A stretch of 64,000 nucleotides of DNA from Squalus acanthias. Its lineage: Eukaryota. The stretch covers positions 164,486,001 through 164,550,000 of the forward strand of contig CM059426.1 of the NCBI GenBank assembly GCA_030390025.1. Reading direction: 5' to 3'. This document shows, piece after piece, positions 1 to 64,000 of this stretch. Numbering within the stretch: the stretch's first letter is position 1; each line of letters starts with the position of its first letter. The notes beneath the pieces were generated by a model that saw nothing but the letters and a program-made list of their open reading frames with translations, did no database searches and was not told where the DNA came from. Made by a program: the position numbers and the translations under genes.

Positions 1-860
1 CACATGCCCCAGAATCCAGTCCCTGGGAATTGAACAGAGACTCAACCAAGTAGCAGAGCCCGAGAAAGCATAGTCACTCTGTACACATTATATGACTCCC
101 AAAATAGACCTATGACAGTTTGTGTGTTACTGATGGACAATATGCAGAAATGGGCTGGGAGGACAAGACTTAAACAGAAAGTCAGTGCATGTTTTGTGAA
201 TGACCCGTTTTGCTGACAGTCAAAAACATCTCACTGTAAAGGCAACCAAATTTTCTGATTGGACAAAAACTTTGCTCCCACACAGCCTTCTGTCCAGAAA
301 TCAGGGTCAGGTAAAAAAAAAGTTTCAGGACAGCCACCATACATCACATTTCCCTGTGTCTTATTAAATAGGTAAGTCCATACTTCGAGGTTCAACAGTT
401 TTAATTTTCAAATTCTCTAACTTACTCCCTACCTCGCCCCAACTCTTTCTGCTCCCCAGTTTCAAAAGGGAAAAGGCTATTGGTGAGCAATGGCACTGGA
501 GTACAGTTAATAATTCTATGCCAGCGGAGTACTGTATAGATTAGATTCCCTGTGCCTGCCATCAGCCGAGTGTGAGTCATGCCACTGCTCAACAGGGGTG
601 CATATCATGTCATGAAGAGTGATTTCTTTGAACAGATTTTTGCCATAAATTACATGGTTGAGGTGTTAATGGGAAGAAGTCTAAATTTAAGGCGATTATC
701 CACAACATATCTCTTCTCCATTGCATATCCTTTCCCTTTAAATGAAACAGCTGATTATTTTACCATTTAGGAGTCATTTCTAGTTGCCTTCTATCCGCAA
801 AGATAGTTCCAATAAGACTAAGTTATTCAAAAGTGGAAAACATCAGTGAACGTTACTTAC

Positions 861-1030
861 CAAGTTGTGCCCAGAGAGGATTGTACGGATGCGATTTTCC
901 CAACAAGTCCACATTCTGTGATGCATGTTTCTCATAAAAGGCCTTTATAGGTGGATGGTCATTCGGCATAACTGTGGGAACCCAGGCTAGGTGATATGTG
1001 AGCACAGCTGTTAGCAAAGCTGAAAGGAAT
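861..1030 (-). CDS. FNIP2: FNIP2 exon 13 (170 nt): [57 protein letters not shown]
   Basis: Acceptor taattcag, donor GTAAGT. Confidence 0.96.
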
Positions 1031-4000
1031 CTGAATTAGGGGAAAAAATAAAAATAAGTTTTAAAAAACTGCCTGCTCGCACCAGCAAAGAAGCTTTTCT
1101 AATACTGGGATTGGTGAAAATGGAACACGGAATCACCAAATGACACCTGGGATGAAGCGATTGCTATGTTAAGAGACTAGGTATACTGGAGTATAGTCCC
1201 CAGAGAAAGGTGGTTAAGGGAAGATCTAAGCAAGGTTTTTATTTTAAGGAATTTACAGGGTGGATAAGGAGTACTTTTTCCTCTAATAGTGGAATCCAAA
1301 ACAAGGAGACCATAATACGAGAAAAACTTCTTTACACCAAGAGTTATGAGAATGTAGAAAGTACTGCCCCAGAAGGTCATGAATATAAAAGTTAATTGAC
1401 TGGTTTAAAAGGGAGATACTTACTTGAGAAATAAAGCAATTAAGGGATATACAGAAAAGGCAGGGATTTGGAATTAAAAAGATAAGAGCTGCCATGGCTA
1501 AGAAGTATGGTGGGGTAGGCTCGACAGGCCAAATGGCCTACTCCTGTTCAGATTGTTGTGTGCTCTAAAACTCTCCTTTACAAAAACTCCCAGCTCAGAA
1601 GCATTCACTCAAGAAAGAGTTAAATATTCTAGTTCACTCCAATAGCATAGCAAATTCAGTTGCTAGAGAAAATCAAAATGCTTGAAACACATGGCGGGTT
1701 GTTCCGTATCCGAGACAAAGAAGATGGGTTAATGTTTTGGATATGACCAACGTTGTAACCATATAGGAACGGAGGGCAGGAGTCGCCAAAAATGAAGAAT
1801 GTCCATAGGTAGAGAGTAATGTGCCTGTGCACATAGCTGTAGTCCATAGAAAATTTATCTGCAAGTATCTACCACTGTACGACTAAACTTTGAGCACTTT
1901 GTGCATTCACTGGCATTATGAGTCAGCACGTTTGAAGTTTATTTCAACATTCTAGAGTACCATATACATACTGATTCTTTGACATATGCTCTATCAGTAA
2001 GGTGAAATCTCTGACAAAGCGATGGCATAACCGACTCTTTTCCGACGTGTTAAACATCATGGTAAGCCATGCGGGCTCGGTGATCCTTGGGACTGTGTAA
2101 AGATTGCATATAGTGGTCCTGCAAAGCAAAAACATACATTTTAAAAACATTAGCCATCCCTTAAAAGAATTTTCTGTAAAATATAACCTATGCTATCCCT
2201 TAATTAGTTGTAATGTGTTGCTTTTCATACAATAGTTTAAAAATGGATACATTTGGCTTGCAATCCACACTTACGTAATGATCCTTTTACAATTTCTTCA
2301 AATGTTTATTTTTTGCAAAGTGAAACTTATCCTTATGTTTAACATGTGCATATGCGCTTAAATGATGGCCTTATACCATAACAGTATAAATTAAAGCAGT
2401 CAATATGTCCAGTGCATATTTTTAATGAGAGTCGGGAGTGAGAGGCAAAGTCCATGGCTTGAGATGGGCAAGAGGCTTAAGCAGGTAGCATTGCTCAGGC
2501 TGGGGTATGTCAGATCGAGATAGTGGGCTTACATAGGGCATGAGAGCAGATCCAGTAGGGCTTGCAAGTCAGTGGAGCAAGAATGGGGGTGGGAAGCAGT
2601 CAGGTTAGGGTCAAGCCAGGAGGGAATGGCGGTGTGGGGCTTATGCTGCTGCGGAGTGGGAAGGAGCAGGGGAAGTCCAGGGCCTTGGATCATGCAATGG
2701 TGTGAAGGAGCTGGTTTACGTCACAGTACAATTCCATGTATTGTGAGGGACACTGGAACCACTCTGGCTCCTGGGAGTTCCAGTTCAGTTACTCGGCACC
2801 TATCAGAAAGGCTGTGAAGTATCCAACAAAACAAAGAAAAGTTGTTGGAGCAATGGGGAGATGGGACAGAAACATCAGATATTTTCCAAATCGTTAACTT
2901 TTTGGTGTTGATGTTAGATCGCTTTTAGTGATATATAGTAGGGATGGCTGTAATCTTGTTGGAACGATTGAGGAAAATGATTTTGCACAATGATCGATTA
3001 ATAAAACTAGAAAATAACCAATTAGAAAAAGAGTAAGAACAGATTTAAATATTTAATCAACAAGGAAGATTGACGATAGAATGACAGATGATACCTAACG
3101 TACAAGTGAGACAAGAAATATAAATATACAGAGTACACATTTCACTAAGTGACCAAGAAGGAGTTTAAAAAAGGTGAGTTGATGGCATCCATGTAAAAAT
3201 GCCCAAGATATCAGACCAGAAAAGTTGCAAATTGCTTCCTAGTATCACACATTATACAGTTCATCTGACTATTGGCTACAATGAATTCTACAGGGCTAAT
3301 ATCCCTTTAAGATTACATGATTAACGAGAGACAACCCTGAGCTTGGATAGACTTCAGTGGAATAGATTCAAGATAACTGTTACAACACTTTACAAGCATT
3401 ATATTGGTTCAACAAGTTTCTCTAGTGAGTAAACTAGCCACACAGACCAGGAAGATCCAGGATTACACGTGTTTAATGGATCCCAGGCAAGTCAATGGTA
3501 GAGTGCTGTAATTGGGCTCAGTGCCCTTGGATTAGGAAGAGGAAATTTGGCCAGTGTTCTCACTGCTAGTTTCTACCTCGCAATTCCCGCTACAAATGTA
3601 CATTGTGTAGATGTCATGAGGTCAGGATCAGACTTGGCAGTCAAATAACCTGTCAGCACTCATTGTTGATGCCACTTGAGCAACACACAAAGAATTATAC
3701 CCAGAAAAGAGAGGACGAAAAAACATTGACAAAAAAAATTCAAGAAATCTATATACAGTTTCAACAAACAAGGTTCCAATGTCACTTTCTTTTTGTGATC
3801 TTCTCAATTACATAAAAGTATGTCATATCTGTGCTTGCGTGACCTCAGTTCTAGTCGGGCACGACACATCTTGATTTGACTTTTATATAACCCTTATTCA
3901 CCAAGTTTCTCAGTTTTATTACATATCAAGTGTACAAGTCAAGTTCATTTGTTTGCCACCTCACTGCATTGATTCTTCCCAATCAAATGTTCTCTTCTTC

Positions 4001-7000
4001 CCCTGAAGGTCGTCTTATGCTGGGTCCTGGTTCACCAGCAGCATCCTCTGGTACATTACCCAAGCAGCCATTCATCATTTGTGACCTTAGACAGCGAGTG
4101 CTAGTGGGCTATTCAACTGCAGAGCCCTCTCACACAAACGCACGCAGGGCAGCAACAATTGGGAACCCCGCCTGAATTGTCCCCTCCCTTGCCCAGGATA
4201 GGGCTAGTTGTGGTGCTTCTACCACGGTCCCAGCTAAGAGCAGCCAACTCCACACAAGGTCATAATTTGGTCAGTTGCACATAGCACAGTAGATTTACCA
4301 GAGTCCGAGCCATTATGGTGCAAATTATTTATGTTTAATATGGAATTTATGCTGTTGATGTCATCCATTACTAGTTAATTAGATTTAAAAACCATCTCCC
4401 ACTAATTTACTTAAAAAAAAAAATCAAGGTCATAGACAGAGTGTAGAAGAGATTCACTAAAATGATACCGGGGGGGGGGGGGGAAAGAGACTAGCGAAAC
4501 AGAGGCTCTTTTCCTTAGAACAAGGTGGTTAAGAGGAGAGCTAATAGGAGGTATTCAAAATTATGAGTCTAGATTATTAACATTTTTAAAATTTAATCTT
4601 GGCATCCACTGGAGTCTAGTGATTCCCAGGCCTAAATCAAAGTTGAGACACTCATCTGGTCCATTTTTCTGCACCTCTGAGACCGATTTAAAAAGAAGAC
4701 ATTTATAACTCTTCCCTCTGAACCAGGGGCTGAGATGATATAAATTGGGACAAATTATTTCCACTGTTCAGTGAGTTGGTAAACCAGAGGGAATACATTT
4801 CTGCTCATCAAAAGCATGAAAGGCAAGGATGCATAGAATTTTACAGCACAGAAACAGGTCATTCGGCCCAACAGGTCTATGCTGGTGTTTATGCTCCATA
4901 CGAGCCTGCTCCCACTTTACCTCATCTCAGCGTATCCTTCTATTCCTTTCTCCCTCATGTACCATTGCCCCACCAGAAACAGTTGAAGCAGAATTCATGA
5001 GATTATAAAATGGAAGTGGATTAATATTTGCAAAAGTAAAATTAAAAGACGTAAATGTACAGTCCTTTGCAAGCCGACTCAGGTTCGATGGGCTGAGCTG
5101 TAAAATTCTAAATTATGATGGAAGACTGAGGCAGGTCACCAAAGATTGTCTATCCAAAATAATGATGGGGAAAGCGTTCAAATATCTTGTGCCAGGTTAC
5201 CACCCAGCCCAAGACTCAACCTATTGAATTTTCTTCGCCTCTGCAAATACCTCACACCTCATGTGAAAAAAACTGAACCAATTTTAGGTTAGCTGTAAGC
5301 TTTGCCACATCTCAGCCCCTGGTTCAGAGGGAAGATTTATAAATTTCTTCTTTTTAAAATCGGTCTCTAGGAGGTGCAGGAAAATGGACCAGATGAGAGT
5401 CACACAACTTTGATTTAGGCCAGGGAATTGCTAGACTCCAGTGGATGCCAAGATTAAATTTTTTTAAAAAGTTATTTGTAAATTATCCTTTAATGCTACT
5501 ACAATATTGGTTGAGTAATTCTAGTAATAAATTAATTAGTCAATGCAGAAAATCACAGCACTAATAAATCTAGCTCTAGGTTTACAACATTTCAGTTATT
5601 GTTTTTTGGGAGGGGGGGGGGGGGGGGGGGGGGGATGGATTGCAGATAAACAAAACTACACGAATCCCTTCAAAATCTCACCTGAATTCTCCCAGGCCCT
5701 CCATTACCCGGTTGATGTAAACTTGCACTCTCTGACTAGATTCTGCAATCTTTCTGCAGGAAATCATTGCCTACCAAAAAAAGAAAAGGTTTTAACGAAT
5801 ACACATTAAGAACTCATGCGTTATTCTTTGTGTTCAAAATGACAGATTTCAGTGCTGATAAATGGGACGTTTCTGCCCACTTTTATTACTTAAACGTCTG
5901 CAAGACAAGTGCAGACAAAGTAAAGCTACTTCACTCTGCACTCACAAGGCATCTCAACCCAAGCTATGAAGGGTGCCCCCCTATGGCGCAAATTTTCCTA
6001 TTTCCTACACTAGCAATTAGCATAGCTTTGTAGAATATCATTCAGTGCTAGTTGTGGCAAACCACAGGGTGTTATGAGCAGTTCCATGCCACGGAGTCAC
6101 GATTAATGCAGTTGAGATCACCTGAACTCATTCTGTGTAAGACCTTACAAGAGGGAGAGGGGTTCATTCAATAAATCCAGAATGGATTCAACACAAATGA
6201 ATGCAGCCACACCATTATACAGATGCCATATGATGCAGCTTTACTAAAAAAATATATATTTTAAAAGTCTATTAACAGGGTGGAAAAAATTAACTTAATG
6301 CGCAAACTTGGGGTAATCACTAGGCTTGAAAAGACATCCACCAATAAAATTAACATAGATGGAGAAAAATTGAGTAAAACAGCAATCGCTTGGTACCTTC
6401 TCAATTGCACTCTTCAGCTTGTTCAGGTGAGTCTCAAAGAGAGGGAAATGTGAGAAAAAGAACTCCTGAAAAGTCTTGTTCTCCTCTTCTTTCTCTGGCA
6501 AAGAGAAAACAACACTGATGGCAATCTTCTTCCTCCGGACCATCTGAGGGTTGGAAGTATAGCTCTCATCTGCCATACTGAATGTCTCCTCAGCTGACCT
6601 TGTAATAAGGACACATTAAACACAAATAAACCAAAATCAGTCATTGTGAAAACATGAATATAGGAACACATTAATGTCTGCACCAGTGAGTAGGGACTCC
6701 TCAATTGTAATTGAAAAAAGGTTCAGAGCTGAGCAGAAAGTATTTCATATAACTTGTTGTTCCTGATAACAACTTGCATTTATATAGCACCTTTAACATA
6801 GTAAAATGTCCCAAGGGGCTTCACAGGAGCAGTATCAAACAAAAGTTGCCACCGAGCCACATAAGGAGATATTAGGACGGATTTGGTCAAAGAGGTAGGT
6901 TTAAAGGAGTGTCTTAAAAGGAGGGGAGAGGTGGAGAGGCAGAGAGGTTTAGGGAGGGAATTCCACAGCTTGGGCCCAAGGCAGCTAAAAGCAAGGCCAC

Positions 7001-10000
7001 CAATGGTGGAGCAATTAAAATAGAGATGCACAAGAGGCCAGAATTGGAGGAGCGCAGAGATCTCTGAGCATGTAGGGCTGGAGGAGATTAGCGATGGGCG
7101 AGGTCATGGAGCGATTTGAAAACATGGATGAGAATTTAAAAATGGAGCCGTTGCCAGGCTGGGAGCCAATGTAGGTCAGCGAGCAGAGAGTTTTGGATGA
7201 GCTCAAGTGTATGGATGGTGGTAGATGGGAGGCCGACCAAGAGAGCATTGGAATAATCAAGTCTAGAAATTACGAGACAGTGCAATCCCAACAGAATCGA
7301 TTAGAAATATCCTCAATCAACTTCCCATAATCTCTTAAAATATCAATTTCATTAATGTTATAGGTTAGATTATTTCATGAACCACACAGCAGATAGTGAA
7401 AATATTTCCCCAATCTCTACTAACAACAATACCACTATGAAGAACGCCTCCCATTGGTAAAATATTAATTTTTTCCCCCAATTTCCACATATGCCCTCCC
7501 TCTCTGAATGATATTGCTGATTTGTAGGCAGTTTTACTCTGTAGGCCTTAATCATGATATGCTAGCCAACTTTGATTAGTTTAAAAAATGTTTTAATTCG
7601 CCACAGTATTAATAGTTTCTTCCTTCGGATATTTTGTTTTACCTAGACAACCAATAATATCCTGCAAGGTTACATTACAAACTTTACACTTACCACCTGG
7701 GAAAAATGCCATTTTCAAGACTGGTGGTCTGACTGCGTAGCCAGCGTCGCTGGAAACTACTGGCACAGCTACTGGAAAAGGAGGAATTTGGAGAAGGGAA
7801 CGGTGTAATTAGCAGACTACTCAGGGATGCTGCAAGGTGAAACAGAAAAAAACAATTGGTTAGGATGCACTTCAACCACAGAATGCTTCATATAGATAAT
7901 GTAAACACACAATTATATAGCATAACACTACAAAACCACAAGTCCTTTTCCGACTGCACCAGTGTAGCTTCTGAAATAGAAAGTAATTCCATCAAATTGG
8001 GGATTGAAAATAAGGAGCTTCCCCACCTCAAAAACCAGAAAGTTCTGTAAATGCTTTAGATAGAAGCAACATATATTTTAACTAGTTCACTAGCTTCAGC
8101 ACATCATAAGCTTTTATTGAATGAAAAAAAAATCCAGTGAAAAGCTCATATTTCAGGCTCAATAGAACAGCTTTAAAAAAAAATCAATGGGTTACTAACA
8201 TTTTGGTTTTGAATAGATTTTTTTGAACTTAGATTCATGCGTCTAGAAAGTAAATGAAATACATAATCAGCATTTCAAAAAATATATATATACCTGATCG
8301 TGCTATGCCACTGTCTCCATCTTCATTTTGACCTCTGCTTGGCATATCTACAGGCGTACTATGAGCTGTAAGCAGAAAATTCCGTTAGGACCGTCACAAT
8401 GTTTTTGTACTGAAACTGCAATTCTGCTCAGTTGGTAGCACTCTCGCCTCGGAGTCAGAAGGTTGTGGGTTCAAGTCCCACTCCAGGGACTTGAGCACAG
8501 AAATCTAGGCCGACACTCCAGTGTAGTACTGAGGGAATGCTGCACTGTTGGAGGTGCCGTCTTTCGGATGAGACGTTAAACCAAGGCCCGGTCTGCTCTC
8601 TCAAGTGGATGTAAAAGATCCCATGGCACTATTTCGAAGAGGAACAGGGGAGTTATTCCCGGCGTCCTGGCCAATATTTATCCCTCAATCAATTTAACTA
8701 AAACAGATTATCTGGTCATTATCACATTACTGTTTGTGGGATTGTGCTGTGCGCAAATTGGCTGCCACGGTTCCGACATTACAACAGTGACTGCACTCCA
8801 AAAGTACTTCATTGGCTGTAAAGCGCTTTGAGACGTCTGGTGGTCGTGAAAGGCGCTATATAAATGCAAGTCTTTCTTTCCTAATTCACTTGTTATCGGC
8901 AGTTAAATAACCACGGAGGAGGAGGAGGCTAGAATTGTTAGCAATAACAGGAGATACTTTTACATCAAAGATGGGTGCAGCATCAGTATTAGATAAACAA
9001 AGCCACAGCTAACAACACATTCAGATCTCTAGTACAATGGTCTAGTTTTTGAAACTCATCTATGACGCATAAATGTCGCAGTCAGCTCCTTTACAACTTA
9101 AGACATTTAACCAGAACACAATCACAAGATATTTCACAGGGTGCTATGGCTATTATACTGTGTAGAGCATGCTATACTATTCCCCTATCACCTGCAGTGA
9201 AACAATCAATATTGCTCAAGCCATTTTGTTCCTTTTGAAAATCTTACCAATTTGTGCATTTTATCACAGAAAAACTGCTTTTTTTGTAAAAAGCAAAGCT
9301 TTCGCTCAGAGAATGAAACAATAGGTTTTCATATAGCGTCTTTAACGTAGCAAAACGTCCCAGGAGTGTTATAAGACAGAAAATTTGACATCGAGTCACG
9401 TAAGGAGAAATTAGGGCAGGTGACCAAAAGCTTGGTCAAAAGAGGTAGGTTTTAAAGGAGGAAAGAGAGGTAGAGAGGCAGAGAGGTTTAGGCAGGGAAT
9501 TCCAGAGCTTAGGGCCTAGGCAACAGAAGGCACGGCCACCAATGGCTGAGTGATTATAATCAGGGATGCTCAAGAGGGCAGAATTAGAGGAGCGCAGATA
9601 TCTCGGGGGTTGTAGGGCTGAAGGAGATTACAGCGATAGGAGGGGCGAGGCCATGGAGGGATTTGAAAACAAGGATGAGAATTTTGAAATCGAGGCATTG
9701 CTTAACCGGGAGCCAATGTAGGTCAGTGAGCACAGGGGTGATGGGTGAACAGGACTTGGAGAGAGTTAGGACACGGGCAGCCGAGTTCTGGATCACCTCA
9801 AGTTTACATAGGGTAGAATGTGGAAGGTCAGCCAGGAGTGTGTTGGAATAGTCAAGTCTAGAGGTAACAAAGGCAAAACAAATGGCTACAATTCCTTTTC
9901 CTAATTCCTGCTGGAAGTCCATGCATGTGAATATCACTGGATAGCACAATTGGAATTAGTTAGGATTGCTGTGAAAGAGCCAAACACTCCCTGGGCCAAG

Positions 10001-13000
10001 CTCACAATTGAAGAATGGCATTTGGGGAGGTACTAGAGATAATCATGGACTGACTACTAGAGGTAATCATCTCTGCCTTCAGGAGAGAAGCAATGGTGAA
10101 AGACATCAAAGGGCTGAGGCAGATCAATAAAGCAGAGTTTATGCTCACTCTAGTTTAACTGTAACATGACCTCACATATGCATTGAGTACTTGATTGAAA
10201 AATTCTAAAACACAAAAGGCAATTTCCATAAATAATGACATCTGTGCCAAGGTGTTGCTCATTGCAGTGTCATCCAACGCCAAAGAGCGCAGGGAGGTGG
10301 ATTAGAGGCTCCAAACTGTCAAATTTCTATTTGCAGGCATGTGGGCTGATGATGTGTACCTCCTAGTGGCAGGCTAGAAATGACAGTGGTCCAGGTGCAC
10401 ATCACCGGGCCTGGTTGGGCCTGCAAAAGGATTAAAAAGTACTACATGTACTATAATTACAGGGCAACATCTTAAATATAAAAATTGAACTAAAAAAAAA
10501 TAATTCAGATTTCAATAAAGTATTTATTACAATTAATTAACTAACGAGAGAAATACCTCTTATAAAGTCCCAATTTAATTGTTAAGACCCAATTTTAAGA
10601 ATCAATTTCAATCTTCGCCCACTACCCCAACTAACAAGCACCATTACTGAATTGTAAAACACCATCTTCTCCAAGCTGTTACTTAGCTTCGGTCCAGTAA
10701 GATTTCATTTTTCAATTACATCAGTTGGGGAATAAGAAATACATAATGTGCTTAATTAATTTTAAGCGCATTTCTCGGCAGGATTAATACCTCATCATAT
10801 TTTGATGGTACACTGTATGTACCAAAAAAAATTCAAGTTCATTCCTCTGATTGAGATGTGCAAAAACAAATTAAGCACATTTCAGACCAAAAATCTTTTA
10901 CGTTAAAATAATTTTTGTTTTTGCTTCCCAACCTGGATCTTGGGCAATTTTTATTTTTGGATTTTTCCTTATGAATTTGGTTTTATCTTCCTTCTTTAAA
11001 AATTAAAGTTGCCTTTCTAATGTTATATATTAAATGTAGCCAACCTTGGCCTTTATCCTTATTAGGGGGCATTTTGTGTTTGTATTTGTGGAAACCATAA
11101 TGCAAACTACCGCCCCATCTCCAACCTCCCTTTCTTGTCCAAAGTCCTTGAACGTGTTGTCACCTCCCAAATTCGTGCCCGTCTTTCCCGCAACTCCTTG
11201 TCTGAATCCCTCCAATCACAAGTGCCAGGCAATGACGATCTCCAACAAGAGAGTCTAACCACTGCCCCTTGACAATCAACAGCATAACCATCACCAAATC
11301 CCCCATCAACATCCTGGGGGTCACCATTGACCAAAGCGTAACTGGACCAGCCACATAGATACTGTGGCTATGAGAGCAGGTCAGAGGCTGGGTATTCTGC
11401 GGCGAGTGTCTCACCACCTGACTCCCCAAAGCCTTTCCATCATCTACAAGGCACAAGTCAGGAGTGTGATGGAATACTCTCCACTTGCCTGGATGAGTAC
11501 AGCTCCAACAACAAGCAGCTCAACACCATCCAGGAAAAAGCAGCCCGCTTGATTGGCTCCCCATCCACCACCTTGAACATTCACTCCCTCCACCACCAGC
11601 GCACTGTGGCTGCAGTGCACACCATCTACAAGATGCACTGCAGCAACTCGCCAAGGCTTCTTCGGCAGCGCCTCCCAAACCCGACCTCTACCACCTAGAA
11701 GGACAAGGGCAGCAGGCGCATGGGAACACCACCACCTCCAAGTTCCCCTCAAGTCACACACCATCCTGACTGGGAAGCATACCGCCATTCCTTCATCACA
11801 GCTGGGTCAAAATCCTTGAACTCCTTCCTGAACAGCACTGTGGGAGTACCTTCACCACACGGACTGCAATGGTTCAAGGCGGTGGCTCACCACCACCCTC
11901 GAGGGCAATTAGGGATGACAATAAATGCTAGCCTTGCCAGCGACACCCAATTCCATGAACAAATAATTAAAAAAAAGGTTTCTGCCCCTGCCACAGCACT
12001 GAAACACCCCTCAGTCACAAATGACATCCTAGGTGACTGTAAACTATCCCTCCTCATCCTTCTTGGCCTATCTGCTGCCTTTGACATGGTTGACAGCACC
12101 ATTCTCCTCCAATGCCTCTCAGTCATCCAGCTGGGTGATACTGCACTCGCCTGGTTCCATTCTTATCTATCCAGTCATAGCCAGAGAATCACCTGCAATG
12201 GCGTCGCTTCTCTCTTCCGCACCGTTACCTTTAGAGTCCCCCCCTATTTTTCATCCATATGCTGCCCCTTGGCAACATCACCCGAAAACACAAATTTCCT
12301 CCAACTAAATATGTGAAGACCAAAGCCATTGTCTTCAGTCTCCGCCACAAACTCCCTGCTCCCTAGCCACCGATTCCATCCCTCTCCTTGGCAACTATCT
12401 GAGGCTGAACCAGACTGTTCGCAATAAGCTTCCGACCACATATCCTCTCCATCACCTAGAGGCCTGGACTAATAATCCAGAGACACGAGTTCAAATTCCA
12501 CCACTGAGGAATTGGAATTCAAATAATTAATTAAATCTGGACTAAAAAAAAAATAGTATCAGTAATGGTGACCATGAAACTACCGGATGGTCGTAAAAAC
12601 CCATCTGGTGCACTAATGTCTGTTAGGAAAGGAAATCTTCCATCCTTACCTGGTCTGGTCTGTTTGGGACTCCAGACCTAAAATGTGGTTGACTCTCAAC
12701 TGCCCTCTGCGGTTCAAGATTGCAGCTCACCACCAACTTCTCAAGGGCAATAAATGTCGGCCTTGCCAGTGACGCCCACATCCCATGAACGAATAAAAAA
12801 AAATCAAGGCCGCCTACTTCCACCTCCGTAACATTGCCAGACTCCGTCCCGCCTCAGCTCATCTGCTGCCGAAACCCTCATCCGTGACACGGTTACCTCT
12901 AGACTTGACTATTCCAATGCTCTCCTGGCCATCCTCTCATGTTCCACCCTAATTTGAGCTCATCCAGAACACTCCGTATCCTAACTTGCACCACATCCGT

Positions 13001-16000
13001 TCACCCTTCACCCGTGATCGCTGACCTCTACTGGCTCCCGGTCTGGTAACATCTCGACTTTAAAATTCTCATCCTGGTTTTCAAATCCCTCCATGGTCTC
13101 ACAACTCCCTATCTTTGTAACCTCCTCCAGCCCTACAACTCGCCAAGATCTCTGCGCTCCTCCAATTCTGCCCTCTTGCGCAACTCAGATTTCCTTCGCT
13201 CCACATTGGCGGCCATGCCTTCAGCTGCCTAGGCCCCAAGCTCTGGAATTTCTTCCCTAAAGCCCTCTGCTTCTACCTCCCTCACCTCCTTTAAGATGTT
13301 CTTTAAAACCTACTTCCTTGACCAAGCTTTTGGTCACCTGTTCGAATATCCCCTTTTGTAGGTCAGTGTCAAAATTTCTACTTTGCAGATTGACAGGTAT
13401 AACTGGAGATTTCAAAGAAAGACATCGAACACGGACGTATAGATAGATAGAGATGCATATTTATTTAGTAACGTTTTTACTACAGCTAGAATATATGTGG
13501 AGAAGACGTGATGTGATTTATATCCGATGACTATTAACTGATGGGCAGGTCCAGTGGTTTACAATGGCTAGATTAAGTCAAATTTCCTTAATTTAATTGT
13601 GAAATCCTGACCAGCATTTCAGGGATCTCATTCCAGAATTCCATCCTTTCGTCTACAAAAAGCACAGTTCATTAGGGTTACTCATGAGTAAATGTTGCAA
13701 GTAAGTTATGATCACTGTCACATACAGGCCACAAATCATACCCAATGGCTCACATATAATGTATGTCATGTTAGGAAAGTGTTTTTAAAAAATCAGATTG
13801 CATTTATATGCAGCTCAAATTCAGTGGTTAATGTGGGTGAGAATTAAGTGGAACAGCACTCAAGTTCTTAAGTAAAGTAAGCAGTCATATTTTCAGTCTT
13901 TGATACTTACTCTGCTTTTAAAGTATGTTATTCTTGTGCATGAGTATGTCCTACCTGCACATGGAAGTCTATACTACCCCCCTTCCACATCCCACAACCA
14001 CCCATCCCATGAAATAGAGCTGTTCTAAATTTCATTATGGAGGTGGCTCCTGCACAAAAGACAGCACGGGCCACGTGCACCAAACTCTTGCCATGGTGAC
14101 GTAAAGGCGAGTAAAAGCAAGGATTTTAGAGTTACATTCTTGCAAGGCTTAGGTAATTTTACTGTTTTAATTTAGCTGGTTAACAAGGAATAAAAATGAA
14201 CTTAGATATTCAGAAGCACCAAGATCAAATAGGATAACTACTTTCATCAGTACAATGATCTTAAGAATAGCAGATGCATGGTTGAAAAATTGTAAATTTA
14301 ACACAGATTTGAAGCAGTACTTCTTTACAGAGTGATCAACATCTAGAAGGGGTTTCCAGGAACAGAGGCTGTGGACTCATTAGGAAGCAGCTAGGTTCAT
14401 GGTAGATTTTGTATCCTGGAAGGATTAGATCAAATGGACTGTAGGACCTTTTTCACCAAAACCAATCATATAGTCTGGCTATGATTCCTTTCTCTGCTTT
14501 TCAGTCAAAAATTAATTTACAAAAAAGTTAGCTCCTGTTGAGTGTTCATTAAAGAAGGGATTCCCTTATCCACTGTGCTAAATACAGATTTGAAGCAGAG
14601 TAGAAGATTCAATGGGATGAAGATTGGGTTCTACAATGGGCGGCCAGATTACTGCCCAGGTGAAAGTGAAGTTACCCCTATGGTACCTCTTCGTAGTTGT
14701 AAACCAAATTAAAATACTTTGTGCTTTGTTGCTGAATTAAAGTAATTACAATAACAAATATCATGAATTAGAGAATGGGAGCAGTTCCATATTTCTACCC
14801 TGATACTGAATTTTATGCACAGAGTTTCCACTTTCCAGTTAGGAGGCAGAACTAGAATCATGACCGACAGCTACAGAATCTGAAGTCTTGGTTGCATCAG
14901 TGTAATTAAATACATATGCAAATAAACTTCAAAAGATAAAATGTCTTCATGGAAGCTATAACTTTACAAAATACAACTATGAAAATCCTTCTTGTAAAGA
15001 ACAATTGATGGGCAGTTAAATCGGACCGTTTGGTTTTCACAATTGCTTTTGAATTTATATTTCAGGAATTCATATACATTTTAAAACGAGAGCTGGCACG
15101 GACTCGATGGGCCGAATGGCCTCCTTCTGTGCCGTTATGACTATGACTATATATCATTAAATTATTGCATTATTGGCTCTACAGCAAATGCAACTTTTTT
15201 TTTTTTACTGGTAGTCAGTTGTGTTTTTATCCAGATCTCATTTGCATTGCATTGCTGGTTGCCCTTGTGAAGACAGAAGAATTCCTTAAGGTTAGGCTGC
15301 ATCTTAACTTTTTCCTCTGCTATAATGATCCTGCTTCTTTCCTATCAATTCCTGTCTGCCATAACTTTCCCCTTCATTACACAAAAAGAAACCTTCTCTT
15401 AGGCAGTCCCTCGGAACCGAGGATGACTTGCTTCCACATTAAAAATGAGTTCGCAGGTGACTGATGAGTCCAATGCGGGACCTACAGTCTCTGTCACAGG
15501 TGGGGCAGACGGTGGTTGAAGGGGCAGGTGGGTGGGGTGCGTGGGTTGACGTGCGCTCCTTGCGCTTGGCTTCCACTTGCTCCCGGCGAAGCGACCGAGG
15601 TATTCGGCGCCTTCCCGGATGCTTCTCCTCCACTTTGTGCGGTCTTGGGCCAGGGATTCCCAGGTGTTGGTGGGGATGTTACACTTTTTCAAGGAGGCTT
15701 TGAGGGTGTCCTTGAAGCGTTTCCTCTGCCCACCTGGGGCTCTTGCTGTGCCGGAGCTCCGAGTAGAGCACTTGTTTTGGGAGTCTCGTATCGGGCATGC
15801 GGACGATGTGACCCGTCCATCGGAGCTGATCGAGCGTGGTCAAAGCTTCGATGCTGGGGGATGTTGGCCTGAGCAAGAACATAGACGTTGGTGCACCTAT
15901 CCTGCCAATGGATTGGCAGGATCTTGCGGAGGCAGCGTTGGTGGTACCTCTCCAGTGCTTTGAGGTGCCTGCTGTCAAACCTTTTCTTTCACAATGCTGT

Positions 16001-19000
16001 CTGTACTGAACAACTGACATCCACTCCAACAATCAATCACAGGAGTGAGGTTATTATGGGTCCTGTAAATAAGCATTGCAGCAGTTTTTTCTTTTTAAAA
16101 TATACGCAAATGCTCAGTGAACCACCTTGACTGAAAAAATAATTAGAATCAGCTAAAATTAACCTAGGAAAATAATTAAATTTACAGACATTCGTGAGCA
16201 CAAAAGTTTGGGCTAATTAGAGCCAGTCAACATTGATTTGTAAAGATATCATACTTGACTAACATAATTGAATTATTTGAAGAAAACCCCAAGTGCGATG
16301 GACAAAGGGAATGCAGTGGATGCGGTATATTTGGACAAAGTGCCACTTAAAGAGACCTGTTGTGAAGATTTAGGTTAGTATTAAAGGCAAAGTAGTAGCA
16401 TGGACAGAAAGCAGAGAGTAGGATAAATCTAACCCAGACAATTACTGATCCATCAGCCTCCTCCTAATTGTCAAAGTGATAGAAGGAGTCATCAATAATG
16501 CAATCAAGTGATACCTAATTACCAATAACCTGCTCACCGATGCTCAGTTCGGGTTCTGCCAGAACCACACTGCTCCAGACATGGACGCAAAAGCTGAATG
16601 CCAGAGGAGAATTGTTGCCCTCGACATTAAGGTCGCATTCAACCAATTATGGCACTAAGGAGCCCTAGCAAAACTAGTCAATGGAAATCAAAGGGAAAAC
16701 CCCTCTAGTGGGATAGGGCAGGAAAGTGGAGTTGAGGTCGAAGATTAGCCATGATCTTGTTGAATGGCAGAGCAGACTCGAGGGGCCGTATGGCATACTC
16801 CTGCTCCTCTCATCTTAGGTTCCTCTCCTCTGTTCTTAGGTTCTAGTGGCTGGAGGCATACCTGATGCCAAAGGAAGATGGTTGTGGTTGTCAAAGACCA
16901 GTCATTACAGCTTCAAAAAGTCACTGGAGGAGTTCTTCGGGGAAGGTTTATCAGCCGATCGATCTTCAGCTACTTTATCAATAACTTTCCTTCCGTAAGG
17001 TCAAGAGTGGAGGTGTTTGTGACGATTCCACAATGTTCAGCTCTATTCACATTTTCTCCAATAACCAAGCTGCCCATGCTAGCCTACAGCAGCACTGGAT
17101 AACATCCAGACTTTGTCTTACAAGTGGCAGCTAAAATTTGCATTACACAAGTGCCAGGCAATGACCATCTGGCGAGAGCAAGCCCAGTCATCACCCCTTG
17201 ACCATTAACAGCAGCACCATCGCCAAGTACCCCACCATCAACATCCTGGAGGCCACCGCTGATCAGAAGCAGAGTTGGACCAGCCATATCAACACCGTGG
17301 CTGCAACACCAGGGCAGAGATTGGGTACACTGACAAGTGGCTCACCTCTTGACCTCTCAAAGCCTCTCCATCATCTACAAGGCTCATCAGGAGTGTGATG
17401 GAATAATCGCCACTTACCTGGATGGGTGCAGCCGCAACAGCACTCAAGAAGCTCAACACCATTCAAAACAGAGCAGTTTGCTTTATTGGTACTCCTGCCA
17501 CTGGACTCAAGATCCACCCCCTGCACACTGTGGCTGCAGTATGCATGATCTACAGAATGCACTGCAGCAACTCATCAAGGTTACTTCAATACTCATGTTC
17601 AGTGAGCCACCCCCACCAAATAAATAACTAGAATCACCATTGGAGCACTTCCCTCCACTGTGATCTCTAAAACAGATAAGAACATGAGCAGCAATGTCAT
17701 GTGGAAATGATCACCTCCAACTCACGCCATCTTGAACCAAACAGATATTGCCATTTCTTCATCGTCACTGGGTCAATATCCTGGAACTCCCTATCTAACA
17801 ACATGGTCCTCCAACAAGGATTGCAGCGGTTCAATGAGAAGGCTCATCACCGCCTTCTCAGGGCAACTGAGAAGAGCAATAAATGCAGCACAAGAAATAT
17901 TGCTTGACTGCTGCAAAAGACAAGGATATCAGGGAAGAATGAATATAAATTAAAACTACTTTAAAAACTAGGGCTGCATTCAGTAGAGCACAGAAGGTTA
18001 AGGGGAATGTAATAGGTTCAAAGTTTTGAAAAGGTCTGAGGAATAATATGATCATTTCCATTTGGGCAACAACTTAGGATTATTTCCAAAAAATTGAAAG
18101 GGGAAGAAATTTTAAAAGGAAATACTTTCAGTTACTAGAATATGAAATGCACAACACTGGTAGCTATTGGAACAAGCAGAGCATTTAAGAAAAAAAATTA
18201 ACAGTTGAAGAGGAAATATATTAAAGGATATAGGGAAAATGAAGTTATAGATAACTCCAATATGGTGCTTGCCCTGGCATAGCATGATATGCCAAATGGC
18301 CACCTCTTATGGTGAAATCTGTATTATTCAACAATCCACTCTACGTGAACAAATTTATTAAGCCAACAAAAGAAAATGCATTCAACATGCAGAATCATAC
18401 AATTTTAAAAACTGTCAAGTGTTTCACAAATTCAGTGTCATTAGTAAGTGAAGCTCAGATCTAAGCAGTGCAATTGGCGAATATGAATTTGTTTCCTCCC
18501 CTGTCCCAAATACATACACAGAATATGTAACTTATACATTGGTTAGTCACACAAGCAATCAGTATACATTTGGAGATTATGCAAAACTGTGAAGCAGAGC
18601 ACGGTCATTTGGAAGCAAAAACTGAAAATCACATCCTATTATCAATCAATCAATCCACCAGCTAAAACTACTGCTGATTGCACAGCCTAGAAATACACAG
18701 GCAGAATTCATTAACAACGGAAAAGGATTACCCATTTTGTCAATCATTTCGAACATGCTCACAAATGAATCATATTCTTGGCAATGTCTTTTGTGCATGA
18801 AAAATGGGAGCGTGCTCACATCTGGCAACAGAATTTATTAAACCAAAGCAAGAATTTCAAAACCTTCTGCCTTTGTATTCTGCTTTGCATCATAACAAAA
18901 TGGGACAACGTGCTTTTGTGTGGTCCACACTGTGCTCAGCATTCCACACGAACCTGCAAAGAAAGAAGCGCTCCGGATGAGCTGGAGTGGGCCTGGGTCA

Positions 19001-22000
19001 GTGGGACACAGTAGCAGTTTGCTGCCACAAACCAGCAAACGACCTAATGGTAAAAATGGGGGTGAAAAAATACCAGTGACTATAACCACACAGAAAAACA
19101 CAAATTGTAATAGAAGCAATTAAAATGCTTGTATCCACCCTTACCCAGGTTATTGCCAGTACGAAAGTTACTGCTACCATTCTGACTAGGACATGGCTTT
19201 CCAGTGGTGTTTTCTTGGTTGATGTATTCAAAACTATCTTGCAGCCTGCAAAACATTGATCCAAATAAGGATTATGTAGAAAAGCACACAAAAGGCATAT
19301 TTCTGAATTGGTTTAGATATTGATTAAAAAAAAGTAATTCTCCTAATGGCTTAGTTGGTGACATGTGTGTGTAACTGATCCATACAGGCCAGAAAGGGCT
19401 CTGGTTTGATCCACAATCCATACGGAATTAGAAATGCCTTCCTTAAAATTTATGATGGAAATATCTTAGATAGTTTCTGACCAGCCTAAGAGCACCAAGA
19501 CAACTTTGTCATAAGTAGAAAGGAAGTATTCTCATTTTATGGCCTCAATAGTGATGGACAGGTTAAGTTGCCAAAGCGTTTCAACCTCACCCCCTTTAGG
19601 TTATAAGCAAGGCAGTTTTGCTTAAATTTTTTTGATTTAAAAAAAAAAAGTATTTTTTTATAAAATAACAATTCAGCTCAAAGAAGTTTTAGTTATAGCA
19701 AGTTAACTTAGTCACAAAAGCTTTCAAAATGTAAGAATCACAGCAACAGTTAAAAAGAGAGAGAAGCTGCCTGATAAATTGGGGACAAATGTGAAGGAAT
19801 CAGAGGACAACCATGATACCATAATCAACACATTATAGAGAGATGCAATTAACACATTGTAGAGAGATCGAAACAGTTTGCTTCAGAGCAGTATTCACCT
19901 TGAAGCAATTGTGAGATTTGGAGCAAAGGTGGTGAAAGCCTTTCTACTAATACAACAGACTTGGATAGAAATCATAAAATATTGTACGGTTAAGCTGCCA
20001 AACAAATGTAAGAGACTACCCATAGTATTATTCAACAACAAATATTGAATTGACTGAGGGACAGGATGTTAAATTGATTCCAGCTGAGGTTGTACTACTG
20101 TAACGTTGAAATGAGTTACGGCACTTTAGCAGACATAGTTACATTATAACAAACTATTGCAACAACCGCTCACAATGAAGCAATCTAACCACAAATGAGT
20201 AACTGAATTGGGAAATGTCTGTAATCAGGGACTTAGTTTCCCAGGCATTCAATTGTCCAATGGTGATCCATCTAGCATTGAGGGCAGGATGGCTGAACGA
20301 TTTGTAGATATGAACAATTGTTTCCTTACACATTAGGAAGGAAACTAGGTGTAAAGGAGTACTGGACCTAGTTTTTAGTCATGACCTTGATGTGTGATCA
20401 GACCTCCATCTTATGAAGCACCTCGGCAACAGTGACCATATTATTAGATTTAACGATCAGAAAACCAAGGCTACTGAAAATTTAATGTAGACCAGATTTT
20501 AAGAGGGCTAAATTTGCAAAGATGGCAGATGATTTGAGCAAGATTGATTGGGCAGTTTTACTAGGCAGGAATAATAGCAACGCTGAAGATAAATGGAATG
20601 CTTTTAAAGCTATCTTTATGCAAACGGAAGCCATGTATGGCCCTAGAGTTGAAAGGGCACATGGTAAAACAAACCAAATTGGCTAATTGGTCATGCTCAA
20701 AAGATAAATTAGACTTAAGCAGAAATACTTACAGGCTTAAGGAAAATAATTCTCAGGAGAACAAAGATAGGTATCAAAGTCAGCTCAAGGTAACAAAAGT
20801 GGCTATCTAAGCCGCTAGAAAGGACACTGAAGAGGTCAGAGGTTAGGTGTGATAGTAATAGCAAGGTCTTTTTCAGCTAGGTTAGGAGTCAGAAGGCCAT
20901 TAAAGGACTACTGAGGGATTCTTCAGGGCACATTCAAGTGAGCTCCCAGGATACGGCAGATGTTTTAAATAACTACTTTATATCAGCCTTTGCTACTAAA
21001 GATAATGCTGTATTATCAATAAATCATAGGATTGATACTATAATTGAAAGTGTCAAAGTAGATGGGACAAGATGACAGAGTGGTTAAGGCGATGGGCTGC
21101 TAATCCATCATGCTTTGTAGGCGTGGGTTTGAATCCCATCCTTGTCAACTATTTGAGGTGTCAGTCGCGTCTCAGTGGGTAGCACTCTGGTCTCGGATGC
21201 TGAAGATTGTGGGTTCAAGTCCCACTCCAGAGACGAGAACGAATTCTAGGCTGCCACTCCCATTGCAGTACTGAGGGAACGCTGCACTGACAGAGGTGCC
21301 GTCTTACAGATGAGATGTTAAAGTGAGGCCCCGTCTGCCCTCTCAGGTGGCACTATTTGAAAAAAGTGTCCTGGCCAATATTTATCCCACAGCCAACATC
21401 ATTAGAACAGATTGTCTGGTCTCATGTGCATATATAGAAATTGAGTCAGGATAGGATCTAGCTTAGCATTAATGTTCCCCACAGTCAACTAGCCTGCCAC
21501 TGTTTGGACTCCAAAATGAATTAAAGGCACTTTGGAGAGGTATTGGGATTTGCCAGAAGCCTCGGAGCCATGTGCCAGATTTAGGAACCACCTCAAAGAG
21601 CTGAGGGACAGAAAAAGGGACAAAGAAACACAATGAAATTTCCACAGTGACACTGAACATCAGGACCCATCCACTGCTTCTTTAATGTGGCTAACATGAA
21701 AGGGAATCTAAAGGTCTTCTATAGGCATAGTAATAGTAAAAAGGTTGTCAGAGGAGCGGTGGGGCCGATTAGGGACCGAAATGGAGAACTTTGGTGGAGG
21801 CAGCAGGCATGGCTGAGGTACTAAATAAGTACTTTGCCAAAGCTATGGTAAATTAGGAGGTTGCTGGGATACGAGGGGAGATAAAAATAGATGAAAGGCT
21901 GGCATGGGTGAGTCACTCAGTCCGGATGGGATGCATCCTAGGATGCTGAGGGAAGTAAGGGTAGAAATTGGGGAGGTGCTGGCCACAATCTTCCAATCCT

Positions 22001-25000
22001 CCTTAGATATAGGGGTAGTGCTGGAGGATTGCAAATTTTACACCCTTGTTCAAAAAAGGGGAGAAGGATAAACCTGGCAATTACAGGCCAGTCAGTTTAC
22101 CGCCAGTGGTGGGGAAGTTTTTAGAAACAATAATCCAGGAGAAAATTAACCACTTGGACAAGCATGGACTAATAAAGGAGAGCCAGCATGGATTTGTTAA
22201 GGGCGAATCGTGTTTGACTAACTTGATTGAGTTTTTTGATGAGGTAACAGAGCGGGTGGATGAGGGCAGTGCAGTTGATGTGTATATGGTCTTTCAAAAG
22301 GCATTTGATAAAGTACCACATATTAGGCCTTTAAGCAAAAGTGGGGCAGTAGCAGCAGCATAGATACAAAATTGGCTAAGGGATAAAAAACAGAGTTGTG
22401 GTGAATGGCTGTTTTTCGGACTGGAGGGAGGTATACAGTGGCGTTCTCCAAGGTTCAGTACTAGGACCACTGCTGTTTTTGATGTACATTAATAACTTGG
22501 AGGTACAGGGCACAATTTCAAAATTTGCAGACATGAAACTTGGAAGTGTAGTAAACAGTGAGGAAGATAGTAATAGACTTCAAGAAGACATAGTCAGGCT
22601 CGTGGAATGGGCGGCCACATGGCAAATGAAATTCAACACAGAAGTATGAGGTGATACATTTTGGTAGGAAGAATGAGGAGAGACCATACACACTAAATGG
22701 TACAATTTTAAAGGGGTGCAAGAACAGAGAGACCTGGGGGTGCTCGTGCACAAATCTTTGAAGGTGGCAGGGCAGGTTAACAAAGCATATGGGATCCTGA
22801 GCTTTATAAATAGATGCAATCAGTACAAAAGCCAGGAAGTTATACAAAACCTATATTAAACATTAATTTGGCCCCAACTGGAATAGTGTGTCCAATTCTG
22901 AGCACCACTCTTTGGAAAGGATGTGGTGGCTTTGGAGAGGGTACAGAAGAGACTTACTAGAATGGTTCTAGGGATGAGGGATTACAGTTACATGGATGGA
23001 CTAGAGATGCTGGTTGTTCTTCTTGGAGCAGAGAAGGCTAAGAAGAGGTTTGATAGAGGTGTTTAAAATCATGAAGGGTTTAGATAGAGTAAATGAAGAG
23101 AAATTGTTTCCAATGGCTGAAGGGTTGATAATGAGGGCACAGATTTAAGGTAATTAGCAAAAGGACCAGAGGCGACATGAGGGGAAACTTTTTTTTTTTT
23201 ACGCGAGTGGTTAGGATTTCGAATGGACTGCCTGTTAGGTTGGTGGATACAGATTCAATAGTAGGTTTCAAAAGGGAATTAGATAAATACTTGCAGAAAA
23301 AATTGCAGGGACATGGGGAAAAAGCAGGGGGGGGGGGGGGGGAGTGGGACGAACCGGATTGCTCTTCGAAAGAGCTGGCAGAGACTCGATGGGCCGAATG
23401 GCCTCCTTCTGTGCTGTACTATTCTATGATTCTAGATGCAGATTTAGTCCTGGCTAGAATTATTGATCTCAAAATGAATCAAGCAGTTGGCCCGAAGGTG
23501 CTCAAAGAAATAGGGGTTGTGCTTGGTGAGCCACTTGCTCACATATTCAGTAACTCAAGGGTTTAGAATTATTCTCATGGACTGGATCGAGGCCCATGTG
23601 GTGCTTATATTTAAAAAGGGCAATAAGTCAGAACTAGGAAATTACCAGCCCATTAGTTTAGCTTTGGTTATAGGAAAGTTAGCAGAAGGGATCATTAGAG
23701 ATACTCAGTAAGACCACCATGACAGAAGAGGTTATTAGGAAATCTCAATATGGCTTCTGGAAAAGGTGGCCCTGTCTCACCAACCCAGTTGACACTTTTG
23801 CTGAAGTTGGTGGACATTGGAAGCCCAGTTGATAGTTTAGCCTGATTTTCAAAAAGCATTTGACATGATGACATAAAAGACTGCTAAATAAGGCTGAAGC
23901 CTGTAGAATTAGAGAGTGTAGATATTGGGTTGGATAAGGAACTGGTTGCATCCCCACAGAAGGCATGCATGTCCTTTCTCAGATAAGGAGACCAAAACTG
24001 TGCACAGTACTCCAGGTGTGGTCTCGTCAAAGCCCTGTACAATTGCAGTAAGACTTCCTTACTCTTGCACTCAAACCCCCTCGCAATAAAGGCCAACATG
24101 CCATTTGCCTTCCAATTGCTTGCTGTACCTGCATGCTAACTTTGTGTTTCCCTGTACGAGGACACCTAAATCTCCCTGAACACCAACATTTAATCATTTC
24201 TCACCATTTAAAAAATATTCTGTTTATCTATTCTTCCTACCAAAGTAAATAACCTCACACTTCCACACCTTGTACTCAATCTGCCACCTTATTGCCCACT
24301 CACTTAACCTGTCTATATCCCTTTGCAGGCTCTTTGTGTCCTCCTCACAGTTAATACTTTCCCACCTAGCTTTGTATCAGCAGCAAACTTGGATACATTG
24401 CACTCGGTCATTAATATAGATTGTGAATAGCTGAGGCCCAAGCACTGTTCCTTGCGGCACCTCATTAGTTACAGCCCGACAACCGGAAAATGATCCATTT
24501 ATCCTTACTCTCTGTTTTCTGTCTGCTAACCAATCCTCTATCCATGCTAATATATTACCCTCAACCCCATGAGCTTGTGTGGCAACCTTGTATGCGGCAC
24601 TTTATCGAATGCCTTTTCGAAATCCAAATATACTACATCCACTGCTTCCCCTTTATCTAGCCTGCTAGTTACATCCTCAAAAAACTAAAATTTGTTTAAC
24701 ACTATTTCCCTTTCATATAACCATGTTGACTCTGCCTAATCAGATTATGATTTTCCAAGTGCTGTTACCAATTCCTTACTAATGGATTCCAGCATTTTCC
24801 TAGACGACTGAGGTCAGGCTAACTGGCCTGTAGTTCCCCGTTTTCTCTTTCCCTCCTTTCTTGAATTGCGGGGTTACATTTGCTACCTGAAAAGTGTGAT
24901 TCACTAAGCTTAGATGTTTGAATATTACAACTGTCAATCACCATATGCACTGTGCATAGATTTGCAAAACTCCACATTCTAAAATCAGAGATACTTCAGT

Positions 25001-28000
25001 AAAATAAATTAGGATTTTTTTTTTTTTTTTTTAAAGTTGGTAAAAATCCTATACTTCATTCAAAGTAGAGTCACAAGTAGTAGAACCTTACAGGTTTGAG
25101 CTTCCACCAGCACTGCCCATCCTGGCAGAGAAAACTTTGCTGATCATCAGCTGAGGGGGAGAGCTAGAGAGAAAAAAAAAGTGTACAATACTTCAGTCAC
25201 TGCAATAAGTCAATGGCTACATTAGTGGTCTGCTAGAAATTCACACCAAAAACAATCTTTGATGTTGAACTTAAAAAAACTTTACAACTCCATAATTTGT
25301 ATTTTACCCAAGAATCTCCAACAATCAATATATTAAGTCAAATCATCAGAAATGTTCACACTGATGTAACTGATGAACCTACCATCTCCATTAATTTGCA
25401 GTATTCTATCAAAATATGGTACTTCATTTCCAGCAAGCACTGTTTTATAACAGAGGGTATTTTCTATGGAATTGTAATTTCCCATGGAGAGCACAAAAAA
25501 TCTAGAATGTGACTACCACTCAAGTTAATTTAAAAACTATGCCCCAGAGTGTATCATAATGAACTGCAATGTGAACACAAGAGCATGAAGCGAAATTTAG
25601 TGAAATGGCCATTTTAATATCTCAAAAACTAAATGAATCTTAATTGACTGATTAAGCTGCTCCATTATTGTAAATGCAGCGCAACAGAATTCGGCAGCCT
25701 TTCAGATATATCTCTTACCGTATGTGATGTATTTTCAATGTAGAGCCTTTGTAACTCATTGCAACAGAGCCAAACATCATTTCTCCGAGCATGTTGACAT
25801 CAGAACCAGGCCGAGAATACTGCAAACAAGAGCCCCCATGGACAATACGGTACATCATTCATGCAGGTCAACAAATGTAGCAGAAACTGGTTTCCAGTAG
25901 TAATGTTTTTATACCTCATTAGTACAGGTGGAACCTATAACCCAGGAGTGAAGAACCCTGCTTTGGTGTTCAAATGGATTCCTGTTCACACTTGATTATA
26001 TTTACAGCCTGAATTAGAGGGCCAAATTTCAATAGGTGGCCATATCCTATGGAAAACTAGGCACTAAAATCAAGCTAAAACCATGTTCATTTATATTTCA
26101 GATAAAACAGATCAAATATAGAGCTTTTATTGGGTAGGGTGTGGGAAAGAAAGAAAAAGTCAAATCCATCCACAAGAACATCTTCAATCGAATCACATTT
26201 AAAATTATTTAAAAAAGGCATAATTATCATGCTGTATGGACAGCAACTTGACCCAATTAGTAATGCAAATAAATGTAAGCATTTACACATATTCATCATT
26301 TGTTTTTGATAGTGGATGTAACCAAGTCAGGTGTTGTTTGCTTAACGAGTGGTTATTCAAAAAGGAAATTAGAAACGTAAAAGCTCAACAAAAAAAACTG
26401 GCTAGTTAAAACAAGAATTTAATGAAAGGTAAATTGGGACAATTTAACTTTTGTACATTTAAGATTAAGAGTTGAAAAAAAATTGCTGTTCTTTTTCTCC
26501 CATTCCCAAAGGCAGCATTTCAAGTAAGTATTTGGGCATTGAAAGCCACACAAATACACTAATCTTTTTTTTAAAAAGGTGTTCTCAGGATGTGGGCGAT
26601 GCTGGCAAGGCCACATTTATTGCCCATCCCTAGTTGCACTGAGGCAGTGGTGGCGGCCTTCTCTTTGAACCACTGCAATCTTTATGGTCATGGTGCTCCC
26701 ACAATGGTGTTGTTAGGTAGGGAATTCCTTGAACCAGCAACAATGAAGGAACGATGGCGATGTGTCCACATGTGCAGTGTGGGGCATGGAGAGGGAATCC
26801 AGTGTAACTTACAATAAAAAGAATGAGTTATTGTAGATCACACCATTCTACGAGAACATTGCTGTAAACTGAGTTTACAGTTAATTTACATGAACATTTA
26901 AAGACCCAAATTAAAGTCACCTCATGGGCTCCAAAGTACAATGGTTATGGCACACCATAACAAGGCTTCTTCACTCCAGTAGGCAATGCTCCTCTACTTC
27001 AGTAAGCCACACCAAATATACTCCATTTGACAACGCAATATCCAGTCTTTAATTTCTACTCAATTTTATGGTCTGTCTACAATAGCAACACTTGCTACGC
27101 AGGTTTATCAGCTTACCTGATACCTTGGCAGTTGCTCCTTTGTGTTTGGAGCACTGGAAGAGGAGGAATTTTGGGTGCAGGTACCATTGCTACCTGTGTG
27201 GCAGCATTTTCCATGCAGTTTGGACAGGTCATCTGAAAATTTCTAGAAAACATGACAATCGTTCAGTTCAGGAATTTTCCTTTCATGCATTTTGTACTGT
27301 TGGTGTGTAATCCATAATTATTCTGATATACACTTCAGTATATTTAACCTTGAAACTTTATGGGAGGCAGAAGAAGGGAATCTTTTAAAAAAGGGAATAA
27401 GCATAGACACTAAGCTAAACTACAAAAAAAGCTTGAATTTTATGTCTGATCTTAATCCTTACAGAACTACAATTGCATTTCTGCGGCAAAATGGCATCAA
27501 TCACCACAACTATACATTTCATAACAAAACATGGAATGAGCGTCAACATTTCAGATGGGTTTGAACGTTTAAACAAAAAAACATTTCTAATCTAGGCCAC
27601 CAGTTTTCACCAACCATTGCAGTGCTCACTTAGGCATGTTGTGATCATCATTCTCCTCTCCGCACTACACTGTCACACTATGGCATGTGCTTCTTGATTT
27701 GAACATAATGTCCACTATTGTGCAGATTAGAGGCAACTTTACTTTGCACTTGGCTACACTAACTGGATCCAAGATATTTGATGCTGGCCAAAGTGGAAAT
27801 CTGTTCTCGTCTTCATTGTTAACATCCTCTTAAGAGCATACAAGTTCACCAAAAATCTCAAATACTACATTAGAAGTTATCCGAAATAGAAAACACAATG
27901 GTGGCGTGAAAGAAATTCCTCCTTGTAAAGAACAATGGTCTTCTAGTTTGCAGTGATGTGGTACAGTCCAAAATGATGTCCCTTCTACACACAGTGCACA

Positions 28001-31000
28001 TTTCCATTTTCCATTTAAAAAGAAATACAATGTCCTACACAGTGTATATATTTTCTGACAGTTTGTAGTATCTACAAGACCAGAGATCAAATCTGAACAT
28101 GTTCCACTCCTGTTACCCTTCCCTCCCACTCCTAGAGGCAAGTTTTCCAGTCTCTGACTGCTATGAAGGAAGGAGGGAAATTTAACTGGGAAGTTACCTC
28201 CTGTCTCAAGACATCCAGTGAGTAACATTCACAGAAAGGCCAGTAGGATGGGCGATTAAAAAGAGAGAAATTAAGCTAAAACATTGACTGGCGGCTACAA
28301 ATGTATGGCGATCACTTGTCGTTACACACATTGGCTGCCCATCAATAGTTTAGAATTTGTTGCAAACTTTTAAAAGTATAATTATAATTAATTCCATCAG
28401 CAAGCTACACCTTACGTAAAGTTAATAGATGATTAATAACTTGAGAGAATGGAGGATGAGATTTACATCCAGCAATGCTTCAATATTAAATTCATAAAAA
28501 TAACTCCTAAAAACATTAGGTTTCATTGCATCAAAATAGAGACAAGTAAATATGCTGACTACTGAATATATCAGGTATTTGTTTCAGAATTAAAAGCAGA
28601 CATCTTTGTTTTCTAAAGATAAGGGTCAAGTTTACCTACTGATCAAGGCCAACCCTTATCAGCATACATGATTTGGCAATGACATTTTGAAGTACAGCTC
28701 GAATCATGGACACGCAAGTTATAGAATCAGAATCTAACAGCACAGAAGGAGGCCATTCAGCCCATCGTGCCTGTGTCGGCTCTTTGAAAAAGCTATCCAA
28801 TTAGTCCCACTCCCCTTGCTCTTTCCCCATAACGCTACACTTTTTTCCTTTTTCAAGTAGCTACCCAATTCCCTTCTGAAAGTTACTATTGAATCTGCTT
28901 CCACCACTCTCATGCAATACATTCCAGATCATAATTGCTGCATAAAACAATTCTCATCTTTCCATTATCTTAAATCTGTGTCCTCTGGCTACCGCCCCTC
29001 CTGCTAGTGGAAACAGTTTATTAACTAGCAAAACGCTTCATAATTTTGAACACCTCCTTTAAATCTACCCTTAACCTTCTCTGCTCCAAGGAGAACAATC
29101 CCAGCTTCTCCAGTTTCCCCACATAACTGAAGTCCCTCATAACCAACATCATTCTGGTAAAATATCCTCCATACCCTCTCCAAGGTCTTGACATCCTTCC
29201 AAAAGTGTGGTGCCCACAATTATTCACAATACTCCAGCTGAAGCCTAACCAGTGATTTATAAAGGTTTAGCATAACTTCCTTGCTTTTGTACTTGTGTCT
29301 CTATTTATAAAGCCAAGGATCCCATACGCTTTAACAGCTTTATCCTGCCACCTTCAAAGATTGATGTATGTGAACCCTAGGTCTCTCTGTTCTTGCACCC
29401 TCTTCAAAATTGTACCATTGTGTTTATATTGCCTCTCTTCATTCTTCCACTTAAATTGCATCACTTCACACGTCTCCACATTAAATTGCATCCACCATGT
29501 GTCTGCCCATTTTACGAGTCGGTCCAAGTCTTCCTGAAGTCCGCTACTATCCTCTTCACTGTTCACTACATTCCAAAGTTTTGTGTCCCATGTCTAGGTT
29601 TTAAATACACATCAAAAAAGGCAGTGGTCCTAATACCAACCCCTGGGAGACACCAATGTATACTTCCCTCCAGTCTGAACAGTTAGCCACTACTCTCTGC
29701 CTCCAAACCAATTTTGTATCCATGCTGCCACTGCCCCTTTAATTCCATGGGCTTCAAGTTGTTGATCTATATATAAAAACACTCAACAGTTAGAAGTATG
29801 TTTTTTTTTAAACTGGGAAGGGGCTTTTAGAGATTCTCAATATGGCTTCTGGAAAAAAGAGCTTCTATCAACCTGGTTACATTTTTTGAGGAAGTTACTA
29901 TGTAGGTGAATCATCTTCTCTTAGGCAGTCCCTCAGAACCGAGGATGACTTGCTTCCACATTAAAAATGAGTTCTTAGGTGACTGATGAATCCAATGCGG
30001 GACCTGCAGTCTCTGTCACAGGTGGGGCAGACGGTGGTTGAGGGGCGGGTGGGGTGCTTGGGTTGACGTGCGCTCATTGCGTTTGGCTTCCACTTGCTCC
30101 CGGCGAAGAGACTCGAGGTGTTCGGCGCCTTCCTGGATGCTTCTCCTCCACTTTGTGCGGTCTTGGGCCAGGGATTCCCAAGAGTCGGTGGGGATGTTGC
30201 ACTTTTTCAAGGAGGCTTTGAGGGTGTCCTTGAAGCGTTTCCTCTGCCCACCTGGGGCTCTCTTGCTGTGTCAGAGCTCCGAGTAGAGCGCTTGTTTTGG
30301 GAGTCTCGTATCGGGCATGCGGACGATGTGACCCGTCCATCGGAGTTGATCGAGCGTGGTCAAAGCTTCGATGCTGGCCTGAGCAAGAACACGGACGTTG
30401 GTGTGCCTATCCTGCCAATGGATTTGCAGGATCTTGCGGAGGCAGCGTTGGTGGTACCTCTCCAGTGCTTTGAGATGCCTGCTGTACATGGTCCATGTCT
30501 CTGAGGCATACAGGAGGACGGGTATTACTACTGCTCTGTAGACCATGAGCTTGGTGCTGGGTTTGCAGTCCTGGTCTTCAAACACACTCTTCCTCAGGCG
30601 ACAGGGGGAGGAACTGATATGCATCTCCCATTCATTGTGAAGGAAATTTTCCAGAGTTTTTTTTTCTAAATTGGCCCACAGTTTATTTTTTTGTCTCTCA
30701 GGAGATTGTGTGGCTGCTGGGTGGGGCAGATGGTGACAGGCCCATCAGTTGTGAGGGAGTAACTGGGATCTATCATGAGGGACAGAGTGACTGAGCATTT
30801 GAAATATGAGCTGATTAAAGAGGGTCAGCATGGATTTGAGACAGGTAGGTCATGTCTCAATAATCTATTTGAATGTTTTGAGGAGATCACCAACGAGGTA
30901 GACAGGGGAGTGTTTATGGATGTTGTCTATTTGGACTTCCAAAAGACATCTGATAATGTTTTGCACAAGAGATTATCAGCAAATATGGGAGTGCATGGTA

Positions 31001-34000
31001 TTCCGATTGGCAGAATGTGACAAGTGGTGTTCCCCAGGGATCATCATATTGACATGGATGAAGGAATGAAGAATTAAGTTGTTTATCCAAGTTTAAAGAT
31101 GACACTAAATTAGGGGAAAACTAGAGGAGCAAAGGGAGTTGGGTGTCCAGGTGCACAAAAAAAAAAATCACTAAAAGTGCACAGGTGCAATAATTGATCA
31201 AAAAGGCTCATGGAATGTTGGCCTTTATCTCAAGGGGTTGGAATACAACAGGGTGGAAGTTATGTTTCTTTTGCACAGAGCCTTGGCCAGACTCCATCAG
31301 GAGTACTGCATTCCGTTTTGGGCACCACACCGCCGGAACGATACATTAGCCTTGGAGTGGGTACAGCACAGAGACACCAGAATTATGCCAGGGTTAAATT
31401 AGAACAGATTGCATAAACTTGGGTTGCATTCCCTTGAGTTTAGGAGGTTGAGGGATGATCTAATTGAGGCTTTTCAAAACGATAAAAGGTTTCAATAGCG
31501 TAGATACAGAGTAGCTATTTCCTCTGGTGGGGAAATCCAGAACAAGGGGGCTGATAAAATCTTAAAATTAAAAGGTAAGCCCTTCAGAGTGAAATCAGGA
31601 AGCACTTTCACAAAAATGTTAGTGGAAATGTGGAATTCTTTCCCCCAAAAAGCTACAGATGTTGGATCATCTTGCACTCCTAGCTGAAGAGAAAAGTGAG
31701 GATGAGGAGAATGACGACAAGGACTGCAGATAGGCACAGAAAGATAAAATCAATTACAGCGATTACAAAATCCCAAATACTGATTGCTAAAAAACCAGAG
31801 CCCAAATTGAAGACCAAGTCCTACCTCCAAAGGAGATACACTTGAAATGAAAATTCTACCATTACTAAACCAGCATGGGAACAACCAGAATCAGCTCATA
31901 CTGCAAATGCACATTACATAAGTCATGTCAAACTAATCTAGTTGAATTTTTGAGGATGTCACTAACAAGCAGAGATCTTAAGATATGGAAATCTAAAAAG
32001 CCTCCGCAAACATTATTCCTGGTAAACGCCAGTCATTTCTCTTCAATTAGTCAAATAATTACATTCAGAAACAACAAAAACACACTGAACACTCCAGACT
32101 GACCTAGTTCTCTTCTCAGATGACTGACAGTAGACCCATCACGAGATACTTTCATTTAATCTAGGCTTCAACATGTGACTGTTCTTCCTAACCAGTTTCT
32201 AGTGACAGCAAAAATACTGAATCTTCACAGTATTGATAAAAAGATTACAATTAGCTGTACAACCATTAGAAATTACATGCAGACAAACCTGCTTAATTGC
32301 AACTGCTTGGGACAACTTTGCAGATTGCAATAAAAATGGGAATTTCGATAAAGCAGGAAACACCAAAAATCAAGCCTGGTCTGGTGCACAGCAACCTTTA
32401 TTTGCCTAAATTTCTTACAGTATCTTAGATCAATTAAAAATGAAAGAAAAATGCTGATGTCTCGTGACTTTTTTTATGTTGGAAAGAATTGCAACTTTTT
32501 TTTTTTAAAGTTTCCTTCCTAGTTTATAAAAATCCAAATATTTCACTATCTTTTGACTTGATGAATCAACGCAAAACCCAGAGTGCAGAATCTAGCTCTC
32601 TAACTTTGGGAATTTCCAGTTCTGGCATTAGCGCGGTTTTCATAATCAGTTGGAAACATTTTTACATTTTTAAAACATAGGTTCTTGCTTTTCCCGATCA
32701 TAAGAGGATTGACAGTTTAGTTAGTGCACAGCAATGCAAGGCGTTCTTTTCTCAACACTTCAGTCCATGCATCAGCAGCGGGTTTGTCACTGTCTGCTTT
32801 ATCACCTTACAGCTTTTTGGAAACAAGATTGTGTCTCACTTTCTAGTACAGGGGTAGCACAAGAATCCATTTAATGCTTCAAAGCTTTCCATGGTGAATT
32901 CTTTGGCAAGCTTAGTAGCTTTAGCTTTCAACAGGCAGCTGTCAAGTGGAACTTTGAGCTCTTGTGATTAAACTACCTAAACAGCGCTTCATCAACATTG
33001 GGCATCTGACTTCCACACTTGCTTTTCCGATGCCAGTTCTCATTTCTCTCTCCCCCCCCCCCGGAGTCCTTCAAGACATTTGCTTTTCTTTCAAAATTCT
33101 AGAAACCAGAGATTCAGAAATGCCATGTTTCTGTGGGACTAGCTTTTGATTCAATTCCACCACACTGTTCAAAATATCCACTTGCTCGCACAACGATAAG
33201 TCACGATACCTTTTGTTGTTGAGCCATTTGGAAAAGTAATTCGACTTCCACTCAATACTAACAAACATTAGAGATGACTGGAAACCAGGTCAAACCGGTC
33301 ATTAGGCACATTGACCAACGAACCCAATCAGAATGAAAGGTGAAAGCCACATGTTCAAAAGTGAAGTCTCTTTAAAGCGGGATTTCTGAGCGCCGCATGT
33401 GCAGAAGCAAGAATTGCAATCAATGAAATTGCATTTTAAACAAACTTTTCACAACAGGAAATATAGGGGCAAAAGAAAAACGACAGAAATGGTTGCGTTG
33501 AAATGGGAATTGTAATTAAGCGAGTTGCAAATGAATGGTTAGGACCGTACTATAGTTTTCATCTCCAAGAACCAATTTTGGTTGCAGTTGACAAGTTGTA
33601 CAGTACTGCAGATGCATTCAAAGAAAATCCTGAGCAGAGAAACCCAAGTGCCAATTTCTTGATTTGTTATAAAGGAGATGGCATAACTAAAATAACATTT
33701 TCTCCATCCAATAATGAAGGGACACAACATGATACCAGTTAACACCCACGTACACATGCAAACTTTCATAATGTAGCATTTTATTGAAATAAAAAATGAA
33801 ACGCCCAAAAATAATTAACAGTCTTCATTTATTTTTTTTACCCTAAATCTGTCTCCTCTGGTTACCAACCCTCCTGCCAGTGGAAACAGTTTCTCCTTCT
33901 GTACTCAAAACCCCTCATAATTTTGAGCACGTCTATTAAATCTAGCCTTAAACTTCTCTGCTCTAAGAATAATCCCAGCTTCTCTAGTCTTGCCACATAA

Positions 34001-37000
34001 CTGAAATCCCGCATACCTGGTATCATTCTAGTAAATATCTCTGCATCTTCTCCAGGGCTTTGACATCCTTGGTGCCCAGAGAATTAGATACAATACTCCA
34101 GCTGAGGCTTGACCAGTGATTTAAAACGGCTTAGCAAAATGCCTATGCTTTTGTACTCTATGCCTCTATTTATAACACTTCAGCAGCCAGGGGCATTCAG
34201 CCTCGGATCTGCGGGTAAGCGTTCTCCAAGGCGGCCTTCGAGATACACGACAGCGCAAAATCATAGAGCAGAAACTGATAGCCAAGTTCCGCACTCATGA
34301 GGATGGCCTCAATCGCGATATCGGGTTCATGTCACGATACAGAACGTGACTTGACATCATGGCCGGTCTTCCCAGGTGTTTTTTTTTTAAAAAGACTAAC
34401 ACAAGAACACAAATTGACAGGATATGCAGCCAGCAGGTGGTTTGACACGTTGGACCCCCTGGGACACATCTCATTGTCTTGGCTGTGCTCTTTGTTGTAG
34501 GAAAAATGTGAATAGATTTTGTCTGTGTTTAAATTGTGAATTCTGGGAGATTGTCTCATTGCTAACTTACCTGACGAAGGAGCGAACTGCTTCGAAAGCT
34601 TGTAAAATTAAATAAATCTGTTGGACTATAACCTGGTGTTGTGCGACTTCTCTATTTATAAAGGCCAGGATCCCATTTGCTTTTTTAACCACCTTATCAA
34701 CTAGACCTGCCACCTTCAAAGATTTGTGTATGTGAACTCTCAGGTCTCTGTTCCTGCACCCACTTTATTATAACATTTAGTTTATATTGCCTCTCCTCAT
34801 TCTTCCTTCCAAAATGCATCACTTCACACTTCTCTATCAGATTTCATTTTTTTTTAAAATTCGGTTATGGGATGTGGGCGTCGCTGGCAAGGCCAGCATT
34901 TATTGCCTATCCCAAATTGCCCTCGAGAAGGTGGTGGTGAGCCACCTACTTGAACCGCTGCAGTCCGTGTGGTGAAGGTACTCCCACAGTGCTGTTGGGG
35001 AGGGAGTTCCAGGATTTTGACCCAGATGTGATGAAGGAATGGCAATATGTTTCCCAGTCAGGATTGTGATGACTTGGAGGTGGTAGTGTTCCCATGTGCC
35101 TGCTGCCCTTGTCCTTCTAGGTGGAAGAGGTCGCTGGTTTGGGAGGTACTGCCGAAGAAGCCTTGGCGAGTTGCTGCAGTGCATCTTGTAGATGGTACAC
35201 ACTGCAGCCACGGTACGGTGGAGGGAGTGAATGTTTAAGGTGGTAGATGGGGTGCCAATCAAGCGGGCTGCTTTGTCATGGATGGTGTCGCGCTTCGAGT
35301 GTTGTTAGAGCTGCACTCATCCAGGCAAGTGGAGAGTATTCCATCACACTCCTTACTTGTGCCTTGTAGATGGTAGAAAGGCTTGAGGGGGGGGGGGGCG
35401 GTCAGGAGGGGAGAAACGTGCTGCAGAATACCTAGCTTCTGACCTGCTCTTGTTGCCACAGTATTTATGTGGCTGGTCCAGTTAAGTTTCTGGTCAATGG
35501 TGATCCCCACAATGTTGATGCTGGGGGATTCGGCGATGGTAATGCCATTGAGTGTCAAGGGGCAGTGGTTAGACTCTCACTTGTTGGAGATAGTCATTGC
35601 CTGGCACTTCTGTGGCGCAAATTTTACCTGCCACTTATCAGCCCAAGCCTGAGCGTCGTCCAGGTCTTGTTCCATGCGGGAATGGGCTGCTTCATTATCC
35701 GAGGAATTGTGAATGGCACTGAACAATGCAGTCATCAGCAAACATCCCCATTTCTGACCTTATGTTGGAGGAAGGTCATTGATGAAGCAGCTGAAGATGG
35801 TTGGGCTTAGGACACTGCCCTGAGGAACTCCTGCAGCGATGTCCTGGGGCTGTGATGATTGACCTTCAACCACCACAACTATCTTCCTTTGTGCTAGGTA
35901 TGACTCCAGCCAGTGGAGAGTTGTCCCCGATTCCCTTTGACTTCAGTTTTACTAGGGTTCTTTCATGCCACACTCGGTTAAATGCTGCCTTGATGTCAAG
36001 AGCAGTCACTCTCACCTCACCTCTGGAATTCAGCTCTTTTGTCCATGTTTGGACCAAGGCTGTAATGAGGTCGGGAGTCGAATGGTCTTGGCGGAACACA
36101 AACTAGGCATCAGCGAGCAGGTTATTGGTGAGTAAATGCCGCTCGATAGCACCTTACATCACTTTGCTGATGATTGAGAGTAGGCTGATGGGGCAGTAAT
36201 TGGCCGGATTGGATTTGTCCTCCTTTTTGTGGGCAGGACATACCTGGGCAGTTTTCCACATTGTCAGATAGATGCCAGTGTTGTAGCTGTACTGGAACAG
36301 CTTGGCTAGAGGCTCGGCTAGTTCTGGAGCACAAGTCTTCAGCATGATAGCCAGGGTGTTGTCGGGGCCCATAGCCTTTGCTGTATCCAGTGCGCTCAGC
36401 TGTTTCTTGATATCACGTGGAGTGAATCGAATTGGCTAAAGACTGGCCTCTGTGATGGTGGGGACCTCAGGAGGGAACTGATATGGATCATCCACTCGGC
36501 ACTTCTGGCTGGAGATGGTTGCAAACACTTCAGCTTATCTTTTGCACTCACGTGCTGGGCTCCACCATCATTGAGGATGGGGATATTCATGGTGCCTCCT
36601 CCTCCCGTTAGCTGTTTAATGGTCCACCACCATTCACGACTGGATGTGGCAGGACTGCAGAGCTTTGATCGGATCCATTGATTGTGGGCTCGCTTAGCCC
36701 TGTCTATAGCATGCTGCTTCTGCTTTTTAGCAAGCATGTAGTCCTGTGTTGCAACTTCCCCAAGTTGGCACCTCATTTTTAGGTACGCCTGGTGCTGCTC
36801 CTGGCATGCTCTTCTACACTCCTTAGTGATCCAGGGTTGGTCCCTTGGCTTGATGGTAATGGTAGAGAGAGGGATATGCCGGGTCATGAGGTTACAGATT
36901 GTGGTGGAATACAATTCTGCTGCCCACAGCACCTCATGGATGCCTAGTTTTGAGCTGCTAGATCGGTTCTGAATCTATCCCATTTACCACAGTGGTCGTG

Positions 37001-39430
37001 CCACACGATGGAGGGTGCCCTCAGTGAAGATGGGACTTCGTCTCCACAATGACTGTGCGGTGGTCACTGCTACCAATACTGTCATGGACAGATGCATCTG
37101 CGACAGGTAGATTGGTGAGGACGAGGTCAAGTAGGTTTTTCCCTCGTGTTGGTTCTCTCGCCACCTGTCACAGGCCAAGACTGACGGCTATGTCCTTCAG
37201 GTCTCGGCCAGCTCAGTCAGTAGTGGTGCTACCGAGCCACTCTTGGTGATGAACATTGAAGTCCCCCCACCCAGAGTGCTTCTTCCAAGTGGTGTTCAAC
37301 ATGGAGGAGTACTGATTCATCAGCTGTAATCAGCAGGAGGTTTCCTTGCCCATGAGACTTCATGGGGTCCAGAGTCAATGTTGATGACTCCCAGGGCCAC
37401 TCATTCCCGACTGTATACCACTGTGCCGCCACCCCTGGTGGGTCTGGGACAGGACATACCTAGGGATGGTGATGGAGGAGTTTGGGACATTGGCTGAAAG
37501 GTATGATTCTGTGCTTGACTAGTCTGTGGGACAGCTCTCCCAATTTTGGCACAAGTCCCCAGATGTTGGTGAGGAGGACTTTGCAGGGTTGACTGGGCTG
37601 GGTGTGCCATTGCCGTGTCCATAGCCAGTGCCAAGGTCGATGCCAGGTGGTCCGTCCTGTTTCATTCTTATTATTCTGTTTCATAGTGGTTTGTTACAAC
37701 TGAATGGCTTGCTCGGCCATTTCAGAGGGCAGTTAAGAGTCAACCACATTGCTCTGGGTCTGGACCAGGTAAGGACGGCAGATTTCCTTCCCTAAAAGGA
37801 TATTAGTGACATTAGATAGGTTTTTACGACAATCCGATAGTTTAATGGTTACCATTACCGATTATTTAATTAACTGAATTTAAATTCCCGAGCTGCCATG
37901 GTGGGATTTGAACTCATGTCCCTGGATCATTAGTCCAGGCCCCTGGATTATGAGCCCAGTGACATTACCACTACGTTACCGTCCCCTATATCTGCCATAT
38001 GTCAGCCTATTTCACCAGTCTGCATACGTCCCCCTCAAGTCAGCTACTATCTTCCTCACTGTTTACAACGTTTCCAAGTTTTGTGTCATCTGCAAACTTT
38101 AAAATTATGCCCTTTTGTACCATATAGGGCGAGGATGAGGTAGATTTTCAATGTTATAAAATAGGCATTCTACAAGATCGGGATTTCTTTTTGGATGCGT
38201 TTGCTGACAACGAAACTGGACCAGGCGAATTTCTCGAGCATGCGTAGTTCCAGTCTTCTAAACCACGTATGTGTCCTGTGATTTTCGAAGTTAAAAAAAA
38301 CGTAAGCAGCATAAAGATGGCAGTGGTGCAAAGCACCAGTAACTTTAATGTAGAATAGGCTGCGAATTGGCAGAGAGGGCAGCAACGGCAGAGAATGGCC
38401 AAAAGTTGATTGGGAGCCACCCCACCCTCGTCCCTGGAGGCTGGTATTGGTATTGATGATCAGAGGTGACCTGGACCCAGAGTGAGCAACCCCCTCCCGG
38501 AGTGGCTTAAATGGAGATGCATAGCAATGTGGTGATAACAGGTAGGACTTTTTAAAAAGTTTTTTTGTAAAGCATTTTCAGATGCAAAGCGCTCTGACCT
38601 GTTAGAAATTAAATAAGCCACTAAAGAGGTTTTACCAACTGTCAATATAGCTATAATGATTTATGTTTGGAAAAAAATAGTAACTCATGGTTTCTATACC
38701 AAATCTCTTGATTTTTAAGAATTTGTCTTGATATGAGACAGTGGGGTTGGCATTACTGTTTATGTTTCAAAACTGTTGGTCGAGGATATCAATACTAGTT
38801 ACATCAGACTATTTTCTACAGTATATATCCAAGTATAAACATAGAAATTAAAGTGGCGGGGAGAGAAACTGAATGTCTTCTATGGGAATCATTTTGATGG
38901 GTGGCAAGCTACAGTAACGCAGGGGGGAGAATAGGTCTTCTATGTGCGAAAGAGATTTTTTGGAGGGGTTTGGCTGGAACGTTTGGGTGCGAAGGGGAGA
39001 AAAAGAACTCCTTAAACTTGGGTTACACACAGTACTTTCTGGGCCAGAGAAATGGCACAAACTGAAGAAAAGGTTCTATAACATTCCCAGTGGACTATTC
39101 TCAAACTCCAACTACAGCAGGCATTCGACAGACCATGCTGCTGATACCCTTCTTCATCTTGGTAATACAAGTTGGACAGGTTATACTATACCCATCATTT
39201 CAGTTACAAAGAGCATCGCCCACCCAAAAATGTTTTTGTAGTAGATGCTCAACATTTTAAAAAATCCAACAGTCCCAAGAAATCTCCAAACAGCAGCAGT
39301 TACCTGTACTGTGGCACCTTCGACTTTACGCACTGCTTTAGAATCAAACAGCACATGTCTGCCTCTCCTTTCACAATCCTGGTAAACAATCAGTCGAATC
39401 TGGTTAACTTCAAACTCCACAGGCGTCCAG
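861..39430 (-). CDS. FNIP2: FNIP2 partial gene model: 12 coding exons, join(39304-39430,27117-27242,25719-25819,25092-25163,19145-19245,18954-19043,8294-8365,7694-7829,6397-6598,5682-5770,1972-2118,861-1030); first exon and 3' exons outside the window
   Basis: The spliced exons give one open frame of FNIP-family protein ([56 protein letters not shown]). Paralog-diagnostic segments recall FNIP2 rather than FNIP1: [59 protein letters not shown]. All introns are GT-AG. Confidence 0.93.
1110..1560 (+). mobile_element. Degenerate CR1 LINE 3' fragment
   Basis: Decayed match to the 3' ends of the better-preserved CR1 copies (e.g. ggccaaatggcctactcctgtt tail). Confidence 0.7.
1972..2118 (-). CDS. 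FNIP2: FNIP2 exon 12 (147 nt): [49 protein letters not shown]
   Basis: Acceptor tttgcag, donor GTATGT. Confidence 0.95.
3425..3690 (+). mobile_element. Ancient SINE copy, AmnSINE2-like
   Basis: Motifs cacagaccaggaag, aattgggctcagtgcccttggattagg and gccacttg recur in several dispersed copies; family name from recalled consensus. Confidence 0.6.
3990..4315 (-). mobile_element. Ancient SINE copy, AmnSINE2-like
   Basis: Reverse-complement match to the same family. Confidence 0.55.
4425..5115 (+). mobile_element. Fragmented CR1 3' region, interrupted by an inverted local duplication (about 4577-4737) and an opposite-strand LINE tail (about 4831-4960)
   Basis: CR1 ORF2 C-terminal and 3' UTR motifs (agattcactaaaatgatacc, ttcaaaattatgag, ttatttccactg). 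Confidence 0.6.
4577..5474. repeat. Inverted repeat with arms of about 160 bp (4577-4737 and 5308-5474) and a spacer of about 570 bp
   Basis: aatcttggcatccactggagtctag...ctgaaccaggggctgagatg is the reverse complement of catctcagcccctggttcag...ctagactccagtggatgccaagatt. Confidence 0.93.
5612..5634 (+). repeat. Poly-G run (poly-C in the FNIP2 pre-mRNA), about 50 nt past the exon 11 donor
   Basis: Homopolymer seen directly. Confidence 0.9.
5682..5770 (-). CDS. FNIP2: FNIP2 exon 11 (89 nt): [30 protein letters not shown]
   Basis: Acceptor tttggtag, donor GTGAGA; FNIP2-type sequence. Confidence 0.94.
6397..6598 (-). CDS. FNIP2: FNIP2 exon 10 (202 nt): [13 protein letters not shown]...[13 protein letters not shown]...[22 protein letters not shown]
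   Basis: Acceptor ttacaag, donor GTACCA; matches ORF 6295..6576. Confidence 0.96.
6769..7266 (-). mobile_element. L2-clade LINE 3' fragment
   Basis: GPKLWNSLP peptide and aaaggtgctatataaatgcaagttg tail, shared with 48965-50025. Confidence 0.88.
7694..7829 (-). CDS. FNIP2: FNIP2 exon 9 (136 nt): [46 protein letters not shown]
   Basis: Acceptor cttgcag, donor GTAAGT. Confidence 0.96.
8294..8365 (-). CDS. FNIP2: FNIP2 exon 8 (72 nt): [24 protein letters not shown]
   Basis: Acceptor cttacag, donor GTATAT. Confidence 0.94.
8426..8880 (+). mobile_element. tRNA-derived SINE with Deu-type core and L2-like tail (SacSINE1/DeuSINE-like), near full length
   Basis: A box gctcagttgg, B box ggttcaagtcc, core gtggatgtaaaagatcccatggcact, tail aaggcgctatataaatgcaagtc. 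Confidence 0.85.
9331..9876 (-). mobile_element. L2-clade LINE 3' fragment
   Basis: ORF 9584..9949 reads TSRLDYSN...QNSAARVLT...LHWLPV. Confidence 0.9.
9880..10095 (+). mobile_element. AmnSINE2-like 3' fragment
   Basis: gaagaatggcatttggggaggtac...gccttcaggagag. Confidence 0.5.
11219..11977 (+). mobile_element. 5'-truncated copy of the tRNA-headed CR1-group LINE family
   Basis: [18 protein letters not shown] peptide; tail caataaatgctagccttgccagcgacaccca followed by an A-rich end. Confidence 0.88.
12456..12804 (+). mobile_element. SINE-like bipartite element (tRNA-like head plus LINE 3' tail)
   Basis: B box gagttcaaattcc; body matches 37700-37950; tail matches 11870-11977. Confidence 0.85.
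15396..15976 (-). mobile_element. RTE-clade LINE 3' fragment
   Basis: [25 protein letters not shown] and C-terminal [21 protein letters not shown]; possible TSD aaacctt (15389-15395 / 15977-15983). Confidence 0.9.
16430..17890 (+). mobile_element. Older decayed copy of the tRNA-headed CR1-group LINE family (RT to 3' end), with a CR1 tail inserted at about 16705-16830
   Basis: Collinear with the reverse complement of 34850-36220. Confidence 0.8.
18954..19043 (-). CDS. FNIP2: FNIP2 exon 7, probable cassette exon (90 nt): [29 protein letters not shown]
   Basis: Acceptor ccattag, weak donor GTTCGT; phase 1-1; [13 protein letters not shown] matches the corresponding FNIP exon. Confidence 0.85.
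19145..19245 (-). CDS. FNIP2: FNIP2 exon 6 (101 nt): [34 protein letters not shown]
   Basis: Acceptor ttttgcag, donor GTAAGG; [10 protein letters not shown] motif. Confidence 0.93.
21066..21147 (+). pseudogene. tRNA-Ser(GCT) pseudogene
   Basis: 82 nt GACAAGATGACAGAGTGGTTAAGGCGATGGGCTGCTAATCCATC...GGGTTTGAATCCCATCCTTGTCA, collinear with vertebrate tRNA-Ser-GCT; T-loop TTC changed to TTT, acceptor-stem mismatch, CpG-type decay. Confidence 0.88.
21160..21425 (+). mobile_element. DeuSINE-like SINE, 3'-truncated
   Basis: Homologous to 8426-8880 (ggttcaagtcccactccag, gtactgaggg, ctggccaatatttatcc). Confidence 0.85.
21690..23432 (+). mobile_element. CR1 LINE ORF2 RT/3' fragment
   Basis: [41 protein letters not shown]; attctatg-type tail. 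Confidence 0.93.
23965..24890 (-). mobile_element. CR1 LINE internal RT fragment
   Basis: [24 protein letters not shown]. Confidence 0.88.
25092..25163 (-). CDS. FNIP2: FNIP2 exon 5 (72 nt): [24 protein letters not shown]
   Basis: Polypyrimidine tract plus ctctag acceptor, donor GTAAGG. Confidence 0.94.
25719..25819 (-). CDS. FNIP2: FNIP2 exon 4 (101 nt): [34 protein letters not shown]
   Basis: Acceptor tttgcag, donor GTAAGA; highly conserved FNIP motif. Confidence 0.96.
26575..26760 (-). mobile_element. 3' tail of the tRNA-headed CR1-group LINE family
   Basis: ggatgtgggcgatgctggcaaggccacatttattgccc matches 34868-34930. Confidence 0.8.
27117..27242 (-). CDS. FNIP2: FNIP2 exon 3 (126 nt): [42 protein letters not shown]
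   Basis: Acceptor ttttctag, donor GTAAGC; KCC...KEQLPxYQ motif; phase 0-0. Confidence 0.9.
28720..29760 (-). mobile_element. CR1 LINE 3' fragment
   Basis: [32 protein letters not shown]. Confidence 0.9.
29913..30604 (-). mobile_element. RTE-clade LINE 3' fragment (second copy)
   Basis: [21 protein letters not shown]...HQRCLRKIL; closely similar to 15396-15976. Confidence 0.92.
30770..31680 (+). mobile_element. Decayed CR1 RT/3' fragment
   Basis: [14 protein letters not shown]...DVVYLDFQK. Confidence 0.85.
32590..33545 (-). mobile_element. Tigger/pogo-type DNA transposon remnant with CENP-B-like transposase N-terminus
   Basis: Minus-strand peptides [11 protein letters not shown]...[15 protein letters not shown] (HTH-like), [21 protein letters not shown], broken by stops and frameshifts; ends approximate. 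Confidence 0.7.
34176..34649 (+). mobile_element. Penelope-like element 3' fragment (end of GIY-YIG domain plus terminal repeat)
   Basis: Translates [48 protein letters not shown]; 12-bp TSD ctctatttataa at 34164-34175 and 34650-34661. Confidence 0.88.
34567..34605 (+). ncRNA. Minimal type I hammerhead ribozyme motif (Penelope-associated)
   Basis: TTAC-CTGACGA-A-[GGAGCG aac TGCTTC]-GAAA-GCTT-GTAA. Confidence 0.75.
34847..37986 (-). mobile_element. Apparently full-length CR1-group LINE with tRNA-like 5' head and a single decayed APE-RT ORF
   Basis: Head with A box (37968-37978) and B box (37904-37915); APE start [10 protein letters not shown]; RT motifs [13 protein letters not shown] and [12 protein letters not shown]; A-rich 3' end. 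Confidence 0.85.
39304..39430 (-). CDS. FNIP2: FNIP2 exon 2 (127 nt): [42 protein letters not shown]
   Basis: Acceptor cattacag, donor GTAACT; FNIP N-terminal motif. Confidence 0.95.
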
Positions 39431-41065
39431 CTGTAATGGGACAAAGGAGGAAGTTAAGAATAAAAAGTAGTTTTTGATATGTATCTACAATGTTAAGCTG
39501 TTCAACACAGCTCGACAGAGAGAATTAGGGACGGGAATGAGAAAAGAGAGACAATGGAATGAGAGAATTTTGAAATTACCCAAAAGGAAATAATCTTCAT
39601 GATCAATTTTGAGGTACAATAATTATGGATTGGAAGTGCACATTTATGGGGTGGCACAATATGGTTTTATGTTTACCAGCCCTTACTCAGTTTAGTCAGA
39701 ATGTCAGGGGAATGCCAAGAAGCAGCCAAAGACACACATGGACAGTGAAATGGCTTCTTGTAGATGGACTCAAAGATGCAGTCTTAATATTGTACCTTTT
39801 TCTACATAGGAAATCCATTGTAAAGATTTTGTAGCCTCACTATGCAACAAGTATGCTGCTCTCCAAGCCTGAACTATCTACATTATATTGCACCACTTAG
39901 AAGTACCTTTCTTCAATTTTAATTGGCTAAATAAATGCTGCCTTGAACTGCAATTATAAAATCACAGAACTGTTTCACAAAAAGTGATTCTGAAAAACAA
40001 CCAAACAACTACAGTGCTGTAGAAACTGCCTAGTTTATATTGAAGAGTGATTGCTGCATCAGTGGAATTGAGTTTAAACTTGAACAGATTGCAACTACTG
40101 GAGACAGCACCTTCACCGATAGCTGGGAAAGATCCATACAAACCAGTCACTGCAAAACTACTTCACTGGTCAGTACACGGTGGATGTGAACACCTTAACC
40201 ACTCATCCAATTATGCTTCCTCTAGGAGGTACTGGATGCAATCTCCTATTTACAGAGCTTTGTTTTTGCCTCCTGCAAAGCTGCTAGTTGCAGTAGTGGT
40301 ATAAATACAACATAAGTAACAGATCACAAATGTATTGTCAATGGCTGATAACAGTAATGGCATTTTTTAAAAAAATCTATTCAAAATTATGACAAATGAA
40401 AGTTTACAGCTTTACACTCCTGCATGGCACTAGTTATGGTCAAAGGTAACACACCCACTGAATTAACAGAAAAAGCTGGAAACACTCAGCAGGCCAGGAT
40501 TAAAACTTACATGAAGATCAGCATGCTGAAGTGGGAATGGCAAAAACGCCCGGAAATTTCATCAAGCTCCATAAATTTCAATTTTGCTTCATTTTGTGGG
40601 GATATTTTTGGTAAATGTGTCTTATTGCTTTTGTAATTTTTTTTCCTGTCATTTTAACTGTCTAACCCAACACCTGCAGCTGAGAGAGTTAGGCATACAA
40701 CCCGCTGACAATGACCCGTATATCTTACTCCAGGAAGGACTAAACACCAACCAGGTATGACCCTCCCTTCCAATTTCACTTCCTGCTGCTGGGGCATACT
40801 GCAGCTTGTGCTTGGCACCTGCTGCTCATCATGGTTTAAATCAAAATGGAGGAGAGCGGGACTACACCTCACTTGCCTTCGTAAATGGTGACTAAACTTC
40901 AAAAGTAATTCGTTGGTTATGAAGTGCTTTGGGGCGTCCTCAGGGTGCAATAAGGTGGCATATAAATGTAAGCTGACATTGCGTAGCACAAGTGCTTAGC
41001 ACCACTCACTGTACCAACCTCAACCTTTACATTTAAAAGTATCCCCCTAAATCTTTACAACACTA

Positions 41066-44000
41066 TATAAAAACATAGAAGATAGGAGCAGGCCATTCAG
41101 CCCCTCGAGCCTGTTCCGCCATTTAAATGAGATCATGGCTGATCATCCAAATTCAGTACCCTGTCCCTGCTTTCTCCCCATATTCCTTTAGCCTTAAGAA
41201 ATATATCTAACTCCTTCTTGAATATATTTAATGAATTGGTCTCAGCTGCCTTCTGTGGTAGAGAATTCCACAAGTTCACCACTCTCTGGGTGAAGAAATT
41301 CCTCCTCATCTCAGTCCTAAATGGCTTACCCCTTATCCTTAGACTGTGACCTCTGGTTCTGGACTCCTCCGCCATCGGGAACATCCTTCCTGCATCTAGT
41401 CCGGTTAGAATTTTATAAGTTTCAATGAGATCCCCTCTCATTCTTCTAAACTCCAGCGAATATAAGCCTAATCGACCCAATCTCTCTTCATACGTCATTC
41501 CTGCCATCCCAGGTATCAATCTGGTGAAAGTTGCTGCACTCCCTCCATGGCAAGAACATCCTTCCTCAGATAAGGCGACCAAAACTGCACACAATACTCA
41601 AGGTGTGGTCTCACCAAGGCCCTGTAAAACTGCAGCAAGACATCCTTGCTCCTGTACTCGAATCCTCTCACTATGAAGGCCAACATACCATTTGCCTTCT
41701 TAACCGCCTGCTGCACCTGCATGCTTCCCTTCAGCGACTGGTGCACAAGGACACCCAGGCCTCGTTGCACTTACCTTTTCCCAATCTATTGCCGTTCAGA
41801 TAATAATCTGTCTTCCTGTTTTTGCCACCAAAGTGGATAACCTCGCATTTATCCACATTATACTGCATCCGCCATGCATCTGCCCAATCACCCAACCTGT
41901 CCAAATCATACTGGAGTTTCTCTGCATCCTCCTCACAGCACACACGCCCACCCAGCTTTGTGTCGTCTGCAAACTTAGGGATATTACATCTAGTTCCCTC
42001 GTCTAGATCATTAATATATATTGTGAATAGCTGGGGTCCTAGAACCGATTCTGGCGGTACCCCACTAGTCACTGCCTGCCACTCGGAAAAAGACCCGTTT
42101 ATTCCAACTCTTTGCTTCCTGTCTGCCAACCAGTTCTCTGTCCAAGTCAGTACAGGAAACTCTTTATTAACCGGCACCGACGGGACCGGCGTGGTGCCGG
42201 TTTATCAAAAAGTCAGGATAACGGAGAGTTATATCTACCAAGGTACGGGGAGCCCCGTACATGGCCACAGATCCAGGAGTCCCTGGTGCACGGCCACAGG
42301 TGTAGGAACCCCGGTCACATTAAAGAATTTCTGCATCTCCCTTCTTGTGACAGATCTTACAGCGAGCATTCAGCAAAGACTTGGCCCATATAATGCTACG
42401 ATCCAGTGTAGAGAGATGAAGGAAAACCCCGGTTACCTACTCAAGAATTTTGTCGGTTAAGAGAGATTTCCGGATATTTGGGTGCCGGTTAATAAAGAGA
42501 GTTTCCTGTACCTTACCCCCAATCCCATGTGCTTTAACTTTGCATGCTAATCTCTTACGCGGGACCTTATCAAAAGCCTTCTGAAAGTCCAAATACACCA
42601 CATCCACTGGTTCTCCCTTATCTATTCTACCAGTTACATCCTCAAAAAATTCCAGTAGATTAGTCAAGCATGATTTACCTTTTGTAAATCCATGTTGACT
42701 TTGTCTGATCCTGTCACTGTTTTCCAAGTGCTCTGCTATTACATCTTTTATAATGGCCTCTAGCATTTTCCCCCACTACCGATGTCAGGCTTACCAGTCT
42801 ATAATTCCCCATTTTCTCTCGACCACCTTATTTTTTAAATAGTGGGGTTACATTAGCTACCCTCCAATCCATGGGAACTGTTCCAGAATCTATAGAATTT
42901 TGGAAGATGACCAGCAATGCATCTACTATTTCTAGGGCCACTTCCTTAAGTACACTAGGATGTAGATCATCAGGCCCTGGGGATTTATCGGCCTTCAATC
43001 CCGTCAATTTCCCTAACACCATTTCCCTACAGATACTGATTTCATTCAATTCCTCCCTCTCATTAGACCCTATGTTCCCTGACATCTCTGGGAGGTTATT
43101 TGTGTCCTCCTTTGTGAAGACAGAACCAAAGTATGTATTTAATTGGTCTGCCATTTCTTTGTTCCCCATTATAAATTCCCCGGATTCTGACTGCAAGGGA
43201 CCTACGCTTGACTTCACCAATCTTTTTCTCTTCACATATCTATAGAAGCTTTTACAGTCAGTTTTGTTCCCTGTAAGCTTACTCTCAATCTATTCCCCCC
43301 CCCCTCTTAATTAATCCCTTTGTCCTCCTTTGCTGAATCCTAAACTGCTCCCAATCCTCAGGTTTGCTGCTTTTTCTGGCCAATTTATATGTCCTCTCCT
43401 TGGATCGCATGCTATCCCTAATTTCCCTTGTTAGCCACGGTTGAGTCACCTTTTTTGTTTTATTTTTATGCCAAACAGGGATGAACAAATTCTGTAGTTC
43501 ATCCATGCGATCTTTAAAGGTTTGCCATTGCCTATCCACCGTCAACCCTTCAGGTAACACTCCCCAATCCATCCTAGCCAACTCGCGCCTCATACCATCG
43601 TAGTTTCCTTTATTTAAATTCAGGACCCTAGTCTCTGAGTCAACTACTTCACTCTCCATCTTAATGAAGAATTCTATCATATTATGATCGCTCCTCCCCA
43701 AGGGGCCTCGCACAAGATTGCTAATTAATCCTCTCATTACATAATACCCAGTCTAAGATCTCTAGTTGGTTCCTCGACATATTGGTCCAGGAAACCATCC
43801 CGTATACACTCTAGGAATTCCTCCTCTACAATAGTGTTACTAATTTGGTTAGCCCAATCTATATGTAGATTGAAGTCACCCATAACTACTGTGCCCTTAT
43901 TGCACACGTCTCTAATTTCCTGTTTAATGCCATCCCCAACCTCAGCATTACTGTTTGGGGGTCTGTATACAACTTCCACTAATGTTTTCTGCCCCTTGGT

Positions 44001-45010
44001 ATTTCTCAGCTGTACCCATACAGATTCCACATCATCATAGCTAATATCCTTCCTTACTATTGTGTTAATCTCCTCTTTAACCAGCAATGCTACCCCACCT
44101 CCTTTTCCTTTTTGCCCATCCTTCCTGAATATTGAATACACCTGGATGATGAATTCCCAGCCTTGGTCACCCTGGAGCCATGTCTCCATAATCCCAATAT
44201 CATATCCGTTTACATCTATTTGCGCAGCTAATTCATCCACCTTATTACGAATGCTCCTCACATTAAGACACAAAGCCTTCAGGCTTTTTTTTTTTAAACA
44301 CTCTTAGTCCTTTTAGAATTATTATTTACTGTGGCCCGGTTTGATTTACACCCTTGATTTCTCTGCCTTCCACTTTTGCTTTTCTCCTTCCTGTCTTTTG
44401 CTTCTATCCTTGCTTCCCTTTCCTCCGTCTCCCAGCACAGGTTCCCAACCCCCTGCCATTTTAGTTTAAACCCTCCCCAACAGCACTAGCAAACACTCCC
44501 CCTGGGACATCGGTTCCAGTCCTGCCCAGGTGCAAACCGTCCAGTTTGTACTGGTCCCACCTCCCCCAGAACCGGTTCCAATGTCCCAGGAATTTGAATC
44601 CCTCCCCCTTGCACCATTCCTCTAGCCACGTATTCATCTGAAATATCCTTCTATTTCTACTCTGACTAGCACGTGGCACTGGTAGCAATCCTGAGATTAC
44701 TACCTTTGAGGTCCTATTTTTAAATTTACCTCCTAACTCCCTATATTCAGCTTTTAGGACCTCATCCCGTTTTTTTTAACCTATATCGTTGGTACCTATA
44801 TGCACCACGACAACTGGCTGTTCACCCTCCCCCTCCAGAATGCCCTGCAGCCGCCCCGAGACATCCTTGACCCTTGCACCAGGGAGGCAACATACCATCC
44901 TGGAGTCTCGTTTGCGGCCGCAGAAACGCCTATCTATTCCCCTTACAATAGAATCCCCATCACTATAGCTCTCCCGCTCTTTTTCCTCCCGTCCTGTGGA
45001 GCAGAACCAC
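41066..45010 (-). mobile_element. CR1 LINE of about 3.6 kb: esterase-type ORF1 C-terminus plus frameshifted ORF2 (APE-RT)
   Basis: ORF1 ...DGLHLGRTG...VGEGLN (44461..44688); APE CLNVRSIRNK, GDFN, SDHN; [10 protein letters not shown]. Confidence 0.95.
42153..42508. mobile_element. 356-bp Tc1/mariner-superfamily (Tigger-like) MITE inserted in the CR1 RT
   Basis: TIRs caggaaactctttattaaccggcacc / ggtgccggttaataaagagagtttcctg; TA TSD (42151-42152, 42509-42510); removing it restores GGKVLTW. Confidence 0.93.
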
Positions 45011-46199
45011 CCTACTTTCTGCCTGCACAGGCCATTCCCACTTCAGCATGCTGATCTCCATGTAAGTTTTAATGCAATAATAGTGGGTGTTATCTTTGAC
45101 CACAAATGCTAAAATTCAAAATCGGATTTGTTGGTCGGAAGCCGAATTAGGGGAGCTCATTTGCCACATATCCCAGGGTTCTGTTTACACCCTCCCCTCA
45201 ACATTACCACTGCTATTTCCTCTCAATTTTAACCTGCTTCACTGCCCAGCACACTAGAAGCTCCACAATGAGTTAATCCTTTACATACAATTTGGACCAA
45301 ACACGTGCACCAACTGAACCAAGAGGTTGTGTTAACAGCTTCTACTGTTCCCAATGCTACAGATTATTTCACCTAGAATTGAGGGATTAGCAACTACTAA
45401 CACCAAAAATAAATGTTAAAATTTTGTGCTACCCAAATGGCAAGTCAGTTTTCAGACAAATTCTTTGATTAATTTCTGCATTAAAGTTACAGAACCATGA
45501 TCGCCACAGCAACCTTAAAGTAAAATTAGAAAACAAGAGCAAAACATAAACCTAACAAGTGAGAACGTATTCATCAATTCTGACAAAAATCAAGGCAAGA
45601 CACAGGCTAAAATTTAACTACTAGCAATGAACTCTTCACTGACTAATAACTTTTACTTTGTGCCCAAATTTCAGAATTTACTAGAATACGTATTTCACTG
45701 GCAAATTTGTCCCATGAAGCCTTTCTCCAGAACTTTACCTGAAATGTCCGTGCTGCATCCTCCCGTACCTATAGTTCACCACAAGAAACATGTCCTCGAG
45801 TGCACTGCAGTTACTATTTCAGCTTTCATCCATCCCAAAGCACAAGACTGTCAGATGACTTCCTCTGCAAAGCTCCTGCTGCTAATCTGACCGATAGGCA
45901 CTGCTCTTCACTCTGCACAGTTCAGTATGGTATTCCCAGTGCAAGGCTACAGTACCATCATGAAGTGGCAATGAGCCTCCAGGGTTACGATGCCACAGGG
46001 CATAAAGCTGCTCCAGTAAAGTCTTCAACTTCTATTCTTAGGCTGCTGATAGCTGCCAAAGTTACTGCACGTCATGATCACTCAAAAAACACAGCCTGTA
46101 TTTTATTTCTTAACCAGTGTCATGAGAATGCAGCATCTTCAACTAACTGACTCACTCACCAGTTCCTAAACACAGCTTTTGCTCATGATCAGATTTCAC

Positions 46200-46570
46200 A
46201 ATGAATGTTTTCCCCTTCCAATTGTCTCAAGGCACAGACTCTTGCAAAGGTAGTTTTCCAGAGTCACTGGAACTCCTTTACCACCTTCTCCTTGTGCCTG
46301 CTATTCACATGTAAGATTAGACAGAGTGCTGGTACACTTCTTGACCATAATAAGCACCAAAACCAAGGCTAATCATTGTCTCACCCAACGCCCACACATT
46401 CAATTCCCAGCAGAGATAGCTAGATAGCAATAGGAGTGGGACTGTGGCCGATTATAGTGCCTCAATCGTTGCCCCAGTAAAAATAAGATAATTATGCATT
46501 GACTGGACATAGAACCTCAGATACGCTGGTATGCATGGCTCATTACACCAGCCATTGCATCACTTGGCTG
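46200..46570 (-). mobile_element. AmnSINE2-like ancient SINE
   Basis: Degenerate reverse-complement match to the family. Confidence 0.45.
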
Positions 46571-47169
46571 TAAAACACTCAGGTTAACCTAGGAGTTGGG
46601 GAAGGGGCGGAATATGAAAACAAATTCATCAGCTGATCACAACATCCATGCTATTCTTTCCATGATTTCAACCTAAACAAGCCAACAGAACTGGTTGGTT
46701 TTATCTGTGAATTTCATGTGAACATTAAATGCATTTGTGCCAATGTGGATTTAATTTTCACAAAAGGCAGACAAGAAACTTGCAAAAATAAAGCCCAGTG
46801 AAAAATTTCCATATTTAACAGAACTGAGTATTATTGGGGAAATAATCTATGAACTACAGGGGTTATTAAAACTCCCATCCTGCCCTCTGCCAACAGGATG
46901 AGACACGCAGTTTGTCGATATTGCCACAGATCCCATATGTCACTTGGTAAATCTGCCAAGTGGCATTCTTCAGAGTGGCAAAAGACGTTTTTCTTTTCGG
47001 ACAGGATTTCCTTCTGGTCTTGGATGACCTAGCCACCACACAAGCACTCTGCTGTATCTCATATCACAAGCAGCAAATCATAGTTGTAAGATTCCGTTTT
47101 AGAATTCACTGGATTCAAAGCATCCTGATTTTTCATGAAATTCTTAGGAAGAGAATGAAAGACAGCCTC

Positions 47170-47375
47170 CCTCCTTGATTTTAAAATTCTCATCCTTGTT
47201 TTCAAATCCCTCCATGGCCTCACCCCGCCAATCCTCCTCGATCTCTGCGCTCCTCCAATTCTGGCCTCCTGTGCATTCCCGATTTTCATCTCTCTACCAT
47301 TGGGGGCCGTGCCTTCAGCTCTGGAATGCCCTCCGCTGTCAAATTTTGTTTGATAACACTACTGTAAAGTGCCAT
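47170..47375 (+). mobile_element. L2 3' fragment with deletions
   Basis: ttttaaaattctcatccttgttttcaaatccctccatggcct shared with other L2 copies. Confidence 0.82.
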
Positions 47376-47669
47376 CACCAAGTGAGGTGGATTGTCTCCT
47401 TTCTCTTACCACTATTAAAATCAAAACTCGCCAAAGAAACCAAATTCTCAAGACTGAACTCCTTCAAAATGATCATGGTCACAAAGATATCATCTCTGAA
47501 ACAGTTCCACTGCTACAGACAAGAGAATGAAGGAGGTGGATATACAGACAGGGTTGGGCATTATTTCTGATCCACACCCTACTGAAGAGCGTCTGGCTTG
47601 CACCTCTGGACTGTCATCATTCACTAAGGCAGAATGCCAACGACTGTAAAATGGACAATTGAGATCTTT

Positions 47670-47870
47670 TGACCGCTCAGTTGGTAAGTACAAGACCTAC
47701 AGTGGATCTGAGCCATATAGGTCAGGAAGGTGCCAGGTTTGAACCCAGTCTGTCCCCAATTAGCTCATCCCAGCTAGGAATTTCAGTTCACCTCAACACC
47801 TGTGGGTTAACTGCAGGGAGGGAAGGGGGAGGGAAGGAGGAAAATGCCGAAATTTTCCTTATTGCTGGTG
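47670..47870 (+). mobile_element. AmnSINE2-like 5' part
   Basis: gctcagttggtaa...tgagccatataggtcaggaaggtgccaggtttgaa. Confidence 0.55.
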
Positions 47871-48964
47871 TTTTAAAAAAATAAAATAAAATCACTATAA
47901 AAAATTGAAGGATTATAAACAGGACATACAAAACCCACAATTACAATTTGCATAAATGTTTTCCTATTACACAAAAACAAAGTGAATGAAGCTTTTGCAG
48001 TATTCCTAACCAAGCACTTCATTAGTTAAACCAGTGTCAAGTAGCTGTTGCGTCACGAGTTAATAGCTAATCACAGCATCACATGGTGCTGTGTGGCTCC
48101 TCTAGACAAGCTTATGACTCGCCCTGCAAGGTTGTTCAAACATTGGCTACAATAGCCTCTAACTGCGGTCATGTGAGTAGCTGTCATCTGACAGCTCTTA
48201 GCAACCTTGCTGATCTCAGCAGGACACACAGAATACAAATATATGAAACTTGGTTAAAAAAAAAATCTACAGTACAACAGCAAACATGAAACTGCTGAAA
48301 CAGGTTATAGGCTCAAAAGAGTAACCCTTTTAAAATCAAACACTGTACAAAAAACCCACACGGGTTCCAGCAAGGAGCACGAGATAAAAATGCTTTGTGT
48401 TCTCCAAGTAGCACTGAGGCATGTGTCGGGTCTCTGCATTTGGCAACAGATTCTGACCACTCCCACTGTACACAACTTGAATTTCACATTCCAGATCTTA
48501 AGGGGAAATTAGAATGAGCAGCATGGTCTACACAACAAAAGCGAAAATTTACAAAACCCTACTTGTGACACTCTTCTTGCCATAAGCCGCTGCAACAATT
48601 AAAGCTAGTGTTGGATTTTTTTTTTAAATAAATGATATGGTGCTGAACTGCTCAAAACAAAATACACACTTTTTAACCATTTGCACTAAATGTAGTTCCT
48701 GCAAAAATGAGCTGGGAGATTCATCCTGCACCACTCCACTAATTATACCTCCCACCAGTCAATATGGAAAGAGTTGCATTTAAATAGCACCTCACCACAT
48801 CTGGTAGCATTTCACTCTATGAATTGCTTGGAAATGAAGGGACTTAATTCTGCAAACTCTGGAGCCATTTCCACACAGCAAGATGCCAAAACAATGAGAT
48901 ACATGACCAGCTAAACTTTGAGGAAGGAATGCTGGCCAAGACCACCGAGATGACAACAGCAACT

Positions 48965-50025
48965 ACTTTTATTTATATAGCGCCTTTAACGTTGTAAAAC
49001 GTCCCAATGCGCTTCACAGGAGTATTACAAGGCAAAGAATTTGACACTGAGCCATACATGGATAAATTAGGGCAGGTGACCAAAAGCTTGGTCAAAGAGG
49101 TAGGTTTTAAGGAGCGTCTTAAAAGGAGGAAAGAGAGGTGGAGGGGTTTAGGCAGGGAATTCCAGAGCTTAGGGCCTAGGCAACAGGAGGCACAGCCACC
49201 AATGGTTGAGTGATTATAATCAGGGATGTTCAATAGGGCAGAATTAGAGGAGTGCAGATATCTCAGGGGGTTGTGGGGCTGGAGGAGATTAGAGAGATAG
49301 GGAGGGGCGAGGCCATGGAGGGATTTGTAAACAAGGATGAAAATTTTGAAATTATGGGGTTGCTTAACCGGGAGCCAATGTAGGTCAGCGAGCACAGGGG
49401 TGATGGGTGAAGGGGACCTGGTATGAGTTAGGACACAGGCAGCCGAGTTTTGGATCACCTCAAGTTTACGTAGGGTAGAACGTGGGAGGCCAGCCAGGAA
49501 TGCGTTGGAATAGTCAAGTCTAGATGTAACAAAGGCATGGATGAGGGTTTCAGCAGCGGATGAGCTGAGGCAGGGGCGGAAACAGGCGATGTTATGGAGG
49601 TGGAAATAGGCGGTCTTAGTTATGCTGTGGCTATGCGGTCGGAAGCTCATTTCAGGGTCAAATATGGCACCAAGGTTGCGAACAGTGTGGTTCAGCCTCA
49701 GACAAATGTTAGGGAGAGGGATGGAGTCAGTGGCTAGGGAACGGAGGTTGTGGCAGGGACCGAAAACAATGCCATCGGTCTTCCCAATAGTTAACTGGAG
49801 AAAATTTCTGCTCATCCAGAACTGGATGTCAAACAAGCAGTCTGACAATTTAGAGACCGTGGAGGGGTCGAGAGAAGTGGTGGTGAGGTAGAGCTGGGTG
49901 TAGTCAGCGTACACGTGGAAACGGATGATGTTTTCGGATGATGTCGTCAAGGGGCAACATGTAGTTGAGAAATAGGAGGGGGCCAAGGATAGATCCTTGG
50001 GGGACACCAGAGGTAACGATGCCCA
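48965..50025 (-). mobile_element. L2-clade LINE 3' 1 kb (end of RT)
   Basis: ORF 48973..50007 [11 protein letters not shown]...[11 protein letters not shown]...LHWLPV. Confidence 0.93.
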
Positions 50026-50104
50026 TGAGCCACAGTGGAGAAGTTTTGTTTACAACTTCCAGTCCATTCCCTCCCCCAGGTCATGGCAGTCACTTTTAAA
50101 AATA

Positions 50105-50600
50105 AGCAACTGCAACTTGCATTTATACAGCATCCTTAATGTAGCAAAACATCAAAAGGTGCCTCACAGGAATGCTATCAAAATTTCAGCACCAAGCTGC
50201 AAAGAGATATTAGGACAGATGAGCAATAGCTTGGTCATAGGTGTTAGTTTTAAAGAGTAACTTAAGGGGGAGGGGGAGGGGGGGGAAGGAGGAGAGGATT
50301 CCAGAGTTTAGGACCTAGACAGCTGAAGGCACGGCCACCAGTGGCAGAGCGATGGAAATCGGAGTTGCGCAAGAGGGCAGAATTGGAGGAGCGCAGTGAT
50401 CTTGGAGGGTTGTAGCGCTGGGGGAGGTTGCAGAGGTAGGGAGGGGTAAGGCCATGGAGGGATTTGAAAACAAGGATGAGAATTTTAAAAATCAAGGCGT
50501 TGCTTAACTGGGAGGCAATGTAGGTCAGCAAGCACAGGGGTGATGGGTGAATGGGACTTGGTGCGAGTTAGGACACGGGCAGCCGAGTTTTGGATGAGCA
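50105..50600 (-). mobile_element. L2 3' fragment
   Basis: [19 protein letters not shown]...GPKLWN. Confidence 0.88.
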
Positions 50601-51156
50601 CGAAGCAGGGCCAGGCGTTTCCTCACATGGTGGAAGATTGATCCTTTGCTTCTTATACAGCTACAAGCAGCAAGCCATTTGCACATCACAGCCAGGGAAG
50701 GCCTGTTGTGCTGGGAGAAGAAAGGAAGGCAAAATGGAAGGAAATAGCTTAGAAAGTGGGAATCACTTCCTCAAACATACACAAAATAGCCTGTTCTGAT
50801 GAAGGATTACACATCCAAGTCATCACAGATGCTAAAATGAGCTTGCTCTGCATTTCCAGCATTTTCTATTTGATTTCCAACCTTAACTTTTTTTTATAAT
50901 AGCCTGAATAGGACTTTTTGCAGAATATACATAGCTTTTATGGAGGGGTGGGTGGGGGGTGGAAAGGAAGAGGTGAGGGAACAGAGTATCTCTACTGAAC
51001 TTTCTATTAACAGCCTATGACTCAAAACATTTTGGATCCTTTCACAATAAAAGCCGTTTTAAAGATTTTTGGCTGTGAACACAGATGAACTAGTACAGGA
51101 AAGACACCAGGCATTTACAGACTATTCCAGAATAAAACAGTCAAAATATAAATATT

Positions 51157-51868
51157 GGGGCAGATTTTGCTGTAGCAGGGCATCTAATAGCATCTGCAGA
51201 CATCCTCCTGCACCCTTCAGCTCAAAAAATGTTTGCCCACAAAGTTGCTGAAAGTGTGAGCTGAAAACAGCGCAGGTGAGGGAAACAGGGCATCTGGGAC
51301 CTGAATGAACAGGGCATCTCCTTAACCAAGATTTAAGGATTGGAAATAAACAGCGGAAGGATCGAGAATGAGGATGAATTCAATGTCAAATTAGATACAG
51401 AAAGAGAAAGAGAGGAAAGAAAGATGAGAGAAAAGAGAGACAGAGAAAGATTAAAAAAGACATTTTTAAAATCTTCCCGAAAAATTAAAAACCTGAAGGA
51501 AGAGACTCCACACTTGTAATAGTTAATTTTCAGCACCAGAGAGGTTGATTGGCAGTCATTAACATTTATGTCGTTAAGGGTACATACCCTTGTAATTACT
51601 AGTCCTAAATATCTGTGGCACGTTCAGTTCGTATCTACCGTGCAAAGTCAGCAATTTCATGACATTCAGTGCAGGTCAATAGTGAGGCAGACAGCAAAAT
51701 GCCATTTTCGCGAAGCTAACGGTGACGCAGCGCAACACAGACATCAACTTTTGGATATTTGCATTTAACTATGCATCTGCTCCTCACCTGAACTTGCTGT
51801 ACCATTTACACATAAATAACAGAGACCGTCATTACCATCACCTTTATTTTGACAGCAAAATCTAGCCC
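51157..51868. mobile_element. 712-bp non-autonomous DNA element, PIF/Harbinger-like MITE
   Basis: TIRs ggggcagattttgctgt / acagcaaaatctagccc (15/17), flanked by ATT on both sides; related copy at 59609-60230. Confidence 0.7.
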
Positions 51869-51939
51869 ATTTAATACCAGTTAGAATAGATTTTATTATG
51901 CTACTATGCAAAATCACAGCAGTGAAAGAGTTACTGGCT

Positions 51940-52032
51940 ATGCCACTTCACCTGAGGAAGGGGCAATCGATAGCTCCGAAAGCTTGTGATTTCAAATAAA
52001 ACTGTTGGACTATAACCTGGTGTTGTGCGACC
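51940..52032 (+). mobile_element. Solo Penelope terminal fragment
   Basis: aaataaaactgttggactataacctggtgttgtgcgac is nearly identical to 34610-34648. Confidence 0.85.
51948..51989 (+). ncRNA. Minimal type I hammerhead ribozyme motif (second copy)
   Basis: TCAC-CTGAGGA-A-[GGGGC aatcgata GCTCC]-GAAA-GCTT-GTGA. Confidence 0.75.
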
Positions 52033-52408
52033 TCTCAATTTTATGCACACTAACACAAGGTTGTTAATCTAATGTAAACACAAACATCGTCATGCAGAAG
52101 TTATTAAGATAGGCTCAGTTTCACCTCTCGATAAAAACAAGGAGGAGGGGAGGAAAGATAGTTAAGTTTCATTAAGATTGCACAATTTATGAAGTTAAAA
52201 TTCTATACTGTTTCAAAGATTTCAGTGATTCTAAAATGTACACATCTAATTAGCACCCACAAATGGCAGCCTCCTTATAGCTTGTTTAAAGAAAATGTCA
52301 GCACTCAATATTGCTTAGCTGCAGTATTTTAAGTCACACCAATCATGCAATGATTTCCACTCTTGTTCATGGTCCAGAAAATTATTTTCATCTAGAAACC
52401 ACTTTCCC

Positions 52409-52485
52409 TAGAGAGATAGATAGATAGATATAGAGATAGAGATAGAGATAGAGATATAGATAGAGATATATATATATATATATAT
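52409..52485 (+). repeat. Compound microsatellite (AGAT)n/(AGAGAT)n/(AT)n
   Basis: Seen directly. Confidence 0.92.
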
Positions 52486-53869
52486 TGGAGTGTTCTCCTT
52501 GAAACCTGAAACTGTAATATACTATAACTTGGTGTTAGTAAAAACCATGTTCAAGTCAGATCGTAATTCAACACTCAAGCTCCGTTTTCCCCAATGCAAA
52601 TATGCAAAGTCATCAACTGCGCCTACAGGCAAATGCACTATTCTACCCCTCCATGCACTGCTCTTCTCAACAGGCAAGTGTTAAACACAAAACTATTGAA
52701 CTGGTTACACTTCGGGTTTAACTTGTACTTGTGGCAGAGGGGGAGTTTCCAAAATCAGGCTTAAATTTATTTCCAAGATACACACAAACAGGAAGACAAA
52801 ACAAGTTATTGATCATACAAATAGTTAGAAAATATGATAGAATTAGTCCACAGGGATTAAAATACTACTTCCAATATATTTCTTAAATTGATCGTTATGA
52901 GATGAAGCTTTTGGACAAAACTGACTACATTAATGCTTTACATGAGGATGTTGCAAAATAGCAGTCCATTAGACTGAGTTGAAGAATTTGTTTATCGTCT
53001 CTTCAGTCTCTCAGATCAACATTTAAAAGAGATTTCCCAGCCACCAAACAAACCTTGACGTAATTAGTTGGTGTACAGACAATGGCAGCAAAAGCATCTA
53101 GCGGATTCTCCGAATCGGTGAATGGATCTGGCCAGTTTTGGGCGTCGGCTACACCAGTCAAGGCAGCATTAGAACCGTGCAACCTGTAAAATTGCATGGG
53201 GCCGAGTGGATCCAGTGATAGAAAAAAGAATGTAGGTCCCAAACCAAACCTTTGCGCAGGGTCCCCGCAAAGCCAACACCACCCCTGCTCTCCCCTTCCC
53301 GGGACAAAATACCTTTTAAGATACAGCTGGCTGAAGCCAATTTTTTTATAAATCAGATTTACCCTACAAGAGTAATAAAATGTACAGAAATACCCATCGT
53401 CACCGTGCCATCATCCTGAATGTCACATCTAAAAAAAAAATCTTTTCAACAAATCTGCAAGATCCATCTTCTGAATAGTATATTTTTCTCTGTCTCTCTG
53501 TGCCCCTCCCAAATACTGGATAAAAACCAGCAAGCAGTATTTACAAAACTGGGCTCAGTTATGTGGCAACTTATATTTAATATAAAATCTAATTTTTGCA
53601 CAACTGGGTAAACCATGGTACTTATGGTCATAAATCATACATATTCGTGTTCAATTAGCTAGCACTACAAATCATGGATATAGAAAATCAAAAATGTATA
53701 TAGACAACATACAACCACCCATCCCCCCGCCATTAAGATCTGAGCAGGTGTGTGCAGACGGAAATGAAGTGTGGGCAAGGGAAGAGAAGCAGGGTCAAGT
53801 ATTGTCGTCAGTTGGAATAAACACCATTGGGAGTTGGCTGTATTTGAGAGTGTAGAGAATGGGTGGTTG

Positions 53870-54135
53870 TCACATGGCTCAGTGGTAGCACACTCATCTC
53901 AGAAGGTCGTGGGTTCAAGTCGCACTCGAGACTTGAGCACATAATTTCGGCTAACACTTGCAGTACTAAATGCTGCATTGCCGGAAGTGCCATCTTTCAA
54001 ATGTTATTAAACTAGCCTCTCAGGTGGACGTATGGCACTATTCGAAGAGCAGGGTAGTTCTTCCCAGTGTTCTGGCTAACATTTATCCCTCAAACATCAC
54101 TAAAACAGATTACCATTTCATTGCCGTTTGGGGGG
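53870..54135 (+). mobile_element. DeuSINE-like SINE, decayed
   Basis: tggctcagtggtagca...ggttcaagtc...tggcactattcgaagagcaggg. Confidence 0.82.
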
Positions 54136-54554
54136 ATGACTGCTTTAAGTGTAAAGTTTCTCATAGATAAGAGTGGTCAAAGATCAATATATAGTGGATT
54201 ACATGTGCTGAATTAATGCAGATTTTAACTAAATACACCTCAAGAGTTAGTTTCACACCAGTGCTGACGTGGATACATCAGCACATAAACTGTATGTGGG
54301 GGAAGGAAAGTAAAGGGGATAAAATTAATTCACAACTACTCTTCTTTCACCTGCCAAACATTTCAGCATTAGTGTATGCTTACAATTAAACTGTGTCCTA
54401 AAATCATGCAAGAACACAAGTAAATTACAGTTGTGAAATTTCCCCAGAGAGCCAGCCACTCCAACCAATCTGCACTTGCAAATCTGTGTAGTGAGCCTAG
54501 ACTGTGATATTACTCCTCACCCAAACCCTCCTTCAAAAAAGGAACTGTCTTCTG

Positions 54555-55715
54555 GCATTTGACAAAGCACCACATAGAAGGCTGGTTAACAAAATTGAGG
54601 CTCATGGAATAGGTGGGTCAGTGGCAGCTTGGATAAGGAATTGGCATAAGGAATTGGCTTAAGGACAGAAAACAGCGAGTTGTGGTAAATGGCTGTTTTT
54701 CAGATTGGAGGATAGTAGACCGTGGTGTCCCCAAGGGTCAGTGCTGGGGCCACTGCTTTTTTTGAGATATATTATATTATATGACCTGGATATTGGAATA
54801 CAGAGTAGAATTTCTAAATTTGCCAATGACACCAAACTTGGGGGTGTGGCAAACAGTGATGATGCTACCAATTGACTGCAACAGGACATAGAAAGGCTAG
54901 CAGAATGGGCAGACAAGTGGCAGATGGAATTTAATAGAGAAATGTGAGGTGATGCATTTTGGCAGAAGGAACAGAGAGACAATATACACTTAATGGCACA
55001 GTTTTAAAGAGTGTGCAGGGACAGAGGGACCTGGCAGTTAATGTGCATAGGTCCCTGAAGGCAAGAGTGTCGTTAACAAAGCATACGGGATCTTGGGCTT
55101 TATAAATAGAGGTATTGAGTACAAAAGTAGAGAAGTTATGCTGAACCTTTATAAAGCGCTGGTTAGGCCACAACTGGAGTATTGCGTCCAGTTCTGGTCA
55201 CCACACTTTAGGAAGGATGTGAAGACCCTTGAGAGGGTGCAGAGGAGATTTACTAGAATGGTTCTGGGGATGGGGGATCTTAGCTACAAGGACAGGTTGG
55301 AGAAGCTGGATTTGTTTACATTAGAGCAAAGGAGGTTGAGGGGTGATTTGATAGAGGTGTACAAGATTGAGACGGGTTTGGATAGGCTAGACGGGGAAAG
55401 GCTGTTCCCACTAGTTGATGGTACAAGGACTAGGGGACACAGATTTAAGGTTTTGGGCAAGAGACACAGGGGGGAGGTGAGGAAAAACTTTACGCAGCGA
55501 GTGGTGATGACCTGGAACTCGCTGCCAACGGAAGTGGTGGAAGCAGAGACACTCAATGTTTTCAAGGGGAGACTGGATAGGCACTGGAGGGAAATAAACT
55601 TGCAGGACTACAGGGATAGAGCAGGGGAATGGAACTGACTGGATTGCTCTAGAGAGCCGATACGGACTCAATGGGCTGAATGGCCTTCTTCTGTGCTGTT
55701 ATGATTCTATGACTC
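54555..55715 (+). mobile_element. CR1 LINE RT/3' fragment
   Basis: ORF 55093..55638 LYKALVRPQLEYCVQFWSPH...RRLRGDLIEVYK; attctatg tail. Confidence 0.93.
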
Positions 55716-55949
55716 TTATTGCTGGAGATGAACTTCACCCATATGCCTTTTAGATGGGAGGTGGTGGGTTATGTGGCAAGGAAAGGAATCACCAACAATT
55801 GCAGGCTGAATTTAGGGTGGGGGCTGGGGTTGCTGGGAAAATGTAGGCTTCAGCACCTCTCTTAGCTACCTCCTCAATCATTCATGCTTCTCGCCACTCC
55901 AAAAACATCCCTATCCCTTCACTCCACCCACCACCCCCCTTCCTACCAT

Positions 55950-56113
55950 AGCACAGCACAGGATGAATTCCTGCCAATTTCTAGAAGTGGACGTTGGACC
56001 CAAGAGCTCCTTTCCATGCACTGTTCTGATTACTGTTGCACCAGAAGCAGTTCGGATAGGTCAGATGTCCACTTCTAGAAATCGGCAGGGATTCAAACAT
56101 CCTGCGCTGTGCT
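55950..56113. repeat. Imperfect palindrome of about 165 bp
   Basis: agcacagcacaggatgaattcctgccaatttctagaagtggac ... gtccacttctagaaatcggcagggattcaaacatcctgcgctgtgct. Confidence 0.85.
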
Positions 56114-57141
56114 GAGATCACTCCACAATGTACCACCTCTGGCAATGCAAAGCTACAGTGAAAGACATTTCTGTGGCATATCCCGATTGCTACGTGAAAG
56201 TAGAGATCCTTGAAACAGTTGCCTATTTGAGACACACAACCCTACATGACTGAATATTTTGAAATTCTCAATTTTTGCTCCCAGTTTTTAAAATAAAAAG
56301 GATTGAACTCTGCCATCTTCTTGGAGACTACAAAATACCATTTCATAGAAATAGGGTGGGGCGTCAATGGGACATGAATCTCTCAAGGGGGGCTCAGCAA
56401 ATAAAGTTTAGGAACCTCTGGTCTAGACCATACCCTTCTCACATGCCCATCATTCCAGTTCCAAAGCATGTGATGTGATGTGATCTAATCCAAGCACACA
56501 GCTAAATAAAGCAGCTATGTTACCAGGCATATCTTTTGCTTCTTTGCAATGCACACTATTGAGAATTGAGGACAATTACCATCTACCACGCAAAGCCTAG
56601 TGACTTTATAGCTTTTCAAGTGGGGAATACAAAGTTAAATATTTTAAAATTAGCCACAATATTCATAGACACTTTATAATAGATTGAAAAATATACCTAG
56701 ATTGGATTTATACTTGAAGCTCAAAGAAATAATCATCAGGAATTTGAATTTCCTATTAGAAAGCAAAGCTGAATTCCTTCTGAAACAAAATGGGAACAGT
56801 AGAGTAGCCAGTTTAAAAAGGTCTTCTGGTAATCAGCTACATTCCTGCCTTTTCCCTTTGAGTAGTCTTTATTACATGGTGTAATTAATCCTGTAGCCAA
56901 AAAACCCTCTTATTCATGTGAGAATCAATTTAGGGCTCAAAAAACAAAGCAATATTCAAAATTCCCAGGACGGATTATGCCGCCATAGAATTTCCCCATT
57001 CTAGAAAAAAAAACTGTCTTGGATGTTCTCAAACATTCACAATCAGAGCAATGAACTACATTTTATGACATGAACATGTATTTTTTTCTGGCTGGAACAG
57101 GAAGAGTAGGAGGAGGAAGGGAAATATAGCAATGCTATCAT

Positions 57142-57548
57142 TTTTTTAATTCATTCACGGGATGTGGGCGTCGTCGACAAGGCCAGCATTTATTGCCCAT
57201 CCCTAATTGCCCTCAAGAAGCTGCCTTCTTGAATACACAGAGTGGCTTGCGAGGCCATTTCAGAGGACAGTTAAGAGTCAACCACATTGCTGTGGGTCTA
57301 GAGTCAGATATAGGCCAGACCAGGTAAGGACGGCAGATTTCCTTCCCTAAAAGGACATTAGATGGGTTTTTACGACAATCCGGTAGTCACCATTGCTGAT
57401 ACTAGCTTTTTAATTCCAGATTTATTTAATTAACTGAATTTAAATTAGCCAGCTACCGTGGTGGGATTTGAACTCACGTCTCCGGATCATTAGTCCAGGC
57501 CTCTGGATTACTAGTCCAGTAACATAACCACTATGCTACCATACCCAC
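57142..57548 (-). mobile_element. SINE-like bipartite element, full length (tRNA-like head plus LINE 3' tail)
   Basis: 57240-57548 matches LINE 5' end 37700-37986; 57142-57220 matches LINE tail 34850-34930. Confidence 0.88.
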
Positions 57549-58499
57549 AGTATACTGCAACATGGATTTCAGAAACGTCCTCTAAACTGGCCACAATCCT
57601 ACCCCCAGCATATTTCTCCTGATTCAACAAGTTGTTGGTTTCATGCTTGTTCTGCTTTGAACTACTGGCAATATAATTTGCAGGTGGCTCCTCTGCCGCA
57701 TTAGTGTTCCTAAAACCTCCCCTTGTTATAGGATACAGTACTATCATTGTGTCAGGAGCACAATTGTTCTTTCCAGAACCAAGTGAATATTGCTTCATCC
57801 AACAGCTGTCCAAAGGTTACAATATCATTTGTTACAGGTTCATTTATTGTCTTTGTTATAGTGGAGAGAGCTGAACTCTGCCTATGTTTCACAAGTTGGA
57901 TTCTTAGAGAGGACTTGCATTTATAAAGCATGCTTCACATCCTCAAGATGGCCCAAAAGTACCTCACAGCCAAATGAACTGCTTTTTGAAGTGCGGTCAC
58001 TTGTGTAGCAAACAGCAGCCAATTTGCACAATAAAGTCTGAATTCAGTTGTGTCCTTTTTCTTATTCAGCTTCTTGCAATACGATGCACTTACACAATGT
58101 TTCAGGCAATTCTATTGTCATGAATTGAAACTTTGATATACAACATCTGTGAGGGGCGATGGGAAAGCAACCAGGCCTCTCTGCCAATGCCAATATGAAA
58201 TCAATTAAGAGCAGCTTAAAGGGCAGATATTTCCAACCTTCGGTGGGGGGGGAGGGGGAGGAAGGAAGGAGAAAGAGAAAAAATTGGGGAATCTCATCTG
58301 CTACCATTCTGAGTTAAAGACTTTCAACTATTACGATAACTTCAAAAGTCAGGACAACAATGCGCATTTCACCTAGAAGTAACAAAAATATCCCTCCCCT
58401 TGTAAAAGAATTTGAAACATTCTCTATCTTCATGGACTGCTTAGCAGGTTTACCCAGCCTGCAGCTTAGCTGCCGACCACAAGGATCCAGCTTAGATCC

Positions 58500-58820
58500 C
58501 CACTCTCCATTGAGTTTCCAAATCTCAGCTGTCAGTAGTAGGAGCACCGCATTTGGCAACACTGGTCCTGGTTTAGGGACAGGAAAATCACTAGCTACCC
58601 AATCTTGCCAGATTCCTGTTGGATAGCAATCAGAAATGCGTGCCTGTGGACATTAGATGAGGGCAGTACAGGATAAGGTTAGCCTACTGGCACTCCCTAC
58701 TGTGAGTCACTTGTGTACAATGGCCACTTGGATTCACAAGTGACTTTCAATAGCGCAACCAGTGCCTATAGAACTGAATCCAAAAAGGAGTCCAATGCCT
58801 TCCTGAGGGAAGGAAGAGTG
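58500..58820 (+). mobile_element. AmnSINE2-like ancient SINE
   Basis: atctcagctg...tagggacaggaaaatca...aatggccacttgg...gccttcctgagg. Confidence 0.55.
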
Positions 58821-59608
58821 TAGTTAATCATGCTGTGAATTTTCACCTTAAGATGCTTACTTCAATAGCCCAGTTTGTACCTGGTAACATTGATGAGGCA
58901 GTCACAATATTAGTATAATTCAGTACATCATATACTGTGTCCTCCCAGTCCTTGAAGGGGTTGACTCTTGCTGGGGGTACAGTACTACAGGCTCCTGTCA
59001 CTCTCCAGTACCTCATCTAACTAGCTTTTGTTTATACATAAGCTGGAGCATGAGTGTTAGCAACCCAAGCTCAGAATGAGGATCAAACTTGGGACTTTCT
59101 TGTCTGTATGGTTTAATTGTTCACGGAGTTGCAAATTTGCCAACTTTCACATAAAAAAAAAACTTTCCTACTGCAATCAAAAAGTCGTCCCTACAAAACA
59201 ATGAATTAAGAAAATTATACATTAACATAACTTTGCTTTCAGTTTGTTAAAACCTAAAATAGCCCTTGTAAAGTAGATTTTGTAAGGTTAATCGTCACCA
59301 GTACACAGTGCGATAACCTTAATCCAGCATATAGCATTAACAAAGCTGTTGGAGTGTCAAGATTACTAAACTAGAAGTAGCATGAGGAGTTAAAGCAGTT
59401 ATAAATACAGGTACTTGAATGCACAGATTACAGAAGTAGCACTAATTTCCTCCTACTTCCTTCCCCCATATTTTGTTTTAAAAAAGCTAAATTCCATATG
59501 GACTGCTTTATGTGGATAATTTTCCCTCAACAGATCTGTACAAAACACAACTAAAAATATGAATAACTAACATCTATGGAAATGTCTCAAGAGCAAGGGC
59601 AGCTTAAT

Positions 59609-60230
59609 GGCTCAATTTTGCTTTCAACTGCAAAGGAACAGCACTTGCCGTTCATCTCACTGACAGACTTTACACAGGCTCGCCAGTGGAGATTTCCACC
59701 AAGCCGCTGTCTTTTCCAGCGCGGCGCCTGAGCAGAGCAACCAACAGCGAGGCTCTTCAACCAGATTAAAGTATCCTCACTGAGACACGCAGAGTCCAAA
59801 CCAGGAAAAATAAATTAGATTTAAATGATGTAAAAAAAGCAAAATACAGATGGGATTAAGGGAGAGAGATAAAAAGAGACAAAAAAAGTTTTAAAAAATT
59901 AATTTTCTTCTGAGGGAAAGAGACGCCACAATTGTAAAATTATTTTTTCAGGGCCAGAGCGTTTTTTCAGCAGTAATTAACACTCACTTATTCCTGAATG
60001 CACCAGCCCTAACTTTATCAACTGTTTTTAGTGCGGAACTAGCTGGTAAGTACCCCAAGTTCACGTCATTACAGCAATTTCAGTGCCGAGTCTATTGGGG
60101 AGGACTGCAACAGCGCACCCTGTGGAGGAGCAGAGTATCTGACAGCAACTTCTGGATTTCCGTGTTTAACTGCGCATGTGCGGACGCCAGAAGTTGCTGT
60201 CAGATTTACCCAGTAATAACGGCGATATAT
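59609..60230. mobile_element. Second, diverged copy of the 51157-51868 MITE family, containing a perfect 19-bp hairpin
   Basis: Shared internal blocks (ctgagggaaagagacgccacaattgtaa...ttttcagggccagag...gcagtaattaaca). Confidence 0.65.
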
Positions 60231-60734
60231 TAGAAACCTGTGTCTGTAATATAGTAGATCGCCTGTAATGTTGCCGATTGCTCCACACTAGCCAAGAGAC
60301 ATCACGGATGAGTCAAATCCTCAAAAGGACACAATGCAGTTTTTCAAGAACCAACTTTTAGCTTTTTTCCCCTTTTGATTGAAAAGAGATCTCCTCTGTA
60401 ACCTGATCCTGACCCTAATCTCTTCTCTGCTCTGACTGAGCAATGGCACAGAAATCAACTAATGTTTTTCAAAAACCAATGGAAGCCTTTCTTTTCCATC
60501 CAGTTCTAAATATCATTTCACATGGTCCTTGCTAGGGAACAAATGGTAACCCATGTCCCCGTCACCCATAAAGTAGGAAATATTTAACAGCATTTAGCCA
60601 CCTTTCTTTCCAAAACTCAGTGAAATAACGACATCAAGTAATGAGAGATATATACAGGCAGGTTTACATAATGAGTTTCATTACTTGGCGAGTGAAGCAA
60701 ATCTATTTAAAAAATCTTTTTCATCACAAATTTT

Positions 60735-61130
60735 CTTCACTCCCAACCTTCTAACTCCTTTCTGGGTATTGATGCCAGGTAGCTTCCAGTATCTTGCCCA
60801 AGTGACCATTCTTCACAAGTGAGTCTAGGTGGTGAGTGTCTTGAGGTTATTCAGTCACACAGACACACACACACAGACACACAACCAAGCTCAAACTTGT
60901 CTTCATTCAATTCCCACACGTGCGCATTTTTTTTTTTAAAGAAGGGGTCGCTGGGAACTCAAGAGCAGAAAGCCAAACCAATTTTCACCTCCCCAACCAG
61001 AAGGCAAAACATAGCACCCCTAATGTCACCTTAGCTAAAATCCATTAACTTCGCAAAGACCCAGAATCTAGCCTGGTCTATATGGTTCAATACTCACTCA
61101 CTGAACCAGCTGAGTCATTGGGGAAACACT
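60735..61130 (-). mobile_element. AmnSINE2-like ancient SINE
   Basis: gcccaagtgaccattcttcacaagtgagtctag is the reverse complement of the family core. Confidence 0.6.
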
Positions 61131-62439
61131 CAACGGACCATTTGAAATTCTAGTTATAAAACACTAAACCCAAAAAGTGATAAAGTGATCACTTGGGGAA
61201 AAAAAAATACCAAAGGGTTTCTGGCAATTGTGGAACTGCAGCGCAACGCAAATCAACGTCTTCAAGGAAAGGGGAGAAAATTGGGGGTGGTGGGTGGAAC
61301 AGCCCTAACGAAATTAAATTTACTACCAAAGTGCAATTTCTCTTGATTATTTTTTGAGGCGTTTGCTGGGTACCTGACACCCACACAAACGCATTATGTG
61401 CGCCACACAGGTGAAGTTTCTGTTTGGCCGATATAGAGTGCACACTTTCTCCCCATTAGGACACAATCCCATTACACAAACCCACTGAACTGTGTGTGCA
61501 AAGATACTGCTGTAGATTAACCAGCTAAAACTATACAGCTTCCGAGAAGAGAGCACTGGTAAGATTCCCACTGGTACTCCAGCTAGGACCACATTACCTG
61601 TTAAGAGCACAGGCTTGCAGATTATCTGGGCTGAGTGGTATAGCCCTCTAAGTCCCATTAATAAGTCAGGGTGCCTGGCCAATTAGCAATACAGAATACT
61701 ATGGACCAGCATATCTCAGGTACAGGATTATAAATCTGCCAGATGGTTTATTACCCTCCAAAATTAGGGATGTCATCCCTGAGCCAACTGAATCCCAAAG
61801 TGACCCAGTTTACCTACTCCCCTGCACAGGAAATAGTCACTAGCAGCTCAGTATTTTCTTGATAATTGGGTGGCAATGTTCCTGGCAGCTTGGAAAAGGG
61901 GCCATTAATGTTTTAGTTCTTTAACAGATATCAGTGAAGCATGTATTAAGCATTGCCGAATTGGCTTGACTGCATCTGGAATTTTTTCCAATCTTCATTT
62001 CAGATAAATTAATTTGGCACCTGCCATTTTTTGATCTACCTATAATGTGTCTATCTAACTTCTACCTTAATAGGATCCATCTATCAGATCTACTTGCACA
62101 ACAAAGTTGTTTTAGATTCTCTTGCTGGCATCTATTATCTGCCATTCTATGGTCATAGTCACCATTTTGTGTTACTCACCCTCAACTAACTTTTGTACAA
62201 CACCCAGTCTTCATTACCTTTTGAAAGTTTAAGAGAGACCAAGAAGAGTTTAGTTATTTCTAACCTCTTCATTCAGCTACTATGTTTTGGTTTTCTGGTC
62301 AGACATCTAGATTTCTTTTGTACATGCCTCAAAACAGTCTTAGGAACCATTTCCTCCACCCTCTCCATTTTCTAATCCCTTTTATATCATGGAACCCTCC
62401 CTTGAACTCAGAGCTTTTCTCCTTCATGCAAATAAAGGC

Positions 62440-62735
62440 ACTACAAAATATGGATCAGAAGGTCCTAGGGTCAGTTCTCAAGCTGTGCTGAGCTCTCAGC
62501 CAAAGCAGGAGGTTCAGCCAAACAAACAATTAATTGCTTAATGCATTTTCCCCTCTACCCTGAACTAGGAAGAGGGAAAAATGAGTTAGGCAGGGTTCTG
62601 TTGATCAGGCCTGGCTGTAATGCAGAGGCATCACCTGCCAGCATTCACTATTCAAACTCACTAGTATATCCATTTGGGTTACGACTGGAGGACTACAGCA
62701 CCCATAGAATTTGAACTTTCAGGAGAGGAGGGAAA
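62440..62735 (+). mobile_element. AmnSINE2-like ancient SINE
   Basis: cagaaggtcctagg...ctgtgctgag...ttcaggagaggaggga. Confidence 0.55.
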
Positions 62736-62879
62736 TAAAACTGGAAGAATTCCCCCCACCCCGCACAAAATCTGATCTTCAATATCAGATTCTGTAGATT
62801 GAAAGGGAAACAGTTTGGACAAATACCCCTCAAAGGTGCCTTTTCATATTAAAAAAAGTACAATTAATTTAACCTTTAG

Positions 62880-63252
62880 GACTTCAGCTCACGATCTAGA
62901 TCAACAGTCCAGTGTCGTTGTACTGAGGGCTTTCTGCATTGTCAGAGGCAACCCACTTTGGATGAGAGGTTAACCCGAGACCCCATCTTCCTGTTCAGGT
63001 GGACATTAGAGATTCCATGACATTTCTCAAAAGAGCAGGGAGTTCTCCCAATGTCTTAGCCAATATTCTTCCCTCAGCCAACACCATAATAAAAAAGATT
63101 GACTGGGCATTCAATCAAATGTTTGGGAGCTCATGCGCTGTGCAAACTAACTCGCAATTTCCTGCATAAGTGACTGTACTTCAGAAAGTAACTTGTGTGA
63201 AGCACTTACGATATTTCTCTGATACAAAGCACTATAAATACCAGTCTTTCTT
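62880..63252 (+). mobile_element. DeuSINE-like SINE, decayed and 5'-truncated
   Basis: gtactgaggg...caggtggacattagagattccatgaca...gcactataaata. Confidence 0.78.
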
Positions 63253-64000
63253 ATAAAAAAATTCTAAATTTCAACTATCAAGATGCCAAGAGACCGGTCT
63301 TTGCAGGCTACACAGCTGGAAGAGACCCCTCTGCTGATCATCTGAAGCAGGTGGCTCTCCTTCAGGGACTTAGCACCATTGCCAGCACCTCAGTCCTGAT
63401 CGAAGCATTCTAAAACAGCATTAGAAAATTCATTCCCAACTGAATGTCATTCCCCACTTAAAGGAATGAGGGATGCCCATTAATGGGCCAAGAAAGGCTA
63501 GCTTGTTCTGGCTTAGAGACTTTCCAAGGGAAATCAATCAAAACCAGATACCCACACAGGAATACAGCTGCAAATATATAAAATTTGTAAATCTAAAACA
63601 TTCAGTAATAGCACAGAGTTTGTGATTTTCCTCACACACGATTTATACAGGAATATGGCTCCCCGGTAACACTTTCTTTGTACAAGAACTCTACAGTTCA
63701 ACCACTGGCATCTGTGTGAATGTAGCATTCATGGGATTTTTAGGTCACGCTTGAAAGAAATACAGTTTAAAGTTATTATTTAATGACAAAACTCTCGGCT
63801 CCAGTTGGCTTGTATTTAATACACAGGATGCTCTTCCATTATACACTTCATAGCACCAGCTTGTTTCATCCAAAGAGTAAAGACTAGTTTCCATGGGAAT
63901 TGAATTTCTTAACATACTGCAGATTGTTAGCAATATTACAAGAGAGAGAGTTAGCAATAGTACAGGAGAGGGAGATGGAATCTTGTTAGGACAGAGATGA

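Follow-up and report, generated by a model that had tools for sequence, protein, structure and literature searches.

Coding LINEs are usually Pol II elements and non-coding SINEs are made by Pol III, the heads of the latter being joined to LINE fragments at a later step. [quoted passage not shown] On the LINE side, the accessible portions of the relevant papers describe single-ORF elements of the CR1 group (PMC6740152, PMC4120745), including single-ORF subgroups within CR1 and L2 (PMC4120745), and label CR1-Zenon-like repeats in the whale shark (bioRxiv 10.1101/443036). A search of the full-text literature, outside of which most subscription papers fall, turned up no description of a tRNA-headed shark LINE, though its sequence may well stand in a repeat catalogue, and no occurrence of four short motifs of the family described here.

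Within the 64,000-nt stretch of Squalus acanthias DNA analysed here (the window), the minus strand of 37986–34847 reads, in order, tRNA-like head, leader, APE-RT frame and A9 tail (Table 1), with the A-rich 3′ end that a preliminary description had noted. The A9 tail, the presence of truncated copies at 11217 and 16417 and the absence of LTRs are hallmarks of a LINE. As also claimed earlier, the whole lies as a single block inside a host CR1, which resumes collinearly past both ends and whose flanks form one collinear piece when aligned with three further CR1 fragments in the window. The insertion edges show AT on both sides (a duplication of 0–2 bp), with three extra bases ahead of the head. 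A stem-loop predicted at 34914–34868 in the 3′ tail has a z of −2.13 in the element versus +0.90 and +0.33 in two other copies, and so beats shuffles in one of the three copies.

Table 1. Features of the tRNA-headed LINE, its surroundings and related copies in the window.
Feature	Position	Strand	Remarks
Whole element: decayed LINE of near full length, single APE-RT ORF, tRNA-derived 5′ end	34847..37986	−	
tRNA-derived head	37899..37986	−	from sequence; sister copy at 57546 recognised as tRNA
Leader body common to 0.4-kb elements	37699..37898	−	only internal TTTT (37797–37794); ATG at 37720 in endonuclease frame
LINE-only linker, shared leader to endonuclease	37583..37698	−	multi-copy in four runs; contains ATG 37684
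APE endonuclease region, broken	37012..37582	−	GDFN 37266; SDH 37068
Reverse transcriptase region, broken	35436..36345	−	FADD 35742
3′ tail, common to short elements and truncated copies	34847..34958	−	A9 at 34855–34847
Host CR1, upstream part	37990..38113	−	
Host CR1, downstream part, collinear with upstream part	34651..34846	−	
Short element, head and leader (77%) joined to last ~90 nt of the LINE (85%)	57141..57546	−	
Short element, 5′-clipped, leader (73%) joined to LINE tail (74%)	12450..12803	+	other breakpoint
5′-truncated copy of the same LINE, 85%	11217..11976	+	
Older, more distant 5′-truncated relative, 65–68%	16417..17886	+	
3′-end fragment of related copy, 77%	26565..26728	−	

The organisation of an APE-type LINE, with APE followed by RT in one frame, is recognisable from RVT_1 matches on three of the ten frame pieces and from motif order (the motifs of Table 1 preceded by KVLLTNIWG at 37582, and with QGS at 35822 between SDH and FADD), the motifs shifting frame and the frame being broken here. 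Since 13 stops fall within the 879 codons of the homology-defined frames, and stops and frame changes break the ORF, this copy is dead. We found no intact shark ORF of the family, shark gene models covering pieces only, and intact ORFs of 962–983 aa were seen in distant relatives only; the closest named proteins come from Heptranchias, Heterodontus, Rhincodon and Mustelus (73–80% for three of them), and the last 5′ protein searches gave one match each. The idea of an autonomous LINE/SINE hybrid is supported in that head and LINE form one unit; its autonomy at present is conjectural. Because the endonuclease lies only ~400 nt in from the 5′ end, and no stop-free frame in that interval exceeds 77 aa, the element is without ORF1 and departs from the canonical two-ORF design of CR1; the remark that it leaves no room for ORF1 was correct.

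The head begins at 37986 (GGGGACGG...); the window's other complete head has the same first base, 8 nt ahead of the A box. In the long element the A box (37978–37968) has two mismatches to the consensus, and the B box (37915–37904) is intact in all three in-window copies; its 17-mer occurs three times in the window against 0.03 expected. Neither ARAGORN nor Rfam calls a tRNA at 37986. For the sister head of 57546–57141, 77% identical, ARAGORN reports tRNA-Thr AGT, and the match to Rfam RF00005 scores 26.1 bits (E=0.003), short of the gathering score of 29. The variable loop of the sister carries 22 extra nt that, by eye, repeat the anticodon arm; the long element also holds an anticodon-arm-like segment twice (37959–37943 and 37938–37922). 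With boxes located here and the sister recognised as tRNA, albeit below the Rfam gathering score, the tRNA-like head with A and B boxes, as first described, is of the kind that marks SINE2. Folding of the heads is no better than that of shuffled sequence (z 0.08 and −0.12), an RNAalifold model of three copies has 37 pairs without a compensatory change, and Rfam matches in the leader to structured RNAs or ribozymes amounted to none except tRNA.

As to the identity of the leader, the Deu domain of SacSINE1 was considered and rejected: SacSINE1 and Deu motifs, taken from the supplement of Kojima 2018, match four other loci of the window (8469/8567, 21213/21309, 53913 and 62961), which have a different tail, and have no match in 37699–37986. 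The CORE and UCON3 motifs, one short motif each from supplements, had no window match at three mismatches, a single motif being able to miss diverged domains.

Head and leader recur in the window in two short elements. At 3,140 bp and with an APE-RT, the long element lies outside the SINE2 range of 100–700 bp of non-coding sequence, into which only the 0.4-kb elements at 57141 and 12450 fall. Both align wholly to element positions 1–292 plus the last 85–112 nt, as is proper to a SIDE, their leader breakpoints differing (about 292 and 264). Moreover, the element at 57546 keeps an in-frame ATG, its MASQATL matching the MAEQAIQL of the long element in the endonuclease frame. The simplest reading is that the 0.4-kb elements are likely internal deletions of the long LINE, the direction being taken from these two in-window copies; it is possible instead that the LINE captured a whole SINE body rather than the SINE arising by deletion from the LINE.

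That head and leader also occur as free short elements at two other sites of the window would suit an accident, in which template switching or recombination fused a SINE head with a truncated LINE here and nowhere else. Contigs from four runs, each of a different organism (X1, X8, X13 and X15, of the 24 runs available; X15 is an RNA run by guess only), were mapped on 36900–38200. Unique flank depth was 8–21, and summed depth over the linker bins 37604–37691 was 18,152–317,751 in X1, X8 and X13, to be taken as an order of magnitude only; the linker/flank ratios of ~11,600 (X1), ~13,000 (X8) and ~1,700 (X13) are not copy numbers. Among the 32 pieces listed, with 177,301 more, seven bridged the junction from at least 37734 to at most 37557 (two in X1, three in X13, two in X8), each with 29–46 differences and gaps, taken together, over 178–246 letters, and 16–20% different from this copy. 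As these pieces are diverged, while the X1 flank has no listed differences, the X1 bridging contigs come from other loci. A whale-shark gene model (P0165) likewise carries the translated leader followed by the start of the endonuclease, which speaks to order only, as the model may be spliced. With the junction bridged in three organisms, and the linker at 10^3–10^4 times flank depth, it is not confined to this locus, and a one-off chimera is hardly credible.

The bridging contigs reach the leader body rather than the tRNA head, and none of the listed pieces spans head to ORF. What ties head to ORF is the evidence of the in-window copies, of contig joints and of depth: in each of the four runs the outermost 5′ head bin goes with the linker bin (0.81, 0.87, 0.41, 0.71), and the shared leader bin is 1.8–52 times deeper, as expected if short elements contribute to leader depth. 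In X15, one contig of depth 480 connects 37669 with 37819. Site-specific LINEs exist, and a LINE that repeatedly entered one site within a SINE would also yield the same junction at many loci; yet past the A tail lies host CR1 and not the remainder of a SINE, and this SINE does not enclose either truncated copy (11217, 16417), which makes such target-specific insertion very improbable. Head, leader and a single APE-RT frame are very probably, then, the architecture of a family with many copies in several species. Beyond these runs, shark-specific DNA patterns had no match in metagenome or viral contigs, and a protein scan of viral contigs confirmed none of 39 candidates.

The same contigs bear on the start codon. 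The preliminary description had placed the start of the ORF at the ATG at 37684, which is real in this copy, but most of the depth of the mapped contigs has ACG there (37683 A>G, + strand), with G at 62,133 of 90,108 in X1, 108,597 of 147,068 in X8, 3,559 of 7,128 in X13 and 1,577 of 1,661 in X15, that is, at 50–95% of depth over the four runs. Because ACG makes up most of the contig depth, ATG 37684 is probably not the start codon of the family and is specific to this copy. The best remaining candidate would be ATG 37720, in the endonuclease frame and with G at −3 and +4, from which one stop at 37696 intervenes here.

Placement of the RT in a tree, as had been proposed, was possible from relatives gathered by a profile-free search (310 relatives) and a metagenome-contig scan, from which the best 80 of 507 confirmed loci were taken, plus one from genome contigs. 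A FastTree of 94 RT rows (the element, 81 loci and 12 proteins; seven window stretches with fewer than 200 columns were dropped) groups the element with P0016, P0081, P0141, P0028 (Branchiostoma), P0076 (Sycon) and the loci L001, L002, L004 and L005 at SH 0.994, in a clade left unnamed because the tree holds no named reference RT. Identity to these relatives is 38–44%, and the host CR1 is 33–49% identical to the element over short pieces. The full-length relatives P0016 and P0081, on contigs of 3.6–4.0 kb, carry Exo_endo_phos_2 and RVT_1, and the best PDB matches of their profile are to L1 ORF2p; P0028 falls in generic RT clusters of the ESM Atlas.

The relatives also suggest an order of events. 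In L001 and L002 a single ORF is preceded by 567 and 949 nt, in which no ORF reaches 150 aa, and an ORF1 of 350–480 aa is present in many more distant loci. Comparison of the three heads with the 81 loci (blastn, nhmmer) gave no match below E=0.06, many contigs possibly missing the true 5′ end, and ARAGORN on 41 of the 81 found a single tRNA, which in L016 lies 2 kb upstream on the antisense strand. Since relatives of the same clade look single-ORF but headless, ORF1 was likely already absent when the head arrived; and since none of the 81 loci matches it, the head looks like a gain of the shark lineage. The contrast first drawn between an ORF1-less element and a CR1 group that often encodes ORF1 is thus right about the element but weak as a contrast, single-ORF CR1-group elements being known and the relatives here also being without an upstream ORF.

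What the head does is a separate question from its presence. We consider the locus a dead copy of a shark LINE family in which the tRNA-derived head may have served as an internal Pol III promoter for the whole element, a judgement close to balanced but leaning slightly the other way; granted the family architecture, the Pol III step itself stands at about an even chance. The proposed cycle would run as follows. An ORF1-less CR1-group LINE would have gained the head via 5′ switching; transcription by Pol III would begin with the first base of the head and extend over ~3.2 kb poor in T; ribosomes would translate the capless RNA from within the leader, the in-frame ATG 37720 being the foremost candidate for a start; and the protein product would recognise the predicted 3′ stem-loop and make a copy of the RNA via target-primed reverse transcription. 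The promoter would in consequence be carried along in every full-length copy, and the 0.4-kb head-plus-tail elements would arise by internal deletion and be mobilised in trans. In its entirety, such an autonomous coding LINE, made full length by Pol III from a captured tRNA promoter, translated cap-free and giving rise to a SINE by internal deletion, is put forward tentatively, as possible rather than probable.

A long Pol III transcript would have to avoid T-runs, and the sense strand holds one TTTT in 3,120 nt (37797–37794) versus 13 on the antisense strand. The window's CR1 fragments count 18 over 3,173 nt, its LINE fragments other than the element about 4.6–9 sense TTTT per kb compared with 0.3 in the element, and the headless clade relatives L001, L002, L004 and L005 have 4.8–13 per kb; L080, from another RT branch and with its 5′ end beyond its contig, is likewise poor in T-runs (0.65 per kb). 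Shuffling gave a less striking picture, with 4.6 TTTT expected from mononucleotide shuffles (p=0.051), 2.3 from dinucleotide shuffles (p=0.31) and 1.2, versus 0 found, from synonymous shuffles (p=0.26). TTT:TTC stands at 2:12 versus 71:113 for other NNY pairs (p=0.05), and the pooled in-window copies have two TTTT versus 8.5 expected (p=0.007), these copies being homologous and not independent. The T-run check suggested at the outset, applied to a single copy, accordingly finds few runs but not fewer than composition allows: the scarcity is within what base composition permits, and the strand is compatible with Pol III read-through. The sole TTTT sits 190 nt into the leader, is common to 57546 and is present in two of the three in-window copies; it could stop Pol III.

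That T-run and the composition argument both suit another reading, in which Pol II makes the full-length coding RNA, from a promoter in the leader or by read-through from the host, and the head, captured as a 5′ UTR, promotes transcription of the short elements at most. In the portions seen of PMC5786205 and PMC10886601 LINEs are described as Pol II elements, a preprint seen in part reports 5′ switching to be common among LINEs (bioRxiv 10.1101/2022.11.04.512097), and a cap is normally required for translation, Pol III RNAs being without m7G cap and as a rule non-coding according to the available text of PMC2666806. On the other hand, the 5′ end of the element is the tRNA +1 in both complete copies, the B box is kept throughout, and the T-run density given above is far from that of the other LINE fragments of the window. 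We hold transcription by Pol II to be a real possibility, if somewhat doubtful. For Pol III as the polymerase, a result from cell assays is of interest: Pol III-made Alu needs only ORF2p, and Pol II-made Alu also ORF1p (Kroutter 2009, PMC2666806, as far as its available text goes), a finding in keeping with a Pol III element that has no ORF1.

A divided cycle could also square the cap problem with the precise tRNA-like 5′ end and the strand's poverty in T, Pol III making a 3.2-kb template RNA and protein being supplied in trans from capped transcripts of other copies, so that the headed copies would spread as very long SINEs do; the short elements show that the LINE tail can be moved in trans. 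Among the 24 loose ends listed, with 4,283 more, we saw no headless full-length shark partner at the leader–linker boundary, however, and a near-full-length frame is hard to explain without translation in cis, which leaves this division improbable. Transcription of the translated RNA itself by Pol III, as tentatively proposed above, has the wider consequences. If true of an autonomous LINE, it would erase the boundary between LINE and SINE within one element, and a conserved SINE body would gain a visible LINE origin. A CR1-group LINE with a whole SINE head and body marks out a direct path by which a LINE becomes a SINE, or a SINE the promoter of a LINE, and the question of whether Pol III makes a translated retrotransposon RNA of 3 kb is now testable. 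Shark repeat annotation will break such copies up, reporting a LINE next to a SINE or a spurious tRNA gene.

Among described systems, the closest pair of a LINE and its deletion product is Zenon/Persaeus (PMC6740152), where, by the parts of the paper available, a single-ORF CR1-group LINE is accompanied by an element that has retained its 5′ UTR and 3′ end together with the start of the ORF; unlike the shark short elements, Persaeus is described there as having no tRNA homology or Pol III promoter, and Zenon was compared by description only. Bov-tA, AfroSINE and SINE2-1_ACar/Vingi-2_ACar (PMC5786205, in the sections available) resemble the shark short elements in joining a tRNA head to LINE 5′ and 3′ parts, but there the head was added after the deletion and the LINE is headless, whereas here the LINE bears the head. 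Within sharks, SacSINE1 (a Deu-SINE), with an L2-2_CM- or CR1-4_DR-like partner, has in common a tRNA head and a tail from a LINE of the CR1/L2 group (PMC5499810, PMC3747384, each in part), but its head and Deu motifs do not match the head of the element, which is not a SacSINE1/DeuSINE. The HE1 SINE and HER1 LINE of sharks and rays are likewise a tRNA SINE and a CR1-type partner, described in the accessible text as having 3′ tails in common and compared with the shark element by that description only (PMC3747384). Cassandra, Helenus and Ajax, the TRIMp3 elements, are retroelements with a Pol III promoter from a small-RNA gene, but are, in the available parts of PMC10886601, short LTR elements that do not code and are no longer than 1.3 kb, unlike the shark LINE. 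RTE-1_DAn is itself a LINE with tRNA-like sequence; it belongs to the RTE clade by name, and the sections of the paper available to us set its matches aside and do not give the position or function of the tRNA-like part. The shark head, by comparison, is the exact 5′ end of a CR1-group element, and short elements have both that head and the LINE tail in common with it.

Both ARAGORN tRNA calls in the whole window (2/2) overlap or adjoin SINE-type repeats, and the tRNA-Thr call is probably a false tRNA gene. Four Deu-SINE copies of SacSINE1-like type, with a tail that differs from that of the tRNA-headed LINE, are present in the window, as are at least six fragments of another LINE-like repeat family. 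The CR1 that hosts the LINE is also broken at another point by ~470 bp of other sequence (34175-34650), resuming at 34175.

Repeats and tRNA calls in the window, and 5'-UTR motif sites in two relatives of the LINE
Feature	Position	Strand	Remark
SacSINE1-like Deu-SINE copy 1	8426-8900	+	
SacSINE1-like Deu-SINE copy 2	21171-21421	+	
SacSINE1-like Deu-SINE copy 3	53877-54112	+	
SacSINE1-like Deu-SINE copy 4	62879-63111	+	
tRNA-Thr call	57454-57545	-	ARAGORN; coincides with the head of the short element (tRNA-derived head and leader joined to the LINE's end)
tRNA-Ser call	21066-21147	+	ARAGORN; immediately ahead of the SacSINE1-like copy starting at 21171
Other LINE-like family, fragments	6768-7267; 9328-9875; 12806-13379; 47173-47320; 48958-49617; 50105-50595		
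GGGCGGATGAGACC...CAACGGCCATCAT motif	L001:160-230; L002:100-190 and 390-490		

Translated pieces of the LINE occur inside shark gene models of unrelated genes (P0002, P0003, P0020, P0164 and P0057; aldo-keto reductase, storkhead box, anoctamin-7 and an RGM-domain protein), and are likely annotation artefacts or exonised copies. Among the genome contigs, an APE-RT element of eukaryotic type (L081) lies in a bacterial MAG, its presence there probably reflecting host contamination.

The ORFs of three sister-clade proteins, P0043, P0110 and P0148, open with D(I/V)ExNPGP-type sequences, which resemble 2A recoding peptides. The 5' UTRs of L001 and L002, headless single-ORF relatives in the LINE's RT clade, share a GGGCGGATGAGACC...CAACGGCCATCAT motif, present twice in L002, that may represent a ribozyme or else a 5' module acquired from elsewhere; by eye, the start of L002 resembles the RTE 5'-UTR domain given in the supplement of Kojima 2018 (PMC5786205).
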